Assembly (NCBI GenBank): GCA_965214945.1
Contig: OZ244029.1
Coordinates: 125,256 to 189,255, forward strand
DNA: 64,000 bases
Source of the DNA: Acidimicrobiales bacterium
Lineage (GTDB): Bacteria; Actinomycetota; Acidimicrobiia; Acidimicrobiales; Aldehydirespiratoraceae
Direction: 5' to 3'
The notes beneath the pieces are model-generated. The model made no database searches. It worked only from the letters and a program-made list of their open reading frames with translations, and was not told where the DNA came from. Below are positions 1-64,000 of this stretch, one piece after another (position 1 is the stretch's first letter; each line of letters begins with the position of its first letter). The translations under genes and the position numbers were made by a program.

Positions 1-818
1 TCGAGTGCGGCGCAGCGCTCGTCGAAGCCCACTGCAGGGCCTCTCCAGCGGAGTTCATCGACTGAGGCGGCAACCGGGGCGGTGAGATCGACGGTGGCGA
101 TCCGGCGAAACAGCAGCGCGTCGTCGAAGCGATCCTGCAAGGTGGCGGCGAGACGGGCCGCGCCGCGCACTGCGACGTCCCAGTCGGCGGCGTCAGCTGG
201 GATGTTGTCGATGTGGCCGTACCGGGCGAGCACCGCGGACGAGGACTTGGCGCCCCAGCCGGGCAGTCCGGCGAACCCGTCGGCGGAGTCGCCCACCAGC
301 CCTAAGTAGTCGGGGATCGACTCGGGAGCCACTCCGAACTTGGCCATCACGCCGGCCCGGTCGTAGAGAATGCCGCGCCGCCGGTCGTACTGCACCACCC
401 GCCCGTCGGCTGTGACGCACTGGGCCAAGTCCTTGTCGGGCGTGCAGATCACGACCCGCTCCACGCGCTCGTCGGTGCTCGCCATAGCCGCGCCTGCGGC
501 CAGAGCGTCGTCGGCCTCATACTCCACCTGGGGCCACACCGCGAACCCGGCGAGCGTCAGCAGCTCTTCAACCTCGACGAACTGGGCCTGCAGCTCGGGC
601 GCCACGCCGCTGCCGTCTTTGTAGCCGGGAAGCATGTCGTTGCGGAACGACTCGATCACGTGGTCGGTGGCGATGCCGATGTGGGTGGCGCCGTCTTCCA
701 CCAGATCCAACATGGTGTTGAGCACTCCCCGCTGGGCGCCGTGTCGCGGGTCTCGGTTTGATCTGGCGTAATGAAACCGAAACAGCTCGTAGGTGCCGTC
801 AACCAGGTGAACCAACAT
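1..818 (-). CDS. 5'-3' exonuclease (FEN / Pol I N-terminal nuclease family); the C-terminus runs off the left edge
   Basis: Own reverse-strand translation from ATG at 816-818 gives MLVHLVDGTYELFRFHYA...GIATDHVIESFRND...PDKDLAQCV...GDSADGFAGLPGWGAKSS, a PIN-like nuclease followed by an H3TH motif. There is no stop before position 1, so it is absent from the ORF track. Confidence 0.75.
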   Translation of the reverse strand, partial: MLVHLVDGTYELFRFHYARSNRDPRHGAQRGVLNTMLDLVEDGATHIGIATDHVIESFRNDMLPGYKDGSGVAPELQAQFVEVEELLTLAGFAVWPQVEYEADDALAAGAAMASTDERVERVVICTPDKDLAQCVTADGRVVQYDRRRGILYDRAGVMAKFGVAPESIPDYLGLVGDSADGFAGLPGWGAKSSSAVLARYGHIDNIPADAADWDVAVRGAARLAATLQDRFDDALLFRRIATVDLTAPVAASVDELRWRGPAVGFDERCAAL

Positions 819-847
819 CAGCCGAAACGCCTCCACACCGGTGGCGG

Positions 848-1279
848 TCACCCGCCGGGGCACTCCTCGACGAGTTCGATCAGCGTGCCGAAGGAGCCCT
901 TCGGGTGGACGAACGCCACGGTGGTGCCACGGCTTCCGGGACGGGGCGCGGCATCGATGGGCCTGGCGCCGGCCGCGATCATCCGCTCGAGCGCCGCCGC
1001 ACAGTCGTCCACCCGGTAGCCCACGTGGTGCAGACCCTCGCCCCGCCTGTTGAGAAACTTGGCGACAGGCGACTCGGCGTGAGTCGGGGTGATGAGCTGA
1101 ACGTAGCTTTCGGCCACTGCCAGCAGCGCCTCTTCGACCCCGTCCCGCTCGACGACCTCGCGGTGGGCGACCGTCGCGCCGAACGCGTCGCGGTAGTAGT
1201 CGACAGCGGCGCCCAGGTCGCGCACAGCGATCGCCACATGGTCGATCTCTGTGAGCGTCACAGGGCCAAGATACCGCAA
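848..1279 (-). CDS. mce: methylmalonyl-CoA epimerase (VOC/glyoxalase fold)
   Basis: 143 aa with IDHVAIAVRDL...FG...VQLITP...VAKFLNRRGEGLHHVGYRVDD...AFVHPKGSFGTLIELVE, which matches the typical MCE pattern and size. Confidence 0.75.
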   Translation of the reverse strand: MRYLGPVTLTEIDHVAIAVRDLGAAVDYYRDAFGATVAHREVVERDGVEEALLAVAESYVQLITPTHAESPVAKFLNRRGEGLHHVGYRVDDCAAALERMIAAGARPIDAAPRPGSRGTTVAFVHPKGSFGTLIELVEECPGG

Positions 1280-1314
1280 CCGCCAGACACGCCGACCCGG
1301 CCGGAGCGCCTGCA

Positions 1315-1339
1315 GCGGTTATTCGGCCGCGGTTATTCG
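1315..1339. repeat. 11-nt duplication gcggttattcg, spacer gcc, gcggttattcg; the second copy contains the recR stop codon
   Basis: Read directly. Copies are at 1315-1325 and 1329-1339, and the recR TAA is tta at 1333-1335. Confidence 0.9.
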
Positions 1340-1941
1340 CCGACGAGTTCGCGGCGGCCTTCCAAAGCGCGCTCCAGGGTAAGCTCGTCGGCGTACTCGA
1401 GGTCTCCGCCCACCGGCAGGCCGCTGGCGATGCGGGTGACCCGAACGCCAAGCGGCTTGAGGAACCTGTACAACAGCGCCGCGGTCGCCTCGCCCTCGAG
1501 GTTGGGGTTGGTAGCGATGATCACCTCTTCGATGTCCTCGCCCGCGACGCGGGTCATCAGCTCCTTCAACCGAAGCTGTTCCAAGCCCACGCCGTCGATC
1601 GGGCTGAAGGCTCCCTGCAGCACGTGATAGCGGCCCGGAAAGTGCCCTGTTCGCTCGATGGCTACCACGTCCTGGGCGTCCTCCACCACGCAGACAAGGC
1701 GGGACTCCCGCCGCGGATCGTCGCAGACGGCACACTCGCCCCTGTTCTCGGCGAAGTTGAAGCAGCGGGGGCAGTACGACACTTTGGCCTTGGCCTCAGA
1801 AATAGCACGCGCCAGGCGGTTTGCGTCCTCTGTCGACGACCTAAGCAGAAAGAAGGCCACGCGCTGGGCCGACTTGGGCCCTATGCCAGGCAGCCGCCCG
1901 AGCTGGTCGATGAGTTCCTGAACCGCTGCGGAGTAACTCAC
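1333..1941 (-). CDS. recR: recombination protein RecR
   Basis: 202 aa with HhH motif [14 protein letters not shown], a C4 zinc finger CPRCFNF...CAVC and a Toprim-like core [10 protein letters not shown]. Confidence 0.95.
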
Positions 1942-3851
1942 GACCGCTCACCGGGCTGTGCCTCGCCGGCGTCTGCGAACTCAACCCCGGGAAACGCCTC
2001 TGCGATCTGCGCCTCGATCTTTGAGGCGGATTCGGCGGCCTCGTCGAGCTTGGTCGTTTCGCCGGGCATGCCAGCGAGCGTGAGAGCGCCGCCGGCACCG
2101 GCGTCAGCCGGCGCACTTGCTCCGCGCGGGCCGGCCGCGGGCCGGCCGGTCGTGGGCTGGCCGGCGGGAGAAGCGGCCGCGGGCAGGGCGGTGTCTGACG
2201 AAGCCTGCGGGTCCGGACCGGCCCTTAAGGGTTCATCCACTAAGGCCTGCCACAGCGCGAACAGCTCCTCGGGTGTGTGCGACCCCTTCTCGGACTTCAG
2301 CACTTGCTTGGCCCTGGCCACCACCGCCGCCTTGCTGATCCCGAGATGCCGCCCGGCCAGGGCCACCACCTCGGACGGTGTTTGGGGCCGTAAAGATCGA
2401 AGATCGACGCTTGAGGCCGACTGAGCGGGCTGGCTACTCCGACGCGAGTCCGGGCCCGGGTGTCGCGACGACACGGGTCGATTCGCAGAAGGCCCCGCGC
2501 GGGCGGGGGAACGCGGCGGCTTTCGCTGTGCCCGCGAGGCGGCACGTGCCGCGTCCGCGGGTTGGCCGGGACGGCTTTGACGGCCGCGCGGCGGCACAGG
2601 CGGCGGAGGCTGACTGGGCCGGCCCAGCGCCGGGCCGGCCCTCTCCATCCTCTTGACCTTGGACTCCAGCCGGGCCACGCGCCGGCGCAGCTCCTCGAGC
2701 GGATCGCCGGTCTCGGCCCGGCACAGCCTCACGAGAGCCACCTCGATGTGAACACGCTCATCGGGTGCTTGGCGCATATCGACCAAAGCCCTGCCCAGGC
2801 CTTCCAAGGCCCGGATCATCGCAGCCTGCGTCATGCGCTCAGCCAGCGACTCGGCCCGGTGGCTGTCCTTGTCGGACAACCTCGGCGGTGGTACACCCAT
2901 CTTCGTGAGGAAGCCGTCGCGCAAACCCGCCAGCGCGGCCTCTCCGACGGAACGAGGTGCGCGGCCGCGCCCGACAGCGTCGTCCACCGCAGAAAGCGCG
3001 GCAGCCGGGTCGTGCCCCGCTATCGCGTCGAGGATGTCGTCGGTGGTCGAGTCGAGCATCGCCATGTCGACTCCGGGCACTGCCGCGTCGAGGGCCGAGA
3101 GCGCATCGCGGACCGAGCCAGCGCCAGCGGCCACGGCGTAGTCGATCAGACTGTCGTCCGCGTCGAGCCCGGCGTCGGCGGCCACATGGCGCAGGTGGTC
3201 GGTCATCAGATCGGCGCCCAGCAGTCCCAATTCGAACACCTGACAGCGGCTCCGAATGGTCTCGGCCACCTTGTGCGGCTCGGTGGTGGCCAATACCCAG
3301 GTCACGTGGGCCGGGGGCTCCTCCAGCGTCTTGAGCAGAGCGTTCTCGGCGCCCGGCGTGAGCATGTGAACCTCGTCGAGCAAGTACACCTTCGACCGGC
3401 CCGGGGTCGCGAGAGCCACGCGTTCCAGCAGCTGGCGCATGTCGTCGACCTTGTTGTTGGAGGCGGCGTCCAGTTCGTACAAGTCGAAAGAGCGGTTCTC
3501 CTGGATGGAGACGCATGACTCGCAGGCGCAGCACGGCTCGCCGTCTTCGCCCAAGTCGGTGCAGTTCAGGGCTTTAGCCAGCAAGCGGGCCGTGGTGGTC
3601 TTGCCGGTGCCACGCGGGCCGTGCAGCAGGTAGGCGTGGCCCGCAGTGCCGTCCCGCACGGCGTTCTGAAGGGCCTTCACCAGGTGCTGCTGGCCCTTGA
3701 CTTCCGCGAATCGCTTCGGGCGGTATCGGAGATACAGCGCCTGGCGAGCCATCGCGGCCGACTCTAACGGCGCTCCTTCGAACGCTGCCAGAGCCGGCCC
3801 GAAGGCATGCTCTGACATAGGACGCCCGCCGACGTCGCGGGCCCGCTCCAC
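1938..3851 (-). CDS. dnaX: DNA polymerase III subunit gamma/tau
   Basis: Walker [10 protein letters not shown], Zn module CCACESC, Walker B LLDEVHML, sensor TIRSRCQ and a Pro/Ala-rich C-terminal half. The likely true start is ATG 3752 ([15 protein letters not shown]). The stop overlaps the recR start by 4 nt. Confidence 0.9.
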
Positions 3852-3927
3852 CTGCTGGTACCACCGGTTAGGGCGCTATTGCGGCACCTATGGTTCGGGC
3901 TGCCTCCGGGTGTGTCCGGCCGCTTCT

Positions 3928-4042
3928 GGGTGTGGCGGCCAGGCTGTCTGCGGCACCCGAGCGGTTCTGCTGAGAGCTGCTGCCTTCCGGCCCTGACCCG
4001 GTTCACAGGCGCTCGTCGCACAGGACCCGGCCGCCACACCCC
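3928..4042 (-). ncRNA. ffs: signal recognition particle RNA (small bacterial 4.5S type), copy 1
   Basis: The minus strand reads GGGGTGTGGCGGCC...GGTCAGGGCCGGAAGGCAGCAGC...GGCCGCCACACCC, which is the conserved domain IV motif with a GGAA tetraloop closed by a long terminal helix (3928-3940 pairs with 4029-4042). It lies upstream of dnaX, as is usual in actinobacteria. Ends are approximate. Confidence 0.8.
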
Positions 4043-4103
4043 GAAGCGGGCGAAACGTGACGGCACGGTACCCTCACCAGCCGGGGTCCGCTGCGGCGGG
4101 CTG

Positions 4104-4188
4104 GGAGGGTTGCCAGAGCGGCCGAATGGGCACGCTTGGAAAGCGTGTGAGGCGAGAGCCTCCGTGGGTTCAAATCCCACACCCTCCG
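4104..4188 (+). tRNA. tRNA-Ser (anticodon GGA), copy 1
   Basis: Acceptor GGAGGGT pairs with ACCCTCC, the anticodon loop is CACGC-TTGGAAA-GCGTG, there is a long variable arm, and the T-loop is GGTTCAAATCC. CCA is not encoded. Confidence 0.9.
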
Positions 4189-4413
4189 CCCTTGAGCTGA
4201 CGGGCTCCAGCGCGGCCTTCACAGCCCTTTCCGACGCTTGCGAGTGCCAGAGCCGCGCCGCGGGGCGGGAGCGGCCTTCGTCGGCCTTGGGCGGACGCGC
4301 TGCGTCAGAACGCGGGAAAGCGCCGCGAGACGAGGACGGCTGAGACGCCTCAGCGCTCTACGCGCTGGCCGCCGACACCTACAATGACGCTGTGGAGCTG
4401 ATCACGACAACCG

Positions 4414-5256
4414 TTGGGCGCCGGCGCAGCCGCAGCCGGTGAGCGACCCGTGAGCGACCCGGTGCCGCCGGCCGTGGAGGTCCGCGCCGTGACCAAGGTG
4501 TTCGGCAAGGGACGGGCCAGCGAGGTGCGAGCCTTAGAGAGCATCGACCTGGTCGTCGATGTCGGCGAGCTGGTGACGCTCATCGGTCCTTCGGGCTGCG
4601 GCAAGAGCACCCTGCTGCGCCTCGTTGGAGCATTGGTTGAGGCCACCGAGGGCACGGTGCTGGTGAACGGCAAGCCCGCCGAACAGGCCCGCCGGGATCG
4701 CAGCTATTCGATCGTGTTCCAGAAGGCGGGACTGTTCGATTGGCGCACCGTGTCCCGCAACGTGGAGCTGCCGCTGGAGGTGATGGGACACAAGAAAACG
4801 GATCGACGCCGGCGCGCCCGCGAGATGCTCGACCTGGTGAAGCTGCCGGAGTTCGCGGACCACTACCCGGCTGAACTCTCCGGCGGAATGCAGCAGCGGG
4901 TGGCGATCGCCCGGGCACTGGCCTTCCGGCCAGCCCTGCTGTTGATGGACGAGCCCTTCGGTGCCCTTGACGAGATGACCCGCGAGCACATGCAGAACGA
5001 GCTGCTGCGAATATCGTCCGCGACGGGCACCACGGTGTTGTTCGTGACCCACTCGATTCCCGAGGCGGTGTTCCTGTCCACCAAAGTCGTGGTGATGTCG
5101 CCCCGGCCCGGTCGGATATCGGCGATCATCGGCAACGACCTGGGGAAGCGGACCGAGCTCGTGCGAGACCATCACGAATTCCACGACAAGGTCACCGAGG
5201 TGCGCGAGGCCCTGCGGTCCAGTACGGCATCGAAGCCGCAAAGCGCGGTGCATTAG
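4414..5256 (+). CDS. ABC transporter ATP-binding protein (NitT/TauT nitrate/sulfonate/bicarbonate-like family)
   Basis: Walker A GPSGCGKST, signature LSGGMQQR and Walker B LLLMDEPFGALD. The exact start is uncertain. Confidence 0.9.
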   Translation: MGAGAAAAGERPVSDPVPPAVEVRAVTKVFGKGRASEVRALESIDLVVDVGELVTLIGPSGCGKSTLLRLVGALVEATEGTVLVNGKPAEQARRDRSYSIVFQKAGLFDWRTVSRNVELPLEVMGHKKTDRRRRAREMLDLVKLPEFADHYPAELSGGMQQRVAIARALAFRPALLLMDEPFGALDEMTREHMQNELLRISSATGTTVLFVTHSIPEAVFLSTKVVVMSPRPGRISAIIGNDLGKRTELVRDHHEFHDKVTEVREALRSSTASKPQSAVH

Positions 5257-5288
5257 GTCAAGGCGCGGTGCATTAGGTCAAAGCGCGG
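5241..5288. repeat. 20-nt tandem duplication (2 full copies plus an 8-nt third) containing the stop codon of the ABC ATPase gene
   Basis: aagcgcggtgcattaggtca / aggcgcggtgcattaggtca / aagcgcgg. The TAG stop is at 5254-5256 in copy 1. Confidence 0.9.
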
Positions 5289-5386
5289 GACCGCAGCGCG
5301 ACAGCGCCGCGCAGCCAGGGCGGTGCGGCTCGGCGCCTCGGCGGCCAGCCCAGTCTGGTCCGGTCGGGGGAGTACAGTGGCGGGCC

Positions 5387-6241
5387 GTGACCCGGATCGC
5401 CTGCTTGCAGACCGAGCCCGTGCTCGGTCGTGTCGAAGCCAACCTCGCCCGTCAGCTCGCCATGTGCGCCGAGGCCGTGGACGCTGGCGCCGATCTCATC
5501 GTGTTGCCGGAATGCTCGACCACGGGATGGGCTTTCCCGAGCCGTGAGCAGGCCGTGGAGGCATCGGAGCCGGTGCCCGGCGGGGCGTCTTGCACCGCGT
5601 GGATCGACCTCTGTCGCCGCAGCGGGAGTCATGTCGTGGCCGGTCTGGTCGAACGGGTTGGCGACCGCTTGTTCAACACGTCGGTGCTGGTGGGCCCGGA
5701 CGGCCACATCGGGACCTACCGCAAGGCCCACACCTGGGCGCTGGAGAAGGAGTTCTACGACCCGGGCGACTTGGGAGTGCCGGTCTTCGAGACCCCGTTG
5801 GGCCGCATCGGCATGCACATCTGCTACGACTGCTGGTTCCCGGAGTCGTACCGGCTGATGGCCGCCCAAGGCGCCGACCTGATCTGCGCACCGTCCAACT
5901 GGGTGCCCGTTCCCACTCAGGTCCCGCAGTTGCCGAAGATGGCCAACCTGTTGTGCATGACCAACGCCCACGCCAACTTGGTATACGTCGCTGCCGCCGG
6001 CCGGGTCGGCGCCGACGGCGAGGTGCCTTTCATCGGCAGCAGCATCATCGTCGACCATGCCGGATGGCCCCTGGCCGGTCCGGCCAGCACCACCGACGAG
6101 GAGATAATCTACGCCGACGTCGACCTGATCGGCTCGAGGCCTCTCCGACACGGCAACCCGTTCAACCAGCCTCTGCGCGACCGCCGGACCGACATCTACG
6201 CGGAGATGCTGGGGTCGTCGCACAAGGCGGGCGAATACTGA
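5387..6241 (+). CDS. carbon-nitrogen hydrolase family protein (nitrilase/amidase-like)
   Basis: 284 aa with the E-K-C triad contexts LIVLPECS, TYRKAH and ICYDCWFPE. Confidence 0.85.
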   Translation: MTRIACLQTEPVLGRVEANLARQLAMCAEAVDAGADLIVLPECSTTGWAFPSREQAVEASEPVPGGASCTAWIDLCRRSGSHVVAGLVERVGDRLFNTSVLVGPDGHIGTYRKAHTWALEKEFYDPGDLGVPVFETPLGRIGMHICYDCWFPESYRLMAAQGADLICAPSNWVPVPTQVPQLPKMANLLCMTNAHANLVYVAAAGRVGADGEVPFIGSSIIVDHAGWPLAGPASTTDEEIIYADVDLIGSRPLRHGNPFNQPLRDRRTDIYAEMLGSSHKAGEY

Positions 6242-6386
6242 TGGCGCCGAGTTCGGTGTCTGCGGCTGTGCGCGACCCTCGCGCCGGTTGACGCGGAGCC
6301 CGCGGCCGGCCCCCGACGGCGCTGTCGCCGTCGGCGCCCACCGCTTGGGTCTGGCCAACCGCTGGCTCGAGACCCCGGAGTACTAA

Positions 6387-6925
6387 GTGCCCGGACTCAG
6401 CGCCGACTGGGTGGCGGCCCGCTACGGCATCCCGGCCTCGGAGATCGCCAAGCTGGGCTCGGCCGAGAACCCGGCTCGGGCCTTCGCCTAAGGCGGCGCC
6501 GCCCCCGACACCGTCGTGGTTTTGGACGAGGCCTACGTGCACTATTCCGCCACGGCTGGCCACATCGGCCTGGCCGCCGAGCACGACGATCTCATCGTCT
6601 TGCGCACCTTCTTCAAGGCGTATGGCTTGGCGGGGCTGCGACTCGGCCACGGAAGGCAGGGACCGCCTGACTCGCCGTTTCGGCGAGCTGGAGCGGTTCA
6701 GGTTGATCCCGGGCAGCGGGTCCAACTTCGTGCTGGCGGAGATCCTGGACCCCGCCACCGACTCGACCAGGGTATTTGAGGGGTTGCTGGAGCGGGGGGG
6801 GGGGGGGGGTCATCGTCAAGGACGGCTCGTTGTCGTTCCGGGGCCTCGGGCGGCGCTACCTGCGCTGCGATGTCAGCCTCCCCAGCGCATGGACCAGCTG
6901 GTGGACGCCTTGGGCCGACCTGCCG
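6387..6925 (+). pseudogene. decayed class I/II (HisC-like) aminotransferase
   Basis: The N-terminal piece VPGLSADWVAARYGIPASEIAKLGSAENP ends at TAA 6489. The middle of the protein is missing. The sequence then reads [11 protein letters not shown]...[19 protein letters not shown] (PLP-Lys region), followed by a frameshift to [16 protein letters not shown]...VFEGLLERG, the G16 tract, VIVKDGS...RYLRCDV, and another shift to QRMDQLVDAL. Confidence 0.6.
6794..6809. repeat. homopolymeric G16 tract inside the aminotransferase pseudogene
   Basis: Counted directly as agc + 16 g + tcat. Confidence 0.95.
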
Positions 6926-7151
6926 TAGAGCCGGCCCGACCCGGATCCGAACTCGACTCGAGGCCTGCTGAAGCGGCGAGACTTCGGGTTTGGAGATCCG
7001 GCGACCGGGCGGGCGCGTCGGCGACATTGCGCGGATCATCGCCGAAGTGCTCACCAAGGCCGTCGAGCAGAACGCCCTCGGCGGACCTGTGGGCTGCCGC
7101 GGCCATGCGGTCGCCGCCGGCGCCGCCCCGGCGATAGACCGACCAGGCGGG

Positions 7152-7928
7152 TCACCGTCGGCGCCATGGCAGGAGGAGCCACTCCAGCAGAGCCACCGCT
7201 GCCAGCAGAGCGACCCCGACAGCGCTCGCTCCCAGCACGGCGGCCCAGGCGATGTCGAAACGGGACAGTCCCGCGCTCTGGGTGATGACCTGGCCGAGCG
7301 AGCCCTGAGTGCCACCGAAGTACTCGGCCACGATGGCCGAGATGATGGCCAGCGAGCTGGCCACCCGCAGGCCCGACATCACAAAGGGGAGCGCGTTGGG
7401 GATCCTGACGCGGCGGATCACCATCCACTCCGAGGCGTCCATGCTGCGCATCAGCTCGCCATGGGCGGGATCGATCTGGGTCAATCCCTTCGTGGCGTTC
7501 ACGAACATGGGAAAGAAGACCACGATGATCACCACCAGCCGCCGCGAGAACGGATCGGTGGATCCGAACCAGATGTTGAACACCGGAGCCAGCGACACGA
7601 TCGGCACCGCGGCCATGGCGACGGCCAGGGGCGTGACCAGGTCGCTGAACCACACCCAGCGAGACGCCACCAGCGCGCAGGCGACGGCCAGAACCGATCC
7701 CACGACCAAACCGAACACGGCGTTGCCCCCGGTCACCTCCACGCCGTCGCGAATTCGCCCGAAGTGCTCTCCGAAGGCGGTGCCGATAGAGGAGGGGCTC
7801 GGCAGGAGAAACCGCTTGATCTCGAACTGCCTCACTAGGATCTCCCACCCGACCAGGAACACCGTGGCGAACAACGCGGGCGCGACGACGACCGAGGAGC
7901 GGCCGGCCAGGCGCCGGACGCCGCTCAT
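7152..7928 (-). CDS. ABC transporter permease (NitT/TauT-type, BPD inner-membrane component)
   Basis: Start chosen at MSGVRRLAGRS..., whose ATG overlaps the upstream stop as ATGA at 7925-7928. The protein is multi-TM with an EAA-like region DASEWMVIRRVRIPNALPF. Confidence 0.85.
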   Translation of the reverse strand: MSGVRRLAGRSSVVVAPALFATVFLVGWEILVRQFEIKRFLLPSPSSIGTAFGEHFGRIRDGVEVTGGNAVFGLVVGSVLAVACALVASRWVWFSDLVTPLAVAMAAVPIVSLAPVFNIWFGSTDPFSRRLVVIIVVFFPMFVNATKGLTQIDPAHGELMRSMDASEWMVIRRVRIPNALPFVMSGLRVASSLAIISAIVAEYFGGTQGSLGQVITQSAGLSRFDIAWAAVLGASAVGVALLAAVALLEWLLLPWRRR

Positions 7929-8809
7929 GCCGGCCTCGCAGCCCGGTGGCGGTAACCGGGCATCAGCCGCTCCAGACCGCCCACGCAGTTGGTGAAGACC
8001 AAGCCCAGCACTCCGGCCCCGATGATCGCGCAGTACATCTTGGGGGGATCGGTCTGGGCCTGCTGAGCGTAGGCGAGGATGAGCCGGCCGATGCCGCCTC
8101 CGAGCCCGATCGATATCTCCCCAACGATCGACCCGATGATCGAAGCGGCGGCCGACAGCTTGAGCGCCGGCATCAGATAGGGCACTGCCGCCGGCAGCCG
8201 CACCTTCCACAGCGTGGACCACCAGCCCGCCGCGTACGACTGCATCAGCTCGATCGACTCAGGCGAAGGCGACTTCAGGCCTCGGATGCCGTTGACGGCC
8301 ACGGGGAAGAACGTCAGATAAGTGGCGATCAACGACACCGACATCCACGGCCTCCAGTCCACGATGTCGATGCGGTTGCCCCAGGTCACGATGATCGGGG
8401 CTAGCGCCAGCAATGGAATGGTCTGGGACAGGACGATGCCGGGCAGCATGCCCTGCTCGAGGAGTTTCGACCTCATCATCAGCACGGCCAAACCGATGCC
8501 GATCAGGGTGCCCAGGACGAAGCCGGCGAAAGAGATCCTAAGCGTGTACCAAGCGCCCAGCAGCACCGACTCGCCGACGGTGGTGTCGCTGCGCCGCTGC
8601 TGCGGTTCGAAGAACCGGGTGACGATATCCCACAGGGGAGGCAGGGTGACCTGATTCGTCTTGACGGGGAGGTCGCCGCCGATTAGCGGCCACTCGTCGC
8701 CGGTGGCGATGCCCATGCGGCGATAGCCCTCGTAGAGCGCGCAGAACAACGCGATGGCCACCGCCGCCGGCACCGCGCGCCCCAGCCCGGTCCGGATCCG
8801 ATGCAGCAT
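7925..8809 (-). CDS. ABC transporter permease (second membrane component)
   Basis: 294 aa, multi-TM, with EAA-like motif ELMQSYAAGWWSTLWKVRLPAAVPY. It is translationally coupled to the next permease. Confidence 0.85.
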   Translation of the reverse strand: MLHRIRTGLGRAVPAAVAIALFCALYEGYRRMGIATGDEWPLIGGDLPVKTNQVTLPPLWDIVTRFFEPQQRRSDTTVGESVLLGAWYTLRISFAGFVLGTLIGIGLAVLMMRSKLLEQGMLPGIVLSQTIPLLALAPIIVTWGNRIDIVDWRPWMSVSLIATYLTFFPVAVNGIRGLKSPSPESIELMQSYAAGWWSTLWKVRLPAAVPYLMPALKLSAAASIIGSIVGEISIGLGGGIGRLILAYAQQAQTDPPKMYCAIIGAGVLGLVFTNCVGGLERLMPGYRHRAARPA

Positions 8810-8890
8810 CAGACCCGGACCGGGCTGGGGCGCCGTCGTGTGCCGGATCGAACTCAGACGGTGGGACCGATGGCGATCCGGTGTCGGCGC

Positions 8891-10021
8891 TCAGTCGCCC
8901 CCGGGGGTCGGCTGGACCACGGCCGGAACCCAAGACTCGCCCGTCACGTCGAGGCCTGCGTCGCGGAGCTGCGCCAGGGCCTCCGCCATCAGATCGGTGC
9001 GGGTCGCCCCGTCGTCGGGCTCGGCCGCCAGGATCTCGAACTCGGTCGAGACGTCGACGGTCTGCTGGTACAGACCGGGGTCCAGAATCCCGATGCCGTC
9101 GGGCGACGGCCATATCAGCTTGTTGATCTCGTTGATCATCCACCGCTGATGGCCTTCGCCGAGGATGGGCGCCTTGTCCAGCACTATCTCGAGCCCCTCG
9201 TCGGGATTGTCTCGGCAGTAGATCCAGCCCTGCATCGAAGCGGCCAGGAAGTCCACGGTTTGGGCCCGAAAATCGGCGTCCTCGAGGCGGTTGGAGTCGG
9301 CCCACAGCGCGTCCTGCAACATGGCCACACCCAGATCGTTGTAGTCGATCACCACGAGCTCCTCGGGCTGGATGAGCTCTCCCGTGTCGGGGTTCACCGT
9401 CTCCAGCACCTGGGCGTACTCGTTGTAGATGGTGGCCTCGGCCGCGTCGATCTCGCGGTTGATCAGCGCCACCATGTCGAACTGCTGCTGCACCAATTCG
9501 ACGTCGGTCTCGGGATCCAGACCGGCCTGGCGCAGCGCGGCGAGCACCTCGAACTCATTGCCGAAGCCCCAGTTGCCGATCTTCTTGCCTCGCCAGTCTT
9601 CCACGGTTGTGATGCCCGAATCGGCCCACGACACCTGCCTGGTCCCCGAGCGCTGGAATACTTGGGCGATCTGCGTTAGCGGGGCGCCGGCCTCGCGGGA
9701 TGCGAGTCCCCGGACGGTGAATGCCACCGCGTAGTCGGCGTCGCCGTTGGCGACGACGGTCTGGGGCACGATGTCCACCCCGCCCTCAATGATGGTGAGC
9801 TCAAGGCCTCGGTCGGCGTAGAAACCCTGGTCGACCGCGGCGTAATAGCCGCAGAACTGACCCTGCGTGAACCATTGCAGCTGGAGCGAGATCGGGGTCA
9901 GCTCCTCCGCGGCCGTCTCGTCGCCATCCCCCGAGTCACTGCTGCAGGCGGCCCCGAACAACACGAGCACGACCAGCAGCGCCAACGCAGCTCGCCTCCC
10001 CCGCGAGCGAATGTATTCCAT
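8891..10021 (-). CDS. ABC transporter substrate-binding lipoprotein (NMT1/THI5-like)
   Basis: Signal peptide with lipobox LVLFGAAC. Mature part resembles NMT1/THI5 binding proteins (LQLQWFTQGQFCGYYAA, IGNWGFGNEFE). Confidence 0.8.
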   Translation of the reverse strand: MEYIRSRGRRAALALLVVLVLFGAACSSDSGDGDETAAEELTPISLQLQWFTQGQFCGYYAAVDQGFYADRGLELTIIEGGVDIVPQTVVANGDADYAVAFTVRGLASREAGAPLTQIAQVFQRSGTRQVSWADSGITTVEDWRGKKIGNWGFGNEFEVLAALRQAGLDPETDVELVQQQFDMVALINREIDAAEATIYNEYAQVLETVNPDTGELIQPEELVVIDYNDLGVAMLQDALWADSNRLEDADFRAQTVDFLAASMQGWIYCRDNPDEGLEIVLDKAPILGEGHQRWMINEINKLIWPSPDGIGILDPGLYQQTVDVSTEFEILAAEPDDGATRTDLMAEALAQLRDAGLDVTGESWVPAVVQPTPGGD

Positions 10022-10258
10022 GCTTACTCCTGTGGATTTGGGGTGATTGCGCCGGGCAGCCCGACCGTTCCCGGCGGGGTGCCGACGGGACGAAACTATA
10101 GGCGATGCCCGCGGTTAGCATCGATTTGTTGTGGCAGGCGACCGATACGGCGGCGGGCAACCGACCCGCCATGCGTTCGGCCGAAGCGGCGACCCGCCAG
10201 CCCGGCGCCATCCGAGCGGCGCTGTCGACGCAGCGCCGGCGACTGCGAGTCGGATCTG

Positions 10259-11680
10259 ATGGCGTCTCTCGTCGTTCGGGGCGGCCGGGTCGTGTCGGTC
10301 GGCGGAGTGTTCGCCGCCGACGTGGTCGTGGACGGCGAGCGCATCGCTGCCCTCAAGTCCCCAGACGAAGCCGGCACCGGCGCAGCCCTCGAGATCGACG
10401 CCGGCGGGTGCTACGTCATGCCGGGAGGGGTCGACACTCATGTTCACCTCGAGAATCCGGCTCTCTCGTTCACCACATGCAGCTCCGACGACTTCCACAC
10501 CGGCACCGTGGCCGCGGCCATGGGCGGCACCACCACCATCGTCGATTTCGTCAAGGCCCGACCCGGCGAGCCTGTCTACGACGCCTTCCACGCCCGCCGG
10601 GCTCGGGCCGAGGCCGAGGTGGTGATCGACTTCGGCCTCCATCCGGTGGTGCCGGCGGACGCCTTGGAGTGCGGCGCTCTCGAACAGCTCCGTCGGCTGG
10701 CCGCGGAGGGGGCCACCAGCTGGAAGTTCTTCATGGCCTACGAGGGGATGATGGCCGACGACCCGACCCTGATAGCCGGTTTCAGGGCCGCGGCCGCCGA
10801 AGGCGTGCTACCGATGGTGCACGCCGAGAACGGCCATCTCATCGCCGACGCAACCGAGCAGCTGGTGAAACGGGGCTGCGTCGACGAGCACCATCACCAC
10901 TCGGCCCACAGCCACCGGTCCGAGCAGGAGGCCGTCCATCGGGCCATCGCCATCGCCGAGTCGGTGGGCAGCAGCCTGTTCGTCGTGCACGTATCCAGCC
11001 GGTTCGCTCTGGTCGAGATCGTCCGGGCCCGGGCCCGCGGCCTGCCCGTCTACGCCGAGACGTGCCCCCAGTACCTGCTGGCCGCCTACGAGGACTACGC
11101 GGAGCTCGGTCACGAGGCGGCGAAGTACCTGTGCTCCCCGCCGATTCGCGAGCGAGCCAACCAGGAGGCCCTCTGGGAGGCGCTGTCCGGCGGGGCCTTG
11201 TCGACCATCGGCACCGACCACGCGCCGTTCTACATGGGTCAGCCCGACGACCTGCCGCCCCAGAAGGGGCGAGGCTCCGGATTCTTTCCCGACGTGCCCA
11301 ACGGCGTGCCCGGCATCGAGGACCGCCTGTCGGTCGTGTGGCAGGCCGGCGTGAACGGGGGTCGGTTTGACGCCTGCCGGTTCGTCGACCTGGTCGCCAC
11401 CGGTCCGGCCCGTCTGTTCGGCCTCTATCCTCGCAAGGGCGCCGTTGTCCCGGGCGCGGACGCCGATCTCGTCGTCTGGGATCCTGCCCTGAACCGGACC
11501 ATCAGCTCGGATCGCCACCACATGCGGACCGACTACAACCTGTACGAAGGGATGAGGATCACAGGCGGGGTCACCCATGTCGTCTCCCGCGGCGACGTGA
11601 TCGTGGAACACGGCCGGCTGAACGCAGCGGCGGGACGGGGGCGCTACCTGGCGCGGCAGCGACCGTGCCCGGTCCCATAA
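10259..11680 (+). CDS. dihydropyrimidinase / D-hydantoinase (cyclic amidohydrolase)
   Basis: Start at MASLVVRGGRVV. Motifs are GGVDTHVHL (HxH), KFFMAY (carbamylated Lys context), VHAENG, HVSS and GTDHAPF. The length is 473 aa. The ORF-track N-terminal extension from 9875 is rejected. Confidence 0.85.
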   Translation: MASLVVRGGRVVSVGGVFAADVVVDGERIAALKSPDEAGTGAALEIDAGGCYVMPGGVDTHVHLENPALSFTTCSSDDFHTGTVAAAMGGTTTIVDFVKARPGEPVYDAFHARRARAEAEVVIDFGLHPVVPADALECGALEQLRRLAAEGATSWKFFMAYEGMMADDPTLIAGFRAAAAEGVLPMVHAENGHLIADATEQLVKRGCVDEHHHHSAHSHRSEQEAVHRAIAIAESVGSSLFVVHVSSRFALVEIVRARARGLPVYAETCPQYLLAAYEDYAELGHEAAKYLCSPPIRERANQEALWEALSGGALSTIGTDHAPFYMGQPDDLPPQKGRGSGFFPDVPNGVPGIEDRLSVVWQAGVNGGRFDACRFVDLVATGPARLFGLYPRKGAVVPGADADLVVWDPALNRTISSDRHHMRTDYNLYEGMRITGGVTHVVSRGDVIVEHGRLNAAAGRGRYLARQRPCPVP

Positions 11681-11720
11681 GGGTCGCGTGCAAGGCCGGG
11701 CTCAGGGCGAGAACGCCGCC

Positions 11721-12752
11721 ATGAGTTCGGAGGCCTTCCCGCTGGGAGTCCATGTCGGCGAGCGCCTGACCCTCGCGGAGACTTGGTGGCAGGCCCAGTT
11801 CGCCGACACGCACGGCTTCGAATCGGTCTGGGTCGCCGAAGGCAGGCTCGCCCGCGACGGCATCGTCCCGGCCGCCGTCATCGCATCGCGCACCGCCAAT
11901 GTCCGCGTCGGCACCGGCGTCGTCAACAACAAATCGCGCAATGCGGCGCTCATGGCCGTCACTTTCAAGACGCTCGACGAACTGGCGCCGGGCCGGGCAT
12001 TTCTGGGAATCGGCGCCTGGTGGGAGCCGATCGCCGGCAAGGTCGGCACCCCGGTCGTGCGCCCGATCGCAGCCATGCGCGAGTACGTGACGGTTCTGCA
12101 AACCTTCTTCCGCAACGAGGTCGTGGACTTCAACGGCGACTTCGTGCAGATGGACGGGGTCCGGTTCGACAGCATGTATCACGAGAACCGAGCTGTCGAC
12201 ATCCCGATCTATCTCGGGGCCGTGGGCCCGCAGATGCTGGAGCTGGCCGGCGAGATATGCGACGGAGTGAATCTGGACTTTCTGCTGCCGGTCTCATACC
12301 TCGAGGGCGCCTTGGAGGCGATCGACCGGGGCGTCGCACGTCGCGCCGATGGCCGGGAGTCGATCCACATCACCCAGATCGTCGCCTGCAGCGTGGACGA
12401 CGACCACCCCGATGAGGCTGTGGACGCCTGCCGCGCCTTTCTCACCCAGTACTTGATGCAGCAGCCCCACATCGCCGAGCACTGCGGCGTCGAGCCCGAA
12501 TTGGTGACCAGGATCCGGGAGGTTGCCGGTTGGCCGGCCACGCCCGACGACGTGAGACGGGCGATGAGGCTCGTGCCCGTGTCCCTAGTGCACGAAGTGT
12601 GCGCCTGCGGGTCGAGCGGCCGGGCCTTCGCCAAGCTCGCCGAGTACAACCAAGCCGGTGTCGCCCTCCCGATCATTTCAACCCACGGCGACAAGGAGGG
12701 CACGCTCGTCGCTCTGGCCCGAGCCGCCGGACGGCGAGGCGGAACATCATGA
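11721..12752 (+). CDS. luciferase-like monooxygenase (LLM) family flavin/F420-dependent oxidoreductase
   Basis: FESVWVAEGR...GTGVVN...LDELAPGRAFLGIGAWW is the typical LLM TIM-barrel pattern. Start at MSSEAFPLG. Confidence 0.75.
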   Translation: MSSEAFPLGVHVGERLTLAETWWQAQFADTHGFESVWVAEGRLARDGIVPAAVIASRTANVRVGTGVVNNKSRNAALMAVTFKTLDELAPGRAFLGIGAWWEPIAGKVGTPVVRPIAAMREYVTVLQTFFRNEVVDFNGDFVQMDGVRFDSMYHENRAVDIPIYLGAVGPQMLELAGEICDGVNLDFLLPVSYLEGALEAIDRGVARRADGRESIHITQIVACSVDDDHPDEAVDACRAFLTQYLMQQPHIAEHCGVEPELVTRIREVAGWPATPDDVRRAMRLVPVSLVHEVCACGSSGRAFAKLAEYNQAGVALPIISTHGDKEGTLVALARAAGRRGGTS

Positions 12753-12813
12753 GCGGCCCGACCGCGGCGCCCGGCGCGAGCAGGCGGCGGATTCGGTCGT
12801 GAGCGCACGGCTG

Positions 12814-13629
12814 ATGCGCCTGGCCGCCGTGCAGGTCCGGTCGGGGGAAGACCGGGACGCCAACATCGCTATGGCGGCCGAACTGATCGACGAGGCAGCC
12901 GGCGACGGCGCCGAACTGGTGGTCCTGCCCGAGATCTTTGCCGCTCCTTTCGTCGGCGAGATTGTCGACGACGGCTATTTCCGGTGGGCTGAACCGATCG
13001 ACGGGCCCTCCAACACTATGGCCCGGATGCGCTCGGCCCGACATCAGATCGCGGTGGTGTCGTCCATTTTCGAAGAGACCGCCGTCCTTGGCGTGTACCA
13101 CAACGCCGCCTGCGTGTACGTGCGCGGCCGGCTCGAGTGCGTCTACCGGAAGTCCCATCTGCCGTTCTCCAACGGATTCCCCGAGAAGTACTACTTCAGG
13201 CCGGGCGCCGAGCCCCCGCCCGTGGTCGACGTGGGACCGGCCCGGGTCGGTCTGATCATCTGCTACGAGCGCCACTTCCCCGAGCTCGGTCGGTTGGTGG
13301 CGCTCGGCGGCGCCGACGTCATGTGCGTGCCGGCTGCTTGCGCCAGCGCTCCGGCCCGTTCGGTCTTCCGGCTCGAGCTGCAGGCCCACGCCGCCTTCAA
13401 CAGCATGTTCGTGGTCTGCGCCAACCGGGTCGGACGGGAAGGCGGCAAGGACTACTTCGGTCTCAGCGCCGTATGCGATCCCGACGGCGAGATCATCGTC
13501 GAAGCCGATTCGACGACCCCGCAAGCCGTGGTGGCCGAACTCGACCTGGATGCGGTCCTGCGGCGCCGCCAGCGGCTGCCGTACCTGCGAGATCGTCGAC
13601 CGTCGCTGTACCGGAGCCTTGCCGATTGA
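12814..13629 (+). CDS. carbon-nitrogen hydrolase (N-carbamoyl-amino-acid amidohydrolase / beta-ureidopropionase-like)
   Basis: MRLAAVQV..., with E in VVLPEIFA, K in VYRKSHLP and C in LIICYERHFPE. An alternative GTG start is at 12799. Confidence 0.8.
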   Translation: MRLAAVQVRSGEDRDANIAMAAELIDEAAGDGAELVVLPEIFAAPFVGEIVDDGYFRWAEPIDGPSNTMARMRSARHQIAVVSSIFEETAVLGVYHNAACVYVRGRLECVYRKSHLPFSNGFPEKYYFRPGAEPPPVVDVGPARVGLIICYERHFPELGRLVALGGADVMCVPAACASAPARSVFRLELQAHAAFNSMFVVCANRVGREGGKDYFGLSAVCDPDGEIIVEADSTTPQAVVAELDLDAVLRRRQRLPYLRDRRPSLYRSLAD

Positions 13630-14034
13630 TCAGCTAAGGGCCGGGACATTCATGTAGCGGCGCTCGATCAACGCCTTCCGCGATCGGGGACCGTCGGCGC
13701 AGTTCACCAGATCGGAAGTTCTCGACGGCCCGGCCTCGGTCGGGCGCCGGAATCGCTCGCCGGCCGTCAAGCCCTGGGACTCTGGGCTGAGCGCTACCAT
13801 GCCCTAGGCGAGCGAGGCTCGGCGTGCTCCTCTGAAGGCCACGCCTCCTCGGCGGACGCAGCAACGCGACGGGTCGACGCGCCATGCCCCGCGCATGTCC
13901 TCCCCATCCTCACGACGGCACAGAGAGAACCAGACGACGGTGACCTCCTCATCACAGGACGCTGGCACCACCGGTTAGGGCGCTATTGCGGCACCTATGG
14001 TTCGGGCTGCCTCCGGGTGTGTCCGGCCGCTTCT

Positions 14035-14149
14035 GGGTGTGGCGGCCAGGCTGTCTGCGGCACCCGAGCGGTTCTGCTGAGAGCTGCTGCCTTCCGGCCC
14101 TGACCCGGTTCACAGGCGCTCGTCGCACAGGACCCGGCCGCCACACCCC
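14035..14149 (-). ncRNA. ffs: signal recognition particle RNA, copy 2 (identical to copy 1)
   Basis: Same sequence as 3928-4042, shifted by 10107. Confidence 0.8.
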
Positions 14150-14210
14150 GAAGCGGGCGAAACGTGACGGCACGGTACCCTCACCAGCCGGGGTCCGCTG
14201 CGGCGGGCTG

Positions 14211-14295
14211 GGAGGGTTGCCAGAGCGGCCGAATGGGCACGCTTGGAAAGCGTGTGAGGCGAGAGCCTCCGTGGGTTCAAATCCCACACCCTCCG
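14211..14295 (+). tRNA. tRNA-Ser (anticodon GGA), copy 2 (identical)
   Basis: Same sequence as 4104-4188, shifted by 10107. Confidence 0.9.
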
Positions 14296-14308
14296 CCCCA
14301 CCGGTACC

Positions 14309-15583
14309 GTGCCCGCGATGAGACCGGAGCCGACGGGCGACCGCACCGTCGTAGCCATTGGTGACGACAGACGACAGAATTCTCTGAGGGTCATCGCCAC
14401 GCTGATCGGAGTGCTCGCGGGGCTGGCCGCCGTTCTGTGGCTGCTGGGACGCACGGGCGGCGATGGCCCTGCAGACGCCCCTGACGCGCCGCTGCCGATC
14501 GAAGATCCCGCCGCGGAGGCGTCGGGCCGCGGTTCCGACGCTGCAACACGCGCCCAGTCCGGGCCCGGGTCCGAGTCCGGCGCTACGGGTGGCGCTGTCC
14601 AGCCTGGCGAAGCAGGCTCCGCAAGCCGCTCCGACGCCCTAGGCGCACGGCTCGCCTACCTGACCGAGGGCGGTGTGGCGATCATGCGCTTGGCGGTTGT
14701 CACCGACGACGACGGGGCGCGTCTCGCGGTCGACGCCGTGGACCGCGTGCGGATCAAGGTGTCGGGCGCTGTGCTGCCCCTCAACGAGTATGCGCTTCTT
14801 ACCGACGGCAACCGCACTGTCGGCCTGTCTATGGGCGACAGTCGTGGCGACGGCCCGTTCACCGCTGTTGTCGTCGCCTCGGCGGCCCGCGTCGTACCCG
14901 ACAGCTCGCCGCTGGTCGAGTACTGGGTGATCGACCGCCGTGACGACCACAGCAAGGGTGTGCTGCTGGTGGCCTGGCATTTCTACGGATTCATGTCGGG
15001 GGACAGGCGGGTGCCGCCCGGGTCTGACCTGGTGGTCACAGGCGAGCCGGGAATACTGGTGGTGCCGCCCACCGGTAAAACCTTTCGCGCGGTGATCAGC
15101 GGCTTCGAGCCCGTGAGCGAGCACCGGGCGCTGGCAGCGGGCGGCGGTGTGCGCGTGGAGCAGCGCTGTGACGACCAACTCGTCTGCGAGGTGGTGGCGG
15201 TCGATTTGAGCGACGGCCGGGTGACAGTGCTGCCGGACGACTTCATCGCTGAACTCGGTGAGATATCGGTGTCGCCCGGAGGCCGCTGGCTGCTCAACGA
15301 CACCAGCCCGGCCTTGCTGTATGACCGGACGGAGGAGGAGCCGCGACAACTCCAAGTGGGCGGCTACGGCCGGGCCCAGTGGACACGCTGGCCGCTGCCG
15401 GAGGCGCACAGAGACCAAGCCGAGCCGCACTTCGGCGTGGCTGTCGGCTGGCTGACGACGGATCGGACGCCGTCGCTGGTTCTAGCCCGAGCCGACGCTG
15501 TCGGCGGACCCGAGGTGCTCGTTGTCGAGCTGTCCGGCCTCGACGCCGACCCCGTGCCGGGCTCGTCCTTCGTGCTGTGGTGA
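14309..15583 (+). CDS. hypothetical membrane-anchored extracytoplasmic protein
   Basis: N-terminal TM helix LRVIATLIGVLAGLAAVLWLL, then a Gly/Ser/Ala/Pro linker, then a beta-rich body of about 300 aa. No motif recognised. Confidence 0.5.
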   Translation: MPAMRPEPTGDRTVVAIGDDRRQNSLRVIATLIGVLAGLAAVLWLLGRTGGDGPADAPDAPLPIEDPAAEASGRGSDAATRAQSGPGSESGATGGAVQPGEAGSASRSDALGARLAYLTEGGVAIMRLAVVTDDDGARLAVDAVDRVRIKVSGAVLPLNEYALLTDGNRTVGLSMGDSRGDGPFTAVVVASAARVVPDSSPLVEYWVIDRRDDHSKGVLLVAWHFYGFMSGDRRVPPGSDLVVTGEPGILVVPPTGKTFRAVISGFEPVSEHRALAAGGGVRVEQRCDDQLVCEVVAVDLSDGRVTVLPDDFIAELGEISVSPGGRWLLNDTSPALLYDRTEEEPRQLQVGGYGRAQWTRWPLPEAHRDQAEPHFGVAVGWLTTDRTPSLVLARADAVGGPEVLVVELSGLDADPVPGSSFVLW

Positions 15584-15641
15584 GCCTGTCAGCCCCGCAG
15601 GCCCCTCACGGAGCCGGGACAGTGTCGGGGTCCCGACAGCG

Positions 15642-16514
15642 TCAGGCTGCGGCCAGGGCGGCAGCGCCGAAAGCGACGGAGAAGCGTACGCACCAAACCA
15701 CCACCGTGGAATAGTGGTTTAAGTCGAGGTCTCTGGGGATCTCGTAGTTCTGGTCGCCAATGTTGCCATGAAGGTCGCCGAGGTTCACGAAGTCGTCATC
15801 GAAGGCGCTTTCTGGAGCATCGGGCCCAGCTGAGGACAGATAGACATCGAGATCGGGGCCGTTGTCCGTCCTGAAGTGCTCAAACCGCAGGAAGCGCTGG
15901 CCTGTCCCGTCGCCGAGCACTGTGGCGCTGCCCGAAGTGGGGTGGCTCCGACTGCGGAAGCTGCCCGACGCCTCGACGGAGATTACCGGCTCAGACGGCA
16001 CAGTCGTGTCGGGCGCTTCCGTTGTGGGAGCAGCCGTCGGCGCAGGAGCCTCATCATCCGGCCCGGCGGTGGGAACAGCACCCTCATCCTCCACCGCGGC
16101 AGCGGTCGTCGGCGTGTCGGCTGTCCCGGTGTCGTCGACGGTCGCCTCGGCAGCTGTGTTGGATGCCTGCGTCGTTGGCGTCACGCCCTCGCCACCCTCA
16201 CCGTCTTCACCTTCGGACTCGGATTTAACAGTTGCGGGCACGGGCTGCGCAGCGCTGTCGTCGTCGCCTAGCTGGCTGTCGAACACCGGGAGCGCCTCGT
16301 CCACCACGTCATCGACAAACACCAGGTGAAACGCGAACACGGCGAAGAACAGCCACGCCCCGACAGCCCCCAGCACCGCAGCGACGGGCAGAACCCAGCC
16401 CCAGTTTCTTGCAATCCAGCTTTTTCTTGACCCGGCCACCGGGATCATCACACGGTTTTCGGCAACACGGTTTTCGGCCGGATAGCTCCGGTTTCTTGCA
16501 ATCCAGCCTTTCAT
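15642..16514 (-). CDS. DM13 domain-containing membrane-anchored protein
   Basis: The C-terminal segment GSATVLGDGTGQRFLRFEHFRTDNGPDLDVYLS...GDQNYEIP...YSTVVVWCVRFSVAFGAA matches the DM13 pattern. It has a TM helix and a Thr/Ala/Pro/Glu linker. The start is ambiguous (16514, 16448 or 16577) because the 5' end is duplicated. Confidence 0.65.
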   Translation of the reverse strand: MKGWIARNRSYPAENRVAENRVMIPVAGSRKSWIARNWGWVLPVAAVLGAVGAWLFFAVFAFHLVFVDDVVDEALPVFDSQLGDDDSAAQPVPATVKSESEGEDGEGGEGVTPTTQASNTAAEATVDDTGTADTPTTAAAVEDEGAVPTAGPDDEAPAPTAAPTTEAPDTTVPSEPVISVEASGSFRSRSHPTSGSATVLGDGTGQRFLRFEHFRTDNGPDLDVYLSSAGPDAPESAFDDDFVNLGDLHGNIGDQNYEIPRDLDLNHYSTVVVWCVRFSVAFGAAALAAA

Positions 16515-16663
16515 GACCCCCCAGCTTCCTTTTGCGGCAACGGCACAATAACGGACGGACCACGTGCCGCAGCACACCGCGAGTTGCGTTCGCGGCCTGT
16601 GCCGACGCGGCCAGCGTCCGGCGGTTCCCCGACGCAGCGCCGTCGGGCGGTAGCTTCGGCGAC

Positions 16664-17509
16664 ATGAGCGCGCACGCCGTGTGGGTTGACGGCCGGATGG
16701 CAGAGCCGGGCCGCGCCCATCTGCGGGCCGACGACCACGGCGTGATCGTCGGAGACGGCGTGTTCGAGACGCTTCTGGTGGTGAGAAGCCGGGGCCGCCC
16801 CGAGGCGTTCGCTATCCGCCGCCACCTTCAGCGGCTGAGGCGGTCGGCGGCCCTGATGCAGCTCGACTACCCGCTCACCGACGACTATCTACGCCGCGGC
16901 ATCGAAGCGTGCCTGAGCGCCGCTCCCGAAGCCGGGGTTGTACGCGTCACGGTGACCAGCGGCGGCGGGCCGCTCGGATCTGGGCGGGGCACCGGGCCGG
17001 GCTCGACGATCGTGATGGCCGGCAACTCGCCGCCGTCATATGAGCCGGGCGCATCGGTGGCCATGATGCACTTCCCGCGAAACGATCTCAGCGCGCTGGC
17101 CGGCGTCAAGACCACCTCGTACGCCGAGAACGTGCTGGCGCTGCGCATCGCCAGACAGCGGGGCGCCTCAGAGGCGATCTTCGGTGACACGAAGGGCCGA
17201 GTCAGCGAGGGAACGGGATCGAACATCTTCTGGACGGACAGCGCGGCGCTGCACACCCCCCCTCTCGACACCGGCTGTCTGGCCGGAGTCACCCGCGCGC
17301 TGCTGATGGAAATGCTCGATGTCACCGAGACGCATCTGCCCCTGGGTGAGCTGCCCCATGTGGAAGAGGCGTTCTTGGCATCGACCACTAGGTCAGTGCA
17401 ATCCATCGGCGCCGTCGACGGCAGGCCGCTGCCCGTGGTGGACGGGCCTCTGACGAAGCAGGCCGCGTCCGCTATGGCCGACCTGATCGCCACCGACATC
17501 GACCCTTGA
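16664..17509 (+). CDS. class IV aminotransferase (aminodeoxychorismate lyase / branched-chain type)
   Basis: Start at MSAHAVWVDG. Contains DHGVIVGDGVFETL, EGTGSNIFW and GVTRALL. Confidence 0.75.
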   Translation: MSAHAVWVDGRMAEPGRAHLRADDHGVIVGDGVFETLLVVRSRGRPEAFAIRRHLQRLRRSAALMQLDYPLTDDYLRRGIEACLSAAPEAGVVRVTVTSGGGPLGSGRGTGPGSTIVMAGNSPPSYEPGASVAMMHFPRNDLSALAGVKTTSYAENVLALRIARQRGASEAIFGDTKGRVSEGTGSNIFWTDSAALHTPPLDTGCLAGVTRALLMEMLDVTETHLPLGELPHVEEAFLASTTRSVQSIGAVDGRPLPVVDGPLTKQAASAMADLIATDIDP

Positions 17510-17635
17510 CACGCCGCGCCGCCGCCCAACCGCCCCGCCCGACCGTCCGCCCGCAGCTCCGCCTTGAATGACGACGAGTTGATGACGGAGGCTCTGGCCG
17601 TTGGGCTGGCCGTCCATGCCGAGGGCCAGCCGCCA

Positions 17636-18082
17636 ATGAATGACGATGAACTGATGACGGAGGCTCTGGCCGAGGCTCGGGCCGCGGCCGCGCAGGGGGA
17701 GGTGCCCGTCGGCGCTGTGGTGTGGCACGGCAGCCGGATCATCGCCCGCCGCCACAACGAGCGCGAGAGTTCGGGCGATCCCACCGCCCATGCTGAGATC
17801 CTGGCTCTGCGCGACGCGGCGGCGGCCCTCGGGTCTTGGCGGCTCGACGGCACGGTGGTGGCCGTGACGCTGGAACCGTGCCCCATGTGCGCGGGGGCAT
17901 TGCAGCAGGCAAGAGTGGAGTGCGTGCTGTTCGGCGCTACCGATCCCAAAGCCGGCGCACTCGGCTCTCTCTATAACTTGGGCGCCGACCCGAGGCTCAA
18001 CCACGAGTTCAAGGTGAAACCCGGCTTGCTCGCCGGAGAATGCGGCTCGCTATTGACCGACTTCTTCGCGTCTCGCCGTTGA
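17636..18082 (+). CDS. tadA: tRNA adenosine(34) deaminase
   Basis: Contains HAEILALR and PCPMCAGAL. The preferred start is ATG 17636. The ORF can extend in frame to TTG 17564 through a duplicated copy of the first 12 codons. Confidence 0.9.
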   Translation: MNDDELMTEALAEARAAAAQGEVPVGAVVWHGSRIIARRHNERESSGDPTAHAEILALRDAAAALGSWRLDGTVVAVTLEPCPMCAGALQQARVECVLFGATDPKAGALGSLYNLGADPRLNHEFKVKPGLLAGECGSLLTDFFASRR

Positions 18083-18191
18083 GCCCGCCCCTGCCGCGCC
18101 TAACCCCGCTGAGCCCACCCCTGGGCGCAGAGGCTGCCCGGAAACGCGGCCTATGGCATCAAAACCCGACTTGTTGGGTAGGCTTTAGCGC

Positions 18192-18278
18192 GGAGAGTTG
18201 CCAGAGCGGACGAATGGGGCGGCCTCGAAAGCCGTTGTGGCCCTCGGGTCACCATGGGTTCGAATCCCATACTCTCCG
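18192..18278 (+). tRNA. tRNA-Ser (anticodon CGA)
   Basis: Acceptor GGAGAGT pairs with ACTCTCC, the anticodon loop is CTCGAAA, there is a long variable arm, and the T-loop is GGTTCGAATCC. It lies directly downstream of tadA. Confidence 0.9.
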
Positions 18279-18314
18279 CTGTAGGAGCCGACCGAATATG
18301 AGAAGGAGTTTCAC

Positions 18315-18977
18315 ATGGGCTTGCGAATAAATGACATCGCTCCGGACTTCACTGCTGACACCACCGATGGGACGATCAGCTTCCATGACTGGGTCGGTGA
18401 CGGCTGGGCGCTGCTGTTCTCTCACCCCAAGGACTTCACGCCGGTGTGCACCACCGAGCTGGGTGCCGTGGCCGGGCTGAAGCCCGAATTCGCGGCCCGC
18501 AACTGCAAGATCATCGGCATCAGCGTTGATGGCGTGAGCGACCATGTCGGCTGGTCTGCCGATATTGCCGCGGCCACCGGCAATGCGGTCAACTATCCGC
18601 TGATCGGCGATCCCGAGCTGAAGATCGTCAAGCTTTACGACATGCTTCCTGCCGACGCCGGCGACACGTCGCAGGGTCGCACCGCTATGGACAACGCTAC
18701 TGCCCGCTCGGTATTCATCATCGGCCCCGACAAGCGCATCAAGGCCACGCTTACCTATCCGATGACTACGGGACGTAACTTTGCGGAAATTCTGCGTCTG
18801 CTCGACTCTTGCCAGCTCACCGCTGCGGAGCAGGTGGCGACTCCGGCCAACTGGCAGAATGGCGAGGACGTGATCATCGTCCCGGCCGTGTCGAATGAGG
18901 CCGCCGTCGAGAAGTATCCCGACGGCTGGGAGTCGCCGCTGCCGTACCTGCGGGTGGTCAAGCAGCCCGGCGCCTGA
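18315..18977 (+). CDS. 1-Cys peroxiredoxin (Prx6-like, AhpC/TSA family)
   Basis: WALLFSHPKDFTPVCTTE, 220 aa, with no resolving Cys context. Confidence 0.85.
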   Translation: MGLRINDIAPDFTADTTDGTISFHDWVGDGWALLFSHPKDFTPVCTTELGAVAGLKPEFAARNCKIIGISVDGVSDHVGWSADIAAATGNAVNYPLIGDPELKIVKLYDMLPADAGDTSQGRTAMDNATARSVFIIGPDKRIKATLTYPMTTGRNFAEILRLLDSCQLTAAEQVATPANWQNGEDVIIVPAVSNEAAVEKYPDGWESPLPYLRVVKQPGA

Positions 18978-19060
18978 GCCGCCGGGTGGGCCGCCCGCCA
19001 CGCCTGCGGACAGCTCCTTTACCACACGGCTTCACGCTTACTCGCCATACACGGCAGAGC

Positions 19061-19103
19061 GTCAGCCGGTGAACATCGTCAGCCGGTGAACATCGTCAAC
19101 ATC
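19061..19103. repeat. 17-nt tandem duplication gtcagccggtgaacatc x2 (plus a partial third) covering the GTG start of the next gene
   Basis: Copies are at 19061-19077 and 19078-19094, followed by gtcaacatc. The GTG start is at 19086. Confidence 0.9.
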
Positions 19104-20252
19104 CGGGCTGCCGCGGTGCGGGATCCGGGAGTGCTCGGAGGCGACAAGTCGCTGCTGGAGTCGGTGCCGTCGGGCCCGACGATGCACGCGCTGGGGTTCG
19201 ACCGCGCCTTCGACGGCCAGTCGGCGCGCTTCAATCCGCCGTGGGGCGCGGCGATCTGCGTCGCGGTCGCCGACGACGGGACGTTCGGAGTGGGGATGAC
19301 ATGCCACGCCGGGCCGGTGGTCTTCGTCGTGAACGACTTTTTTGCACCGATGCTTGTCGGCGAGCCCGTGTTCGCCACCGAGCGCCTGTGGAACATGATG
19401 ACCCGCGCCTCCAACAGCGCCTTTGGATCGGCGGGCCTGGCCGCGTTCGCGGTGAGCGCCGTTGATCTGGCGCTTTGGGATCTCAAGGGCAAGGTGTTGG
19501 GCCGCCCGGTCTACGAGTTGATCGGCGGCCCCGCGCGAGAGCGCATCCGCTGCTACGCGACCGGCAGCGACTTCGAGGACATGAGCCGCCGAGGGTTCGA
19601 CGCAGTGAAACTGCCGTGCCTGGTGGGCTCGGGCGCGGCCACTGCCGGCATCGGAGAGACGGAACGCCTCGTCTGTGCCGCTCGCTCGGCTCTGGGGCCC
19701 GACACCGATGTGATGCTGGACTGCTGGGGAGTGTTCGATACGGCCTATGCGGTGCGGCTCGGCGAGGCGCTGGCACCTTACGGCCTCACGTGGATCGAGG
19801 ATTACGCCCAGCCCGACGACTGGCCGGGCTACGCCGACGTGCGCAGGCGCCTGGTCGGCCAGACGCTCGCGGCGGGCGAGCGCTGGTACACCGACCGCCC
19901 GTTCGCGTACGCGGCGCAGCACCGTCTGGTGGACGTGCTGCAGCCCGACGTTCAGTGGGTGGGCGGCGCCACCGCCGTGCTGCGCATCGCCGCGGTCGCC
20001 GCCGCTGCCGGGCTTGAGATGGCGCTGCACTGCGGCGCGAACGACAGCTACGGCCAGCACCTCTGCCACGGCTTGCCTGGCAACCGCTGGGCCGAGATGT
20101 ACGTGGGGGACGTGCCGCGCAGCGCGCCGACGAACGCCTACCGGCCCACCCCGGGCATGGCCGCGCCAAACGGTGGATGGCTCGTCCCGAGCGATGCCCC
20201 CGGGTTCGGCATCGAGCTGACGCTCGATCAGATCGAGGCCGCCATCGGCTGA
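19086..20252 (+). CDS. enolase-superfamily enzyme (mandelate racemase/muconate lactonizing family, acid-sugar dehydratase-like)
   Basis: Contains DLALWDLKGKVLGRPVYELIGG, MLDCWG, LTWIEDY, LAAGERW and VLQPDVQWVGG. Confidence 0.75.
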   Translation: MNIVNIRAAAVRDPGVLGGDKSLLESVPSGPTMHALGFDRAFDGQSARFNPPWGAAICVAVADDGTFGVGMTCHAGPVVFVVNDFFAPMLVGEPVFATERLWNMMTRASNSAFGSAGLAAFAVSAVDLALWDLKGKVLGRPVYELIGGPARERIRCYATGSDFEDMSRRGFDAVKLPCLVGSGAATAGIGETERLVCAARSALGPDTDVMLDCWGVFDTAYAVRLGEALAPYGLTWIEDYAQPDDWPGYADVRRRLVGQTLAAGERWYTDRPFAYAAQHRLVDVLQPDVQWVGGATAVLRIAAVAAAAGLEMALHCGANDSYGQHLCHGLPGNRWAEMYVGDVPRSAPTNAYRPTPGMAAPNGGWLVPSDAPGFGIELTLDQIEAAIG

Positions 20253-20389
20253 GACGGCGCGGGTGCCGCTTACGCCGCTTGACCGCTAGCTAGGGGTGGC
20301 TGAACGGACCAGATGCTGGGAAGCAGATGCTGGGCTGAGCCTGAACCGCTCTGCCAGCACCGCTCTGGGGGAGCTGGACTGGGTCGGTG

Positions 20390-20992
20390 TCAGCCGGTGA
20401 GTCTCACTCCGGCAGCGGCCATCTGCTGCAGAGCCACCTCCGAACTCTGCGCGGCCACTCCGGCGCAGTGGTCGGTAAGCACGGTCGTGTTGAAGCCGGC
20501 GGCCGCGGCGTCCAGCGCCGTGGCCTTGACGCAGTAGTCGGTGGCGATGCCGGCGATATCGACGTGGGTGACGCCTCGCTCGTTGAGCCAGTCCTCAAGC
20601 GAGGCGCCCTCGTCGGAGGCGTCGGCCTCACCGCCGCTTACACCGGCCCGCCCGTCGAAGCTCGTGTAGCTCGGCGTGTAGCGGCCCTTGAGGAACACTT
20701 CGTCCACCGCAACGTCCAAGTCGGAAGCAAAAGCGGCACCGTGCGTACCGGCCACGCAGTGCACCGGCCACGTGTCAACGAAGTCCGGCTCAGTGCCGGG
20801 AGCGGCGAAGTGGCCCTCCGGATCGATGTGCCAGTCCTTGCTGGCGATCACGAAGTCGTAAGCCCCGCCCGCGCGGTTGAGACCTGCAAACTCGGTGATC
20901 GAGCGAGCCACGGCCCGCCCGCCCGTCACGGCGAGCGCCCCACCTTCGCAGAAATCGTTTTGAATGTCGACGATCAACAGCGCGCGGCCCAT
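20390..20992 (-). CDS. pncA: nicotinamidase/pyrazinamidase (isochorismatase family)
   Basis: Start at MGRALLIVDIQNDFCEGG. Contains WPVHCV and the catalytic Cys context IAGIATDYCV. Confidence 0.85.
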   Translation of the reverse strand: MGRALLIVDIQNDFCEGGALAVTGGRAVARSITEFAGLNRAGGAYDFVIASKDWHIDPEGHFAAPGTEPDFVDTWPVHCVAGTHGAAFASDLDVAVDEVFLKGRYTPSYTSFDGRAGVSGGEADASDEGASLEDWLNERGVTHVDIAGIATDYCVKATALDAAAAGFNTTVLTDHCAGVAAQSSEVALQQMAAAGVRLTG

Positions 20993-21220
20993 GCCAACGC
21001 CTCCTCGATTCGAACAAACCGTTAATAGTTTGCCCGCACTCTGCCGAATTCCGGCACCTCTGACCACCTCAAGGACCTGTCACACACAACGGCCCCGTCA
21101 TTTGTCGGGCCGGCGCCTCGACTTGCTGAACTCCTCGATCTGTCATGGCCTTGTCACACACAAGCGGCCCCGTCACAACACATCAGGGCAGACCCCGACC
21201 CCAAGCGGCTCTTCGGCGTG

Positions 21221-22615
21221 TCACATGACGTGGCCGATGCCACACGTGTCGGCCGCAGCGAGGGAGATCTCAAGGCCAGCCCACTCCGTCGGCACAGCGG
21301 GAGCGCTGCGCGGGTTCGGCTTTCGGTCTTCGGGCCGCAACCTCGTCCGGCTGTCGGCGCAACGCTCCCGCGCCGCAGCCGTGTTGTCGGTGAAGACCGG
21401 CTTGCCGCCGACCATCAGCGCTCTGTGCGGAATGTGCTCTAGGGCTTCAGGCGCCGGCGCGGCGGCAGGCGAGTGCCACGATTCAGCGGCAGGCGACAGC
21501 ACTTCAGCCCCCCAGAAGCCGTCGGCGCCGACGGTGCGGCGCACCTGCTTGCGGCCACCGATTGTTGCTTTGCCGGCAGAGAGCTTACCTACCGCGCGCA
21601 GCGGCCCTTCAGCCTGTTCGTCTTCGGCGATCGCTACCAGCTTGTAGACCAGCGACGCGGTGGGATGTCCCGATCCGGTCACCATGCGGGTCCCCACCAG
21701 GTAGGCGTCGATCGGCGCTTCCGCGGCCTCCAGCTCGGCGATCCGGAACTCGTCAAGGTCGCCGGAAGCAACAATCCGACAGTCCGCGGCCCCCAGCTCG
21801 TCCAGCAGCGTCCGAGCCAAAATGCTGTTCGCTAGCAGATCGCCGCTGTCCACGCGGACTGCGCCGATACGCGGCCCTGCGGCCTCCACCGCCCTGCGGA
21901 TGCCGTCCGACAGGTTGAACGTGTCCACTAGGTACGTGGAATCCGCGCCCAGGGCGTCGCATTGAGCGGAGAAGGCAGCGCTCTCGTCGTTGTGGGCCAG
22001 CATGAACGCGTGGGAGGTCGTGCCTCCGGTCGGGACGCCCCAGCGCCGGCCTGCCTCCAGGTTGGATGTGGCGTCGAAGCCGCCGATGTACGCGGCGCGG
22101 GCTGCGGCGACCGCTGCCTCGGGGTCGGTGCGCCGGGCGCCGCCTTCCAGCAGCAGGCGATCCGGGGCCGCGTCGCGCACCCGCGCCGCGGCTGCGGCCA
22201 CCGCGCAGTCGTAGTTGAGGATCGACAGCAGCAGCGTCTCGAGCACTATGCACTCCGCGAAGCCGCCCTCCACGGTGAGCACCGGCGAGTAGGCGAAGAA
22301 CAGCTCGCCGTCGGGGTAACCGGTGATGTCACCGCTGAAGCGATAGCGCATCAGCCAGTCGGCTGCGGCCTCGTCTGTCACCACGCCCGAAGCCACCAGG
22401 TGATCGACCGTGTCCGCGCTGAAGCGGAAGCGCTCGACCGCGTCGGCGATCCGGCCGGTGCCGGCCATCACGCCGTAGGCCCGGCCTTCGGGAAGCTGCC
22501 GGGCGAACACTTCAAACACGGCGCGCCGCCGTGCGACCCCCGACCTGAGCGAGGCGGCCACCATCGTCAGCTCGTAGTGGTCGGTGTGCAAGGCGAGCGA
22601 GTTGCCGCTGTCCAC
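21221..22615 (-). CDS. pncB: nicotinate phosphoribosyltransferase
   Basis: LHTDHYELTM at the N-terminus, GGTTSHAF, and 464 aa. It is adjacent to pncA, forming a salvage pair. Confidence 0.85.
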   Translation of the reverse strand: MDSGNSLALHTDHYELTMVAASLRSGVARRRAVFEVFARQLPEGRAYGVMAGTGRIADAVERFRFSADTVDHLVASGVVTDEAAADWLMRYRFSGDITGYPDGELFFAYSPVLTVEGGFAECIVLETLLLSILNYDCAVAAAAARVRDAAPDRLLLEGGARRTDPEAAVAAARAAYIGGFDATSNLEAGRRWGVPTGGTTSHAFMLAHNDESAAFSAQCDALGADSTYLVDTFNLSDGIRRAVEAAGPRIGAVRVDSGDLLANSILARTLLDELGAADCRIVASGDLDEFRIAELEAAEAPIDAYLVGTRMVTGSGHPTASLVYKLVAIAEDEQAEGPLRAVGKLSAGKATIGGRKQVRRTVGADGFWGAEVLSPAAESWHSPAAAPAPEALEHIPHRALMVGGKPVFTDNTAAARERCADSRTRLRPEDRKPNPRSAPAVPTEWAGLEISLAAADTCGIGHVM

Positions 22616-22742
22616 AGGATCACGCTACTTGCGCCGCGCGCCGCGCCAATCCGCTCTGCCCGCATCCTTCACAAGTGCCGTCAACCACAGGTGCCGTCAA
22701 TGTCGGCCGCTCCGCCGGTTGGACGGTCCGTAGGCTGCGCAC

Positions 22743-24683
22743 ATGACCAGCCCGATGCATCTGCTCCACTCGTTGGGCGCCGGGCGTAGACATATCGACG
22801 GTAAGACGCTCGCCGCCGGCACGAGCCGCCGGGTGTGGGGCTGCGCCCGCGGATATCGAAACGTGCTAGCGGCTTTCGTCGTGACTGTGGCCGGAGGCAC
22901 GTTCCTCGGACTGCTTCCGCCTTTGGCGATCCGCCAGATCTTCGACGTTGCCATCGCCGATGGCAACGAGGGCTACCTGAATGCGCTGTTCGCAGCGTTA
23001 GTCGCCGCCGCCGCGGGCGAGGCATTGCTGTCACTGCTGGGACGCAGACTAAGCGCAGGCATCGGCGAAGGGCTCATCTTCGACCTGCGCTGCCAGCTCT
23101 TCGACCACGTTCAGCACATGCCGGTGGCGTTCTTCACGAACACTCAGACAGGCACGCTCGTGAGCCGGCTCAACAACGACGTGATCGGCGCGCAGCGGGC
23201 GTTCACAGGCACTCTCGGCACAGTCGTCGGCAATGTGATCACCCTCATCGGCACGCTGATCGCGATGATCCTGCTTGAATGGAGGCTCACGCTGCTGGCC
23301 GTGGCCATCCTGCCGGTGTTCGTGCTGCCGGCGCGCCGGGTGGGCCGGCGCCTTCAGGCGATCACCCGCGAGGGGATGAACCTGAACGCCTCAATGAACA
23401 ACACCATGACTGAGCGGTTCAACGTCGCCGGGGCGCTGTTGGTGAAGCTGTTCGGGCGCCACGGCGACGAGGTGGCCACGTTCTCGAAGCGGGCAGGGCG
23501 GGTGCGCGACATCGGCGTGCGCAGCGCCATGTACTCGCAGGTCTTCCTCACCGCGCTCACTCTGGTCGGCGCAGTCGGCACCGCCATCGTCTACTGGCTC
23601 GGCGGCCATCTGGCCATCGACGGCGCGCTCAGCGTGGGCACACTCGTGGCGCTTGGCCTGTACACGGTGCGCATCTATCTGCCGTTGGCGAGCCTGTCGA
23701 ACGCACGGGTGGACGTGATGACCGCGTTCGTGAGCTTTGAGCGAGTCTTCGAAGTGCTCGACACGCCTAACCCGATCACAGACGCGCCCGACGCTCGGCA
23801 GCTTGCGTCACCGCGGGGGCGGGTGGAGTTCAAATCCGCGGGGTTCCGTTATCCGCCGGCGCCCCGCGGCGACCCCGAATCGCTCGGTGCTGTGAGCGTC
23901 GGCGCTGCGGTGCCCGGTGCTGAGGCGGTCACCAGGTCGGGACCCCTACCTGAAGTTCTCTCCGACATCAATCTCGTCGTGGAGCCGGGGCAGATGACCG
24001 CTGTCGTGGGGCCGTCGGGCTCGGGCAAGACGACGTTGGTGTCGCTAGTACCGAGGCTCTACGACGTGAGCAGGGGCTCGGTCACGGTGGACGGCGCCGA
24101 CGTGCGCTTTCTCACTCAGGATTCGTTGCGGGCCGCGATAGGCGTGGTCACCCAGGATCCGCATCTCTTCCACGACACGGTCGACGCCAATCTGCGCTAC
24201 GCCCGTCCCGCGGCTGACAACGCTGAGATCGAGGCCGCATGCCGGGTGGCTCGCATTCACGACGTGATCGCGGCGCTGCCCGAGGGCTACCAAACGGTTG
24301 TCGGGGAGCGAGGCTACCGGCTCTCGGGAGGTGAGAAGCAGCGTCTGGCTATCGCGCGGATGCTTCTGAAAGACCCGGTGATCGTGATCCTCGACGAAGC
24401 GACGTCGCATCTCGACACCGAGAACGAGGCGCAGGTTCAGGAGGCGCTCGCCGAAGCGCTCAGGGGGCGCACCTCGCTGGTGATAGCGCACAGGCTGTCG
24501 ACGATTACCGACGCCGATCTGATAGTCGTGCTGGACGGGGGCCGGATCGTCGAGCGCGGCGTCCACAGCGAGTTGCGTCACGCCGGTGGCCTCTACGAAG
24601 AGCTGTATGAGGGCCTGGTGCGCGCTGAGGCCGCCAACGCTGAAGCCACCGACTGTGAGCCCGCGCAGGCGGTCTTGGCGTGA
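22743..24683 (+). CDS. ABC exporter, fused permease/ATPase (type I, MsbA/MDR-like)
   Basis: Six-TM N-terminal half, Walker A GPSGSGKTT, signature LSGGEKQR and Walker B IVILDEATS. The start is uncertain. Confidence 0.85.
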   Translation: MTSPMHLLHSLGAGRRHIDGKTLAAGTSRRVWGCARGYRNVLAAFVVTVAGGTFLGLLPPLAIRQIFDVAIADGNEGYLNALFAALVAAAAGEALLSLLGRRLSAGIGEGLIFDLRCQLFDHVQHMPVAFFTNTQTGTLVSRLNNDVIGAQRAFTGTLGTVVGNVITLIGTLIAMILLEWRLTLLAVAILPVFVLPARRVGRRLQAITREGMNLNASMNNTMTERFNVAGALLVKLFGRHGDEVATFSKRAGRVRDIGVRSAMYSQVFLTALTLVGAVGTAIVYWLGGHLAIDGALSVGTLVALGLYTVRIYLPLASLSNARVDVMTAFVSFERVFEVLDTPNPITDAPDARQLASPRGRVEFKSAGFRYPPAPRGDPESLGAVSVGAAVPGAEAVTRSGPLPEVLSDINLVVEPGQMTAVVGPSGSGKTTLVSLVPRLYDVSRGSVTVDGADVRFLTQDSLRAAIGVVTQDPHLFHDTVDANLRYARPAADNAEIEAACRVARIHDVIAALPEGYQTVVGERGYRLSGGEKQRLAIARMLLKDPVIVILDEATSHLDTENEAQVQEALAEALRGRTSLVIAHRLSTITDADLIVVLDGGRIVERGVHSELRHAGGLYEELYEGLVRAEAANAEATDCEPAQAVLA

Positions 24684-24803
24684 TCCTGGCGTGGAGTCCG
24701 ACGCCCCCGACGCCCCGACGTGGACGTCTGGCAGCCCAAGTCGAGCACGCCGCTTTTCTGATCGGCGTGTGCCGCCAGCGGATCACCGACGCCAGGAAGC
24801 AAC

Positions 24804-25847
24804 ATGACTGAGCCTCCTGCGGCTCTTACCTCCGTGGCGGCGCGTGTGGACAAGCGGCTCGCTGGGGTGCTCGATGCCGAGCGACGCCATTGGGCCGAGC
24901 TGGATCCCGCCTTGGACGAGCCGCTGGGCGATCTGGCCGAGTTGGTGCTCGGCGGCGGCAAGCGCGTCCGGCCCGCCTACTGCCATTGGGGTTGGGTGCT
25001 CGGCGGCGGCGAACCGCCCGGCGACGCGGACGACGCCGGGTGTGCACTGGAGTTGCTGCACGCTTTCGCGCTGATCCACGACGACGTGATGGACGCTTCG
25101 CCCACCCGCCGCAACGCGCCGTCGGTGTGGCGGCGCTTCGTTGGCCGCCACCGGCAGCGACACTGGCAAGGCGAGGATCGCCGATTCGGGGAGGCCGCGG
25201 CCGTGCTTGTAGGCGACATGGCCATGGTTCTCGCCGACCGCAGCCTCGGGGCGGTGCCGGTTGCTGCCCGCAGGGTGTGGGACACGCTGCGCACCGAGCT
25301 GAACATGGGCCAGTACCTGGATGTGGCCGGAACAGCCCGCGGCAACGTCACCGCAGCCCAGGCCCGTACCATCATCGAGCACAAGACCGCCGGGTACACC
25401 GTGGTACGGCCACTGCAGCTCGGCTCGGCACTAGCCGGGCGAGACGGCCTCGCCGATGACCTCGAGTGCCACGGCAGGCCCATCGGCATCGCCTTTCAGC
25501 TCCGCGATGACCTGCTCGGGGCTTTCGGCGATCCGGCGTCCACCGGGAAGCCGGTCGGCGACGACCTGCGCGAGAACAAACCCACCGTGCTGATGGCCCT
25601 GGCCCGAGAGCGGGCCACAGCCGCTCAGCGCGCGGCGCTAGACGCGTCTGGTCCACACATGGACGACACGGCCCTCGCCGGGGTGCAGCAAGCGCTGATA
25701 GACACCGGCGCCCGGGCCGCCGTGGAACGCGAGATCGCTGAGCTGCTCGACGTCTCGCTTCAGGCGCTCGCGGCGTTGCCGGCTGTGCCCGCCGCTCAGG
25801 AAGCGCTCGCGGCGCTAGCCCGTTTCGTGGCGCTGCGCGAGTCCTGA
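24804..25847 (+). CDS. polyprenyl diphosphate synthase (GGPP/long-chain type)
   Basis: First DDxxD motif in LIHDDVMD and the second in FQLRDDLLG, followed by GKPVGDDLRENK. Confidence 0.85.
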   Translation: MTEPPAALTSVAARVDKRLAGVLDAERRHWAELDPALDEPLGDLAELVLGGGKRVRPAYCHWGWVLGGGEPPGDADDAGCALELLHAFALIHDDVMDASPTRRNAPSVWRRFVGRHRQRHWQGEDRRFGEAAAVLVGDMAMVLADRSLGAVPVAARRVWDTLRTELNMGQYLDVAGTARGNVTAAQARTIIEHKTAGYTVVRPLQLGSALAGRDGLADDLECHGRPIGIAFQLRDDLLGAFGDPASTGKPVGDDLRENKPTVLMALARERATAAQRAALDASGPHMDDTALAGVQQALIDTGARAAVEREIAELLDVSLQALAALPAVPAAQEALAALARFVALRES

Positions 25848-25953
25848 AACCCCCTGACGCTCCGCGGCGCACAGTCCAGTGAACGCCTGTCTACTGAGGG
25901 GGACCGCCCGTCTGCTGAAGGGACAACGCGCGGCCGGCTAGCGCCGCCTGGGG

Positions 25954-26052
25954 CTCTGCGCTCGAGCAAACAGAGCGCAGAGCACGGTGACGCCAAGAAT
26001 GTTCGCAGAGCAGGCGTGAACTTGAAAGCTCGCGCTCGAGTAAACAGAGCGC
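25954..26052 (+). promoter_or_regulatory. two copies of a ~35-nt element, each forming a GC-rich hairpin with loop gag(c/t)aaaca, upstream of prfC
   Basis: Hairpin 1 pairs ctctgcgctc (25954-25963) with gagcgcagag (25973-25982). Hairpin 2 pairs gcgctc (26032-26037) with gagcgc (26047-26052). The flanks gcgctcgag(c/t)aaacagagcgcag...cggtgac repeat 73-75 nt apart. The function is unknown. Confidence 0.4.
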
Positions 26053-26097
26053 AGCGCGCGGTGACTGGCGGGGCGGACTTCCGGGCAGACTGATGAC

Positions 26098-27708
26098 ATG
26101 ACCGGGGCCGAAGCCGATTCGCCGCACCTTGAGGCCGCCCGCAGGCGCACCTTTGCGATTATCTCTCATCCCGACGCGGGCAAGACCACGCTCACGGAGA
26201 AGTTCCTGCTCTACAGCGGAGTGCTCACCGCCGGTGCGGGCGCCGTGAAAGCCAAGGCCCTGCGGCGCAGAGTGGTATCGGATTGGATGGAGATGGAGCG
26301 AAGCCGCGGCATCTCGGTGACATCCACCGCTGTGCAGTTTCGATACCGCGGCCGGGTACTTAACCTGCTCGACACACCGGGCCACGGGGACTTCTCCGAA
26401 GACACCTACCGGGTGCTGTCCGCGGCCGACGCCGCGGTGATGGTGCTCGACGGAGCGAAGGGCATCGAGGCCCAAACCCGCAAGCTGTTCGAGGTGTGCC
26501 GCGAACGCGAGATCCCGATCGTAACGTTCATCAACAAATGGGACCGCCCGGGGCGCGACCCGCTGGAGCTTCTCGACGAGATCGAAGACCAGCTCGTGCT
26601 CGACCCGGCGCCGGTGACCTGGCCCGTGGGCGACGGCGCTGACTTTGCTGGCGTGATCGACAGGCGCACGCACACGTTTGTGCGCTACACCCGCACCGCC
26701 CGTGGCTCGACGATCGCCCCCGAGCAGGTGATCGCAGCGGAGGCTGCACATGCCGCTGAGGCCGCCGGCGGGCGTGCCTCCTCCGTGTGGCATGAGGCCC
26801 TCGAAGCGGTCGAGCTGCTCGACGCGGTGGGAGCGGAATTCGACGCCAAGCGGTTCGAGGCAGGCGAGCTGTCGCCTGTGTTCTTCGGCTCGGCTCTCAC
26901 CAACTTCGGCGTGCGGCTGCTGCTCGACGCCGTGACCGATCTTGTGCCGCCGCCGGCGCCGCGCGGCGACATCAACGGCAACCCTCGCCGGCTCGAAGCG
27001 CCGTTCAGCGCGATGGTCTTCAAGGTTCAGGCCAATATGAACCCTGCGCACCGCGACCGTGTGGCCTTCCTGCGAGTGTGCTCAGGCCGCTTTGAGCGGG
27101 GCATGGCAGTCACCAACGGGCGCACGGGCCGGGTGTTCGGCACGAAGTACGCCCATTGGATGCTGGGCCGGGATCGCAACACCGCCGAGGAGGCCTGGCC
27201 GGGTGACGTGATCGGCTTGGTCAACGCCGGCGACCTGCGCCCTGGTGATGCCGTGTACACGACCGAGCCGGTATTCTGGCCCGAAATGCCGTCGTTCGCC
27301 CCCAGCTGTTTCCGCACAGCATACTGCGCCGACACGTCCAAGGCCAAGCAGTTCCGCTCGGGCGTGCGCCAGCTCGACGCTGAGGGCGTGGTGCAGGTGC
27401 TGCGCCGGCCTGGCAGCGGCGAGAGCAGGCCGATGCTGGCAGCCGTGGGGCCGTTGCAGTTCGACGTGGCGCTGCATCGCCTGCGCAAAGAGTTCGGCGC
27501 GCCCGCTGAGCTCAGCACCACCCCGTGGACCGTGGCCCGTCGCACCGACGTCGCCTCTGCGGCCGCGCTGGAGCGGCTCTCTGGCACAACAGTGGTGGAA
27601 CGGGCGGATGGCACTCTGCTGGCCTTGTTCGAGAGCCCGTACTGGCTGGCCCGACTCGAGGCTGACCATCCTGAGCTTGTGCTGAAACGGCTGATCGGCG
27701 AAGGCTGA
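26098..27708 (+). CDS. prfC: peptide chain release factor 3
   Basis: RRTFAIISHPDAGKTTLTEK, DTPGHGDF and NKWDR. 536 aa. Confidence 0.9.
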   Translation: MTGAEADSPHLEAARRRTFAIISHPDAGKTTLTEKFLLYSGVLTAGAGAVKAKALRRRVVSDWMEMERSRGISVTSTAVQFRYRGRVLNLLDTPGHGDFSEDTYRVLSAADAAVMVLDGAKGIEAQTRKLFEVCREREIPIVTFINKWDRPGRDPLELLDEIEDQLVLDPAPVTWPVGDGADFAGVIDRRTHTFVRYTRTARGSTIAPEQVIAAEAAHAAEAAGGRASSVWHEALEAVELLDAVGAEFDAKRFEAGELSPVFFGSALTNFGVRLLLDAVTDLVPPPAPRGDINGNPRRLEAPFSAMVFKVQANMNPAHRDRVAFLRVCSGRFERGMAVTNGRTGRVFGTKYAHWMLGRDRNTAEEAWPGDVIGLVNAGDLRPGDAVYTTEPVFWPEMPSFAPSCFRTAYCADTSKAKQFRSGVRQLDAEGVVQVLRRPGSGESRPMLAAVGPLQFDVALHRLRKEFGAPAELSTTPWTVARRTDVASAAALERLSGTTVVERADGTLLALFESPYWLARLEADHPELVLKRLIGEG

Positions 27709-27788
27709 GCACCGCCCGAGCCCGTCGGGGCAGGCGCGGCCCGTTCCGGTGTGACGCAACGGCCAGCGGAGATGGCAAGCTGTCTGGA

Positions 27789-29030
27789 GTGGACACGCCC
27801 GCGCCGGTGACCGACTGGGCTTGCGATTTCGACCATGCCCACCCCGACTACGCCGCCCGCGCTCCGAAGATATGGGACGAGCTGCGCGGGTCGTGCCCGG
27901 TGGCGCACACCGACCGCTACGGCGGTGCCTGGCTGCCGGTGCGACACGCCGACGTGGCCGCCATCGCAGCTGACACGTCCGTGTTCAGCTCTCAGGGCGT
28001 GGTGGTGCAGGACGGCCGTCCCGAGATCCCCGCGCCCGTGGGCTTGGCACCGCCGATCACCAGCGACCCGCCGTTTCACCGCACCGCGCGCGAGTTTCTG
28101 CTGACCGCGTTCGCTCCCAAAGCGATCGAGAGGCGACGCGCCAGAACCAGGGAGGTGTGCCGCGAGCTGCTCGACGGCCTGCTGGCGCCGTCGACGCAGA
28201 AGGGCTGCGCGCACAGCGGCGAGCGTGCCGGCGGACAGACGGTAGTGGACGCCGCTGTCGGCTACGCGCAGCACATCCCCGTCCAGGTGATCGCCGACCT
28301 GCTGGGCGTTCCGGAATCCGATGGCGATCAGTTCAGGGTGTTCATCCGGCGCATCATGGAGAACCCCGGCGCTGAAGCGGAAGTGGCCTATGAGGATTCC
28401 ATCGACGCCTACCTCGACACGCTGATCTCCGCACGAGCCGAAGACCCCCACGATGATTTGATCACCCATATGGTTCGCTCTGAGATCAACGGCGAGCCGC
28501 TTACGCATCAACACATCCGAGGCACCTGCGCACTGCTGCTGATCGCAGGTATCGACACCACCTGGTCGGCCATTGGCGCCAGCCTCTGGCATCTGGCGCA
28601 GAGCCCGCAAGACCGGCGGCGCTGGCTGGATGATCCGTCGGTGCGCCCGTTCGCGGTGGAGGAGTTCCTGCGCTTCTACGCGCCGGTGACGATGGCCCGC
28701 ATCGTGGCCTCCGACACCGAGTTCTCGGGCCGCTCGATGCGCGCCGGCGATTGGGTGCTGCTGCCGTTCCCCGCTGCCAACCGCGACCCCAAAGCCTTCG
28801 AGGACGCTGACCGCTTCGTGATCGACCGCCGGCGCAACCGCCACAGCGCCTTCGGCCTCGGGATCCACCGTTGCATCGGCTCGAACCTGGCCCGCTTAGA
28901 GCTGAGCGTGGCCCTCGAGGAGTGGATGGCCCGCATCCCGGACTTCGAACTGGCCGATCCGGACGCGGTGCGTTGGTCCACTGGTCAGATCCGCGGCCCG
29001 CGGCGCCTGCCGGTGCGGATCCCGGCCTGA
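27789..29030 (+). CDS. cytochrome P450
   Basis: I-helix LLLIAGIDTTW, ExxR, and heme loop FGLGIHRCIGSNLA. Confidence 0.9.
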   Translation: MDTPAPVTDWACDFDHAHPDYAARAPKIWDELRGSCPVAHTDRYGGAWLPVRHADVAAIAADTSVFSSQGVVVQDGRPEIPAPVGLAPPITSDPPFHRTAREFLLTAFAPKAIERRRARTREVCRELLDGLLAPSTQKGCAHSGERAGGQTVVDAAVGYAQHIPVQVIADLLGVPESDGDQFRVFIRRIMENPGAEAEVAYEDSIDAYLDTLISARAEDPHDDLITHMVRSEINGEPLTHQHIRGTCALLLIAGIDTTWSAIGASLWHLAQSPQDRRRWLDDPSVRPFAVEEFLRFYAPVTMARIVASDTEFSGRSMRAGDWVLLPFPAANRDPKAFEDADRFVIDRRRNRHSAFGLGIHRCIGSNLARLELSVALEEWMARIPDFELADPDAVRWSTGQIRGPRRLPVRIPA

Positions 29031-29068
29031 GACTGTTAGTCCTCGCGGGCAGCCGAGCTTGAGCCGAG

Positions 29069-30151
29069 ATGAGGCTGCTGAAGCTCTCCGACGTTGACGC
29101 GTTCGTCGCGGTCGACTTGGAAAACGCCGAGTCCGCCACCGGCCCGGTGCGTTGGGCCAAGCGGATACTCCAGAGCGGGGCGAAAGACCTGGCCCGGTCG
29201 CAGACCTACACCTACGCGGCGCTGGGGATGCGGCTTGGGGGTGCATCAGCTGGGATTAGTGCCCCGCCTCCCGGCCGCTCCGCCGCTGTTGAGGCCTTCG
29301 TTGAGGAGGTAACGAAGCTAGCCGCCGACCGCGTGTACTTCCCGGACGCTGCCAAGGGAGTCGACGAGGACGACTTGGCACCGCTGCGGCCTCTCGACCC
29401 TCGCAACGTCGCCCGCCTGGACGCATTCGCCTCGGCCTGCGACGCGCTCACCGCGGCGTCGGCTGCGGACGCTGCGATCGGCGGGCTCGACGGCCGCCGC
29501 GTGGCGGTCGAGGGCTTCGGCGCGCCGGGCTCGGCGGACGCCGGAGCGCTGGCCGCTGAGATCGCCGAGCGCGGCGGGATCATCTCGTGCATCTCCGCCG
29601 AGAGCGGCACCCTCGCAGCAGAAAGCGGGCGGGGTCGTCCGGGCGACGGCCTCGACCCGGCCGCGCTGGCGGACGCCTACAACGCTCACGGCTACGGTGC
29701 CGTGGCCGTGCTGGCTGACGATCTCGGGCGCGACCTGGCACCCGCCGAGGCGATCTGGCACCGCGGTGCCGAAGTGGTCTTCGCCGGCTCGAAGATGGGC
29801 GCGGCCAACCATCACGCAGTTGAAAGGCTGGTCGCCGCGGGCGGATGCCGGGCTTTGATCCCCTCAGGCCGGCTGGCGCTTACGGCCAAGGCGCTGGCCG
29901 TGAGTCGCCGCAACGGCATTGTGGCCGTGCCGGACTTCGTGGCTCTGGCCGGGGGCAGCCTCGCAGCGTGGGGCGACCCGGCGCTCGGCGATGCGGAATT
30001 CCGCTCTCAGGCCGCCGACACGGTGAGCGCGCTCATGGCCGACGCGCTCGCCAGCGAAGACGGCGCCTTCCTAGGCGGGTGCTACGCGGCAGAGTCGTTC
30101 CTGTCTACATGGCAGGATGAGCTGCCTTTCGGCCGCCCGCTCGCTCCCTGA
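29069..30151 (+). CDS. Glu/Leu/Phe/Val dehydrogenase-family homologue, probably catalytically inactive
   Basis: Aligns by eye to LeuDH: LARSQTYTYAALGMRLGGASAGIS versus [24 protein letters not shown], and GIVAVPDFVALAGGS versus GIVYAPDYVINAGG. Both catalytic Lys positions are replaced (T and S), and the Rossmann motif is degenerate (GFGAPGS). Confidence 0.5.
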   Translation: MRLLKLSDVDAFVAVDLENAESATGPVRWAKRILQSGAKDLARSQTYTYAALGMRLGGASAGISAPPPGRSAAVEAFVEEVTKLAADRVYFPDAAKGVDEDDLAPLRPLDPRNVARLDAFASACDALTAASAADAAIGGLDGRRVAVEGFGAPGSADAGALAAEIAERGGIISCISAESGTLAAESGRGRPGDGLDPAALADAYNAHGYGAVAVLADDLGRDLAPAEAIWHRGAEVVFAGSKMGAANHHAVERLVAAGGCRALIPSGRLALTAKALAVSRRNGIVAVPDFVALAGGSLAAWGDPALGDAEFRSQAADTVSALMADALASEDGAFLGGCYAAESFLSTWQDELPFGRPLAP

Positions 30152-30283
30152 ACGGCCCCGGCCGCCGCTGGACGTCGACAGCCTCGGCGGCGCGGACTGG
30201 TATTCCTGGCCGCTGCCGCCGCTTGCAGAAGTGCCCGGCGTCGTCGGCGCGCCGATATGGGTGCCGTTACGCTGAACTCACCA

Positions 30284-30357
30284 GGGGCTGTAGCTCAGTT
30301 GGCCAGAGCACCTGCTTTGCAAGCAGGGGGTCGTCGGTTCGATTCCGATCAGCTCCA
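30284..30357 (+). tRNA. tRNA-Ala (anticodon UGC)
   Basis: Acceptor GGGGCTG pairs with CAGCTCC and includes the G3:U70 pair. The anticodon loop is TTTGCAA and the T-loop is GGTTCGATTCC. Confidence 0.9.
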
Positions 30358-30430
30358 CCCACTTCAGGATCTTCGCATGTCTGCCGTTTGGAGCCTCACC
30401 GAGTTTGCGAGGGGTGCCTAAGGAGCCGTC

Positions 30431-30904
30431 TCAGTTGATGGCGAGACTCGCCAGGATGCGGTTGGCCTCAGCCGTGAGGAGGCCGCGCAGCACGCGCGAT
30501 CCGATCACTGTGTAGAGGCAAAATGCACGGGGCCCCACCCGGAAGAAGCGCTGCAGACCGCACTGTCCCGCAATTCGCCGGATCAGCTGATCGGCGCTGA
30601 AGTCATCGGCGCGCAGCGGAACCGGGATCCCGGACGACGAGAAGAGCTGCCGGCTCGTGGAGGCCCGGTCGAACTCGATGAGAGCGATGAACACCCCGCC
30701 GCGCCCCATCGTCTCAACCGTCGATGGCCCGTAGTCGTCCCGGTCGGCCGGCAGCGCGAAATTGGCTGCGTGCAGCACCACCCTCGGCAACGATGAAGGC
30801 CGCAAGACGGGGTCGATAGAGGACGGGTCTTCCTGGACGTGCATCTCGGCCTCCCAGCCGTCCGGCACGCCGATGCTCACTCCGTGCGACGACAGCCGAT
30901 CCAC
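30431..30904 (-). CDS. hypothetical protein; last gene of the mau-like operon
   Basis: 157 aa with no signal peptide and no recognisable motif. It starts 1 nt after the upstream stop. Confidence 0.5.
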   Translation of the reverse strand: MDRLSSHGVSIGVPDGWEAEMHVQEDPSSIDPVLRPSSLPRVVLHAANFALPADRDDYGPSTVETMGRGGVFIALIEFDRASTSRQLFSSSGIPVPLRADDFSADQLIRRIAGQCGLQRFFRVGPRAFCLYTVIGSRVLRGLLTAEANRILASLAIN

Positions 30905-30905
30905 G

Positions 30906-31502
30906 TCACGAGCCCAGCAGAGTCAGAACCGCAGCCGCGCTCAGGGCAGCGGCCGCTGCGGCGCACCAGCGGCGGGCGCGGACGTCCAGCGCGTCGAGGC
31001 GGCGGTGCAGCCGCCTCAGGTCGTCGGGGGTGCGCACCCCTCTGCTGGCCGTGACGCTAAGTCCTCGCACGATGCCAAAGGCTGCGCCGATCGCCAGTCC
31101 GGCCAGCGTGTCGCTGGACAGCAGCGCAGCCAGCGCGAACAGCGGCACCAGAGCGGTGTTCACCACAGTCGCGAACGCCGCGCCGAGCTGAATACCGAAG
31201 CCGAGTCCGTACACCCACGACCGGAAGCCCGAGAGCCAGTCCTCGTTCACTTGGCGGCGACCCGGCAGACGCTGCCCGGTCAGCTCCCAGACCGCAGCAG
31301 CTGCCGCCGCTGCGGCGAGCGCTGCGATCCGATATGGCCGCTCGCCGGCAGCGCCTGTTGATCCAAGCAGCTCCCCGAGCACACCCAGGCCGGCGCCAAG
31401 CGCCGCTCCGCCGCAGGCGGCTCCGAGAGTGACCCAGATCACGGTTATCGGCCAGCGGTTTCGGCGAGCCCGCTCTCCGAGCGGGCTGATGCTGGTGAGC
31501 AT
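30906..31502 (-). CDS. hypothetical polytopic membrane protein (about 4 TM)
   Basis: 198 aa with Ala/Gly/Leu-rich TM segments. It lies in the operon with the MauD/MauE-like genes. No family recognised. Confidence 0.55.
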   Translation of the reverse strand: MLTSISPLGERARRNRWPITVIWVTLGAACGGAALGAGLGVLGELLGSTGAAGERPYRIAALAAAAAAAAVWELTGQRLPGRRQVNEDWLSGFRSWVYGLGFGIQLGAAFATVVNTALVPLFALAALLSSDTLAGLAIGAAFGIVRGLSVTASRGVRTPDDLRRLHRRLDALDVRARRWCAAAAAALSAAAVLTLLGS

Positions 31503-31590
31503 CGAGGTGCCTCAAGGAGACCACGCGGAGCGGGCACCCGCGGCGACCGCCGCAGCCACGCCGATGGCGATCACGGCCGTCACGGTCAGC

Positions 31591-32397
31591 TCACAGATCA
31601 GACGAGCCGGCCGCGCCGCCCGAAGAGATGTCCGACGAGCCGGCCACGGGCGCCGAGTCTTCATCGGAGACACCGTCGGGGTAGAGGCTCGGGTGGCCGG
31701 GACCGACGCCGGATGACCGCAGAGCTTCATCAGCGCGGCGCCCGCGGCGCCGGCTCGAAGCGCCGAATCGGCCCTTGCGCTTGTGCGCCGGCATAGCGCC
31801 GTCTGCGACCGCCTGGCCTAGCAGTCCGCGCATCTGCTCCCAGTCGGCGGCGGTCCCCGCTCCGATGACCGTGCTGGCGGCACCGTCAACGAGCACGAAG
31901 TATGGCGAGCCGGGAACGTCGTAGTCCTGCCAAGCGGCGCTCGACAGCACCGCTTTCACCCCGGGCGGGACGAGCGCGGCCAGCGCCGACTCGGAATCGT
32001 GGGCCGGGTCCTGCCCGACGATCACCAGCCGGGTGCCGGGCACGGGCATCGCCAAGTCGGGCGAGGCGAACGCCTCCCAGAAACTGCGGCATGTGCGGCA
32101 CCCCGACGACAGAAAAGCCAGCAGAGTCACGCGGCCCGCTCCGATGACGCTCACCTTGGCAGGCCCTCCGCCGGGCCGAGCGCCGACGATGTCACGCGCC
32201 TTTCGGCCGGCTGCAGCCGGCTCAGACCCTCGGAGGTTGTCGCGCTCTGCGCCGTATGCCGCCGTCTCGCTATCGAGGCCGGCGCCGAGCCGGTGCAGCG
32301 CACGCAGGATCTCAGCGTGGGTTCTGAGCAAGCCGAACACCAGCACCGCCAGCACGCCGACGGCTACAGCCAGTACTGCGACGGCGACGGCTATCAC
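31591..32397 (-). CDS. membrane-anchored thioredoxin-fold protein with CxxC (MauD/TlpA-like)
   Basis: N-terminal TM helix IAVAVAVLAVAVGVLAVLVFGLL and a Trx motif LLAFLSSGCRTCRSFW. The GTG start overlaps the upstream stop as GTGA at 32394-32397. Confidence 0.7.
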   Translation of the reverse strand: MIAVAVAVLAVAVGVLAVLVFGLLRTHAEILRALHRLGAGLDSETAAYGAERDNLRGSEPAAAGRKARDIVGARPGGGPAKVSVIGAGRVTLLAFLSSGCRTCRSFWEAFASPDLAMPVPGTRLVIVGQDPAHDSESALAALVPPGVKAVLSSAAWQDYDVPGSPYFVLVDGAASTVIGAGTAADWEQMRGLLGQAVADGAMPAHKRKGRFGASSRRRGRRADEALRSSGVGPGHPSLYPDGVSDEDSAPVAGSSDISSGGAAGSSDL

Positions 32398-33599
32398 GTC
32401 GGCGTGTGCCGTTCGGGCCCGGGCCGTGGCGTCGTGTGGCGGATGCCGGCCGCGGGCCGCCGGGTCAGGTGGTAGCGATGCATCATGTGCGCCGCCTGCC
32501 CGCGGCTCACCGTTTGGTTCGCCCAGGAACTCACCGAGGACGACAGCCGAACGATGCCGTTTGACATCGCCCAGTGCAGGGCGGTCTGTTGCGTTCCGTG
32601 CTCGGTGATGTCGCCTCGGCGCGGGTGTGTTAGCACCGGCGGCGACCCCGCGAGCCGATACAGCAAGACAACCGCGTGCGCTTGAGTCAGTGCTGACTGA
32701 GGTTGGAACCTGCGGTTGGGCGGACGTGCGGCGATGCCCTGCTCGGCCATCCAGTCCACAGCTCTGGCATGGTCCGACCCGTCCGGCACATCGCTGAAGT
32801 AACCGGAACTCGCCGGTCGGGGCCTGCCCTCATAGCGCCAAACGAAGCTCGCGAACTGGCCGCGTCCGATCGGCTCGTCCGGCCCGAACAGGTCGTCCGT
32901 TAGGCCCTTCGTTATGCCCTCTGCGGTCATCCAGTCCACCGACTCGGCGTAGAAGGCTCTGGGAGGCACGTCGGTGAACCCCGTGTGCAGGCAGCGGCGG
33001 TCGTGCAGGCGCGTTGATGGGCTTCGCAACACCGGAGCGGGCTGGCATTCGGGATCCCACTGCCAGGGCGGCACGCACGTGACCACCCGGCATCTAACCG
33101 CGCCCACGCAAATGTCCTGGTTGCACTGGCCGTAGCGGAACCTGGAGCAGTCCACCTTGCGGGAGTCGCAGCCGTGGGGGCATTCGCACTTGGCTTTGGT
33201 GCACGACTTGGAGCACATTCCCTGAGAGGTGCACGCGCAGCCGGGATCGCATTCGAGGTTGCAGTCCAGGTAGTAGCGCGGGCGCGGCTCGTCGATCGAA
33301 CAGAACTTCGAGTCGTCCACCTTCCACCAGCCGGCCACGACAGTTCCGGGCGGGCAGGTGTTCTCCCCGGTGAGCGTGCAGCAGAACTCGGTCCAGTCGT
33401 CGCAGCACAGCGAGGAGCGATCGCACCGAATCCCTCGGCAGAGGCGTATTGCGGCCTCAGCAGTGATGGGCCGAACCGCGAACGCGACCGGTGCGAAGGC
33501 CATCGCCGTGGCCGTGATCGCGGAGGTGCGAAGAAACCCGCGGCGCGAGGCGTGACGGTCGACGAGGCGTGATAGCCGTGCGACGAGGCGGCGGCTCAC
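32394..33599 (-). CDS. Tat-exported Cys-rich protein (methylamine dehydrogenase light-chain-like domain) with three C-terminal SLH repeats
   Basis: The chosen GTG start at 33597-33599 overlaps the MauE-like stop as GTGA. The Tat signal is HASRRGFLRTSAITATAMAFAPVAFA. About 24 Cys occur in roughly 150 aa, including CCTLTGENTCPPGTVVAGWW (compare MauA NCPPGT...SW). The SLH repeats are FTDVPPRAFYAESVDWMTAEGITKG...F.P, FSDVPDGSDHARAVDWMAEQGIA, and a degenerate third. Confidence 0.65.
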   Translation of the reverse strand: MSRRLVARLSRLVDRHASRRGFLRTSAITATAMAFAPVAFAVRPITAEAAIRLCRGIRCDRSSLCCDDWTEFCCTLTGENTCPPGTVVAGWWKVDDSKFCSIDEPRPRYYLDCNLECDPGCACTSQGMCSKSCTKAKCECPHGCDSRKVDCSRFRYGQCNQDICVGAVRCRVVTCVPPWQWDPECQPAPVLRSPSTRLHDRRCLHTGFTDVPPRAFYAESVDWMTAEGITKGLTDDLFGPDEPIGRGQFASFVWRYEGRPRPASSGYFSDVPDGSDHARAVDWMAEQGIAARPPNRRFQPQSALTQAHAVVLLYRLAGSPPVLTHPRRGDITEHGTQQTALHWAMSNGIVRLSSSVSSWANQTVSRGQAAHMMHRYHLTRRPAAGIRHTTPRPGPERHTPT

Positions 33600-34312
33600 C
33601 CGTGTTTCCCGGCAGGTTGAAGCGGGGCTGCGAGGTGCCGCATCGAGCCCGGTGCCGCATCGAACACGGCGACTTGAGAACCGGGGGCCGAGCGCGCGCG
33701 CAGCGCCTCGGGCAGAGCCGTGAACGCCACGAAGATGAGCCCCGCCAGCACCAAAGCAGCCAGCGCCAGCGCCACGGCGGTCACAGGTTGGGTACTGCCG
33801 ACGGCCGTGACGACCTCGGCCGGTGACTTGCCGGTTCCGGTCGCTGCGGCCAGCGACACTGCGGCGCAGCAGACGTTTCCCACGATGTGAATGCGCGACG
33901 GAGGTGTGTCCGCAAGGCCGAAACATCCGCAAGACTCAGCACCGGCCTGCAATGAGCGCGCCACCACGGCAGCGAAGCACAGATAGAGCGCTCCGACCGC
34001 TGCCGACACGAGGCCTCCCTCAGCTATGGCGCCGACGCCGACGATCACCTCAGAGCAACCCAGTGCCCGCACCGGGCCGGTGATGAATGAGGTACCCGCA
34101 CCTTCGGCCTTGCGGCGGCCTCCGCGCGGGTCGAGCCGATGCGTCAGCGCGCCCAGAAGACGGGCAGTCGACAGCGGCCGCGCCAGCTTCGCCGCGCCAG
34201 CGGCGATCAGCAGCAAAGCGGCTGCCCCGTGAAGCGACACGACAAGTTCCACGGACGGCGATGGTAATGTCGGCAGCGCCCCACGCGAAGCGGGCAGCCG
34301 CAGGCGAGCCAA
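33596..34312 (-). CDS. MauE/DoxX-like membrane protein
   Basis: Polytopic, with the MauE-type motif SCGCFG between TM helices. The TTG start at 34312 is uncertain, and a downstream GTG at VELVV is possible. Confidence 0.65.
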   Translation of the reverse strand: MARLRLPASRGALPTLPSPSVELVVSLHGAAALLLIAAGAAKLARPLSTARLLGALTHRLDPRGGRRKAEGAGTSFITGPVRALGCSEVIVGVGAIAEGGLVSAAVGALYLCFAAVVARSLQAGAESCGCFGLADTPPSRIHIVGNVCCAAVSLAAATGTGKSPAEVVTAVGSTQPVTAVALALAALVLAGLIFVAFTALPEALRARSAPGSQVAVFDAAPGSMRHLAAPLQPAGKHG

Positions 34313-34318
34313 TACCGC

Positions 34319-34356
34319 GTCACTATGCAGTCAGTCGGCCGTCACTATGCAGTCAG
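34319..34356. repeat. 16-nt duplication gtcactatgcagtcag, spacer tcggcc, gtcactatgcagtcag; the second copy holds the stop codon of the truncated PIN gene
   Basis: Copies are at 34319-34334 and 34341-34356. The stop is cta at 34345-34347. Confidence 0.9.
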
Positions 34357-34527
34357 CTGGCGAACCGCTTTCGCGAATTCGGGAACACCTGACTTGTTAC
34401 GGGATAACTCCTTCAAAATATCATCTGACCAAAGTGCACGGTAGAGGCCAAGTTCAGCGAGACGAAGAAGGGAGTCACGCAGAATTGCCGGGTATAGAAC
34501 ACATGTGTCAAGAAGGACGGCGAACAC
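34345..34527 (-). pseudogene. PIN-domain toxin, N-terminal ~60 aa only (truncated)
   Basis: [41 protein letters not shown] matches the N-terminal third of PIN_3-type toxins, with the first acidic residue in LLDT. The remaining catalytic residues are absent. Confidence 0.5.
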
Positions 34528-34539
34528 CGTTCGGCCTGT

Positions 34540-34842
34540 TCAGCGGGTTAGCTTAGGAGATGCCGTCTTGTGATACATCCCGCTTTGTTCGGCGATCTCA
34601 ACCATTCTCGCCAAAGATGCTCGACGCCGAGCAGAAATCCGTTGGCCAAGATCAATAACATCAGCCAAACGGATCTTGCGGTGGCGTTCCGACCGTTCGA
34701 AGTCAATCTCATCTGAATCCACCAGACTTACGAGCGAGGAACGACTGATTCCCAGAAAGTCGGCTGCTTGTTGTGTGGTGAGAAGTGTCTCCTGCGTAGA
34801 TTCACTTGGCGGAGCCTCACGTTCAAGCGTTGATGAACTCAT
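34540..34842 (-). CDS. excisionase/MerR-like helix-turn-helix DNA-binding protein (putative antitoxin)
   Basis: LLTTQQAADFLGISRSSLVSLV is an HTH motif. The gene lies directly upstream of the PIN fragment in a visibly AT-richer stretch. Confidence 0.65.
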   Translation of the reverse strand: MSSSTLEREAPPSESTQETLLTTQQAADFLGISRSSLVSLVDSDEIDFERSERHRKIRLADVIDLGQRISARRRASLARMVEIAEQSGMYHKTASPKLTR

Positions 34843-34929
34843 GACGGTCTCCTTTCTCCTGGATGAGTGTAGGTTATACTTGCAGTGGGCTGAGGTTTAT
34901 GGTTGTCTGGCCCGAATCGGTATGGCGTA

Positions 34930-35802
34930 CTAGATGCCGGGGGTGCGGTAGCCGTCTTCGCGCCACAGGATCGGGAAGTAGTTCTCGTCCATCTCGTCGT
35001 CGGTGAGGCGGGCGTAGCGGGTGTACACGGGGCCGTTGCCGCTGCCGAAGCCGGCCCGGTTGAACTTGGCCTCGCTGCTGGCGCAGTGCAGCACCAGCGC
35101 CCGGCGGTGGGCGTCGGTGCGGTTAGGGCCCGAGCCGTGCCACGTCCAGCCGTGATGAAAGGCCCCGCTCCCGGCCGCAACCTCCACGGCCACTAGGTCG
35201 AGGGCGGCACCCGCCGCGGTTGCCGCCGTCGACACCGTCGCCCGGTAGTCGTCTGGGGCGTGGAATTCCGCCGCCGGATCGTAGCCGGTGGGCCAGCGGT
35301 GCGAGCCGCGGGCCACCTCCAGCGTCCCGCCGGCCGAAGTCGTGTTATCCAGCGCGATCCAGCACGAGCACATCTCCTGCGGCGCATACCAGGCCAGGTA
35401 TGCATTGTCGCGGTGAAAGCCCAGCGAGCGGGCACCCGGCGGCTTCCACAGCAGGTTGTCCTGGACGACACGCGCGCCCGGCCAGCCCGCCAGCAAGGCC
35501 AGCGCCCGCCCGAGGCTGGCGTTGAGCACCGTCTCGGCTATGAGCCGGTCGGCTTTCCAGCCGTTGCAGATCTGACGGGTCAGCGTCTCGTCGCTAAGGC
35601 CTTGCTGCCAGTTGACCTCGTCGGGCGCGATGCCGGTCTCGAACTCGCCAGCGAAGAGCCGCCCGAAACGCTCCCGCAGAGCCTCCACCGTATCCGGCGC
35701 CAGCAGCGGGCCGACCACGGCGAAACCGTCCGCATCGAAACGGGCTTTGGTCTCGCCGCTGATCACAGCGGAGCGCTCTCCGCCGGGTCCGTCCGACCGC
35801 AT
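34930..35802 (-). CDS. phytanoyl-CoA dioxygenase (PhyH) family Fe(II)/2-oxoglutarate oxygenase
   Basis: GFHRDNAY (HxD), WIALDNTT..GGTLEV, and HHGWTWHGSGPNRT. Confidence 0.8.
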   Translation of the reverse strand: MRSDGPGGERSAVISGETKARFDADGFAVVGPLLAPDTVEALRERFGRLFAGEFETGIAPDEVNWQQGLSDETLTRQICNGWKADRLIAETVLNASLGRALALLAGWPGARVVQDNLLWKPPGARSLGFHRDNAYLAWYAPQEMCSCWIALDNTTSAGGTLEVARGSHRWPTGYDPAAEFHAPDDYRATVSTAATAAGAALDLVAVEVAAGSGAFHHGWTWHGSGPNRTDAHRRALVLHCASSEAKFNRAGFGSGNGPVYTRYARLTDDEMDENYFPILWREDGYRTPGI

Positions 35803-35884
35803 CTCGCTGGGGTCAGGGGGCCGGCCTGCGCTCCCGGCCCCTGGCTCAGCCGCAGGCCGGCACGTTCGTCAGGCCGCGGCCCGT

Positions 35885-36817
35885 CTAGATCTCTTTGGAG
35901 GGGAAGCCGAGTCCGTCGTGGTCTCTGCCATCCATGTTGGCGTTGAGCCGGGCGTCGGCCATCAGCGATGCCACCACCGGCCCGAGCTCGGTGGGATCAT
36001 CGGGCTGAACGGTCGTCGGCCCCAGGTGCCAGCCTTCAGCTATGCCGAGGGTCTCGCCGCGGATGTCGAACACCCGGCCGGTCACGTTGGCGGCCTCGGG
36101 GCTGGCAAGCCACGTTGCGATCACTGCGATCCAGCGCGGGCTTATCGCCTGCTTGAAATCGTCGGAGGCCCCTTCGCCACCCATCAGCGGCGCGGTCAGA
36201 CGCGACCAGGCTGTGGGCGCGAGGCAGTTGACTGTGACCCCGTAACGCACCAGTTCCTGAGCGGCGATCACCGTGAACGCGGCGATGCCGGCCTTGGCTG
36301 CGCCGTAGTTGGTCTGGCCGATGTTGCCGTATATGCCCGACGGCGACGAGGTGTTGATGATGCGCCCGTAGGTCTCCTGGCCGGATTTGGCCTTCTGGCG
36401 CCAGTAAGCGCCTGCGTGATGCGACGGCCCGAACGTGCCTTTGAGGTGGACGGCGATCACCGTGTCCCAGTCTTCCTCCGACATGGTGAACATCATGCGG
36501 TCGCGCAGAATCCCGGCGTTGTTGATCACTATGTGAATGTCGCCGAAGGTGTCGATCGCCTGATCGATCATCGCCTTGCACTCGCTGAAGCTGGCCACGT
36601 TGGCACCGTTGACCGCCGCCGCGCCGCCTGCCGCGACGATGGCGTCGACCACTTCCTGGGCGGGGGTGATGTCGCCGCCGCCGCCGAACTGGTCGCCTCC
36701 GAGGTCGTTCACGACCACGCTGGCGCCGTGCTCGGCAAGCATCAGCGCATGCTCGCGTCCGATCCCGCGGCCTGCGCCGGTGACCAGCGCCACCTTGCCT
36801 TCAAGAAGTTTGCTCAT
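35885..36817 (-). CDS. SDR family oxidoreductase
   Basis: Start at MSKLLEGKVALVTGAGRGIG. Contains NNAG and YGAAK (YxxxK). Confidence 0.85.
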   Translation of the reverse strand: MSKLLEGKVALVTGAGRGIGREHALMLAEHGASVVVNDLGGDQFGGGGDITPAQEVVDAIVAAGGAAAVNGANVASFSECKAMIDQAIDTFGDIHIVINNAGILRDRMMFTMSEEDWDTVIAVHLKGTFGPSHHAGAYWRQKAKSGQETYGRIINTSSPSGIYGNIGQTNYGAAKAGIAAFTVIAAQELVRYGVTVNCLAPTAWSRLTAPLMGGEGASDDFKQAISPRWIAVIATWLASPEAANVTGRVFDIRGETLGIAEGWHLGPTTVQPDDPTELGPVVASLMADARLNANMDGRDHDGLGFPSKEI

Positions 36818-36973
36818 TGACTCCTCCGTCTTCCCGGGTGGGCGTTCCCGGATGGGTGATTCGGATAAAGCGTGCCACGCCGAGCTTTCGGCGGCTACCC
36901 CGGCAGCCATCACGAGCTGACCGGGGTCGCACAACCCGAGGCTGGAGGCTAACCCGGTGACTATCCCCGGCGG

Positions 36974-37582
36974 CTACCAGCCGCGGGCGACCCACTCGTC
37001 GAGGTGTGGCGACTCCTTGCCGATGGTGGTGTCCGCGCCGTGGCCGGGCAACACCACCGTGGACGCGTCGAACACCCGAAAGATGCGGTCTTCGATCGAT
37101 CTGATGATCGTATTGAAGTCACCGCCCTCAAAGTGAGTAGCGCCGGGCCCTCCGGGGAACAGCGTGTCACCGGTGAACAGCAGCGGAGTGCCTTCCACCT
37201 GGAACGACATCGAGCCGGGCGTGTGCCCCGGCGTGTGCAGCGTTCGCAGTCTCAGCCGCCCGACCTCGATCACCGTGTCGTCTTCCAGAAGATAGTCGTA
37301 GCTGGGCAGCATCGCCGCGTCCTCGGCGGTGACGCCTACCCGGTAGCCGGCCTCGCGCACCGCCGGTATAGCCTGGATGTGATCCCAGTGGCCGTGGGTC
37401 TCCAACACCGTGCGCACGCCGAGGGCGCGGCACAGCTCCAGCAGCCGGTCGTGTTCGTTGGCGGCGTCGATCAGCACTGCCTCGCCGGTGTCGGTGCAGC
37501 GCACCACGAAGACGTTGTTGTCGACCGGGCCGACCACCACCTTGTGAACCTCGACACCCGTGTCGGACCAGTGCAGAGTCAT
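36974..37582 (-). CDS. MBL-fold metallo-hydrolase (glyoxalase II-like)
   Basis: LETHGHWDHIQ (HxHxDH), HTPGHTPGS, and 202 aa. Confidence 0.85.
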   Translation of the reverse strand: MTLHWSDTGVEVHKVVVGPVDNNVFVVRCTDTGEAVLIDAANEHDRLLELCRALGVRTVLETHGHWDHIQAIPAVREAGYRVGVTAEDAAMLPSYDYLLEDDTVIEVGRLRLRTLHTPGHTPGSMSFQVEGTPLLFTGDTLFPGGPGATHFEGGDFNTIIRSIEDRIFRVFDASTVVLPGHGADTTIGKESPHLDEWVARGW

Positions 37583-37701
37583 AGTCGAACGCTACCGGAG
37601 CCCGCCGCCGCCGATGCCGGAAGCCTCGCCGACACTGCCGACTGGGGCGGAGCCGGTTAGGGTCACCCAGTCCAGCTCAGGCAACGAGACGGAGACCGCC
37701 A

Positions 37702-38262
37702 GTGGCGCCCATTCCATGCCCAGCCGCCGACGGATCGAGCAGAAAGCGGAAGAAGTTCCGCGAGCCGCCGCCGATGTGCATCAACCCAGCCAGGCGCTAC
37801 ACGGCCCTGATGCGCACCTCGATGGGCGACATCACGATTGCGCTCGACGCGGCCGGTGCGCCTCGCACCGTCAACAACTTCGTGGTGCTGTCGCGGTACC
37901 GCTACTACGACGGCGTCACGTTCCACCGCATCATCAAAGGCTTTGTGTGCCAGGGCGGCGACCCCACCGGAACCGGCAGGGGAGGCCCCGGCTACCGCTT
38001 CGCGGACGAACTCCCGAAGCCGGGTCGCTATGAGATTGGGTCGCTGGCGATGGCCAACGCCGGGCCCGACACCAACGGCAGTCAGTTTTTCATAATTTGC
38101 GGCCCTCAGGGAGCGAGCCTGCCTCCGCAGTACTCGCTGTTCGGAAAGGTCGTCGCCGGCCTTGACGTGGTGGACGCCATGTCGAGGGTGGCTGTCGACC
38201 GTAACGACCGGCCTGTCACGACCGTGGCCATCGAATCGGTGACGGTCACCGAGGCAGACTGA
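37702..38262 (+). CDS. peptidyl-prolyl cis-trans isomerase (cyclophilin type)
   Basis: Contains FHRIIKGFVCQGGDPTGTGRGGPGY and LAMANAGPDTNGSQFFI. The true start is probably internal (ATG 37774 or later). Confidence 0.85.
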   Translation: MAPIPCPAADGSSRKRKKFREPPPMCINPARRYTALMRTSMGDITIALDAAGAPRTVNNFVVLSRYRYYDGVTFHRIIKGFVCQGGDPTGTGRGGPGYRFADELPKPGRYEIGSLAMANAGPDTNGSQFFIICGPQGASLPPQYSLFGKVVAGLDVVDAMSRVAVDRNDRPVTTVAIESVTVTEAD

Positions 38263-38426
38263 GCGACACTGGTTCGTCAAAATCCAGTGATCGAAATTCC
38301 CTAAGCGACAGCCGCCAAGACCCGCCCGCTGGCCTCGTTGCCCGCTAGCACACATCCGATGGCGCCTGGGCCCCAAAACAGTCGCTAGACAACCCCCCGA
38401 GCAATCGCTTAGACAAGGAGCACTAA

Positions 38427-39278
38427 ATGGCAATCAGCACCGTCGGCGTGGTCGGCGTCGGAACGATGGGCAGCGGGATCGTGGAGGTTGCGGCCCGCTC
38501 CGGCCTTTCCGTCGTCGCCAAAGAAGCCTCCGCCGAGATGGCAGAGGCCAGCAAGGCGCGCGTGGAGCGCTCAATGGAGCGGGCAGTATCGCGAGGCAAG
38601 CTCGACGAAGCGGCCCGGGATGCCGCCGCGGAGGCCGTTGTCTGGACCGATAGCACCGATGACCTCGCCGGATGCGACCTCGTCGTGGAGGCCATCAACG
38701 AGGTCCTGTCGCTGAAGCTGGAGGTGTTCGGTGAACTCGACCGGGTGCTCGGCGACGACGCGATCCTGGCCACCAACACCTCGTCGATCCCCATTATCGA
38801 CATCGCAATGGGCACGTCACGTCCCGAGAAGGTGCTGGGCATGCACTTCTTCAACCCGGCAACGGTGATGAAGCTCGTGGAGATCATCAGCACCCAGCGA
38901 ACCGATCCGCAAGTGACCGCCGCCGCCTCGGCGTTCGCCGCCGACGTGCTCGGCAAGCGGGTTGTCACCGCCCCCGACCGGGCCGGCTTCATCGTCAACA
39001 AGCTGCTGATGCCCTACATCTGTCAGGCCATTGAGATGTACGAGGGCGGCCACGCCTCAGACGCCGACATCGACGACGCCATGCGTTTCGGCTGCGGCCA
39101 TCCCATGGGGCCGCTCGCGCTGGCGGACCTGATCGGGCTTGACGTGTGCCTGTTCACCGCCGAATCGCTTTATGAAGAATACGGCGAGCGGTTCTGCGCG
39201 CCGCCTCCGCTGCTGCGCAGGATGGTGGCCGCGGGCAAGCTGGGCCGAAAGACGAAGCAAGGCTTCTACCGGTACTAG
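38427..39278 (+). CDS. 3-hydroxybutyryl-CoA / 3-hydroxyacyl-CoA dehydrogenase
   Basis: VGVVGVGTMGSGI Rossmann motif, plus HFFNPA and GFIVNKLL. Confidence 0.9.
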   Translation: MAISTVGVVGVGTMGSGIVEVAARSGLSVVAKEASAEMAEASKARVERSMERAVSRGKLDEAARDAAAEAVVWTDSTDDLAGCDLVVEAINEVLSLKLEVFGELDRVLGDDAILATNTSSIPIIDIAMGTSRPEKVLGMHFFNPATVMKLVEIISTQRTDPQVTAAASAFAADVLGKRVVTAPDRAGFIVNKLLMPYICQAIEMYEGGHASDADIDDAMRFGCGHPMGPLALADLIGLDVCLFTAESLYEEYGERFCAPPPLLRRMVAAGKLGRKTKQGFYRY

Positions 39279-39633
39279 CCCAAAGCCTGGCCAGCTCCCG
39301 GGCCTGCATCTCCAGCGAGATCGCCAAGTAGGCCCGGCGATGGCTTCGGAGCAGCCACAGGCCGGTGAGGTACTCTCGCAGGTAGCGCCACAGGAACGCC
39401 GCCACGCCGAGCCGGGCGTACTGCAGCACATGCACCAGTTCGTGCGCCAACAGTTCCGGGGCGAGGACCCGGCCATCGGCACAAACCAGGTCGCGACGCA
39501 CGAAGACGATCCTGTCCAGCGTCATCGCGTCCGCCCCGCACGCGAGCCGCCTCACGGGCTGCACGCGCACCCTGCGGGACACGCCGGCCGGCAGACCGTA
39601 GTCGGCCTGCTCCGCTTCGGTGAGCGGCCTCAC
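39154..39633 (-). CDS. DUF4157-like HExxH zinc-metallopeptidase-motif protein
   Basis: LLAHELVHVLQY is the DUF4157 hallmark. The last ~40 codons are antisense to the 3' end of the dehydrogenase gene, so the true C-terminus is uncertain. Confidence 0.45.
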   Translation of the reverse strand: MRPLTEAEQADYGLPAGVSRRVRVQPVRRLACGADAMTLDRIVFVRRDLVCADGRVLAPELLAHELVHVLQYARLGVAAFLWRYLREYLTGLWLLRSHRRAYLAISLEMQARELARLWASTGRSLASSFGPACPRPPSCAAAEAARRTARRILHKAIRR

Positions 39634-39643
39634 GCCGTCGTTC

Positions 39644-40396
39644 TCACTCCCGCGGCCCTCCCGCTCGCGGCACCCAAGCTTCCAGCAGGCCCGGCAGCTC
39701 TCTCAGGCTGTCCAGGGTCACCACGGCGTCGAGGCGCGGCCCGTCCTGCCGGGCTTGTCGGCCGCGCTCTGGCTCAGGGCTCTCGGATTCGTGCTGCTCG
39801 TGACGCCAGGTCAGGTGATAGGGCACATGTACGGCCCTCCCGCCGATCTCCAGCACCGGCAGCACGTCCGACGGCAGCGAGTTGCCGACCATCACGAACC
39901 TGTCGACGTGGATGCCGTGGCGCTCAAGCACTCCGGCGTACACGGCGGCTTTTTTGTGCGGGACGACCTCCACCTGCCAAAAGCGATCGGCTAGTCCGCT
40001 TTCCTCCATCTTGGTCAGCTGGTCTTTCAGGTCGCCCTTGGTGATTACCATCAGCCGGTGATGGCCGAGCGCGTCAAGCACCTCGGGCACGCCTTCGAGC
40101 AGCTCCACGGGCCGGTCGAGCAGCGCTTTTCCGCGGTCGATGATCCCGAGGACGGCAGACGACTCGATCTCCCCGCCGCTGATCTTGACGGCGGCCTCGA
40201 TTTTCGACAGCGTGAACGCCTTGGCGCCGTAGCCGAAGCGTGCCAGGTTCGCCATCTGAACGTCGTGGAGCAGGTCGGACACCGTTTCGGCGTCGGCCCA
40301 CGGAGCGAGCAGCTCTTCGAAGCTGCGCTGCGCGGACTGGAAGTGGTCTTCGTTGTGCCACAGAGTGTCGTCCGCGTCGAAGGCGACGGTCAGCAT
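39644..40396 (-). CDS. HAD-superfamily hydrolase
   Basis: Start at MLTVAFDADDTLW (DxD motif). Also contains ITKGD and VGNSLPSDV. Confidence 0.75.
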   Translation of the reverse strand: MLTVAFDADDTLWHNEDHFQSAQRSFEELLAPWADAETVSDLLHDVQMANLARFGYGAKAFTLSKIEAAVKISGGEIESSAVLGIIDRGKALLDRPVELLEGVPEVLDALGHHRLMVITKGDLKDQLTKMEESGLADRFWQVEVVPHKKAAVYAGVLERHGIHVDRFVMVGNSLPSDVLPVLEIGGRAVHVPYHLTWRHEQHESESPEPERGRQARQDGPRLDAVVTLDSLRELPGLLEAWVPRAGGPRE

Positions 40397-40452
40397 GCCT
40401 GCGAGCTTAGGCAGGCCGCTGTCGGCGCGGGCCCGGCCACGGGCGCCGCGGC

Positions 40453-41958
40453 ATGATCCGCCCGGTCGCCCTGGCACTCGGCGTTGCGGTCGCCGTGCTT
40501 ATCGGGTACACGGTGATGTCGCCGCCCGGTGACGAATGGGTGTCCCCGGTCGTCACCACCACGACCACGACGACTGCCGCACCTACGACCACCACAACGA
40601 CAACGACTACGACCACCGTCGCGCCTTTTGAGGGATGGGTCGACCCGGTGTCTTCGGGCCGGCCCTGGGGGAGCGTCGCAGGGTTGTTGACGTTCCGCGG
40701 CAACCCCACTCGCACCTACTACGGACGCGGGCCGGTGCCCGCTGATCCGAGCATCGTGTGGCGTTTCCCAGAAGGTGCGGCCATGTGCTCGCACTCCTCG
40801 TTGGGGTCCGATGTCCGCGAGTGGTGCGGCTCAGGCTGGACCGGGCAGCCTGCGGTCTTCGAGCGCGACGGCAAGACCTGGGCGGTGGTCGGCGCCTTCA
40901 GCCGCAACCTTCATTTCCTCGACGCCGACACCGGAGAGCGGCTGCTGCCAGACTTCGAGACCGGCGACATTATCAAGGGCTCGGTGACCATCGACCCCGA
41001 TGGATATCCGCTGGCGTACTTCGGCAGCCGCGACGACAAGTACCGGGTGGTTTCCTTCGACGGCGACGCGCCCGCGGAGCTGTGGGCGCTGAACGCCAAC
41101 GACGTGAGCCCTGTGCGCTGGAACAACGACTGGGACGGCGCCGGCCTGGTGCTTGACGACTACCTGCTGGTGGGGGGAGAGAACTCGCAGTTCCACATCG
41201 CGAAGCTCAACCGCAGCTACAGCGACGACGGACGGGTTGCGGTCGACCCGCGGCTCGTGTTCAACGCGCCCGGCTGGGACGAAGAGCTGATCACCGCGGT
41301 CGGAGGGAATGTGTCCATCGAGAACTCGGTGGCCGTGAGCGGCAACGTCGCCTACTTCGCCAACTCCGGCGGCCTGGTGCAGGGTTGGGACATCACCGGG
41401 CTGGCCGATGGCAAGCAACCCGAGCGTGTGTTCCGCTTCTGGACTGGCGACGACACCGACGCCACGCTGGTGATCGACGCCGAGGGGATGATCTACGCCG
41501 CTGTTGAGTACGAACGCGGCACTGCTAGGTCGCACGAAGTGGGACAGATCGTCAAGCTCGATCCCGGCAGGCCCGACGACCCGATGGTGTGGGGCGTGGC
41601 GGCGCGCGGCGCCTTGAACGCCTCGGGTGTGTGGGCCACGCCAGCGCTGCACCGCGATCTGCTGATCGTTCCCACCAACCAGGGCGACGCTTTGGGCATC
41701 GACACCTCCACCGGCGACGTGCGCTGGACTGTGGATCTGGGTCATTCGACCTGGTCGAGCCCGGCGGTCGTCGACGATGTCTGGATCCAGGCCGACTGCG
41801 GGGGATTGCTGCGCGCCTTCGACGTGAGCGACACGACTCGGGTGCCGCCGGAGCTGTGGCGGATCGACCTGGGCGCGTGCATCGAGTCCACTCCGGCTGT
41901 GTGGGACGGGCTGGTGACGGTGGGCACCAAAGGCGGCTGGATTTACGGGATCCGCTGA
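40453..41958 (+). CDS. membrane-anchored PQQ-like/BamB-like beta-propeller repeat protein
   Basis: N-terminal TM helix, a poly-Thr linker (TTTTTTTAAPTTTTTTTTTTT), and repeated W/GG propeller blades (WSSPAVVDD, ESTPAVWDG). Confidence 0.65.
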   Translation: MIRPVALALGVAVAVLIGYTVMSPPGDEWVSPVVTTTTTTTAAPTTTTTTTTTTTVAPFEGWVDPVSSGRPWGSVAGLLTFRGNPTRTYYGRGPVPADPSIVWRFPEGAAMCSHSSLGSDVREWCGSGWTGQPAVFERDGKTWAVVGAFSRNLHFLDADTGERLLPDFETGDIIKGSVTIDPDGYPLAYFGSRDDKYRVVSFDGDAPAELWALNANDVSPVRWNNDWDGAGLVLDDYLLVGGENSQFHIAKLNRSYSDDGRVAVDPRLVFNAPGWDEELITAVGGNVSIENSVAVSGNVAYFANSGGLVQGWDITGLADGKQPERVFRFWTGDDTDATLVIDAEGMIYAAVEYERGTARSHEVGQIVKLDPGRPDDPMVWGVAARGALNASGVWATPALHRDLLIVPTNQGDALGIDTSTGDVRWTVDLGHSTWSSPAVVDDVWIQADCGGLLRAFDVSDTTRVPPELWRIDLGACIESTPAVWDGLVTVGTKGGWIYGIR

Positions 41959-42059
41959 CCGGCTTGCGGGCGTCCCGATAGAGCCGCGAATCGGTTTCGA
42001 AGGCTAAACGCCGGTGCCCGGAGTTCGAGAGCCGGCGCCGGAGTCTGCGGGCGTTGGCT

Positions 42060-43529
42060 TTAGCGGTTTGCGGTGTCTTCGGTCGCGCCGCCCGGCGCGC
42101 GGCGATGCCAGATCGTGCCGGCTGGTGTGTCTTCCACAATCGCGCCCAGTGCGGTCAGCTGGTCGCGGATGGCGTCGGCGACTGCCCAGTCCCGGGCCTC
42201 GCGGGCCTTCTGTCGGCGTTCCACAAGCTGCTCGATGACGCTGTCGTCGCCTCGTGCGGCGCCGGCTTCGATGCCCAGTACTCCAGCTAGGCCGATAGCG
42301 GTCGCTGCCAGCGGGCCGGCCTCGTCAGCGCCGGCGTCGAGGGCCGCATTGGCCCGGCGCACGGTGTCGAACACCACTGCGGTCGCTGCGGGCGTGCCCA
42401 GGTCGTCGTCCATGGCTTCCTGAAAGGCCCGCACCTCAGCGGCCCCTGCCCCCCCGGCCACGCGGCCTCGGCCGGATACACCAACAGGCTCTTCGCCATA
42501 AGGCGAAACCTGGGCGAAGCCGCTCAGGGCGGCACCAGCGGCCGCCGCACGGCGATGTAGCGCGTCCAGCCGGCTCACCGCCGCTCTCGCCGAGCCCAAA
42601 GCGCGCGGCGCGACCTCCATCGTCTTTCGGTAGTGCGACCTCAGCACCAGCAGCCGCAAAGCCCGGCCGTTGTCGGGGTGGGCTTCGAGCAGCTCGGAGA
42701 TCGTCAAGAAATTACCGATCGACTTGGACATCTTGTCGCCGGCGACGTTGAGCATGGCGTTGTGCAGCCAATGGCCGGCGAACGACCGCCCCGCGGCCAG
42801 CGCCTCAGCTCGCTCGTTGGTGTGGTGCGGGAACACCAGATCGTCGCCGCCGCCGTGCAGATCAAACCCATCGCCGAGCAGCCCGAGGCTCATCGCCGCG
42901 CACTCGATGTGCCAGCCGGGGCGCCCTGGGCCCCAAGGCGACGCCCATGCAGGCTCGCCCGGTTTGGCTGTCTTCCACAACGCGAAGTCGAGCGGGTCTT
43001 CCTTAGCCTCGTCGACCTCCACGCGGCTGCCCGCAGAGGCGCGCAAATCTTCCAGGCCGCGGTGCACGAGATCGGTGTAGCCGGGTACTTCGCGCACCCT
43101 CAAGTACACGCCAGCCTCGGTGGTGTAGGCACCGCCCGCAGCCGCGATCACCTCCGTGAGCGCCACCATCTCGTTCACCCATTCGGTGGCGCGGGGCCGC
43201 TCATGGGGGGCGAGCACGCCGAGCGCGTCCATCGCTTCGGTGTAAACCACCTCGAACTCGGCGGCCACCTCCGGCTCGCTGCGGCCCTCGCGCCGTGCCC
43301 GTTCGATGATCTTGTCGTCGATGTCGGTGATGTTGGCGACATGGCGGACCGCCAGGCCCCGCCACTGCAGGTAGCGCCGCAGCACGTCGTAGGTGAGCGC
43401 CGAGCGGGCGTGCCCGAGATGCGGGACGTCGTAGACGGTGGGGCCGCATACGTATATCGACACCTCGCCCTTGCACCGCAGGCGCAGAGGCCGCACCCGG
43501 CCGGTGAGCGTGTCGTGCAGGCAGATCAC
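42060..43529 (-). CDS. cysS: cysteine--tRNA ligase
   Basis: HIGH motif (PHLGHARS), KMSKS, and 489 aa with a C-terminal anticodon-binding/DALR-type region. Confidence 0.9.
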   Translation of the reverse strand: MICLHDTLTGRVRPLRLRCKGEVSIYVCGPTVYDVPHLGHARSALTYDVLRRYLQWRGLAVRHVANITDIDDKIIERARREGRSEPEVAAEFEVVYTEAMDALGVLAPHERPRATEWVNEMVALTEVIAAAGGAYTTEAGVYLRVREVPGYTDLVHRGLEDLRASAGSRVEVDEAKEDPLDFALWKTAKPGEPAWASPWGPGRPGWHIECAAMSLGLLGDGFDLHGGGDDLVFPHHTNERAEALAAGRSFAGHWLHNAMLNVAGDKMSKSIGNFLTISELLEAHPDNGRALRLLVLRSHYRKTMEVAPRALGSARAAVSRLDALHRRAAAAGAALSGFAQVSPYGEEPVGVSGRGRVAGGAGAAEVRAFQEAMDDDLGTPAATAVVFDTVRRANAALDAGADEAGPLAATAIGLAGVLGIEAGAARGDDSVIEQLVERRQKAREARDWAVADAIRDQLTALGAIVEDTPAGTIWHRRAPGGATEDTANR

Positions 43530-43562
43530 TGCGCCGGGTCTCGGATCTGGGGGCTGGTGCCG

Positions 43563-44819
43563 TCAGGCGTGCTGCGGCCGCGGCACGGACACGCCGCACA
43601 GCTCGCACAGCTCGGCCAAAACCGACGGCGCGGACCCGGCTCGGTTGCCCGCGGCGAGCACCGCCTCGGCGAACTCTGCCAGCACAGCCCTGGCTCGGGG
43701 GGCGTCGAGGTCGTCATCTAGCGCGTCGCGCAGCCTTTGAGCGAACGGTGCTGGGTCAACGTCGCCGTCTCGGTCGCGCAGCGCGGTCCTCACGCCTTCG
43801 CCTACACCGGCGCCGGCTCGGTCACCCGGCGTGCTGCCGTGGGCGACGGCCTCGCAGAGCGTGTCCAGCAGCTCGGCGCCGTCGTTGAGGTCGTCGTCGT
43901 TCCATTCCCAGTCGGCTCGGTAATGGCGGCCCATGAGCGCCAGCCGGATCGCGGCCGGGTCGGCCCGCTTGGCCAGCTCGCTGACGAACACCAGATTGCC
44001 CCTGGACTTCGACATCTTCTCGCCCTCGTAGGCCACCATGCCGCAGTGCATCCAATGCTTCACGAATGGCTCACCGGTTGCGGCCTCCGACTGGGCCAGC
44101 TCGCACTCGTGATGCGGGAACACCAGGTCGCTGCCGCCGCCGTGGATGTCGATGCCCGATCCGAGGAGCCCCAGCGACATGGCACTGCATTCGATGTGCC
44201 AGCCGGGCCGTCCCGGTCCGAACGGCGAGTTCCACACCGGCTCGTCGGCTTTCGACGGCTGCCACAACACGAAGTCGAGCGGGTTGTGCTGGCGGGGGTC
44301 GTCGGGGGTTCCGCCCCTCTCGGCTGCCAGGGCCCGCATCTCCTGCTCGTCGAGACCGCCCAGTCTCCCGAACTCCGGCCAGGTGGACACATCGAACCAG
44401 GTGGTGCCGTCGCGGCTGTAGGCGTGGCCTCCGGCGACAAGCTGCTCGATGAGGGTGACCATCTCGTCAGTCCAGTCGGTGGCCCTAGGCTCGGCGGCCG
44501 GCGGGCGAGTGTTGAGCGCGTCCATGTCGTCGTGGAACCGAGCGGTCTCCGACGCGGCGAGCTCCAGGAAGTCGACGCCCAGCTCGCGGGCTTTGGGCAG
44601 GATCGAGTCGTCCACGTCGGTGATGTTGCGCACCAGCCTCACTGTGTGGCCCAGGTCTTCCAGCCGCCGGATTAGCAGGTCGTATGCCAGGTACGTGTGC
44701 GCATGCCCGAGATGTGTGCTGTCATAAGGTGTGATTCCACACACATACATGCGCACTTCTCGCCCTTCGGCGGGCAGAAAGTCAACCGCTCGCCGCGAGG
44801 CGGTGTCGTAGAGGCGCAC
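43563..44819 (-). CDS. mshC: L-cysteine:1D-myo-inositol 2-amino-2-deoxy-alpha-D-glucopyranoside ligase (mycothiol ligase)
   Basis: CysRS paralogue of 418 aa with THLGHAH, KMSKS and NITDVDDSI. It has no tRNA anticodon-binding extension, and its size is typical of MshC. Confidence 0.75.
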   Translation of the reverse strand: MRLYDTASRRAVDFLPAEGREVRMYVCGITPYDSTHLGHAHTYLAYDLLIRRLEDLGHTVRLVRNITDVDDSILPKARELGVDFLELAASETARFHDDMDALNTRPPAAEPRATDWTDEMVTLIEQLVAGGHAYSRDGTTWFDVSTWPEFGRLGGLDEQEMRALAAERGGTPDDPRQHNPLDFVLWQPSKADEPVWNSPFGPGRPGWHIECSAMSLGLLGSGIDIHGGGSDLVFPHHECELAQSEAATGEPFVKHWMHCGMVAYEGEKMSKSRGNLVFVSELAKRADPAAIRLALMGRHYRADWEWNDDDLNDGAELLDTLCEAVAHGSTPGDRAGAGVGEGVRTALRDRDGDVDPAPFAQRLRDALDDDLDAPRARAVLAEFAEAVLAAGNRAGSAPSVLAELCELCGVSVPRPQHA

Positions 44820-44972
44820 CTTGCGAGGCTACCGCCTGGGGGCAAGGCGGCGGGGGCAAGGCGGCAGGAACTCAGATCCTGGCTGTAATTGGCCACCGAA
44901 GAAAGATCGCGGACAGAACTGAGCCCGTAGCCGCCAACCCCGTGCCGAAGAGAAGGCGACCTGAAGCGGCCT

Positions 44973-46178
44973 CTAAGAGACGGGCGGTCCTACGTTCACC
45001 GGCGCCGGATGCGTGAGCGGACAGCGGGTGCCGGTGTAGATCGTGGGCATGCACCGGTTGCAGTGGATGCAGACGCCCGCGTCCGCGCTGCCCGAGCGCA
45101 TCCGGTTCACCAGGTCGGGCTCGTGCAGCAGAGCCCTGGCCATTGCCACGAACTCGAAGCCCTCGTTCAGCGCTTCGGCGACCGTGTCGAGCCGGTTGAC
45201 CCCGCCTAGCAGAATCAGCGGTATGTTCAGCGCCTCAAGGAAGCGTCTCGCCTTGCCGCGGAAGTACGCCTCTTCAAAGGGATAGTCAGGCATCAGCTTG
45301 GCCCCTGCGAGCTTGAAGCCGATACGGGCCAGCGGCGGCAGCGTGGCCGCGAACTCCTTACGAGGCGCCTGGCCGCGGAACAGGTACATCGGGTTGCCGA
45401 AGGAGCTGCCACCGGTCAGCTCCAGCGCGTCGAGCGTTCCGTCGGACTGGAGCATCCGCGCCACTTCGAGGCTCTCGTCGTCTTTGAGGCCGCCGGGCAT
45501 GCCGTCGTTCATGTTGAGTTTGGCGATCATCGCGATGTTGTCGCCTACCGCGGCGCGCACCGCGCGGACGACCTGGCGCCCGAAGCGGGCCCGGTTGCGG
45601 AGAGACCCGCCCCATTCGTCTTCGCGCCTGTTCAGCCACGGGCTCAAGAACGCGCTCAGCAGGTAGTTGTGCCCGAGGTGGATCTCAAGCGCGTCGAACC
45701 CGCTGTCCACCACGAGGCCGGCGGCGCGGGCGTAGTCATCGGTGACACGGGCGATGTCGGCAGCGGTGGCGGAGCGAATCATGCGAAACGCGACGGGATT
45801 GAAGCGACGCGACGCCGAGATCGACGGCTTGCCGTTGGAGCGGGCGTTGGCCACCGGGCCGGCGTGGCCGATCTGAGCGCTCACCGCGGCGCCTTCTGCG
45901 CGTACTGTCTCAGTCAGCCGCAGCAGCCCGGGAACGGCCTCAGGCCGAAGCCAGATGCAAGCGGCGTGGGTGCGCCCCTCGGGCGCCACCGCCAGATATG
46001 CAACGGTGGTCATGCCGACGCCGCCGACAGCCACCCTCCTGTGGAACTCGACCAGCTCAGGTGTGACCAGCGCGTCGGGCATCACGCCCTCGAAAGTGGC
46101 GGCCTTGATGATGCGGTTGCGCAGCGTCACCGGCCCGAGCTTTGCCGGCGCGAACGGATCCACGGATCGGCTTGTCAC
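44973..46178 (-). CDS. NADH:flavin oxidoreductase (Old Yellow Enzyme family) with a C-terminal Cys cluster
   Basis: LRNRIIKAATFEG, EIHLGHNYLLSAFLSP, and the C-terminal CIHCNRCMPTIYTGTRC, as in the N-terminal module of 2,4-dienoyl-CoA reductase. Confidence 0.8.
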   Translation of the reverse strand: MTSRSVDPFAPAKLGPVTLRNRIIKAATFEGVMPDALVTPELVEFHRRVAVGGVGMTTVAYLAVAPEGRTHAACIWLRPEAVPGLLRLTETVRAEGAAVSAQIGHAGPVANARSNGKPSISASRRFNPVAFRMIRSATAADIARVTDDYARAAGLVVDSGFDALEIHLGHNYLLSAFLSPWLNRREDEWGGSLRNRARFGRQVVRAVRAAVGDNIAMIAKLNMNDGMPGGLKDDESLEVARMLQSDGTLDALELTGGSSFGNPMYLFRGQAPRKEFAATLPPLARIGFKLAGAKLMPDYPFEEAYFRGKARRFLEALNIPLILLGGVNRLDTVAEALNEGFEFVAMARALLHEPDLVNRMRSGSADAGVCIHCNRCMPTIYTGTRCPLTHPAPVNVGPPVS

Positions 46179-46421
46179 CTCAGCGCTCCTTCACGCATTT
46201 CCCGTTGCGTCGGATCGGGCGCCCCGATCCGACGGCAGCGACGATCCGGTCACCTCAGCGCTCCTGCGTGCATTCTTCTGTCGGCATCTCCTTGTCTGCC
46301 ATGAGCCTGTCCGAATGGTTCTGTCCTAGTGGAACGGTTGTTATGGCCCTGTACGCGCCCCCCGTGTCGTGATCCGCCCTGCTCGAGCGTCGCCTGCCTG
46401 GCATCTGCGGGATCAGACGGT

Positions 46422-46496
46422 TGGCGCCCCCGGCAGGAGTCGAACCTGCGCACACGGTTTAGGAGACCGATGCTCTATCCACTGAGCTACGAGGGC
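46422..46496 (-). tRNA. tRNA-Arg (anticodon CCU)
   Basis: The minus strand reads GCCCTCG TA GCTC AGTGGATA GAGC A TCGGT CTCCTAA ACCGT GTGC GCAGG TTCGACT CCTGC CGGGGGC G CCA. The cloverleaf was checked by hand, and CCA is encoded. Confidence 0.9.
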
Positions 46497-46555
46497 TTGC
46501 TTGCGGCAGACATGCGGAGCGCAATGCGTCACGTGCACGACATGCCGCGGTGAGG

Positions 46556-47764
46556 CTACCTACCGGCGTGTGGTGACGCCGCCTGCGACGACCGCAGGCT
46601 TGAGACCGGGTGCGTGCCGATGATGCGCAAGCGGCCGAGCCCGACGATGACGAGCATCGCCACGCCCACGATCGGCCAGGTGAGCTTCGCTCCGATGCGG
46701 TCATACAGCAGCGAAGACGGCAACGCCGCCAGGCCCGCTCCTAGCACCTCCGAAGCGCCCATCAGACCCAGGGCCGCGGCTTGGCGCTCCTCAACCACGG
46801 CGCGGCACACCACGACTTGCATCGAGACAAACCCGAAGCCGTCGGCAAACCCCAGAGCTCCCATCACCGCCACAGGCACCGCGAGACCGGGCAACACGCC
46901 GTAGGTGGTGGTGACCAGGGCCACGACTGTCATCGACGCCACGCACACCCGCACCGGCCCGAGGCGGTCGGCGGTTCGCCCCGCGAGCCGGCTCACCAGG
47001 GCAAGTGGCAGGGCGAGCAACGTGAAGGCGAGACCTGTAACGAGCGCGCCGCCACCACGGTCAGCGAACATCACCGGAACCACAGCCTCCCAGGCGCCGA
47101 TCATCACGAAGTAGCCGCCGACGAACATCAACGCGCCTTGGAGCCTTCGCTGGCCCAGCAGATCCCATGAGACCATGCCGCGGCGGCGCTCGTCGAGGCG
47201 ACCCCGGTCGGGCGGCAGCCTCAGCGCGAACGGCAAGAACGCCGCCATGGCCGCCGCGAACACGGCGAACGGCAGGCGCACGCCGCCGAAGTGGGCCAGC
47301 ACGGCCGCGACCGCAGGGCCGAATATGAAGCCGATGGTCTCGCCTACCACCATTCGGCCCATGTTCTCGCCGACGTTGTCGGGGTCGAAGACCGAAGCGG
47401 CCCGGCGCACAGCCGGCATGGTGAGCCCCACGGCGAATCCCAGCACGGCTCTGCTCACCGCCCAGGCGGCGGTCCCGTCAGCGAACACCATCACCACGAG
47501 CGAGGCGGAGCTGAGCGCGATGCCCGCGGCGGCCATCTGGCGCCCGTAGCCGCGGTCGGCAAAGCGGGCCATCGTCACCTGCGCCGCGAACGCGGCGAGG
47601 AATCCCGACGCCACCATCACGCCGATTCCGGTGTTGCCAAGGCGGAGCTCGTCCCGCAGATCGCCCAGCAGCGCGATGATCGCCACCAGCGAACCGGCCG
47701 TCACGCCCATCACGATCTGGAACGGCAACAGATCGTCACGCCCCAGCCGGCGAAGCAAGATCAT
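46556..47764 (-). CDS. MFS transporter
   Basis: 402 aa with about 12 TM and an MFS loop motif FADRGYGRQ. Confidence 0.8.
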   Translation of the reverse strand: MILLRRLGRDDLLPFQIVMGVTAGSLVAIIALLGDLRDELRLGNTGIGVMVASGFLAAFAAQVTMARFADRGYGRQMAAAGIALSSASLVVMVFADGTAAWAVSRAVLGFAVGLTMPAVRRAASVFDPDNVGENMGRMVVGETIGFIFGPAVAAVLAHFGGVRLPFAVFAAAMAAFLPFALRLPPDRGRLDERRRGMVSWDLLGQRRLQGALMFVGGYFVMIGAWEAVVPVMFADRGGGALVTGLAFTLLALPLALVSRLAGRTADRLGPVRVCVASMTVVALVTTTYGVLPGLAVPVAVMGALGFADGFGFVSMQVVVCRAVVEERQAAALGLMGASEVLGAGLAALPSSLLYDRIGAKLTWPIVGVAMLVIVGLGRLRIIGTHPVSSLRSSQAASPHAGR

Positions 47765-48000
47765 CTGGGCGCGGTCATTGAGCGGATGCGATCTTCAAGG
47801 TACCGACGGTATCTCACACCCTCAAGCACAAGCCCGGCCGGACAGGCCAATCCTCAAAGGCGAGCGCGGCCCCCAGGCGGGCACGCATCTCGATCCTGCC
47901 GATCGGCATCCGGTGGTGGCTGCGTGTCGCCCAATGGCCTGGGCCTGAATTTGGCCATGCTGCCTGATGGCACGTGGGCCGCATGTGGTTGAATGGCGCG

Positions 48001-48840
48001 ATGCCCGCTGAAACTTCTGCTGGGTTCAAGCCCGAGCGCTTCAAGGCGATCACGGTGGAGATCGCCGATCACGTCTGCCGGGTGGTACTCGACCGGCCCG
48101 AAGCGCTCAACGCCTTCGACGACCGGATGCGCCAGGAGGTTCGGGCTACCTGGCGGGCGCTGCGGGAGATCGACGAGGTGCGCGTGGCGGTACTCACCGC
48201 GCGAGGCGACAGGGCCTTCTGTGCGGGCATCGACCGAGGCGCCGAGATGACCGCCTTAGGCGGCGGCAACCTCTACGGCACGTCGAACAACTACATGTAC
48301 GACGATCCCGGCAACGACCTGGGCCCCAAGGCGTGCGACCTGTGGAAGCCGGTTATTGCTGCCGTCAACGGCATCTGCTGCGGCGGCGCGTTCTACCTGA
48401 TTGCGGAGTGCGACATCATCATCGCCGCTGAACACGCCACCTTCTTCGATCCGCACGTCACCTACGGCATGGCGGCTGTGTATGAGCCGATGAAGATGCT
48501 CCAGCGGATGCCCTTGGGCGAAATCCTGCGTCTGACGCTGCTAGGAAGCCACGAGCGCATGACCGCCGCGACCGCCGAGCGTGTCGGGCTGGTGTCCGAA
48601 GTCGTCCCGAGCGACGAGTTGGTCGCCGCCGCGGATCGCCTGGCGCGGGCCGTCGCCTCGCAGCCGCCCCATGCGGTGCAGGGTTCGCTGCGCGCTATCT
48701 GGGCGGCCAACGACCTCGGCCGCCTGCAAGCGTTGTCAGTGGCCCCGGCCATCCTCACCACCGGCACCCGCCCCGAGGCGATGGCCGAAGGCCAAACAGT
48801 GTTTAACAGCGGCGCCCGCGTCAAGCCCCGTTTCCGTTAG
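48001..48840 (+). CDS. enoyl-CoA hydratase/isomerase (crotonase) family protein
   Basis: Start at MPAETSAG. Contains LDRPEALNAF, FCAGID and ICCGGAFYL. Confidence 0.85.
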   Translation: MPAETSAGFKPERFKAITVEIADHVCRVVLDRPEALNAFDDRMRQEVRATWRALREIDEVRVAVLTARGDRAFCAGIDRGAEMTALGGGNLYGTSNNYMYDDPGNDLGPKACDLWKPVIAAVNGICCGGAFYLIAECDIIIAAEHATFFDPHVTYGMAAVYEPMKMLQRMPLGEILRLTLLGSHERMTAATAERVGLVSEVVPSDELVAAADRLARAVASQPPHAVQGSLRAIWAANDLGRLQALSVAPAILTTGTRPEAMAEGQTVFNSGARVKPRFR

Positions 48841-48873
48841 CCACCGTCCGCGCCCGTTAGTCACCGCCCGCGC
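48834..48873. repeat. imperfect 20-nt tandem duplication (18/20) whose first copy contains the crotonase stop codon
   Basis: ccgttagccaccgtccgcgc / ccgttagtcaccgcccgcgc. The TAG stop is at 48838-48840. Confidence 0.85.
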
Positions 48874-49098
48874 GCGGCCCCTGCCCACAAGGCGGGTTGC
48901 TCTGTGTCAAGCCGCGTCTCCGCCCACGGCTGCCCGTTCGTCTAGCACCCAATCTCAGCAGGCGGCTGCTGACGCACGAGTCTAGAACCGTCCAGACCCG
49001 CCAGAATTAGCGGCGTTCTTGTTCTAATGATTATACTAGTTGCCATTTAGCATTCAGGCTGTATGTGCTATTGAGCAGGTAAGCTTCACGGAAAGGCC

Positions 49099-50697
49099 GT
49101 GCTGTTGGCTGTCACTCCAAGTACCGAAGACCTGCGCAGAGTCTTCGCAGAGCAGAACATATGGCGTCGGCGCGGGATAGTGCCTTCTTCGCTGGCGCCC
49201 CCGGTGGAGAGGTCGATGGCGCGGCTGCTGTGGCAGCGTCTGGTGCACGACAAGCCTCGACGGTTCCAGATGATCCTCGGACCGCGCCGCGTGGGCAAGA
49301 CGACGGTGCTTTACCAGACCGTCCGGCATCTGCTGGCCGAAGGCATCGAGCCGAAAAGGATCTGGTGGCTACGCGTAGATCACCCCTACCTGATCAGTGT
49401 CGAACTCGGCCGTCTCGCCCGCTTTGTCATTGACGTGACAGGCGCAGACGACGCAACCCCCGCGTTCTTGATGGTGGACGAGATCGCTTACGCCTCCGAC
49501 TGGGACCTGTGGCTAAAGACCTTCCACGACGAGCGTTGGCCGATACGTATCGCGGCCACATCAAGCGCCACAGCCGCTCTTCGGCAGCGCCGCACCGAGA
49601 GCGGAGTCGGTCGCTGGGAGGAGCAGCACCTGTTGCCCTGCTCGCTCGCGGAGGCCCTTGATTTGATCGGCTGGGACGACCCGGCGACCCCTATATCAGA
49701 TTTTTCGGTGGCCGACACCTTCAGCGACACGATCCAGTCGCTACCCGCAGACCATGACGCAGATCTAGGATTCGACATGTTCCGACGACTTTTTCTGCTC
49801 GTCGGCGGCTTCCCCGAACTCCTCGTCCGCCCGACGGGTGATCCCGTAATCGACCTCATCAACGCGGTGATCAAGTCACAGCGCGTGCTGCGCGACGACG
49901 CCGTGGATCGGGCGATCTACAAGGACATACCCCAAAGCTTCAAAGTCAACGACCCCATGATGCTGGAGAAGCTTCTGTACACACTTGCGGGCCAGATGAC
50001 GGGCCTGCTTTCCCCCACGAACATTGCTCAGAGGCTGGGAATGTCGCAACCCACCGTCGACCGGTATCTGTTGCACCTGCAACGGGTATTCCTCGTGTTC
50101 ACTCTCACCAACTATTCCGGCGGGGAGTCCGCCCGCCAGCGCCGGGGCCGCAAGCTCTATTTTACGGACAGCGCAGTGCGAAATGCCGCGCTGCACAGGG
50201 GCATAGCTCCTTTGGACGATCCTGTAGAGATGGGCATGCTTCTGGAGAACCTGGTGGCGTCTTCGGTGAACACGCTGGCCGCGCAAGCAGGCGTGCGTCT
50301 GCACCACTGGCGAAGGGGCAACACTCAGGAAGTGGATCTCGTCTATGACGAACCCGGTCAGCCGCTGGCGTTCGAGATCGCTTCATCGGCCGGGCATTCC
50401 CGCAAGGGTCTGATGGCCCTGGTCAACGCCCACCCGGAGTTCTGGGGCCACTGCTACCTGGTGGCTCCACAGGCACCGGTGATACATGCTGACACCACCG
50501 AGACCGGCATTGGCATGCTGCCGCTTGACATCTTTCTGCTCGCCGTCAGCGCCCAGTCGCACCGAGCTATGGCCACCCGGTTGGGCGTTCCGCTTGGTAG
50601 CGCCGCCAATCATCGGGCTAATGTGACTACTCGGCGCAGCCTGCTGGCCGCCAGCTCTTCCACCACCAGCGTCCGCCAACCAGGAGAACCCCCATGA
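49099..50697 (+). CDS. AAA-family ATPase with a DUF4143-type C-terminal domain
   Basis: Walker A GPRRVGKTT, Walker B FLMVDEI, and a C-terminal QEVDLVYDE (nuclease-fold-like DUF4143 signature). The gene and its 5' flank are visibly AT-richer than their neighbours. Confidence 0.7.
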   Translation: MLLAVTPSTEDLRRVFAEQNIWRRRGIVPSSLAPPVERSMARLLWQRLVHDKPRRFQMILGPRRVGKTTVLYQTVRHLLAEGIEPKRIWWLRVDHPYLISVELGRLARFVIDVTGADDATPAFLMVDEIAYASDWDLWLKTFHDERWPIRIAATSSATAALRQRRTESGVGRWEEQHLLPCSLAEALDLIGWDDPATPISDFSVADTFSDTIQSLPADHDADLGFDMFRRLFLLVGGFPELLVRPTGDPVIDLINAVIKSQRVLRDDAVDRAIYKDIPQSFKVNDPMMLEKLLYTLAGQMTGLLSPTNIAQRLGMSQPTVDRYLLHLQRVFLVFTLTNYSGGESARQRRGRKLYFTDSAVRNAALHRGIAPLDDPVEMGMLLENLVASSVNTLAAQAGVRLHHWRRGNTQEVDLVYDEPGQPLAFEIASSAGHSRKGLMALVNAHPEFWGHCYLVAPQAPVIHADTTETGIGMLPLDIFLLAVSAQSHRAMATRLGVPLGSAANHRANVTTRRSLLAASSSTTSVRQPGEPP

Positions 50698-51191
50698 CTA
50701 CGCCGTATCCGAGCACGCTGATCTTCGTGGACTTCCCCACAGATGAGCCCGAGAAGGCCGCCGACTTCTATCGCAACGTGTTCGGCTGGGAGGTGGAGCC
50801 GAGGCCTGCCGGGTCGTTCTACCGGATTGTTCCCGGCCAGAACTTCAAGCTCCCCGACGGCTCGCAGGGCCCCACCGGCAACCTCCATTTGGGTATCACC
50901 AACGTGGCTAACCGGCGCCCGCACCCCTCCAAAGACGGGCTCGCCCCCCGGCATCTCAGCCGGGACGGCCACACTGTTCGCATCTGGATCCTCGTGTCGG
51001 CTGACGACGATATGGATGCCATATCCGACCGGGCGATCGCCAACGGTGCCACCGAGCTGTGGCGGCACCACTACTACAGCGAGTTCAACGGCTTCAACAA
51101 CGCCTTCAAAGACCCGTGGGGCAACACGCTGGTGCTCTGGACCTACGGCGGCGACGAGCCGAGCGTGCCCGAAGGATGGACGCAGGAATGA
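50694..51191 (+). CDS. VOC (glyoxalase/bleomycin-resistance) family protein
   Basis: 165 aa with FYRNVFGWEV and DPWGNTLVLW. The ATG overlaps the upstream stop. Confidence 0.7.
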   Translation: MTTPYPSTLIFVDFPTDEPEKAADFYRNVFGWEVEPRPAGSFYRIVPGQNFKLPDGSQGPTGNLHLGITNVANRRPHPSKDGLAPRHLSRDGHTVRIWILVSADDDMDAISDRAIANGATELWRHHYYSEFNGFNNAFKDPWGNTLVLWTYGGDEPSVPEGWTQE

Positions 51192-51670
51192 CTGAGACCG
51201 CAGCGGACGTCTACGACATTCACCCCCCGCACCCCCGGTGGACTCATGTGGCGCTGCGTGTCAGCGACATCGAGGCCACCATCGACTGGTACACCACCCA
51301 CACGCCGCTGCGGCTGCTCGACAAACGCAGCGACGACATGGGCCACGGAGCCTGGCTCGGTCACGACGACGCGCCCGACCATCCGTTCCTGCTGGTGGTG
51401 GCGGAGTTCTTCCCGGAAACCGACCCGTTCAAGGATTCGCCCATCGCCACGTTGGCGCCGTTCGCGCACCTCGGGGTTGAACTGACTAGCCGCGCCGAAC
51501 TCGATGAGGCTGCTGCCGACGCCAAGAAGACCGGATGCCTGGCGATGCCGCCGACAGAGATGCCGCCGCCGATCGGCTACATCTGCATGCTGAGTGACCC
51601 CGACGGCAACATGATCGAACTCAGCTACGACCAGGGAGTGTACGCGCACGCTCAGAAGGTGATGCGCTAA
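51188..51670 (+). CDS. VOC family protein
   Basis: Start at MTETAADVY, overlapping the previous stop as ATGA. Contains WTHVALRVSDIEATIDWY and DPDGNMIELS. Confidence 0.7.
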   Translation: MTETAADVYDIHPPHPRWTHVALRVSDIEATIDWYTTHTPLRLLDKRSDDMGHGAWLGHDDAPDHPFLLVVAEFFPETDPFKDSPIATLAPFAHLGVELTSRAELDEAAADAKKTGCLAMPPTEMPPPIGYICMLSDPDGNMIELSYDQGVYAHAQKVMR

Positions 51671-51708
51671 CCGGCCCACTGGCTGACCGGCCTGTGGCGG
51701 TGGCCGTT

Positions 51709-51793
51709 GAGCCGATGCCGCCTGCCGAGCCGGTGACCGTCGAGCCGATGCCGCCTGCCGAGCCGGTGACCGTCGAGCCGATGCCGCCTGCCG
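51709..51793. repeat. 33-nt tandem repeat, 2 perfect copies plus a 19-nt partial (EPMPPAEPVTV units)
   Basis: gagccgatgccgcctgccgagccggtgaccgtc lies at 51709-51741 and 51742-51774, with the partial copy at 51775-51793. A degenerate half-unit precedes it. Confidence 0.9.
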
Positions 51794-51798
51794 GGTCG

Positions 51799-52176
51799 AT
51801 GTCTCCGACTGAGGTCGCGGCGTCGTATCTGGAGTCGTTCGCTGGCGGCGATCCGGTGGCGATCGCCGCACACGTCCGCGACGACTTCTCCAACGAGCAC
51901 ACCAGCGCGCTCGGGCTGCCGTCTCAGGGCAAGGATGAATACCTGGCCCGGCTCGGCGGCTTCCTGGAAGCCTTCGTCGGCCTGACCTTCGAGATCGAGG
52001 AGATCATCGCATCCGGCGACCGTGTCGCTGCGGCCTACACGATGCGAGCCCGCTCAGATGGCACGCCAATAGAGATACGAGGTGTGATGCGCATGACGAT
52101 CCGTGACGGCCTCATCACGCACCGCACCGACTACTTTGACAGCCTCACTTTCCTGCGCCAGACCGGCCAAGCCTGA
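51799..52176 (+). CDS. SnoaL-like / NTF2-fold protein
   Basis: MSPTEVAASYLESFAGGDPVAIAAHV...GLITHRTDYFD. The ORF can extend in frame through the tandem repeat to 51694. Confidence 0.65.
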   Translation: MSPTEVAASYLESFAGGDPVAIAAHVRDDFSNEHTSALGLPSQGKDEYLARLGGFLEAFVGLTFEIEEIIASGDRVAAAYTMRARSDGTPIEIRGVMRMTIRDGLITHRTDYFDSLTFLRQTGQA

Positions 52177-52229
52177 ACCGGCCTAACGGTCGGCTCGACG
52201 GCCGTTGGCAGGCGGCATCCAGAAAGCCC

Positions 52230-53573
52230 TCAGGAAGAGACGGTGAGGTATGACTCCAGGGAGTCGTCGAGGGCTTCCTCCCACGGAGTGTGATGAACTG
52301 GCGCCAGAGTGCCAGTCAGCGGTGAGGTGTGGCCGTGGTCGCGGTAGCCAATGATCGAGTACTTCTTGTGCTTCTTCCAGTCTTTGAACATCTTGTTGAC
52401 CAGCGGCGTGTTGAAGTCGGGATAGTCGGTCTGGTCGACGAGATCCTGTGTGTAGTCGCCCTGGAAGTCGATGGCCTCATAATCATCCGCAACCTCGGCC
52501 TCAGCGGCCTCAAGATCGGCGATCCAGCGGGCCTGTTCGTCGGCGTCGGGCAGCTTGATGCGCCCGAGTATCACGTCGCGGGCGTACCACGCCTGGGCGT
52601 CGAACATGTTGAACGTGTACCACTGGTCTTGCATCCCCAGGTACAGCACTCGGTTGTTGGGCTGGAACACCACCCCCCGGTACAGCATGGCGGTGGCCAG
52701 GCAGTTGGAGGTCACGAGCCGCAGCTCGTCGTCCATGAACGGGAAGTGGTGTTTGTAGCCGGTGCAGGAGATGATCGCGTCGACCTCGGCGGACGTGCCG
52801 TCGGCGAAGTGCACGGTGCGGCCGTCGACCTTGGTGAGGATCGGCTTCTCGGTGATGCCCTCGGGCCAGTCGAAGCCCATTGGGCCGCTGCGCGACGTGC
52901 AGATCACGGAGCGTGCGCCGTACTTCCAGCACTGCGACGCGATGTCCTCAGCGGAGTAGCTGGAGCCGATCACGAGCACGTCTGAGCCCGTGAACTGCAC
53001 AGCGTCGCGGAAGTCATGAGCGTGTATCAGCGTGCCGCCGAAGGTCTCATAACCGGGGTAGTGCGGCATGTTCGGAGTGGAGAAATGGCCGGAGGCCACC
53101 ACCACCCAGTCGAACGTCTCGCTGACGGTGGTGTCTGCGCCGTGATCGTGCGCGGCGACTGTGAAGGTCTCCGTCTCCGGCGAGTAGCTCACCCGGCGTA
53201 CCGCGTGGTTGAAGCGGATGAAGTCACGGATGCCTGAACGCTCGGCCCGGCCTGCGATGTAGTCGTAGAGCACCTCCCGCGGTGGGAACGAGGCGATCGG
53301 CTTGCCGAAGTGCTCCTCGAAACCGTAATCGGCGAATTCCAGGCACTCTTTGGGTCCGTTCGACCAGAGATAGCGGTACATGCTGCCGTGGCAGACCTCG
53401 CCGTTGCCGTCGAGGCCGGTGCGCCATGTGTAGTTCCACAGCCCGCCCCAGTTGCTTTGCTTCTCGAAGCAAACGAGCTCCACGCCATCTGCGGCGCCCG
53501 TGGTGTCGCTGGCAAAAGCGTGAAGCGCCGACAAGCCGCAAGGCCCGGCGCCGATGATCGCTACCCGTGTCAT
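52230..53573 (-). CDS. tmm: flavin-containing monooxygenase, trimethylamine monooxygenase-like
   Basis: GAGPCG (FAD), FMO motif [11 protein letters not shown] (FxGxxxHxxxF/Y), and GSSYSAED (NADPH). The length of 447 aa is typical of bacterial Tmm. Confidence 0.7.
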
Positions 53574-53674
53574 TGTGCATCTCCCCAGTTATCGGGCTAA
53601 AGCACCGCGACCTTAGCATTCGCACACCTGACGGTCCGGCCTCGAGTTCAGCGCATCGGGGCTGCGCGCTGGTG

Positions 53675-54769
53675 CTACACGAGCACTTCGTCGAGTGCGG
53701 CTAGAAAGAGCGCCACGTTGCGCGGCCGGGCCGTGTGGCCCATGCAGCCGATGCGCCACCAGCGACCGGCGAAGTCGCCGAGGCCGCCGCCCACCTCTAT
53801 CCCGTAGCGCGAGAGCAGCGTCTGTCGCACATCGGCCTCACCCATGCCGGACGGCAGACGCGACTCCGGCACCCACACGGAGGTGAGCTGAGGCAGACGG
53901 ACATCCGGCTGAGCGACCAGCTCGAAGCCCCGCTCCTGGAGCCCGTCCTGGAGCCGGACGCCGCATTCACGGTGTCGGGCGTGGGCTGCGTCGAGCCCCT
54001 CGTCGAGCACCGCGCCGAGCCCAGCGTGAAGGGCGTAAATCATCGAGATCGGAGCCGTGTGATGGTACGCCCGCGCGCTGCCGCCGGTGACATAGTCGGC
54101 GATCATCTTCAAGTCGAAATACCAGGACTGCGAGCGGTGGCCCATGCGCTCCACTGCTCGGGCCGAAGCGCTGAGCGGTGCCAGACCCGGGGGCACGCCG
54201 AGGCATTTCTGAGTGCCGCTGTAGGCGATGTCCACCCCCCATTCATCGAGCCGCACGTCGATGCCCGCCAGCGAAGTGACGCAATCGGCGAGCAGCAGCG
54301 CACCCCCCTTAGCGGCGCCTAGCAGCTCCAGGTCGTTGCGCACGCCGGTGGAGGTCTCGGCATGGACGACGGCAATCACCGCAGGGTTGGGGTGCGCTTC
54401 GAGAAGCCTCTCCGGGTCGAGCGGCGTTCCCCACTCGGCGGCGACAGGAACCACCTCGGCACTGCATCGGACTGCTACGTCGCACATGCGAGCACCGAAG
54501 ACGCCGTTCACGCCGACTACCACGACGTCACCTGGCGCCAGCACGTTCACGAGCGCCGCCTCCATCCCGGCGGAGCCGGTTCCCGAGACGGGGAACGTGA
54601 GGGCGTTCTTGGTGCGGAACACAGAGCGCAGCCGTTCACAGGTCTCGTCGAGCAGTGCTATGAACTCGGCGTCGAGGTGACCGAGCAGCGGCCGGGTGAA
54701 GGCCTCGATCACCTCTGGATAGGGATTGCTGGGGCCGGGGCCCATCAGGATCCGGTCGCTAAGGGCCAT
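53675..54769 (-). CDS. class V aminotransferase (serine-glyoxylate / alanine-glyoxylate type)
   Basis: LMGPGPSNPYPEV at the N-terminus and PLP Lys in YSGTQKCLG. 364 aa. Confidence 0.8.
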   Translation of the reverse strand: MALSDRILMGPGPSNPYPEVIEAFTRPLLGHLDAEFIALLDETCERLRSVFRTKNALTFPVSGTGSAGMEAALVNVLAPGDVVVVGVNGVFGARMCDVAVRCSAEVVPVAAEWGTPLDPERLLEAHPNPAVIAVVHAETSTGVRNDLELLGAAKGGALLLADCVTSLAGIDVRLDEWGVDIAYSGTQKCLGVPPGLAPLSASARAVERMGHRSQSWYFDLKMIADYVTGGSARAYHHTAPISMIYALHAGLGAVLDEGLDAAHARHRECGVRLQDGLQERGFELVAQPDVRLPQLTSVWVPESRLPSGMGEADVRQTLLSRYGIEVGGGLGDFAGRWWRIGCMGHTARPRNVALFLAALDEVLV

Positions 54770-54962
54770 TCGCCACCTTTCTGGCCGATCTTTTTATGAG
54801 CATCGCTTGTCTATTCGCGGCGTTCTCGGAAGTTCCATTGGGTGAAACACGCATCCCACCGGGCGGCAGTCAAACTTCCCCTTGTAGGCGCCATCGCAAG
54901 AGAATCCCGGTGACATGAGGGTGGGGACAAGAGGCAGGGCTCACAACTATAGTTCGCTCTTC

Positions 54963-55916
54963 GTGAGTCACCATCTGGTAGTCCCAGCGCGGCGCCGGCT
55001 ACACCGCAGCCAGCTGGCCGTGCCCGGCTCTCGTCCCGCTCTATTTGAGAAGGCGGCCTCGAGCCGCGCCGACTACGTCTTTTTGGATCTCGAGGACGCG
55101 GTGGCGCCTAACGACAAGGAAGCGGCCCGCCGCAACGTGATCGAGGCGCTGGGCGATATCGACTGGCGCGGTGCCGGCAAGACGATCTCAGTGAGGATTA
55201 ACGGGCTTGACACTCATTACATGTACCGGGACGTGATTGAAGTGGTGGAGCGGGCCGGAGCGCATCTCGACACGATCCTGATCCCTAAGGCGGGCGTGCC
55301 CGGCGATGTGTACATGGTGGACGCCCTCATCACTCAGATTGAGCAGGGCATGGGGCTCACACACCGTATCGGCGTGGAGGCCCTCGTGGAGACCGCCTTG
55401 GGAATGGCCAACGTCGAGGCGGTGGCCGCGTCGAGCCAGCGTCTGGAGGCTCTGCATTTTGGCGTAGCCGACTACGCCGCGTCGTGTCGGGCTCGGACAA
55501 TCGTCATCGGCGGGCTGAACCCGAATTATCCGGGCGATCAGTGGCATTCGGCGCTTTCGCGGATGCTGGTGGCCTGCCGTGCCAACGGGCTGCGCGCCAT
55601 CGACGGCCCCTACGGGGACTTCAGCGACCCTGACGGGTTCACAGCCGGGGCGCAGCGGGCCGCGGCTCTCGGGTATGAGGGCAAGTGGGCCATCCACCCG
55701 TCGCAGATCGACTTGGCCAACGAGGTGTTCACGCCGCCCGCGGCAGAGGTCGACCAGGCCCGCCGGGTGCTCGAAGCGCTGGAGGAAGCGACCGCGGCGG
55801 GACGAGGCGCGGCACAACTCGACGGGCGGATGATCGACGCTGCATCGGCGCGTATGGCGCAGAACGTGGTCGAGACAGCCGAAGCCATCGCCGCTGCCGA
55901 CCTGAGCCGCGCCTGA
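54963..55916 (+). CDS. mcl: L-malyl-CoA/beta-methylmalyl-CoA lyase (HpcH/HpaI-CitE family)
   Basis: Matches the Mcl sequences I remember closely: LHRSQLAVPGS, FLDLEDAVAP, INGLDTHYMYRDV, FGVADYAAS, GKWAIHPSQIDLANEVFTP. GTG 54963 gives an N-terminus of homologue-like length. An alternative ATG start is at 54915. Confidence 0.85.
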   Translation: MSHHLVVPARRRLHRSQLAVPGSRPALFEKAASSRADYVFLDLEDAVAPNDKEAARRNVIEALGDIDWRGAGKTISVRINGLDTHYMYRDVIEVVERAGAHLDTILIPKAGVPGDVYMVDALITQIEQGMGLTHRIGVEALVETALGMANVEAVAASSQRLEALHFGVADYAASCRARTIVIGGLNPNYPGDQWHSALSRMLVACRANGLRAIDGPYGDFSDPDGFTAGAQRAAALGYEGKWAIHPSQIDLANEVFTPPAAEVDQARRVLEALEEATAAGRGAAQLDGRMIDAASARMAQNVVETAEAIAAADLSRA

Positions 55917-56051
55917 CACCTCAAGACCCGGCACACGAAACAACCGGCGCGCGCCACGTGGACAAATGAGCTTGGTGCTCGACCCTTCGAAGTGCAGAGA
56001 CCGGCACCGTCGTCCGGAAGGTGATGTGCCGCTGGCCAGCTGCAGGTGGCG

Positions 56052-58505
56052 TCAGATGAGGCCGCGGACGCGCTTCTTCTCGGGGTCGTAAAACGGGAAG
56101 CGCACCACCGTGGCCGGGATGCGCTTCTGGTGGCCGTCGAGCTTGCCCACCTCCACGGCCGTGCCGATCCCGGCGTGCTCCACTGCCATCCGGCATAGCG
56201 CGATGTTGGAGCGCAGCACCGGCGAGATCGTGCCGCTGGTGACTACTCCCACCTGAAGGCGCCCGTCGTACACGCCGTCGCCGTGAGCGGCAGGCTCGTT
56301 TCCGGCCAGGCTCAAGCCCACCAGCCGTCGCTGCGGGTTGTCACGCCTGCGGGTCAGGGCATCACGCCCTATGTAATCGTCTGATTTGGTCTTGAGCGCC
56401 ACAGTGAACCCGATCCCGGCCTCATAAGGGTCGGTCTGGTCGCAGAACTCGTGGCCAGCGAATACCAGTCCCGCCTCAATGCGCAGCATGTCCAACGCGG
56501 TCAGGCCCATCGGCGCAATGCTGTGACCGGCCCCCGCCTCAAAGACGGCGTCCCACACCTCAGGGGCGTCTTTGGGGTGGCAGAACACCTCATAGCCGAG
56601 TTCACCGGTGTAGCCGGTGCGCGACACCACAAGTGCGGTCCCGGAAGGACCGCCGAGCCGGGCGATCGCGAAGCGGAACCAGCCCATCTCGGCCATAGTC
56701 GGCTGATCCGGGCGTGTCCAGACGATCTGCTCGAGAACGTTGCGGCTGCTGGGTCCTTGCACCTGCAGGTTGTGAAGATGGTCGGTTGAGCATCGCACCC
56801 AGGCTCGCAGCCCCAAGGCCTGCGCCTGCTCGCGCAGCCAGAGGCCACTGTGGTCGCTGCCACCTATCCAGCGGAAGTTCTGCGGCCCCAGACGGAACAC
56901 GGTGCCGTCGTCAATCATCCCGCCGGTCGAGTGGCACATCGCCGTGTACACCACCTGACCGTCGGACAGCCGTCGGACGTTGCGGGTGACGCAGGTCTGC
57001 AGAAGCAGTTCGGCGTCGGGGCCGGTCACCTCGTACTTGCGCAGCGGTGAAAGGTCGATCACAGCGACCGCCTGCCGGCAGGCCCAATACTCGTCTATGG
57101 CGCCGTGGCCGCTGTAGGAGTTGGCCAGCCAGTAGCCGTTGTACTCGCCGAACCTGCGGGTCAGGCGGGAGGTTCGGGGGTGGAACCCGGTCTCCTTGGT
57201 GAGTTCTGCTGCTGAGTCTGCCGTCATGCGGAACGCCGTCGCTTTCTTGAACCGCCTGGCTGAGGGATAGACACGCACGGCGATGTCGGTGGGATTCCAG
57301 CCGTTCGCGGCGTCGATGTCGTCGGGGCAGGAAGTGGACACGCACACCAGGTCTTCGAGCGCCCGCAGAAGCACGTAGTCGCCGGGGCGCGACCACGGCT
57401 CGTCGAGAAAGATCTGGTTGGCGTCGTCCAACTGGGTGTTGTAGAAGAAGTTGATCGCCTCCCAACCCCGGCGTGCGGCGACGCCGTAGCGGGCCAGCTC
57501 GCCATTGATGTTGTCGGTGCAGTTGGCGTGCCCTGGGTAGCCCATCTCCTCGTAATAACGGGCTGAGCAGGCCGTGTTGAAGGTGTCGTGACGGCCCACA
57601 GTGTCTTGGACGACCTCGGCCAGCGGTTTCATCTCAGCGTTATAGAACTTCGAGTACAGGCCCGGCTCGGGATAGCTGGCCCCCATCAGCGAGCGAGTGA
57701 TGGTGGCGTCGAGACACAGATCTGCTCCGGCGTCGAGGTCGGAGCGGGCGAAGCACTGGAAGTCGGAGCACTCCCGACCCTCTACGTCGATGATCTGGAA
57801 CCACTCGCCTTTGGCCACCTCATACGCGGCAGCGGTGCATCGCTCGACGATGAACTCCTGGTTGGGGTCGGCCAAAGGTGGCGGCAGCAGGGCCGGATCG
57901 CCGGGCACGGGCGGCGTTCGACGGTGGACGTAAGCGATCAGGTCGGTCGGGGGGTCTTGAGCGTGCGCGCTCATCAGTGCTCCGGGCGCGGTGACCGCGC
58001 AGGTGACGTTGGCGTGGGCGACCATTCGGGCCGCGGTACCAGGCGGCGCGTCGGCGGCGAAGAGCCGCAGCGTCTTGGCGGAGCGCAGCGCCTGTCGGTC
58101 GATTCCGATGAGTTTGAGCCCGATCCGCACGCGGCGAGCGTCCACGAGTGGCGCCGACAAGATCCCCACGGCGGTCGACTCAGCTGGTCTGCCAGAATGC
58201 CGACCGCGGCCGATGCGACCGCGGTCGCTATTGATGCTGCGCTGGCGCTGGTCGCTGTCGTCAGTGTTGCCACAGGCGTCACCGACCGCTCCCAACAGGG
58301 CCGGATCCGATGTTCCGTCGGTCGCAAAGGCGACGATCTCACACTGTTGGCGTCCCTGGGGATCAACCACCTCGAGTTCATCACCAGCCTGGAGCGCCAG
58401 CACGACGGCACCACCGCCCGACACCCGGTAGCGCTCCACGCCGGGTCCGAGCATTGCCAGCCCCGGCAGCAGAAGGCGCGGCTGCTCAGAAGTGGGTGCC
58501 TTCAT
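56052..58505 (-). CDS. tdm: DUF1989 + GcvT (tetrahydrofolate-binding aminomethyltransferase) fusion, trimethylamine-N-oxide demethylase-like
   Basis: 817 aa. The N-terminal ~400 aa are DUF1989-like (GEWFQIIDVEGRECSDFQCF). The C-terminal ~400 aa are GcvT-like (AVIDLSPLRKYEVTGPDA...SRTGYTGELGYE...GDGVYDG). This is the architecture described for Tdm. Confidence 0.7.
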   Translation of the reverse strand: MKAPTSEQPRLLLPGLAMLGPGVERYRVSGGGAVVLALQAGDELEVVDPQGRQQCEIVAFATDGTSDPALLGAVGDACGNTDDSDQRQRSINSDRGRIGRGRHSGRPAESTAVGILSAPLVDARRVRIGLKLIGIDRQALRSAKTLRLFAADAPPGTAARMVAHANVTCAVTAPGALMSAHAQDPPTDLIAYVHRRTPPVPGDPALLPPPLADPNQEFIVERCTAAAYEVAKGEWFQIIDVEGRECSDFQCFARSDLDAGADLCLDATITRSLMGASYPEPGLYSKFYNAEMKPLAEVVQDTVGRHDTFNTACSARYYEEMGYPGHANCTDNINGELARYGVAARRGWEAINFFYNTQLDDANQIFLDEPWSRPGDYVLLRALEDLVCVSTSCPDDIDAANGWNPTDIAVRVYPSARRFKKATAFRMTADSAAELTKETGFHPRTSRLTRRFGEYNGYWLANSYSGHGAIDEYWACRQAVAVIDLSPLRKYEVTGPDAELLLQTCVTRNVRRLSDGQVVYTAMCHSTGGMIDDGTVFRLGPQNFRWIGGSDHSGLWLREQAQALGLRAWVRCSTDHLHNLQVQGPSSRNVLEQIVWTRPDQPTMAEMGWFRFAIARLGGPSGTALVVSRTGYTGELGYEVFCHPKDAPEVWDAVFEAGAGHSIAPMGLTALDMLRIEAGLVFAGHEFCDQTDPYEAGIGFTVALKTKSDDYIGRDALTRRRDNPQRRLVGLSLAGNEPAAHGDGVYDGRLQVGVVTSGTISPVLRSNIALCRMAVEHAGIGTAVEVGKLDGHQKRIPATVVRFPFYDPEKKRVRGLI

Positions 58506-58511
58506 AGCCCG

Positions 58512-58904
58512 TCAGCTCTTTTTGCCTTCGTCGACGCCTTCATCGACGCGCGGCGCGCGCACACCGGCGAACATATCCCAAATCAGCAGGATGGCGGCCG
58601 ACAGGGCCGCCAGAGCGCAGATCCAAAGGCCCCAGCCGATGTCGGCCGTGTCGCTGCCGGACAGATCGACGACGGCCCGGCCGCTCACTGCGACAACGAA
58701 GCCCGCGCCGATCCAGGCCGGGCGCCAGCGAATCTGCACGAGTGCAACCGTTGCTAGCGCGACGATGAAAGCTATCCGACCGGCGTTGGTTTCGGTGCCC
58801 GCCACTGAGGGGGAGCCGGCACCACCGGATTCCCAAGGAAAGAACACCCCTATCGCCGCGAGCAGCGCGCCCGCTTGTGCGGTGCGCCGCCTGGTGAACG
58901 TCAC
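58512..58904 (-). CDS. hypothetical membrane protein (4 TM)
   Basis: 130 aa, hydrophobic, ending 6 nt before the tdm start. Confidence 0.55.
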   Translation of the reverse strand: MTFTRRRTAQAGALLAAIGVFFPWESGGAGSPSVAGTETNAGRIAFIVALATVALVQIRWRPAWIGAGFVVAVSGRAVVDLSGSDTADIGWGLWICALAALSAAILLIWDMFAGVRAPRVDEGVDEGKKS

Positions 58905-59002
58905 GGCCGCAGGGCTTGTGAGTTATTAAAAGACAACGGCCAGCGCCGCGCTACCACGTGGGTGCGCGGCACCGGCCGCATCAATCGGGAATGAGCCAAG
59001 CG

Positions 59003-59134
59003 TCAGGCGCCGCCGACGGCTTGGATGCAGATGATGGTGAAGACGATGCAGACCAGACAGAAGATTACTACTGCCCGTTCCACGGACTTGTCGTGGCCCT
59101 GCTTGCCTTCAAACTCGATTTGCTTTCCTGCCAT
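59003..59134 (-). CDS. small membrane protein, 43 aa (below the ORF-track cutoff)
   Basis: Own translation: MAGKQIEFEGKQGHDKSVERAVVIFCLVCIVFTIICIQAVGGA. A strong SD (GGAGG) lies 5 nt upstream of the ATG, and there is a single TM helix. Confidence 0.55.
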   Translation of the reverse strand: MAGKQIEFEGKQGHDKSVERAVVIFCLVCIVFTIICIQAVGGA

Positions 59135-59150
59135 TTCAGCCTCCTAGATC

Positions 59151-59456
59151 TTATGAGTTGTACTTGGCGCTGAGGCGCTCGGCTGCCTCATTGAGGGTGG
59201 CGTCCTCGCGGGTGGTGACCAGCAGCGCTGACGCGATCGACATGGCGATGGCGAAGATCGACAGCCACACCGAGCCGAGGTTTCCGCCTGGCCCCCAGGT
59301 GTAATACCCGGTTGTGCCGTCTGCGGCCGCCAGCGCCGCCTCCCAACTGTCGTAAGGGAAGCTGCCGCTGAAGATGCCGCCGATCCCGGCGATCGTTAGC
59401 AGTATGGCGATCAGTCCGATAACCGCACCCATCAATGTGTTGAAGCCCTTTTTCAT
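59151..59456 (-). CDS. hypothetical membrane protein (2 TM)
   Basis: 101 aa starting MKKGFNTLMGAVIGLIAILLTIAGIGG, with a second TM helix VWLSIFAIAMSIASALLV. Confidence 0.6.
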   Translation of the reverse strand: MKKGFNTLMGAVIGLIAILLTIAGIGGIFSGSFPYDSWEAALAAADGTTGYYTWGPGGNLGSVWLSIFAIAMSIASALLVTTREDATLNEAAERLSAKYNS

Positions 59457-59462
59457 CTCGAT

Positions 59463-59603
59463 TCAGTTCCTTTCTCGTGTTTGACTACCCCAGCCTTGGG
59501 CTTTCCGTCGCGCCCGCTTGCGCTGCCCCCAGTATCCAGCGGCCGCAACCACCGAGTACATGAGAACCACAGCTAGCACAAACTGAAGCCATGAGCCGGA
59601 CAT
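59463..59603 (-). CDS. small membrane protein, 46 aa (below the ORF-track cutoff)
   Basis: Own translation: MSGSWLQFVLAVVLMYSVVAAAGYWGQRKRARRKAQGWGSQTRERN. It has one TM helix and a basic tail. The ATG lies 9 nt after the amt stop and the ORF ends 6 nt before the next gene. No clear SD is present. Confidence 0.4.
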   Translation of the reverse strand: MSGSWLQFVLAVVLMYSVVAAAGYWGQRKRARRKAQGWGSQTRERN

Positions 59604-59612
59604 CTGTCTGCG

Positions 59613-61001
59613 TTATCGGTGTAGGTCTGCGTAGGCGGACCGGAGCGTCGCCTCGCCGGATTCCTCAGTGCCGTCGGCGTGGACGATGGGCTCATCCGCG
59701 CGTCCAAACTCTGGGTAGAAGTCCGTCTGGAACTCGGCCATGTCGAGGCCCTCGATTTCCACCTCAGGCGGCACGCGCAGCAGGTTGAGCTTCTTGAGTA
59801 TCCACGAGGCGATGTAGCCCGTGAAGAACGCCAGCGGTACCAGCGTTGCGAGGCCCACAAGCTGACCGAGGAACGTCGTCTCCACGCTGTTCACGCCTGT
59901 GGGGAAGCCGACGGCGAAGATGCCGACCGCCATCACGCCCCAGAAGCCCATGACGCCGTGAACCGCCACCGCACCGACCGCGTCGTCGATGCGGGCCCTG
60001 CGCTCGATCCAGTTGCCGCAGTGGTAGGCGAGGCCTGCTGAGAAGAATGCAAGCAGCAGCACCAGCGACGGATTGTAGATATCGGCGCCAGCAGACACCG
60101 CCACCACGCCAGCGAGGCCTCCGGACAAGGTCCAGAACGGGTCGCCCTTGGCGAAGATGTAACCGCCCGCGAAGCCGCCCGCGAAGCCCATCGTGATAGT
60201 GAACGTGATGGCCGACAGAGTCGCCGGGCTGAAATAGATATTCGCCCAGCCGGGCACGGTGTCGGTGGTGATCGCGAGACAGGCCGCGTAGAACGCGTAG
60301 AAGGCAGTGAAGATGATCATCAGGCCCATCAGCGTGAGGTGCAGGTTGTGGGGCTTGAAAGCCCGTGCGCCTCCGTTCTTGTCGTATTTCCCGATTCTCG
60401 GCCCCAGGTTGAACAGAACACCCAACGCGAAGATGCCGGAGATGCCGTGCACCACGCCCGAAGCGGCGAAGTCGTGGTAACCGAAATGGGTTGTCAGCCA
60501 GCCGCCGTAGCTCCATCCCCAGGCCGCGGCCACGACCCAGACCAGACCGCCCATCAGGGCCGTCAGCCAGAGATAGGCCGAGATGCGGATGCGCTCTAGC
60601 ACCGAGCCCGACATGATCGACCCGGTCGTCCAGGAGAACAGGACGAACGCGGCCCAGAACACGCCGCTGATGTTGTCTCCTAGGTTCGGTCCCATCGAGC
60701 CGTCCCAAGGCACGCCGTAGCCGTCACCGCAGAAATAGGCGCCTTCACCGGCTTTGCCCGCTCCGTCGGATGAGACGGTGAACTTGAGTCCCTCTTCCAT
60801 GCAGAAGTAGACGTACCAGCCGAGGTAGTAGAACGTCGGCGTGACGACAGCGATCGTCATGATGTTCTTCATGGCCGTCGACATGATGTTCTTGCGGCGG
60901 CTAACGCCAGCTTCATAGGTCATAAAGCCCACATGCAGCAGCCACATGATCGCGACGGTGAAGAAGTAGTAAGCCTCGGTGAACACAGTGTCCACTGTCA
61001 T
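59613..61001 (-). CDS. amt: ammonium (Amt/MEP family) transporter
   Basis: 462 aa with about 11 TM, and the motifs DFAASGVVHGISG and AVHGVMGFWG. An SD (GGAGG) lies upstream. No glnK follows. Confidence 0.85.
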   Translation of the reverse strand: MTVDTVFTEAYYFFTVAIMWLLHVGFMTYEAGVSRRKNIMSTAMKNIMTIAVVTPTFYYLGWYVYFCMEEGLKFTVSSDGAGKAGEGAYFCGDGYGVPWDGSMGPNLGDNISGVFWAAFVLFSWTTGSIMSGSVLERIRISAYLWLTALMGGLVWVVAAAWGWSYGGWLTTHFGYHDFAASGVVHGISGIFALGVLFNLGPRIGKYDKNGGARAFKPHNLHLTLMGLMIIFTAFYAFYAACLAITTDTVPGWANIYFSPATLSAITFTITMGFAGGFAGGYIFAKGDPFWTLSGGLAGVVAVSAGADIYNPSLVLLLAFFSAGLAYHCGNWIERRARIDDAVGAVAVHGVMGFWGVMAVGIFAVGFPTGVNSVETTFLGQLVGLATLVPLAFFTGYIASWILKKLNLLRVPPEVEIEGLDMAEFQTDFYPEFGRADEPIVHADGTEESGEATLRSAYADLHR

Positions 61002-61129
61002 CGACTCACCTCCAATGCTTCTTGTCCGATTGTACTTAATCCGGCCCCTGTGGGCCGGACTTCGTTACAATAGCACACTGCCCGCGGCTACGCCAAGCAG
61101 AGCCTTGGAGGGCCTTGGCTCGGCCCGGC

Positions 61130-61513
61130 TTAGGGGACTTCGACCCTGACGTCGGTGACTTCGCCTGTCTGGGCGTTGATCGTCACGGCGGTGTGACGCA
61201 AGAAGTCGTCGCGGCCGCCGTCGGGGTCGCGGATGGTGAACACCACAATCCACGCGGTGGAAGTCATGCCCTGGCGCAGCAGTTTGGCGTCGGAGCGCTC
61301 GGGCACGAAATCGATCTCGGCTAGCGCTGTGGCAATGGCCTCGTCCTTGCCCACATCGGGTTGCCAGCAGCCGCGCAGCGGGCCCCAGATGGTGAGCAAC
61401 AGCACCACCCCGACCACGATGAGCAGCTTGGTGCGGCCAGGCATCGCCTTGAGGCGCTCTGTGAGGCCCCTTGGGCCGCCGGACGCCTCAGGCCGTGTGT
61501 CGGGGGCTGGCAC
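61130..61513 (-). CDS. hypothetical membrane-anchored protein (PepSY-like ectodomain?)
   Basis: 127 aa with TM helix LLIVVGVVLLLTIW and a small beta-rich domain ending INAQTGEVTDVRVEV. Confidence 0.45.
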   Translation of the reverse strand: MPAPDTRPEASGGPRGLTERLKAMPGRTKLLIVVGVVLLLTIWGPLRGCWQPDVGKDEAIATALAEIDFVPERSDAKLLRQGMTSTAWIVVFTIRDPDGGRDDFLRHTAVTINAQTGEVTDVRVEVP

Positions 61514-61522
61514 CTGGGCGGC

Positions 61523-61738
61523 CTAGGCGTCAGCCTTGCGGGGCGAGCGCACCAAGAAGCGCAGGATGATGTAGCCGGCTACATGCGAAAGGGTGAACAC
61601 GAAGAGCATCCACCACAGAGTGGCCTTGATGCTGTAGCGGCGTTCGCGGCACTCCCAGAACGTGAGCCCCACAGCGGCGAGCAGAAGCAACCACAGCAGG
61701 AGACTGTCTTGACGGCTGAAGAGGTATAGCAGGCCCAT
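61523..61738 (-). CDS. small membrane protein (2 TM)
   Basis: Start chosen at MGLLYLFSRQDSLLLWLLLLAAVGL. The ORF track extends it to 61798. Confidence 0.45.
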   Translation of the reverse strand: MGLLYLFSRQDSLLLWLLLLAAVGLTFWECRERRYSIKATLWWMLFVFTLSHVAGYIILRFLVRSPRKADA

Positions 61739-61799
61739 GGTCGTTGGTCCGTCGGTCGTCGTTATGAGCGAGTGTTGATGGGTGCGGCGGCCCCCCAAA

Positions 61800-61825
61800 C
61801 GCTACTCGCTCGCGCTACTCGCTCG
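61800..61825. repeat. 13-nt tandem duplication cgctactcgctcg x2; the second copy contains the regulator's stop codon
   Basis: Copies are at 61800-61812 and 61813-61825. The stop is cta at 61815-61817. Confidence 0.9.
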
Positions 61826-62582
61826 CAGGGTAGACCTTGATCGATATGAACCGCACCGGCAGATCGATCAGCTCCACGGGGCCATGGGCCACTTCACCGT
61901 GGATCTGCATGGTGTCACCGGCGTTGAGCCGGTAGTGTTTGCCGCCGTACCCGTAGTCGACAGACCCCTCGAGCATGTGGAGAAACTCCACACCGGGATG
62001 CTGGTATAGCGGGAACACGTCGCCGGGCTCGGTGATGGTGGCGATCATCGGTTCGATCACCCGGCTGGGACCGCGCAGCGTGCCCAGATCCTGGTAGAGC
62101 CGGCCGGGGCCGCCGCCCTGGTGGTGGATCTCGTGGCCTTCGCCGGCGCGCACGATCACCAGGTCGTGCTCCTCGTCGAGACCTCTGAACAGCGCCGTCA
62201 CCGGCACCTGCGCTGTGGCGGCCAGCCGCACCAGCGTGGACAGACTGGGCGCGCTCTGGCCGTGCTCGATCTTGGAGAGCATCCCCAGCGAGAGACCGGA
62301 ACTCTCCGCGAAGGCCGACATCGTCAGGCCCAACCCCTGCCGCAGGTCGCGCACCCTGGCCCCCACCACGCGGCACACTTCGGCAGTGTCGAGCGACGAG
62401 GTGAGATGCAGCGCATCAGGATCGCTGGCAGCGGGGCCTCGTCCGGCAGCGCCCCCGCGGGCGGCCTCGGAGCCCCTCTCGGGCGTGAGGCTCGCCGCCG
62501 ACGCTGGATTCACCATGTTGATCCTGCCAAGTCCATGCCGTGATTGTGCGCGGGCGGCTGATCGCGGGCTACCCGTCCACAC
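61815..62582 (-). CDS. XRE-family HTH transcriptional regulator with a C-terminal cupin domain
   Basis: LRQGLGLTMSAFAESSGLSLGMLSKIEHG (HTH_3) plus a cupin domain (YQHPGVEFLHMLEG...GDTMQIHGEVAHG). The start is uncertain. Confidence 0.8.
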   Translation of the reverse strand: MWTGSPRSAARAQSRHGLGRINMVNPASAASLTPERGSEAARGGAAGRGPAASDPDALHLTSSLDTAEVCRVVGARVRDLRQGLGLTMSAFAESSGLSLGMLSKIEHGQSAPSLSTLVRLAATAQVPVTALFRGLDEEHDLVIVRAGEGHEIHHQGGGPGRLYQDLGTLRGPSRVIEPMIATITEPGDVFPLYQHPGVEFLHMLEGSVDYGYGGKHYRLNAGDTMQIHGEVAHGPVELIDLPVRFISIKVYPASE

Positions 62583-62650
62583 GACCTGGCGCCTGCTGAA
62601 GCGACCGGGCCTGCCCTCACCGTGCGATCTAGCATCGCGGCATCCTGATC

Positions 62651-63304
62651 TTGTTCCGGCACGCTCGCACTTCTAACAATGCCCAGGCCCGGTTGCAGGG
62701 CCAGTTTGACTCGCCGCTCGACAAAGTGGGGCTCCGGCAGGCTGCCGTTGCGGGCAGGGCCCTGCTGGACCGCTGGCCGGTCGACCGAGTGGTGTCGTCC
62801 TCGCTTCAGCGGACGCGCCAGACCGCTGCCGCAGCCAGACTAGGCGAACTGCCCACCGCCATTGACGACCGCTGGATGGAGATCGACTTCGGCGCCTACG
62901 ACGACCACAGCATCGGTGAGGTGATGGCGGAGCTCGGCGCGGCATGGGCAGCCGACTCGGAGTACGTCCCTCCCGGTGGCGAGTCGATGGGTGATCTGCA
63001 TCGTCGTGTAGGTGCCGCCCTGGACGAGCTCGCCGAACCCGCCCGCACCGAGAACGTGGTGGTGGTGACCCACGCCACCCCGATCAAGTCCGCGGTGACG
63101 TGGCTGCTGGGCGGGACCGCGGAGATGATCATGCGCCTGCGGGTCAACCTGGCATCGGTGACGGCTTTTGGCGACACCCCTTACGGCTGGGTGCTGACCG
63201 AGTTCAACTGGACCCCGGCTCGGCGCGTCGGCAGTCCGCGGGGCAATCCGGTCACCGCCTTGGAGCAAGCCCGTACTGCCGCTCCTCTATCAGGCCGGCT
63301 ATGA
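62651..63304 (+). CDS. histidine phosphatase family protein (phosphoglycerate mutase/CobC-like)
   Basis: FRHARTSNN (RHG-type motif) and VVVTHATPIK. The only in-frame starts after the upstream TAG are TTG 62651 or rarer codons. Confidence 0.7.
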   Translation: MFRHARTSNNAQARLQGQFDSPLDKVGLRQAAVAGRALLDRWPVDRVVSSSLQRTRQTAAAARLGELPTAIDDRWMEIDFGAYDDHSIGEVMAELGAAWAADSEYVPPGGESMGDLHRRVGAALDELAEPARTENVVVVTHATPIKSAVTWLLGGTAEMIMRLRVNLASVTAFGDTPYGWVLTEFNWTPARRVGSPRGNPVTALEQARTAAPLSGRL

Positions 63305-63402
63305 AGGCCACGAGCATCTCTGGGAGGCTTGGGTGCCGGTCGGCCGGCGCGGATGGCCCGCCGATCAGGCCCTTGTGTCGCTGTTGTTGGCCAGCGATCT
63401 GT

Positions 63403-63433
63403 CGGCTGCCCGCGGGCGGCTGCCCGCGGGCGG
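63403..63433. repeat. 14-nt tandem duplication cggctgcccgcggg x2 (plus cgg) abutting the stop codon of the VOC gene
   Basis: Copies are at 63403-63416 and 63417-63430. The stop is tta at 63434-63436. Confidence 0.9.
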
Positions 63434-63883
63434 TTACTGATAGAGGTGGGAGGGGCTGCCGGGCGGGTTGCGACCCGGTTCGGGGTTGTCCGCCAGCACC
63501 TCGCATTCCATAAGGTCGGGGTCGCGGAAGAACAGGCTGATCTTGCGGCCGAAATCGGTGACGACCCCGTCGGTGGCGCCGACGGCTATCAGCCGGTCCC
63601 GGATCCGGTTGAAGTCGTCGAGGCTGGCGGCGCGCAGGCCGATGTGGTCGAGGCGGCCTCGGCCGAACATCGGCGTCTGGTGCTCGGCTTGGTCGTTCCC
63701 GTCGATCTCGAACACGTTCAGTTCAGAGGAGGGGCCGATGTTGATGACGGTGAGCCGGGGCCCGCCCGGATATTCTTCGCCGTCGCTTTCAACGGTGGCC
63801 CCGAACATGTCGGCGTAGAACTGCTGAAGCCGGTCGGAATCGCTGGTGATCACCGCAACGTGATCGAGGCCCTGAGTGAGCAT
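63434..63883 (-). CDS. VOC (glyoxalase) family protein
   Basis: Start at MLTQGLDHVAVITSD. Contains FYADMFGA, LDHIGLRA and FFRDPDLMECEV. Confidence 0.7.
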   Translation of the reverse strand: MLTQGLDHVAVITSDSDRLQQFYADMFGATVESDGEEYPGGPRLTVINIGPSSELNVFEIDGNDQAEHQTPMFGRGRLDHIGLRAASLDDFNRIRDRLIAVGATDGVVTDFGRKISLFFRDPDLMECEVLADNPEPGRNPPGSPSHLYQ

Positions 63884-64000
63884 TGGCAGTCCTTTCACCG
63901 CCTGGCGCAACCGAAGATCTGCGAGAGCACGGGAGGCGCTTCGAGCCGGCGGCGCGTGCGGGTGGTGCGATAGGCTAGCCAGCCATGAGGTTGCTCGTTT

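Follow-up and report, generated by a model that had tools for sequence, protein, structure and literature searches.

In Campbell-type integration, as in the single-crossover insertion of suicide plasmids and the re-insertion of F-prime and lambda-dgal molecules, the cargo ends up between two stretches of homology, each joined on its outer side to the native flank, and RecA-mediated recombination between the resulting repeats can lose or amplify it. A second class, termed "insertion with long target duplication", has been described by Nobusato et al. (2000, Gene 259:99) and by Furuta, Abe & Kobayashi (2010, NAR 38:2428, PMC2853133). In the published cases, direct repeats of 46-423 bp enclose a block of less than 20 kb that carries no mobility gene, the repeat is single at the empty site of relatives, the repeat ends fall at gene starts or stops, and the target genes are left intact (PMC2853133). 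Screens for restriction-modification genes brought these cases to light, and the authors related the mechanism to the DNA breaks that such systems make (PMC2853133).

The stretch of DNA analysed here (the window; 64 kb from an Acidimicrobiales bacterium, OZ244029.1:125256-189255) contains a catabolic gene cassette enclosed by two copies of a segment encoding the signal recognition particle RNA (ffs) and tRNA-Ser(GGA). Comparison with relatives, related strains and public sequencing runs suggests that this arrangement arose by a Campbell-type insertion or an equivalent process.

The duplicated segment

Positions 3860-4191 are identical to positions 13967-14298, forming the exact direct repeat of 332 nt (offset 10107) reported in the initial annotation, and identity outside the exact edges is about 30%. 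Leftward, the repeat extends by a further six bases with one mismatch (GCTGGT at 3854-3859 versus GCTGGC at 13961-13966), and the true duplicated segment is therefore 338 nt; past the repeat edges, no similarity other than this GCTGG was found. In a related strain, the mismatch position (3859/13966) is T in both repeat copies. The repeats and their chromosomal surroundings are as follows.

1333..1941, minus strand: recR, conserved left context (Pfam RecR_HhH, Toprim_4, RecR_C), syntenic in ~70 relatives
1938..3851, minus strand: dnaX, conserved left context (Pfam DNA_pol3_delta2, DNA_pol3_gamma3)
3860..4191: repeat copy 1 (R1), 332 nt exact, reaching 3854 with one mismatch at 3859
3934..4032, minus strand: ffs (SRP RNA) copy 1, Rfam RF00169 Bacteria_small_SRP, 68.6 bits, full model 1-97
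4104..4190, plus strand: tRNA-Ser(GGA) copy 1 (ARAGORN), its 3' end being the hotspot boundary
4192..13966: inserted cassette, 9775 nt, missing here in all 80 dnaX loci of relatives
13967..14298: repeat copy 2 (R2), joint with the cassette at 13960/13961-13966/13967
14041..14139, minus strand: ffs copy 2, Rfam RF00169, 68.6 bits
14211..14297, plus strand: tRNA-Ser(GGA) copy 2 (ARAGORN)
14309..15583, plus strand: conserved right-flank gene (the 14309 gene), without a Pfam domain; start probably the ATG at 14318

The ffs gene is normally single-copy. Here, Rfam (gathering score for Bacteria_small_SRP, 40) and ARAGORN uphold the annotation of a full ffs and a full tRNA-Ser(GGA) gene in each repeat, and both copies of both genes look complete in sequence. 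Each repeat comprises the entire tRNA plus 244 nt upstream, including the spacer and ffs, resulting in two intact tRNA genes. The ends of R1 and R2 both lie at gene borders: the right edge falls 3 nt beyond the tRNA discriminator base and the GTG start of dnaX lies 2 nt away from the 338-nt segment, and the neighbouring genes are therefore intact. Scanning of the repeat for sigma-70 promoters and terminators returned no sites, and the spacer between ffs and dnaX folds no better than shuffled sequences (z = -1.25).

The inserted cassette

Pfam analysis confirmed the gene content first assigned to the cassette, namely an ABC ATPase, two C-N hydrolases, a hydantoinase, an LLM oxidoreductase, two permeases and a binding protein, and a PF00155 match bears out the presence of a decayed aminotransferase.

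4414..5256, plus strand: ABC transporter ATPase, PF00005 (ABC_tran), E 1.2e-31
5387..6241, plus strand: C-N hydrolase 1 (nitrilase superfamily), PF00795 (CN_hydrolase), E 3.8e-52
6387..6925, plus strand: decayed class I/II aminotransferase, broken by frameshifts and an in-frame stop, G16 run at 6794-6809 (three-frame translation)
7152..8222, minus strand: ABC permease, PF00528 (BPD_transp_1), E 2.2e-19
7925..8809, minus strand: ABC permease, PF00528, E 1.5e-20
8891..10021, minus strand: NMT1/THI5-type substrate-binding protein, PF09084 (NMT1), E 2.4e-37
10259..11680, plus strand: hydantoinase/dihydropyrimidinase-like amidohydrolase, 473 aa, PF01979 (Amidohydro_1), start taken from translation
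11688..12752, plus strand: luciferase-like (LLM) oxidoreductase, PF00296 (Bac_luciferase), E 1.2e-55
12658..13629, plus strand: C-N hydrolase 2 (beta-ureidopropionase/N-carbamoyl amidase-like), PF00795, E 3.9e-47

Several gene boundaries required adjustment. The permease frame at 7152..8222 overlaps its neighbour, and its true start is therefore probably further in. For the hydantoinase-like protein, a start at 10105 was rejected as lying in another frame in favour of one near 10259, and a 473-aa orthologue is called in contigs of the related strain (strain B, described below). By likeness to a 271-aa gene called in strain B, the true start of C-N hydrolase 2 is probably near 12814. The aminotransferase remnant was recognised from a read-through fragment matching PF00155 (Aminotran_1_2; E 3.6e-7, profile positions 180-229 of 361); its G16 homopolymer varies in length by one base among run contigs, and tblastx of the region against the fetched loci of relatives gave nothing useful.

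Given an NMT1-type ABC importer encoded alongside the hydantoinase-like amidohydrolase, the LLM oxidoreductase and both C-N hydrolases, the cassette probably serves the uptake and hydrolysis of a cyclic amide or ureide, for instance a pyrimidine or hydantoin. As had been claimed, it appears to lack an integrase, recombinase or transposase: no integrase or transposase domain was detected by Pfam in the scanned cassette ORFs, and a relative's tyrosine integrase, a DDE transposase and an rve transposase found no tblastn match in the whole 64-kb window. Pfam likewise detected neither replication or partition genes nor restriction-modification genes in these ORFs, and the only cassette DNA occurring at another place in the window is one 57-nt self-palindrome. 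G+C content is flat over the cassette and both flanks, and a composition-based test of foreign origin was dropped for that reason.

Homologues of the cassette occur elsewhere. The same core order, in which one strand encodes both permeases and the binding protein and the other strand the hydantoinase, LLM and C-N hydrolase, is found at a different locus in a 3.84-Mb contig in which the C-N hydrolase is 72% identical. Homologues of C-N hydrolase 2 bear source names of beta-ureidopropionase or N-carbamoylputrescine amidase, with best matches in Acidimicrobiales, and the source names of the other top cassette matches are Acidimicrobiales or Aldehydirespiratoraceae; judged by these matches, the cassette is typical of the lineage. 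A metagenome scan with the hydantoinase gave best clusters that are 73-75% identical and have a different gene order, without ffs or tRNA.

The empty site and the hotspot in relatives

All 32 family-level relatives examined (Ca. Aldehydirespiratoraceae) carry a single ffs-tRNA-Ser module adjoining dnaX and no cassette; across 80 dnaX loci of relatives the cassette is absent from the hotspot, and no tandem ffs-tRNA-Ser module was found among these loci. Conservation of recR-dnaX synteny in ~70 relatives agrees with the native left context ascribed to copy 1. On the other side, three relatives (L025, L064 and L016) have, directly after the tRNA, sequence homologous to that which follows R2 here (CCGGTACCGTGCC..GATG), and in empty-site relatives the homologue of the 14309 gene starts ~20-40 nt past tRNA-Ser(GGA). 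The predicted empty site, in which dnaX, ffs and tRNA-Ser are followed by the 14309 gene, was thus found. Because the post-R2 sequence lies directly behind the tRNA in several relatives, both outer junctions are ancestral, and the insert is the cassette plus one copy of the module. The empty-site relatives seen are all of other species (DnaX identity 79% or less). In Microthrix-like relatives, the same ffs-tRNA-Ser module lies in the opposite orientation.

The tRNA 3' end is also a point at which genomes of the family diverge abruptly. Similarity is lost there between relatives that are 93-99% identical in the dnaX flank (L010/L012, L015/L064, L019/L064), and one relative (L023) has at this point a 2.2-kb insert that is missing in L025. 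The gap behind the tRNA ranges from ~0 to more than 10 kb, and the cargo found in relatives includes SIR2, Schlafen/AlbA_2, HsdM and DUF4143 genes, transposases and one tyrosine integrase. As read from these sequence comparisons, the 3' end of tRNA-Ser(GGA) is a gene-turnover hotspot across the family.

Age of the insertion and identity of the repeats

Two explanations had been offered for the identity of the repeats, a recent event or homogenisation by gene conversion, and data from a related strain population (strain B) favour the latter. The dnaX gene and the cassette coding DNA of strain B are diverged by 1-1.5%, and the right non-coding end of the cassette by ~7%. The same joint between cassette and R2 is present in strain-B runs X5/X6 and in ENA contigs L165/L166. 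Within strain B the two repeat copies differ: R2, with T at 13966, shows two substitutions as well as a 20-nt insertion missing from the dnaX-linked copy. The junction between the tRNA end and the right flank carries a C>T change at 14297, and the repeat core at 3910-4157 is invariant. One dnaX-linked variant contains part of the R2-type sequence and is thus a mosaic, as expected from gene conversion. By unitig topology at low depth (3-9x), the run variants appear to split into two B sub-strains.

The presence of the same joint in a related population whose copies differ indicates that the event is old, and, as judged from these variants, the insertion is older than the divergence of at least three strains. 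A recent event is accordingly not borne out, and the repeat identity in the window is better attributed to gene conversion plus constraint: selection would keep the RNA-gene core invariant, and conversion between the repeats would account for the full identity of the copies here.

Origin of the arrangement

We infer, with a probability of roughly 0.55, that the 9.8-kb cassette was gained through illegitimate excision together with the module, followed by Campbell-type re-insertion via the module. The ancestral site would have been recR-dnaX-ffs/tRNA-Ser(GGA) followed directly by the 14309 gene. In the proposed precursor, the cassette would already have stood behind the tRNA, next to a single module, with a modelled cassette/14309 junction of ...GACGCTGG|CCACCGGTACC, and illegitimate recombination may have excised it along with the module through an imperfect 13-of-15-nt microhomology (GCTGG..CCACCGGT) shared by the dnaX/module border and the cassette/right-flank border as reconstructed. 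The circle or ends-in fragment so formed could then have recombined through the 338-bp module with an empty-site chromosome, in the manner of Campbell-type or F-prime/lambda-dgal re-insertion, leaving both native contexts whole: ffs would still precede dnaX, and tRNA-Ser the 14309 gene. The repeats would remain a possible substrate for RecA-mediated loss or amplification, of which there is no sign.

The reconstructed cassette/right-flank and left-flank/repeat junctions align with a score of 11, which 1.7% of random 30-mer pairs reach; the microhomology comes from a post hoc comparison and is of only modest significance (p ~0.02). No genome was found with either a precursor (the cassette behind the tRNA and no second module) or a circle. 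The earlier proposal of a Campbell-type event or a segmental duplication stands in its first part, since native flank, repeat, cargo, repeat and native flank are the layout of a Campbell-type or equivalent insertion; a plain tandem duplication gives a different layout. Tandem duplication of the repeat plus cassette with later loss of one cassette was also considered and rejected, as it needs a precise deletion that remakes the native tRNA/14309 junction.

The same final structure would be produced by a trans-acting integrase or by fill-in at staggered breaks. According to the first of these, a non-autonomous, CIME-like unit of cassette and module, whose att site had grown to 338 bp, was integrated at the tRNA-Ser(GGA) 3' end by a tyrosine integrase encoded elsewhere. 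The right repeat edge, 3 nt past the discriminator base, is where the identity of tRNA-targeting elements stops; relatives have a hotspot at this very tRNA end, and one of them carries a P4-type integrase in its island (L017:2925-4142); and seven to nine relatives have in common an AT-rich island-end motif whose core, TTGAACTGAC, is weakly resembled by the first bases of the cassette, TTGAGCTGAC. We nevertheless consider this explanation unlikely, given that the cassette has no integrase and none was found by tblastn in the 64-kb window, that identity spans the whole tRNA, the spacer and the entire ffs, which an integrase does not need, that tRNA-derived, att-like direct repeats of at least 14 nt are missing from relatives' islands within 10 kb, and that the likeness to the island-end motif is weak.

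Doubtful to a similar degree is a one-step insertion with long target duplication as envisaged by Nobusato, Kobayashi and colleagues, in which linear DNA is joined into breaks staggered by 338 nt, one just upstream of dnaX and the other at the tRNA end, and repair synthesis copies the sequence between them. The final structure fits that class in repeat length (46-423 bp), lack of mobility genes, empty site and intact target genes, and both repeat ends here lie at gene borders. Against it, the mechanism for such breaks is undemonstrated, the published cases centre on restriction-modification genes, which this cassette lacks, and the similarity of the two borders (GCTGG..CCACCGGT) is not predicted.

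That the chromosome actually reads dnaX-repeat-14309, with the repeat and cassette forming a separate circle or belonging to another strain and wrongly threaded in, is very unlikely. The public runs are metagenomes whose k=31 contigs all break at the repeat, so the two sides are not phased, the order left flank-repeat-cassette-repeat-right flank rests on the submitted assembly plus depth, and the k-mer graph would look no different if repeat and cassette formed a 10.1-kb circle present once per chromosome. The contigs of runs X1-X4 stop 30 nt within each edge of the repeat, giving paths from left flank to repeat, repeat to cassette, cassette to repeat and repeat to right flank, and all four junction paths occur at comparable depth in six public runs, which makes the misassembly raised at the outset unlikely. 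Relative to the flanks, depth is 0.75-1.2x over the cassette and, as a noisy measure, 0.9-2.6x over the repeat (mean ~1.8; X1-X6); at a cassette depth of ~1x, present excision, mobility or amplification is not supported. Moreover, cassette depth follows flank depth in all runs compared, across three strain variants and separate samples; genes for replication or partition are lacking from the cassette; and related MAGs from these hosts are chromosome-level single contigs, so that the reads behind the present genome, if comparably long, as is presumed, would easily span a 332-bp repeat.

A two-step origin in place, with microhomology-mediated tandem duplication of a 330-nt module (CCACCGGT at both ends, at repeat positions 2-9 and across the R2/right-flank border) and later arrival of the cassette exactly at the junction of the copies, the known hotspot behind the tRNA of copy 1, is highly improbable: repeats of 330 nt and a cassette end next to CCACCGGT would be expected, whereas copy 2 is preceded by GCTGG(T/C)A, matching the dnaX-side context; two events are required where one is enough; and the tandem module that it posits was seen in no relative.

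A broader and distinctly improbable extension of the favoured excision and re-insertion route is that the ffs-tRNA-Ser(GGA) module acts as a portable landing pad for recombinase-less cassette exchange in these sponge symbionts. If so, module-bearing cassettes arising from aberrant excision would pass between strains and be re-inserted by host homologous recombination or by a trans-acting integrase reading a very long att site, SRP RNA and serine tRNA dosage would be doubled, and the opposite module orientation in Microthrix-like relatives would be a trace of past cycles of duplication and loss.

Comparison with known systems

No general concept is altered by this locus. It offers a clean natural case, outside the setting of restriction-modification, of genes being gained with a long target duplication: an operon-sized catabolic cassette would have entered the chromosome without a recombinase of its own, leaving both adjoining operons intact and yielding two intact-looking ffs copies. 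In addition, the strain data point to concerted evolution of duplicated RNA genes, and the mapping of the tRNA-Ser(GGA) 3' end as a hotspot for defence and accessory genes across Ca. Aldehydirespiratoraceae should aid the annotation of sponge-symbiont genomes.

Of the known systems, tyrosine-integrase elements differ in having an integrase beside att inside the element, tens-of-nt repeats of the tRNA 3' end and one intact tRNA, whereas this cassette has no integrase and two intact tRNA genes flank it. With tRNA-targeted islands, CIMEs and additive flexible islands such as fGI1 of Ca. Actinomarinales, the locus shares insertion precisely behind a tRNA whose 3' end is a family hotspot, an empty site in relatives, cargo that differs between close relatives, and a unit without integrase. 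It is unlike them in that the repeat, instead of a fragment of the tRNA 3' end, comprises the complete tRNA together with 244 nt of upstream sequence that contain ffs, and in having no stacked cassettes, no partial att copies and no integrase nearby.

Similarity to Campbell-type integration lies in cargo enclosed by direct repeats that represent the shared homology, with both outer junctions native; the differences are the lack of any vector, phage or plasmid backbone, the hypothetical status of the circle, and an aberrant excision read from the 13-of-15-nt microhomology only. The long-target-duplication class is matched by direct repeats longer than 30 bp (332 nt exact, 338 nt with one mismatch), by a repeat that is single in relatives with dnaX on one side and the 14309-gene homologue on the other (L025, L064, L016), by a 9775-nt insert below 20 kb with no mobile-element genes in the scanned ORFs, and by repeat ends at gene borders. 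The locus departs from that class in its cargo, which is catabolic and transport-related instead of restriction-modification, and in its target, which consists of two complete, probably essential RNA genes at a tRNA hotspot. The arrangement is best read as a Campbell-type or illegitimate-plus-homologous insertion that matches the described class of insertion with long target duplication.

Structure of the duplication-flanked cassette

Self-comparison of the window recovered an exact direct repeat of 332 nt (3860-4191 and 13967-14298, an offset of 10107), and as claimed in the initial annotation, each copy contains a complete SRP RNA gene (68.6 bits, full model) and a complete tRNA-Ser(GGA) gene. 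Just beyond the repeat edges, copy-to-copy identity is approximately 30%, the exception being six bases on the left that pair off with one mismatch (GCTGGT versus GCTGGC, at 3859/13966); the duplicated segment is therefore 338 nt in length with a single mismatch. On its left the repeat ends 2-8 nt upstream of the GTG start of dnaX, and on its right 3 nt beyond the tRNA discriminator base. On the left flank, recR is directly overlapped by dnaX at 1938-1941 with no ybaB/ebfC gene in between, and the order dnaX-recR-glyoxalase is also found in tblastn maps of relatives' loci.

Features of the locus (window coordinates)
3860-4191, repeat copy 1 (R1, dnaX side): SRP RNA gene (ffs), minus strand; tRNA-Ser(GGA), plus strand
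4192-13966, cassette, 9775 nt, containing:
ABC ATPase
C-N hydrolase (first)
class I/II aminotransferase, decayed, with a G16 run
two permeases
NMT1-type binding protein
hydantoinase-like amidohydrolase, start near 10259
LLM oxidoreductase
C-N hydrolase (second)
13967-14298, repeat copy 2 (R2): ffs, minus strand; tRNA-Ser(GGA), plus strand
14309-15583, plus strand: conserved right-flank gene (14309 gene), no Pfam domain

Also in agreement with the initial annotation, Pfam scans of cassette ORFs turned up no integrase or transposase; across the 64-kb window, tblastn with a relative's tyrosine integrase, DDE transposase and rve transposase gave no match either. G+C content is flat over the cassette region. 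For the second C-N hydrolase, the nearest homologues come from strain B, a relative of the window's strain, at 99% identity; the next stand at 66-75%, and the matches with source names are assigned by those sources to Acidimicrobiales or Aldehydirespiratoraceae. A 3.84-Mb contig encoding a C-N hydrolase of 72% identity carries the same core order (ATPase; two permeases and binding protein on the opposite strand; hydantoinase, LLM oxidoreductase, and C-N hydrolase) at another locus, adjoining MMPL and paa genes. Gene order in marine metagenome contigs that match the hydantoinase at 73-75% identity differs from that of the cassette. The cassette is a catabolic cluster typical of the lineage, and a foreign origin is not obvious. 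Within the decayed aminotransferase, the G16 homopolymer (6794-6809) is one base shorter in contigs from X1 and X2, two public runs of the window's strain (organism A), and is the point at which contigs from X3 and X4, the other two, break; its length is variable or difficult to sequence. In the interval from the permease start to the binding-protein gene, a 57-nt near-palindrome (8777-8833, 91% self-complementary) may form a hairpin inside the transporter operon.

Assembly evidence

Contigs from the four organism-A runs stop 30 nt inside every repeat edge, and include all four paths: dnaX into repeat, repeat into cassette, cassette into repeat, and repeat into the 14309 gene. Because k = 31, these contigs do not phase the sequences left and right of a repeat copy, and an artefact or episome, such as a one-copy circle of repeat plus cassette, is formally conceivable. 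Against such a circle, the cassette contains no replication genes and its depth follows chromosome depth in every sample; the depth comparison proposed earlier, made on these k = 31 contigs, placed the cassette at 0.75-1.2 times its flanks. Repeat depth, for which two organism-B runs were included, ranges from 0.9 to 2.6 times that of the flanks and averages about 1.8. The duplication-flanked cassette is a real feature, and misassembly or an episome is highly improbable.

The empty site in relatives

The organism belongs to the Acidimicrobiia, close to Ca. Aldehydirespirator, and lives in association with sponges; 80 loci of relatives were fetched by a DnaX-anchored scan. A single ffs-tRNA-Ser(GGA) module lies beside dnaX-recR in all 32 family-level relatives, with the cassette absent from this site in each (32/32); thus, of the genomes examined, only those of the window's species have the module duplicated. 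The predicted empty site, in which the module leads directly to the 14309 gene, has homologous counterparts in L025, L064, and L016, where the bases after the tRNA are homologous to those after R2 and continue to the beginning of that gene's homologue. This makes both outer junctions ancestral and leaves the cassette plus one module as the insert. In Microthrix-like and other distant Acidimicrobiales (L032, L034-L038, L040-L042, L044, L045, L049, L051, L052, L055-L063, L073, L074), tadA and dnaX enclose the module, which is inverted relative to the window and to L001-L029 (Aldehydirespiratoraceae); in the course of evolution the ~260-bp segment has therefore been turned around as one unit.

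Age of the duplication

The organism-B runs, X5 and X6, represent one or two related strains, whose divergence from the window is ~1-1.5% across dnaX and the coding DNA of the cassette; at the right non-coding end of the cassette they are 92.7% identical to it. Sequence taken directly from ENA contigs L165 and L166 demonstrates that strain B possesses the cassette and the same cassette-R2 joint. Specifically, its R2 (L165:4770-4900 plus L166, matching window 13961-14071) has T at 13966, giving a clean 338-nt repeat, as well as two substitutions (13984 and 14001) and a 20-nt insertion after 14016; the latter is an imperfect tandem duplication (GCTGCCTCCGGATACGTCCG / GCTGCCTCCGAGTGTGTCCG) situated in the interval that separates the repeat's left edge from the 3' end of ffs. 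One dnaX-linked contig from X5/X6 matches the window repeat exactly over 3860-3939 without this insertion, a second dnaX-linked variant carries 3866A and 3871C before joining an R2-type path, and a 14297 C>T change at the junction of the tRNA end and the 14309 gene is absent from the R1-cassette junction. The repeat core (3910-4157) forms one invariant contig for all copies; the strain-B copies diverge in their initial ~50 nt, which are unconstrained, and in the final bases, and the variants are mosaic. Since strain B shares the cassette and the R2 joint and has diverged copies, the duplication predates the organism-B strains. Of the two readings offered for the perfect identity, a recent event is disfavored, and gene conversion together with selection on the RNA genes is the best explanation.

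The 3' end of tRNA-Ser(GGA) as a hotspot

The 3' end of tRNA-Ser(GGA) is a hotspot. The pairs L010/L012, L015/L064, and L019/L064 are 93-99% identical in the dnaX flank and lose all similarity at the tRNA 3' end, and a 2.2-kb insert following the tRNA in L023 is absent from L025. The gap behind the tRNA in relatives ranges from ~0 to >10 kb, with cargo including SIR2, Schlafen/AlbA_2, HsdM, DUF4143 ATPases, a UvrD-like helicase, and DDE and rve transposases. These islands include one P4-type tyrosine integrase (L017:2925-4142) and no tRNA-derived repeats of at least 14 nt. An AT-rich end motif, TTTGAACTG..TTTTAG..TTATTACTT, is conserved in the first ~70 nt past the tRNA (L012, L015, L017, L018, L019, L027, and L039; weaker in L007 and L021), and the sharing of this motif suggests a single family of integrative elements targeting tRNA-Ser(GGA). 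L010 and L012 are two contigs of one MAG (CBDBEL01) with two dnaX-ffs-tRNA-Ser loci, 99.3% identical as far as the tRNA 3' end and unrelated past it, one carrying a Schlafen/AlbA_2 gene and the other an HsdM methylase; they are probably two co-assembled strains differing in hotspot cargo. A Schlafen/AlbA_2 plus HATPase_c_4 gene of 88-93% nucleotide identity recurs in four relatives at varying distances from the tRNA (L010:6189-8135, L014:5786-7597, L023:7589-9525, L024:2210-4119), and has the look of a defence-type module that these relatives share and that circulates at the hotspot.

Mechanism and comparison with known systems

Were a circle (or ends-in fragment) bearing module and cassette to recombine with the chromosomal module by one crossover, exactly the observed structure would result, in accord with the Campbell-type event proposed initially, for which the predicted structure matches and the mechanism itself is inferred. 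In a possible precursor, the cassette would have lain behind the tRNA without a second module, its right junction reading ...GAC GCTGG CCACCGGT ACC; the dnaX/module border reads ...CCT GCTGG TA CCACCGGT TAG, and crossover inside GCTGG would release a circle whose joint is that found in strain B. The resemblance between the two borders (score 11, a value that 1.7% of random 30-mer pairs from the window attain) is post hoc and suggestive as to the circle's origin. The same end product would result from a trans-acting integrase with a very long att, which is unlikely, or, with similarly low probability, from linear DNA joined into breaks staggered by 338 nt and followed by fill-in synthesis. Tandem duplication of the module, with the cassette later inserted where the two copies meet, again giving the same product, is very doubtful.

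Two defining features of integrase-borne tRNA islands are missing here, namely an integrase and a repeat made up of a tRNA 3' fragment. By comparison, "insertion with long target duplication" involves repeats of 46-423 bp that end at gene borders, an absence of mobility genes, and an empty site in relatives (PMC2853133). The locus shares these structural characteristics, although its cargo is not a restriction-modification system. The rearrangement belongs to a known kind, and is unusual in leaving two intact-looking ffs and two tRNA-Ser(GGA) genes.

Follow-up and report, generated by a model that had tools for sequence, protein, structure and literature searches.

A mau-like gene cassette of Acidimicrobiia with a cysteine-rich, wall-anchored remote relative of MauA and a MauF-like predicted selenoprotein

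The window analyzed in this study is a 64-kb stretch of DNA from an Acidimicrobiales bacterium, on whose minus strand five open reading frames, referred to here as g1 to g5, occupy positions 30431 to 34312 (Table 1). As described previously, these genes are tightly packed, with GTGA overlaps between g1 and g2 (33599-33596) and between g2 and g3 (32397-32394) and a gap of 1 nt (position 30905) between g4 and g5, all of which were recovered in an ORF check of the window. Since the start of g4 was moved upstream to the GTG at 31583, the spacer between g3 and g4 measures 7 nt instead of 88. The true start of g1 may lie downstream of the TTG at 34312.

Table 1. Features of the cassette, with positions in the window and the basis of each assignment.
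Feature	Position	Strand	Basis
g1, MauE-like polytopic membrane protein, SCGCFG motif	33596..34312	-	Pfam, hhalign
g2 residues 1-49, long MauA-type twin-arginine leader	33453..33599	-	TIGR01409, hhalign
g2 residues 50-205, distantly MauA-like Cys-rich domain, 24 Cys	32985..33452	-	homologues, AF2
g2 residues 206-401, three S-layer-homology repeats, C-terminal tail and stop codon	32394..32984	-	Pfam SLH
g3, MauD-like membrane-anchored thioredoxin-fold protein, CRTC (CxxC)	31591..32397	-	hhalign, tblastn
g4 (revised), MauF-like polytopic membrane protein, WSP-U-G motif, 225 aa if TGA is read through	30906..31583	-	hhalign, tblastn
In-frame TGA, predicted selenocysteine codon of g4	31512..31514	-	TGA/Cys alternation
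SECIS-like element, two hairpins	31467..31503	-	RNAalifold, covariation
Hairpin 1 of SECIS-like element	31503-31488	-	
Hairpin 2 of SECIS-like element, 9-bp stem, GGA loop 31478-31476	31487-31467	-	
g5, conserved 157-aa protein without signal peptide	30431..30904	-	homologues, AF2

Stretches of species genomes that carry the cassette number at least 598, nearly all of them originating from Acidimicrobiia. HMM searches on six-frame translations of 81 sources (the window and loci L001-L080) recovered g1 in 78 of them, g3 and g5 in 74 each, and g4 in 57, with the gene order mostly kept. Chance is excluded by a wide margin as the origin of this arrangement, and the five genes are co-conserved. At 16 loci offering enough room, no g4 was found within ±8 kb; the gene may therefore not be an obligatory member of the cassette. 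The absence of MauB and MauG reported for the window was confirmed and extended, as none of MauB, MauG, MauJ, MauL, MauM, and MauN was found in the window or within ±8-10 kb of the cassette, considering 83 loci. Neither MauB nor MauG lies beside the cassette at 80 loci, and the gene calls of L084 and L085 likewise lack both. Genes flanking the cassette are common only to the closest relatives, and the formerly considered link to methylated-amine genes 20 kb away is unsupported.

For g1, the CGCFG motif noted before is present (as SCGCFG), its CGC is unbroken in 64/64 copies recovered by a motif scan, and the g1 family aligned to canonical MauE in hhalign with Prob 95 (E 3.8e-8). The proposed check against the Pfam MauE profile gave a divided outcome: the window protein scored 23.9 bits and thus remained under the cut-off of 27, whereas relatives exceeded it (L054 with 50.6 bits, P0075 with 8.7e-13). 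By analogy with MauE, g1 probably forms disulfides in the manner of DsbB, with a link to quinone. The MauD-like nature claimed for g3 is borne out by its N-terminal transmembrane segment, its CRTC motif, the CxxC of which is unbroken in 73/73 copies recovered by a motif scan, and an hhalign match of its family to MauD (Prob 97, E 8.5e-11) extending over 166 columns, including the transmembrane segment and a GLLR motif. Furthermore, a MauD query found g3 at 18 loci by tblastn. The protein also features a conserved C-terminal PGHPSLY motif and has no match in Pfam or NCBIfam. The product of g5, in which no motif had been recognized, has 144 homologues, all of them unnamed and without Pfam matches. 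Its AF2 model (pLDDT 93.7) yielded no significant neighbor in the PDB, and no similarity of g5 to any canonical Mau protein was detected in hhalign.

In contrast, the reading of g4 as a motif-less protein of 198 aa had to be replaced. Its frame runs upstream through an in-frame TGA to the GTG at 31583, and the family extended in this way matched MauF with Prob 99.1 (E 5.1e-19, hhalign), for which neither Pfam nor NCBIfam holds a model, as is the case for g4; a MauF query also found g4 at 37 loci (tblastn, best E 2e-14). The TGA aligns to the Cys of the MauF motif TWSPCG, the protein sequence is conserved on both sides of it, and the codon at this site is TGA in 46/57 sources and TGC or TGT (Cys) in 11/57; L084 and L085 also carry TGA. 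Just 3' of the TGA lies a SECIS-like element, for which the fold computed by RNAalifold was identical to the structure named by us. Of the cells, 98.6% pair, as opposed to 33-48% with the partners slid, compensatory changes occur at three pairs, and 0/500 shuffles attained the observed score. The element conforms to the description of bacterial SECIS elements given in PMC13188914. The competing explanation, according to which the TGA is an ordinary stop, translation starts at the ATG at 31502, and the 23 upstream codons form a separate mini-ORF or stay untranslated, is in line with public gene calls, which use this ATG, with the lack of a match to the Rfam SECIS models, and with the absence of sel genes and other Sec machinery from the 64-kb window. 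It is considered highly improbable in view of the alternation of TGA with Cys codons, the retention of the upstream peptide RS(T/A)WSP in frame in all 57 motif-bearing sources (57/57), the near-restriction of the hairpins with compensatory changes to TGA-type loci (hairpin 2 is formed in 42/46 Sec-type versus 1/11 Cys-type sources), and the complete selD/selA/selB genes and tRNA-Sec adjoining the cassette in L054 and L085. Gene callers appear to truncate g4, an apparent selenocysteine protein that probably represents a new selenoprotein family. The MauF link and the selenocysteine prediction are additions to the earlier reading of the locus.

The 401-aa product of g2 starts with the twin-arginine signal recognized before, in which a helix precedes the RR motif (SRRGFL) and a hydrophobic stretch leads on to an A-x-A cleavage site, and which scores 19.3 against the signal model TIGR01409 (cut-off 16.7). 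The subsequent module, for which about 24 cysteines had been reported, contains exactly 24 of them in residues 50-208, as well as the stretch CCTLTGENTCPPGTVVAGWW. Across the family (78 homologues; 474 representative clusters), the core comprises approximately 155 aa with 18-26 Cys and the invariant motifs GWW, PRYY.DC, and FRYGQC, and its AF2 model reached a pLDDT of 86 (>90 in the core). The number of Cys is even in 69/74 members, and the variable Cys covary, being gained or lost pairwise. The S-layer-homology repeats following the core were verified (Pfam PF00395, 2.8e-17), and wall anchoring proved to be a theme of the whole family, in which other members carry CWB2, LGFP with DUF4214, ricin, or no domain at the tail position. 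Judged by these domain matches, the C-termini of g2 proteins carry interchangeable, mutually unrelated wall-binding modules.

The claimed resemblance of g2 to MauA held in part. In hhalign, the leader together with the beginning of the mature domain aligned to MauA with Prob 96.7 (E 4.5e-10) and the leader by itself with Prob 97 (E 2.9e-11); a MauA query aligned by tblastn from the leader through CPPG..W..Y.DC. Comparison of 14 Tat leaders indicated that the region before the RR motif is alignable only with MauA leaders. The NosZ leader scored equal to some MauA leaders, although only over the RR motif and hydrophobic region, and the leader similarity is in part generic Tat-signal likeness. 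With the leader removed, mature g2 matched MauA with Prob 6.7, and 1/120 column shuffles attained the observed score, so that resemblance outside the leader is marginal. The three suggested checks returned no significant match: PF02975 gave no match for g2 of the window and was passed by none of 37 family members, a PDB profile search with the mature domain found nothing significant, and in the Foldseek comparison of the core with the PDB, TTQ light chains represented four of the eight top matches, none of them significant. Taken by its alignments, g2 is a remote relative of MauA, with a putatively homologous leader and N-terminal half of the mature fold. Counterparts of MauA Asp32, Trp57, and Asp76 are retained, whereas that of Trp108, the second TTQ tryptophan, is variable in the family and deleted in the window, the alignment there being of low confidence. 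Because this tryptophan is not conserved, a TTQ-type quinone, as contemplated in the preliminary description, is unlikely; with the other three counterparts kept and Trp108 absent, mature g2 is most likely a non-TTQ binding or redox module.

The mau-like character of the operon is thereby upheld, and according to the profile comparisons, g1, g3, and g4 are homologous to MauE, MauD, and MauF, respectively. We consider it probable that the locus represents a self-contained cassette for secretion and oxidative folding that arose from the half of a mau cluster serving the small subunit. The MauA-type leader would export the g2 precursor; g5, a protein lacking a signal peptide, may be an accessory factor or chaperone in the cytoplasm. 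MauE-like g1 would pass electrons to quinone via its CGC loop in a DsbB-like manner and maintain the membrane-anchored thioredoxin g3 in the oxidised state, and g3 would introduce about 12 disulfides into g2. The lone Sec (or Cys) of g4 could be a highly reactive nucleophile that either corrects wrong disulfides by shuffling or proof-reading or passes on redox equivalents, and the SLH repeats would finally fix the folded g2 knot to the wall. Export of g2 by the Tat system, although 12 extracytoplasmic disulfides are needed, is a counterpoint that this reading leaves unexplained.

Tat cargo is normally folded and cofactor-loaded. If the Cys of g2 bound Fe-S or other metal centers assembled in the cytoplasm, the Tat signal would be accounted for, along with the extreme Cys density next to it, and the MauE-, MauD-, and MauF-like proteins would serve otherwise. 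Such a metalloprotein appears unlikely, since the Cys count is mostly even and variable Cys come and go together, MauA as a relative of g2 is disulfide-knotted, g2 is accompanied by a DsbB-like oxidase and a thioredoxin-fold protein at nearly all sources, and it has no ferredoxin-type motif or Pfam match for its core. That g2 is secreted as a Cys-rich toxin, bacteriocin, or RiPP-like product, encoded along with the genes for its folding, is suggested by the ricin-type lectins among the tails and by orphan mauE/mauD genes beside precursors with at least eight Cys in Streptomyces candidate RiPP clusters predicted by decRiPPter (PMC7794033), but seems improbable, given a well-folded core without leader/core peptide architecture, tails that for the most part attach the protein to the wall of its producer (SLH, CWB2, LGFP), and the near-universal occurrence of the cassette in the class, where its surroundings are of a housekeeping kind and include neither immunity nor transporter genes. 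A split classical amine dehydrogenase, in which g2 is a true TTQ light chain and the genes for MauB and MauG reside at another place in the genome, would fit the MauA-type leader, the CPPGT..W motif, the three retained counterparts, the adjoining MauE, MauD, and MauF homologues, and an FMO-like gene 20 kb away, but is very unlikely considering the absence of MauB and MauG from the 64-kb window and from the vicinity of the cassette at 83 loci, the variable Trp108 position (deleted in the window, albeit in a low-confidence alignment), the lack of a PF02975 match in 37 members, the 18-26 Cys compared with 12 in MauA, and the fusion to wall-binding modules.

Among known systems, the folding cassette favored here is close to the canonical mau cluster for methylamine dehydrogenase (mauFBEDACJGLMN; Methylobacterium, Paracoccus), with which it has in common MauF, MauE, and MauD homologues, a remote MauA, and the unusual, long Tat leader of MauA. 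In mau mutants, accumulation of the small subunit was found to require MauF, MauE, and MauD. The cassette differs by the absence of the heavy chain MauB, the TTQ-forming MauG/MauL, amicyanin, MauJ, MauM, and MauN, by its gene order (E-A-D-F versus F-B-E-D-A), by a larger MauA-like core with more Cys, wall anchors, and no Trp108 counterpart, by the additional conserved gene g5, and by a MauF that is a predicted selenoprotein in most lineages.

According to the abstract, results, and discussion of a preprint (10.64898/2026.03.05.709764), MauE is a general DsbB-like disulfide-forming enzyme, and about 90% of MauE-containing species are without MauA; these sections do not treat MauF, selenocysteine, or a g2-type substrate family. 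As far as described there, general MauE resembles g1 in the CGCFG active-site motif, the absence of MADH, and a thioredoxin-fold partner, whereas g1 resides in a fixed operon with a substrate-like protein, a MauF-like predicted selenoprotein, and g5. The decRiPPter clusters, likewise from Actinomycetota, feature mauE with or without mauD beside a Cys-rich product in bacteria that lack the remaining mau genes; their precursors are short peptides, whereas g2 proteins comprise 200-1100 aa and combine a folded domain with wall anchors and the MauA-type leader, and MauF, Sec, and g5 were not reported for them (PMC7794033). Finally, g4 resembles bacterial selenoproteins derived from redox-active Cys proteins in that a single Sec takes the place of a conserved Cys in a redox-associated protein, orthologues of the Cys type occur alongside those of the Sec type, and a SECIS fitting the consensus model is located just 3' of the UGA (PMC13188914). 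None of the 119 families in that catalogue (0/119) resembles MauF or carries a WSPUG motif, and, in contrast to them, the predicted Sec of g4 is situated within a polytopic membrane protein.

The five packed minus-strand genes g1 to g5 are kept together across the 81 sources studied (the window and 80 related loci), in agreement with the preliminary description, in which they had been read as one operon. HMM searches of six-frame translations, alongside which tblastn was also run, detected g1 in 78, g3 in 74, g5 in 74 and g4 in 57 of these sources. The two GTGA overlaps and the single 1-nt gap described for the five open reading frames were all read in the window sequence. The usual gene order is g1-g2-g3-g4-g5, with g5 preceding g4 in one clade, and all five genes are also present in a divergent clade represented by P0074 and P0075. 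Loci without g3 or g5 all end at a contig edge except L038, and g4 was missing within 8 kb in 16 loci with enough flank. In L038, a lone g2 Cys-rich domain (8001-8591) was found with none of g1, g3, g4 and g5 within 8 kb; this solitary copy may be a paralogue depending on a cassette located at another site of the genome.

Coordinates of the cassette genes and of further features in the window
Feature	Window position	Strand	Product or remark
g1	34312..33596	minus	238 aa
g2	33599..32394	minus	401 aa
g3	32397..31591	minus	268 aa
g4	31502..30906 as listed	minus	198 aa; frame extends upstream to GTG 31583
g5	30904..30431	minus	157 aa
tRNA-Ala(TGC)	30284-30359	opposite to cassette	71 nt past g5 stop
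Tandem repeat, two copies of a 22-nt unit	34318-34361		directly upstream of g1 start
Excisionase-like HTH_17 gene	34540-34842	same as cassette	directly upstream of cassette
Protein with weak PQQ/BamB-type beta-propeller matches	40453-41958		501 aa; 6 kb from cassette
Class-I cysteinyl-tRNA-synthetase-type gene	42060-43529		adjacent to its paralogue
Class-I cysteinyl-tRNA-synthetase-type gene	43563-44819		adjacent to its paralogue
Flavin-containing monooxygenase-like gene	52230-53573
tRNA-Ser	4104-4190
tRNA-Ser	14211-14297
tRNA-Ser	18192-18279

The Cys-rich domain of g2 yielded 78 homologues in a word-indexed search, nearly all of them from Acidimicrobiales MAGs, and at least 598 coding stretches were counted in species genomes by a pattern scan. 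An exhaustive HMMER search with a profile of the mature domain only matched 474 representative clusters (representatives at 50% identity) at E ≤ 0.001, the domain starting near residue 50 in nearly all matches. The g2 proteins represent a large uncharacterised surface-protein family in a widespread, little-studied class.

The neighbours of the window cassette are common only to its closest relatives, L003-L010. In the syntenic loci L003, L005, L006, L007, L008 and L010, the same tRNA-Ala gene follows the g5 match at a distance of approximately 0.9-1.3 kb from its end, and no copy of the excisionase-like gene was found in the 80 related loci. The two repeat copies upstream of g1 (CGTCACTATGCAGTCAG..GGC) are 91% identical and could represent an operator or promoter element; none of the 85 fetched loci contains an exact match to the unit's 16-nt core. 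Elsewhere in the window, one of the two cysteinyl-tRNA-synthetase-type paralogues has neither a DALR nor an anticodon-binding domain, as expected of a mycothiol ligase (MshC)-like enzyme, and three tRNA-Ser genes, two with the same GGA anticodon, are located within 15 kb.

To relate the cassette to methylamine dehydrogenase (MADH), canonical mau clusters (mauF-B-E-D-A-C-J-G-L-M-N) were fetched, and each cassette family profile was compared with each Mau protein by means of hhalign. The description of g1 as a MauE-like protein with a CGCFG motif was confirmed by the match of its family to MauE (Prob 95, E 3.8e-8) and by the motif SCGCFG, the equivalent of the CxC(FG) active-site motif that MauE has between TM3 and TM4; CGC is present in 64 out of 64 copies scanned. 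The window protein scores 23.9 bits against Pfam MauE (PF07291), under the cut-off of 27, and its orthologues exceed that cut-off. Similarly, the g3 family matched MauD (Prob 97, E 8.5e-11, 166 columns) in an alignment spanning the TM anchor, GLLR, CxxC and the cis-Pro region, which upholds its initial assignment as a MauD-like thioredoxin-fold protein, and tblastn with MauD matched g3 in 18 loci. The NCBIfam MauD model TIGR02661 gave no match to g3, whereas a true MauD scores 372.9 bits; g3 is thus, as judged from these profiles, a distant MauD homologue and not an equivalog. Furthermore, g3, g4, g5, the canonical MauF and five g5 orthologues were without any match in Pfam and NCBIfam.

Genes g4 and g5 had been regarded as featureless, which held for g5, having no match to any Mau protein, and not for g4, which proved to be MauF-like. 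The g4 family matched MauF in the first comparison with Prob 97.7 and E 1.5e-12 (hhalign), and 37 loci had a tblastn match of MauF to g4, the lowest E-value being 2e-14. Upstream of its listed start, the g4 frame continues via an in-frame TGA (31512-31514) to the GTG codon, giving a product that reads ...RSAWSP-(TGA)-GTSMLTSISPLGER. With read-through, the hhalign match to MauF rose to Prob 99.1 and E 5.1e-19 over 171 columns, the recoded residue being placed on the motif Cys; the first ~70 residues of MauF have no counterpart in g4. The canonical MauF carries Cys at this position (TWSPCGYSS), and of the 57 sources that have the motif, 46 carry TGA here and 11 carry TGC or TGT, with coding conservation on both sides of the UGA.

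Two hairpins follow the TGA on its 3' side, and the structure calculated by RNAalifold was exactly the one named beforehand. Pairing was observed in 98.6% of cells as compared to 33-48% with the partners slid; three pairs feature compensatory changes, and the covariation score was reached by none of 500 shuffles. Hairpin 2 has a GGN loop, in which both G residues are invariant, placed 33 nt after the UGA on a stem of 7-9 bp, with -16.6 kcal/mol alone. [quoted passage not shown] This hairpin forms in 42 out of 46 Sec-type vs 1 out of 11 Cys-type sources. The Rfam SECIS families did not match the g4 element, a result of little weight, since these models cover particular SECIS families.

None of the genes selA, selB, selC and selD was found in the 64-kb window. 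In L054, a selD-selA-selB-tRNA-SeC set directly precedes the cassette (3771-7882), and in L085, a member of the divergent clade, selD-tRNA-SeC-selA-selB is located 1.2 kb downstream of it (14186-17989). That full sel sets adjoin the cassette in both of these distant lineages suggests the MauF-like protein as a candidate for a main selenoprotein of the organisms in question. Sec was found neither at the CGC motif of MauE, nor at the CxxC of MauD, nor at the CPPG motif of g2. In the inspected public gene calls, the g4 start had been placed after the TGA, that is, the product was truncated, and no source names are recorded for the g3 and g4 clusters. The 119 prokaryotic selenoprotein families catalogued in 2026 include nothing MauF-like (PMC13188914), and Sec-type g4 is likely to represent a new selenoprotein family.

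The relationship of g2 to MauA is more distant, and the preliminary view of its Cys-rich module as MauA-like was sustained at the level of profile-profile comparison only. Against a profile of 30 MauA homologues, g2 matched with Prob 96.7 and E 4.5e-10 in an alignment extending from the leader up to CPPGT. Its assignment to the light-chain family failed in Pfam, PF02975 matching neither the window protein nor any of 37 members at E ≤ 1, and the g2 family profile recovered no MADH chain among the PDB sequences at E ≤ 10. A Foldseek search of the PDB with the AF2 model of g2 (pLDDT 86) gave no match at E ≤ 0.001; four of the eight top weak matches were TTQ light chains (1mda_L, 2agw_D, 3sle_C and 2agl_D; TM 0.30-0.36), the best of them with E 1.9 and TM 0.30. 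In a tblastn search with divergent MauA, several g2 proteins were matched with ~30% identity from the leader to C..C.DG..CC..G..CPPG..W..DG.S..Y.DC.

The g2-MauA score is driven mostly by the leader, as the leaders alone gave Prob 97 (E 2.9e-11) and the mature parts alone Prob 6.7 (P 0.005) in hhalign, the latter value being reached by 1 out of 120 column-shuffled controls. g2 carries a twin-arginine signal (TIGR01409, 19.3 vs a cut-off of 16.7) within a long Tat leader that, as in MauA, is extended ahead of the RR motif. Among 14 Tat leaders compared, decoys included, only those of MauA aligned with g2 in the helix that precedes the RR motif from residue 3 onward. The leader similarity is in part generic to Tat signals.

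The two TTQ tryptophans were numbered by counting along the mature Paracoccus MauA chain (Trp57 and Trp108), by which the two active-site aspartates fall at Asp32 and Asp76. Trp57 corresponds to the invariant W92 of g2 within a GWW motif, Asp76 to the invariant D112, and Asp32 to the mostly conserved D67. Retention of both tryptophans was not observed: the counterpart of NNDIIW108CFG in g2 is CNQxIxCxG, where the Trp108 position is variable and is deleted in the window, in a part of the alignment of low confidence. g2 was concluded to be a remote MauA homologue outside the light-chain family as defined by Pfam.

The reported lack of MauB and MauG was corroborated, because tblastn with MauB, MauG, MauJ, MauL, MauM and MauN gave no match in the window or the 80 loci, and neither MauB nor MauG was found among the Pfam-annotated gene calls of the additional loci L084 and L085. 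Since g2 has no Trp108 counterpart and MauG is missing from the sequences searched, TTQ is unlikely to be present in g2. The beta-propeller gene of the window was considered as a stand-in for MauB and was rejected, as it has no tblastn similarity to MauB and does not accompany the cassette in any of the 80 loci. The flavin-containing monooxygenase-like gene probably is what had been described as a methylated-amine module; no evidence was found for its linkage to the cassette.

As for the mature g2 protein, the estimate of about 24 cysteines in the module was accurate, with exactly 24 in residues 50-208. The mature-domain count is 18, 20, 22, 24 or 26 in 69 out of 74 members, and variable cysteines are gained or lost together (r up to 0.94), a pattern that fits full pairing into disulfides. 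The SLH repeats proposed to tether g2 to the wall were confirmed by a PF00395 match of 2.8e-17 (62.9 bits vs a cut-off of 20.8). Across the g2 family, the C-terminal tails are SLH, ricin, LGFP with or without DUF4214, CWB2 or none, and the occurrence of several unrelated wall-binding modules on one N-terminal domain supports its display on the cell wall.

Comparison of g5 with the Mau proteins by hhalign gave Prob ≤ 1.0 and E ≥ 0.054 throughout. The protein has 144 homologues, none of them named, and is without a signal peptide. Its AF2 model (pLDDT 93.7) gave no Foldseek match at E ≤ 0.001; weak matches to PsbP/Mog1-like (EagT6, LpqN, MTC28 and PsbP) and START-like folds, with TM up to 0.39, provide a lead only. 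A chaperone or accessory role of g5 is a guess.

To our knowledge, no biochemical role has been assigned to MauF; our search of the literature on its function found no paper, and Pfam and NCBIfam hold no model for it. The exchange of its conserved Cys for Sec in most Acidimicrobiia would mark this residue as a catalytic redox centre and makes the function of MauF directly testable. A far-reaching proposal, which we consider improbable, is that the MauA-like domain of g2 is a new single-subunit, wall-displayed redox protein, in which GWW and the Asp set would give a non-TTQ Trp-derived or Cys-cross-linked cofactor without MauG, the Sec of the MauF-like protein taking a direct part in maturation. 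If true, MauF would thereby gain its first biochemical role, and g2 would define a new class of quinoproteins or of proteins with a cross-linked cofactor.

Our preferred interpretation of the cassette is a half of a mau cluster, the one serving MauA maturation, put to another use. In this set, g1 would act as a DsbB-like oxidase, g3 as its thioredoxin-fold partner and g4 as a Sec-bearing MauF, with g2 as the MauA-derived, wall-anchored substrate and g5 as the fifth member. Folding at the cytoplasmic face was suggested by a crude hydropathy and positive-inside analysis, which placed the CGC loop of MauE, the domain of MauD and the Sec loop of MauF inside; it would have explained the Tat signal of g2. 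This topology was dropped, and the crude rule is regarded as unreliable here, because, according to a preprint (10.64898/2026.03.05.709764), MauE complements dsbB, replacing DsbB in E. coli via a periplasmic CXC loop. The same preprint states that MauA is present in only ~10% of MauE-bearing species. Our results suggest that MauE, MauD and MauF jointly constitute a machine, independent of methylamine metabolism, that folds disulfide-knotted proteins of the MauA fold, which extends the recent finding of MauE as a general DsbB-like enzyme. The reading of the cassette as a repurposed MauA-maturation half follows from this replacement of DsbB together with an earlier precedent, namely, the orphan mauE/mauD genes of Streptomyces, which were noted to adjoin Cys-rich peptides (PMC7794033).

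Follow-up and report, generated by a model that had tools for sequence, protein, structure and literature searches.

Does a gene cluster that combines a flavin monooxygenase (FMO), a DUF1989-GcvT fusion, an Amt-family channel and a malyl-CoA lyase serve the breakdown of methylated amines in an actinobacterium? We analysed a 64,000-nt stretch of genomic DNA (the window) and consider it likely that the cluster is a module by which an uncultured Acidimicrobiales bacterium catabolises trimethylamine (TMA) and TMAO. The host has a 3.15-Mb genome, its closest relatives are sponge symbionts, and it is probably itself sponge-associated. The enzymes and the pathway are already known; what varies are the accessories, namely an unusual relative of Amt and six small membrane proteins of unknown function. 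All ORFs called in an earlier, sequence-only reading of the window are present at their given positions; that reading overlooked six small, conserved ORFs located between the regulator gene and tdm (Table 1). A 10,430-nt contig of a public run, possibly that of the source sample, matches positions 53729-62800 without a single difference.

Table 1. Features of the tdm-tmm cluster (window coordinates); functional names are predictions
Feature	Position	Strand	Properties and support
tmm, trimethylamine monooxygenase	52230..53573	(-)	447 aa; NF058570, solved relatives, motifs, tree
AGXT-type class V aminotransferase, glyoxylate to glycine	53675..54769	(-)	364 aa; PF00266, 1vjo
mcl, malyl-CoA/beta-methylmalyl-CoA lyase	54915..55916	(+)	333-aa ORF; HpcH/HpaI lyase, PF03328, 5ugr
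tdm, TMAO demethylase	56052..58505	(-)	817 aa; DUF1989 + GCV_T + GCV_T_C; NF053776, 9q59
s130, small membrane protein, function unknown	58512..58904	(-)	no Pfam match
s43, 43-aa single-helix protein	59003..59134	(-)	no Pfam match
s101, two-helix membrane protein	59151..59456	(-)	syntenic in related loci
s46, 46-aa single-helix protein	59463..59603	(-)	48-72% identical, same position, in related loci
Divergent Amt-family channel, tdm-linked subclass	59613..61001	(-)	462 aa; PF00909
Extended -10-like element and hairpin	61040..61076	(-)	ahead of the Amt ribosome-binding site
s127, membrane-anchored protein, faintly PepSY-like	61130..61513	(-)	PepSY E=0.025, below cut-off
s91, two-helix membrane protein	61523..61798	(-)	no Pfam family over cut-off
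XRE-cupin transcription regulator	61815..62582	(-)	255-aa ORF; HTH_3 + Cupin_2

The FMO passed NF058570, the NCBI curated equivalog model for trimethylamine monooxygenase, with 746 bits (cut-off 675), and matched the solved structures PDB 8b2d, RnTmm 5ipy and Tmm 6kbw with 664, 630 and 559 bits, respectively. Its FAD, FMO and NADPH motifs were all found (GAGPCG at residue 8, an 11-residue motif at 178 and GSSYSA at 203), and the catalytic residues are kept. As judged from its sequence, the protein is orthologous to the NADPH/FAD monooxygenase converting TMA to TMAO, as had been proposed. The cited literature describes DMS and amines other than TMA as additional substrates of bacterial Tmm, so TMA is not necessarily the sole substrate.

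Assignment of the DUF1989-GcvT fusion as Tdm was likewise confirmed. The protein scored 1174.5 bits against the TMAO demethylase model NF053776 (cut-off 1100) and aligned over residues 126-814 with the cryo-EM-solved Paracoccus TDM 9q59 (869 bits). The Paracoccus enzyme's 10 residues for zinc, substrate and folate are all retained, with a conservative exchange of F for Y at one position: the zinc-binding cysteine triad corresponds to C313/C329/C393 and the tetrahydrofolate (THF) site to R508/F610/F700/K810, with D248, Y355 and D395 also mapped. Compared with the published Paracoccus TDM (PDB 9q59, 9q5a and 9q5l; eLife 2026, PMC13619132), the cysteine triad, D220, D367 and the four THF-site residues are identical, whereas F327 is replaced by Tyr, as it is in 12 of 22 Proteobacteria, and the N-terminal domain is poorly conserved, with an insert of ~45 residues that does not align. 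By its sequence, Tdm is orthologous to the Zn-dependent demethylase, which cleaves TMAO to dimethylamine (DMA) and formaldehyde and, in its GcvT domain, hands the formaldehyde to THF. In the trees, the Acidimicrobiia form a single clade both for Tmm and for Tdm (SH-aLRT 100 each).

The cluster is conserved as a unit, with ~40 Acidimicrobiia genomes sharing the order XRE, s91, s127, Amt, s46, s101, s43, s130, Tdm, Tmm. The XRE-cupin gene, already recognised beyond the enzyme genes, is a conserved part of the cluster; it stands at the head of most Acidimicrobiia loci (66-87% identity), has a 39-42% identical homologue in three proteobacterial tdm loci (two from Burkholderiales and one from a sponge gammaproteobacterium) and is the likely regulator. 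Among the small ORFs, s43 (57-93% identity) and s130 (36-60%) are found at the same position across Acidimicrobiia loci, and s127 (38-69%) and s91 (42-65%) recur in related loci. No counterpart of s130 was found in Proteobacteria loci. A search of 5.8 billion proteins returned only 39 clusters for s101, all unnamed or hypothetical and with Acidimicrobiaceae as the sole source name. Upstream of the Amt gene, a -10-like sequence (GTGCTAnnGT, 61067-61076) is invariant in 18 of 18 aligned loci and is followed by an 8-bp hairpin (61040-61059), in which pairing is at 95% and both G-U and compensatory changes occur. Covariation in the hairpin exceeded that in 500 of 500 shuffles and in all slid controls, and the element matched none of the Rfam families. 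The Amt gene, four of the small membrane protein genes and tdm may be transcribed from this conserved internal promoter.

The Amt gene, too, proved to be a conserved cluster member, but rather than to the ordinary ammonium channels it is assigned to a divergent, tdm-linked subclass. Its score against PF00909 (207 bits) is the lowest of any Amt in a 61-genome sample of the class. Like Escherichia coli AmtB, with which it shares the fold family, it keeps the Phe gate (F107, F215), W148, D160 and the twin histidines (H168, H318; AmtB numbering). Unlike AmtB, to structures of which it scores only 60 bits, it has Cys for S219 (C241), Phe for W212 and Ser for T273, is not adjacent to glnK and is flanked by the six small membrane proteins. 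The Cys at the Ser219 position occurs in 47/47 tdm-linked Amts, which come from the Acidimicrobiia and two proteobacterial groups and fall into three sequence groups with between-group identities of only 25-46%, whereas control Amts have Ser in 30/30 cases. The channel could still be an ordinary one, conducting or sensing ammonium released downstream, with the Ser219Cys exchange neutral. All known ammonium-conduction pore residues are kept, its best solved relatives (8qj3, 8qpf, 6eu6) are named no more specifically than "ammonium transporter", and in Malikia a P-II gene follows the tdm-linked Amt, much as in canonical amtB-glnK pairs. We find this rather doubtful: the genome already encodes a canonical Amt with Ser219 (G000 1842840-1844033), neither Tmm nor Tdm yields ammonium, and the Cys is constant across three divergent groups. 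To our knowledge, passage of di- or trimethylammonium is not established for Amt channels. In the catabolic module that we favour, the substrate probably enters through this divergent paralogue.

Two further genes had been linked to the serine cycle. The malyl-CoA lyase call held: the protein is a true Mcl by its scores against solved structures (426 bits to 5ugr and 318 to 4l9y, with CitE, RipC and CLYBL structures at ≤128), and orthologues 79-87% identical occupy the same position in relatives, where mtkAB follows. The aminotransferase, with its PLP lysine in SGTQKC (residue 188), passed no NCBIfam equivalog. A methylotroph Sga-type identity, as originally suggested, was ruled out in favour of the AGXT (alanine-glyoxylate) type, given 313 bits to alanine-glyoxylate aminotransferase 1vjo versus 147 to plant SGAT 6pk1. 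In 12-13 relatives, including the closest, tdm and tmm are separated by the full mcl-mtkAB-agxt cassette. This genome, however, has lost mtkAB and holds no orthologue of it; the predicted serine-cycle link is incomplete here, and the full cycle into which the C1 unit was proposed to feed is not encoded. Relative to Methylobacterium extorquens (mcl, mtkAB, sga), Mcl is shared, and relatives hold an mcl-mtkA-mtkB operon adjoining a glyoxylate aminotransferase; the present genome differs in the type of aminotransferase, in lacking mtkAB and in its glycerate kinase, which is of GlxK type, with no GckA-type glycerate 2-kinase found. Ppc and formate-THF ligase (Fhs) are also encoded.

It is almost an even call, leaning slightly against, that mcl and agxt instead form a glyoxylate/glycine assimilation bypass. 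Glyoxylate, from isocitrate lyase (ICL) or from glycine left by betaine or sarcosine breakdown, would be condensed with acetyl-CoA to malyl-CoA and on to malate, replacing the absent malate synthase. ICL and at least six glycine-yielding DAO-GcvT or sox-type enzymes are encoded, whereas this 95.7%-complete, single-contig genome, which also lacks mtkAB, yielded no match for malate synthase (PF01274). In Rhodobacter and haloarchaea, Mcl acts as a condensing enzyme. Against this, the relatives' mtkAB follows mcl and the cassette sits exactly between tdm and tmm, which fits supply of a C1 acceptor; moreover, no malyl-CoA thioesterase could be assigned, a second CitE-like gene being uninformative. 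We prefer to regard Mcl as part of a serine-cycle cassette of mcl-mtkAB and agxt, of which relatives have the complete form and this genome a truncated one. Here Mcl would most likely condense glyoxylate with acetyl-CoA or be a relic. Methylene-THF may be either oxidised, formate-THF ligase being present, or joined to glycine, which the AGXT-type aminotransferase could make from glyoxylate.

What becomes of DMA? The absence of dmmDABC from the window was borne out and extends further: the genome as a whole yielded neither DmmA nor DmmC, and three related genomes likewise yielded no DmmC, while the best tblastn match to DmmD was the GcvT domain of Tdm itself and DmmB retrieved a generic oxidoreductase only. 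No TMADH/DMADH-type dehydrogenase was found in the genome either. The route beyond DMA had been left open altogether; outside the window, however, the genome carries two gmaS-mgsABC sets of the N-methylglutamate pathway (GmaS passed TIGR03105 with 555 bits), which narrows the gap to the step from DMA to monomethylamine (MMA). Beside the mgs genes are DAO or DAO-GcvT fusion genes rather than the classical four-subunit mgdABCD, and further DAO-GcvT fusions and sox-like genes occur in the genome. MMA would thus be usable, and since no known enzyme for DMA to MMA was found in the genome, DMA may be excreted or handled by an enzyme of undescribed type. Without Dmm, no nitrogen would be released from TMA or TMAO, so each molecule would bring a gain of one C1 unit unless a DMA enzyme outside the known types exists.

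This raises an explanation that we regard as unlikely, namely that the cluster mainly detoxifies or turns over host-derived TMAO and TMA, or that Tmm oxidises DMS to DMSO, with DMA excreted and the cluster sustaining no growth on methylated amines and yielding no nitrogen. The missing DMA enzymes would lock nitrogen in DMA, SAR11 is likewise described without Dmm, and marine surveys cite Tmm as a DMS oxidiser. Yet a dedicated Amt-type channel and a regulator are encoded in tight linkage with tdm, the genome has two gene sets for MMA, and in Poriferisodalis mgs genes and two DAO flavoenzymes share a supercluster with tdm-tmm, which suggests a complete route with a DMA enzyme of undescribed type. 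A catabolic module remains our preferred reading.

Collectively, the cluster resembles the aerobic TMA pathway of Methylocella silvestris, Ruegeria pomeroyi and Paracoccus (tmm, tdm, dmmDABC, gmaS, mgsABC and mgdABCD) in its orthologous Tmm and Tdm, which are 55-59% identical to Rhizobium plasmid copies, in gmaS and mgsABC elsewhere in the genome, and in transfer of the C1 unit to THF. It differs in its host (Actinomycetota, class Acidimicrobiia), in lacking DmmA, DmmC, mgs-adjacent mgdABCD and, within the cluster, a TMAO transporter of the TmoXWV or TmoP kind, and in its XRE-cupin regulator in place of the proteobacterial AraC-type TmaR. A further parallel is the methylated-amine island of SAR11 (Pelagibacter ubique HTCC1062), which, as described in PMC5520151, shares tmm, tdm, an amtB-like gene, N-methylglutamate genes and the gap at dmmDABC. 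Unlike SAR11, the present host belongs to another phylum, and its cluster carries six small membrane proteins seen only in Acidimicrobiia and an XRE-cupin regulator seen only in Acidimicrobiia and a few other groups; part of the Acidimicrobiia lineage also has the serine-cycle cassette inserted.

Every open reading frame (ORF) named in the sequence-only reading of this region was found where that reading had placed it. The predicted flavin monooxygenase (FMO) passes the 675-bit cut-off of NF058570, the curated equivalog for trimethylamine monooxygenase (Tmm), scoring 745.6 bits in the genome-wide search. It retains the FAD-binding GxGxxG motif (GAGPCG at residue 8), the NADPH-binding GxSxxA motif (GSSYSA at residue 203) and the FMO motif FxGxxxHxxx[FY] ([11 protein letters not shown] at residue 178), and a script check confirmed the stretches [17 protein letters not shown] and GSSYSA. 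Compared with solved structures, the protein scores 664 bits to 8b2d, 640 to 2xve, 630 to 5ipy and 559 to 6kbw, an entry deposited as trimethylamine monooxygenase. The assignment of this FMO as Tmm, with predicted NADPH-dependent oxidation of trimethylamine (TMA) to trimethylamine N-oxide (TMAO), is thus well supported by sequence comparison.

Main enzymes and channel of the cluster (window positions)
Feature	Coordinates	Strand	Match
Tmm, FMO, 447 aa	52230-53573	minus	NF058570, 746 bits
Aminotransferase, AGXT type	53675-54769	minus	1vjo, 313 bits
Mcl, malyl-CoA lyase	54915-55916	plus	5ugr, 426 bits
Tdm, DUF1989 + GCV_T + GCV_T_C, 817 aa	56052-58505	minus	NF053776, 1174.5 bits
Amt	59613-61001	minus	PF00909, 207 bits

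The DUF1989-GcvT fusion contains all three Pfam domains, exceeds the 1100-bit cut-off of the curated equivalog for TMAO demethylase (Tdm) and scores 869 bits against the cryo-EM-solved Paracoccus enzyme (9q59). Using a HMMER alignment followed by a script check, we mapped the catalytic and folate residues of the Paracoccus demethylase (PMC13619132) onto the window protein. The three-cysteine zinc site is kept (Paracoccus C285/C301/C365 = C313/C329/C393), the substrate residues D220 and D367 are identical (D248 and D395), and the tetrahydrofolate (THF)-site residues R480/F582/F672/K782 are retained as R508/F610/F700/K810. Paracoccus F327 corresponds to Tyr355, and Tyr is likewise found in 41/41 Acidimicrobiia and 12/22 proteobacterial sequences. 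The identification as Tdm is therefore well supported as a prediction. Both tmm and tdm are present as one over-cut-off copy each in the genome, where no other GcvT-domain protein exceeds 179 bits on the Tdm model. Since the two proteins group outside the Baeyer-Villiger and indole FMOs and the sarcosine and dimethylglycine enzymes, respectively, the misassignments against which the sequence-only reading had guarded do not apply. The core is genuine but ordinary: its enzymes are known ones that the curated NCBI models would identify, and the host lineage is an under-studied one. No publication on the cluster emerged from our literature search, which covered tmm and tdm in Acidimicrobiia and Poriferisodalis; one sponge study reported actinobacterial FMO transcripts, yet assigned tdm to Alphaproteobacteria.

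By scanning one genome per prokaryotic species we recovered 80 tdm loci, about 40 of them in Acidimicrobiia (67-78% identity) and the rest in Proteobacteria (49-62%). The nearest named Tdm relatives come from metagenome-assembled Acidimicrobiales (Ca. Aldehydirespirator, Ca. Aldehydirespiratoraceae and Ca. Poriferisodalis). A Tdm above the cut-off turned up in 4 Acidimicrobiia genomes out of a sample of 301 and, in a sample of 401 Actinomycetota, in 10; the source genome itself (3.15 Mb, single contig, 95.7% completeness) is among the positives in either sample. In runs labelled 'sponge metagenome' only small shares turned up, and these labels are not counted as habitat evidence. In quick maximum-likelihood trees, which are unrooted and from which the direction of transfer is not readable, the Acidimicrobiia sequences of Tdm and of Tmm form one clade each (SH-aLRT 100); the sister group of the Tdm clade (support 99) consists of sponge-associated Gammaproteobacteria, in which the related Amt is found as well. 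G+C is slightly lower over 48-62 kb (0.63-0.66 versus ~0.68 elsewhere). Just before this stretch lies a tRNA gene (46425-46496) flanked by an OYE-like Oxidored_FMN gene (44973-46178) and an MFS transporter gene (46556-47764), and an AAA_14/DUF4143 ATPase is encoded at 49099-50697. Elsewhere in the window, positions 3854-4153 and 13961-14260 form an exact 300-nt direct repeat with a spacing of 10,107 nt. A full bacterial SRP RNA gene is present in both copies (68.6 bits in each case); either the duplication is real or it arose during assembly.

To compare gene order we used a tblastn table across the loci. In every Acidimicrobiia locus with enough flank the core order is XRE-cupin regulator, s91, s127, Amt, s46, s101, s43, s130, Tdm, Tmm, the s-numbers denoting six conserved small ORFs; the XRE-cupin gene is absent from the flank in ten Acidimicrobiia loci. 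The six small ORFs encode mostly predicted membrane helices, have no Pfam family match and were not seen in the proteobacterial tdm loci. For s101 there are only 39 relatives among 5.8 billion proteins, all of them unnamed or hypothetical and with Acidimicrobiaceae as the sole source name. An XRE-cupin homologue of 39-42% identity was observed in three proteobacterial tdm loci, two from Burkholderiales and one from a sponge gammaproteobacterium.

Upstream of the Amt gene, 18/18 aligned loci share the unchanged sequence GTGCTAnnGT, compatible with an extended -10 element; a 7-8-bp hairpin and then a ribosome-binding site come after it. The hairpin is 95% paired, with G-U as the commonest pair at one position and compensatory changes in three pairs, and its covariation lies above 500/500 shuffles and all slid controls. 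We infer that this element is an internal promoter with a 5′-proximal RNA stem for an Amt-to-tdm transcript. An Rfam search of the whole window at gathering thresholds returned no RNA family within 52-63 kb, a promoter and terminator scan of 51.6-62.9 kb gave sites no more frequent than in shuffles, and a search for a shared operator motif in the intergenic regions of the cluster yielded nothing except one chance 9-mer.

The cluster Amt passes PF00909 and scores 225 bits on TIGR00836, below the 343-bit cut-off. Within a sample of 61 genomes of the class its PF00909 score is the lowest of any Amt, the others ranging from 277 to 443 bits. Alignment with E. coli AmtB, whose numbering we use, showed that pore residues F107, F215, W148, D160, H168 and H318 are kept, and that S219, part of the external ammonium-recruitment site, is Cys (C241). 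Cys occupies this position in 47/47 tdm-linked Amts (38 from Acidimicrobiia and nine from two proteobacterial groups), a count that includes kin sequences and is thus not one of independent cases. The proteobacterial copies with Cys stand at 45-46% identity (sponge Gammaproteobacteria) and 24-26% (Burkholderiales). Ser is the residue in all 30 Amts taken from other Acidimicrobiia genomes, as it is in E. coli AmtB and in the second Amt of the source genome. That Cys is common to three groups so far apart, despite kinship within them, suggests that the tdm-linked Cys219 Amts are a subclass with a function of its own, for which a preference for methylated ammonium would be the simplest reading. 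W212 is replaced by Phe in 38/38 Acidimicrobiia tdm-linked Amts and in 4/9 proteobacterial copies; the proposed Acidimicrobiia methylated-amine channel may be marked by this Phe as well, and may have four to six of the lineage-specific small membrane proteins as companions.

The 'very clear malyl-CoA lyase' of the sequence-only reading was borne out. Mcl matches the solved malyl-CoA/beta-methylmalyl-CoA lyase 5ugr with an E value of 7.5e-127 and scores 318 bits to the Mcl structure 4l9y, as against at most 128 bits to CitE/RipC/CLYBL structures (3qll 128, 5vxc 112, 1sgj 94). The only Mcl model matched in NCBIfam was the haloarchaeal NF041626 (133 bits, cut-off 500), with no bacterial-named Mcl model among the matches. 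The 'Sga-type' label of the aminotransferase did not hold. Its closest relative is the alanine-glyoxylate aminotransferase 1vjo, followed by animal AGXT (~226 bits), versus 147 bits for the plant serine-glyoxylate aminotransferase 6pk1; no NCBIfam equivalog was passed, and tblastn found no second AGXT-family gene in the genome. Judged from these similarities, the protein is an AGXT-type glyoxylate aminotransferase, not demonstrably Sga-type, which could still use serine as substrate.

In 12-13 loci tdm and tmm are separated by a cassette made up of the aminotransferase gene and, on the opposite strand, mcl-mtkA-mtkB, and the closest relative (80% Tdm identity) is among the loci with the full cassette. 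Two other Acidimicrobiales metagenome-assembled genomes (MAGs) have cassettes reduced to mcl only and to mtkB only, respectively. The window keeps mcl and the aminotransferase gene, with a gap of only 135 bp between mcl and tdm. No mtkAB orthologue was found in the genome; its one sucCD-like pair, 39-53% identical to the MtkAB of relatives, presumably encodes the housekeeping succinyl-CoA synthetase. One public run, which may be the source sample, contains a 10,430-nt contig that crosses the mcl/tdm junction with zero differences. Short contigs of a second study have loose ends at this junction (55748, 55800 and 56064) and may represent a related strain with other DNA, perhaps mtkAB, at this position. 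Several lineages seem to be losing the cassette independently of one another.

Among serine-cycle functions, the genome encodes isocitrate lyase (glyoxylate regeneration), PEP carboxylase (Ppc) and a GlxK-type glycerate kinase, and it also has formate-THF ligase; malate synthase (PF01274) and a GckA-type kinase were not found in it. The isocitrate lyase gene (genome positions 2684776-2686512) is long, with a 783-aa frame. A second CitE-like gene (genome positions 1025979-1026800), considered as a malyl-CoA thioesterase, has generic CitE/RipC similarity only and is not assignable. The proposed feeding of one-carbon units into the serine cycle is supported for the lineage, the cassette being complete in relatives, and not for the window's own genome, which has lost mtkAB. 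In this genome the aminotransferase would yield glycine as the acceptor of methylene-THF, while Mcl may either work in the condensing direction, substituting for the missing malate synthase, or be a relic.

For the steps beyond TMAO demethylation we searched the genome by tblastn with an annotated Rhizobium plasmid cluster as the source of queries. DmmA, DmmC, PurU and the APC permease had no match, and PF11927 (DmmC) gave no hit either here or in three further Acidimicrobiia genomes that are Tdm-positive (Rhizobium and Zoogloea controls, ~230 bits). The absence of dmmDABC, previously noted for the window, therefore extends genome-wide for DmmA and DmmC. A TMADH/DMADH-type enzyme was rejected, since the OYE-like gene at window 44973-46178 (401 aa) is the sole Oxidored_FMN gene of the genome. 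There are two sets of N-methylglutamate genes. In set B (~2.947-2.960 Mb) gmaS and mgsABC are accompanied by two DAO-GcvT fusion genes and a gene for an MttB-family protein; its gmaS/mgs part (2946664-2953638) includes gmaS (TIGR03105, 555 bits, cut-off 470) and GATase, GXGXG and FMN glutamate-synthase genes. Within this supercluster (2944000-2962000) the DAO-GcvT fusions are 841 and 819 aa long, the 523-aa non-Pyl MttB-family methyltransferase scores 351 bits on the TMA methyltransferase model, below its cut-off, and gmaS and mgsA are separated by an inserted Schlafen/AlbA_2-HATPase_c_4 gene. Set A (~2.835-2.845 Mb) holds a divergent gmaS-like gene and mgsABC (~2840432-2845180), together with 443-aa and 403-aa DAO proteins. 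A sox-like pair, soxB-like plus a long soxA-family gene with a GcvT domain, lies near 2.923-2.927 Mb. With the N-methylglutamate genes lying elsewhere in the genome, the route past dimethylamine (DMA), which the sequence-only reading had left open, narrows to the single step from DMA to monomethylamine (MMA).

In Poriferisodalis a 403-aa DAO flavoenzyme gene directly follows tmm, with mgs genes a few kb beyond, and its orthologue in the source genome is the set A gene at 2834810-2835997. Four Dmm-less Burkholderiales tdm loci (Malikia, two Hydrogenophaga and one Burkholderiales MAG) have a DAO gene upstream of Amt and tdm; in Malikia, the only annotated locus of the four, ETF and ETF-QO genes stand beside it. 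The best match of the Burkholderiales DAO in the genome is the 403-aa protein (30% identity, 133 bits), which among solved structures is closest to the chain of 1y56 that was deposited as sarcosine oxidase (104 bits). Both the 403-aa DAO and the Burkholderiales DAO may be candidates for the DMA-to-MMA enzyme. A role of the genome's 403-aa DAO in proline or hydroxyproline catabolism, and not in DMA oxidation, fits equally well: the gene adjoins DHDPS-like and ornithine-cyclodeaminase-like genes and lies 2.65 Mb away from the window cluster. The locus of Malikia granosa P1, a cultured betaproteobacterium (L089, 1-14313), contains XRE-cupin, HutD-like, ETF, DAO, LysR, ETF-QO, Amt (Cys at S219), P-II, Tdm and Tmm genes, with DmmABC absent from its flank, and this strain lends itself to work on the DAO/ETF genes as a candidate DMA dehydrogenase. 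It is an improbable proposal that Dmm-less tmm-tdm modules hide two undescribed parts, namely a methylated-amine channel (the Cys219 Amt subclass) and a DAO-family flavoenzyme converting DMA to MMA.

TMA and TMAO are abundant nitrogen-rich osmolytes of marine animals and, to our knowledge, the pathways that break them down are understood almost exclusively from Proteobacteria. Orthologous tmm-tdm genes are now placed in a ~40-genome Acidimicrobiia clade that includes the sponge-symbiont groups Ca. Poriferisodalis and Ca. Aldehydirespirator, for which recycling of host methylated amines is a candidate role. The accessory set is a variant and a source of testable leads. Since no known DMA enzyme was found in the lineage, the conserved neighbours (the Ser219Cys Amt subclass, the six small membrane proteins and the linked DAO flavoenzymes) serve as leads on the 'DMA bottleneck' and on the membrane passage of methylated amines. 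In lacking a detectable known DMA enzyme the Acidimicrobiia lineage resembles SAR11, for which one study (PMC5520151) describes the same gap between DMA and MMA. Unlike the proteobacterial system, which is controlled by the AraC-type regulator TmaR, the Acidimicrobiia cluster carries a regulator of the XRE-cupin type.
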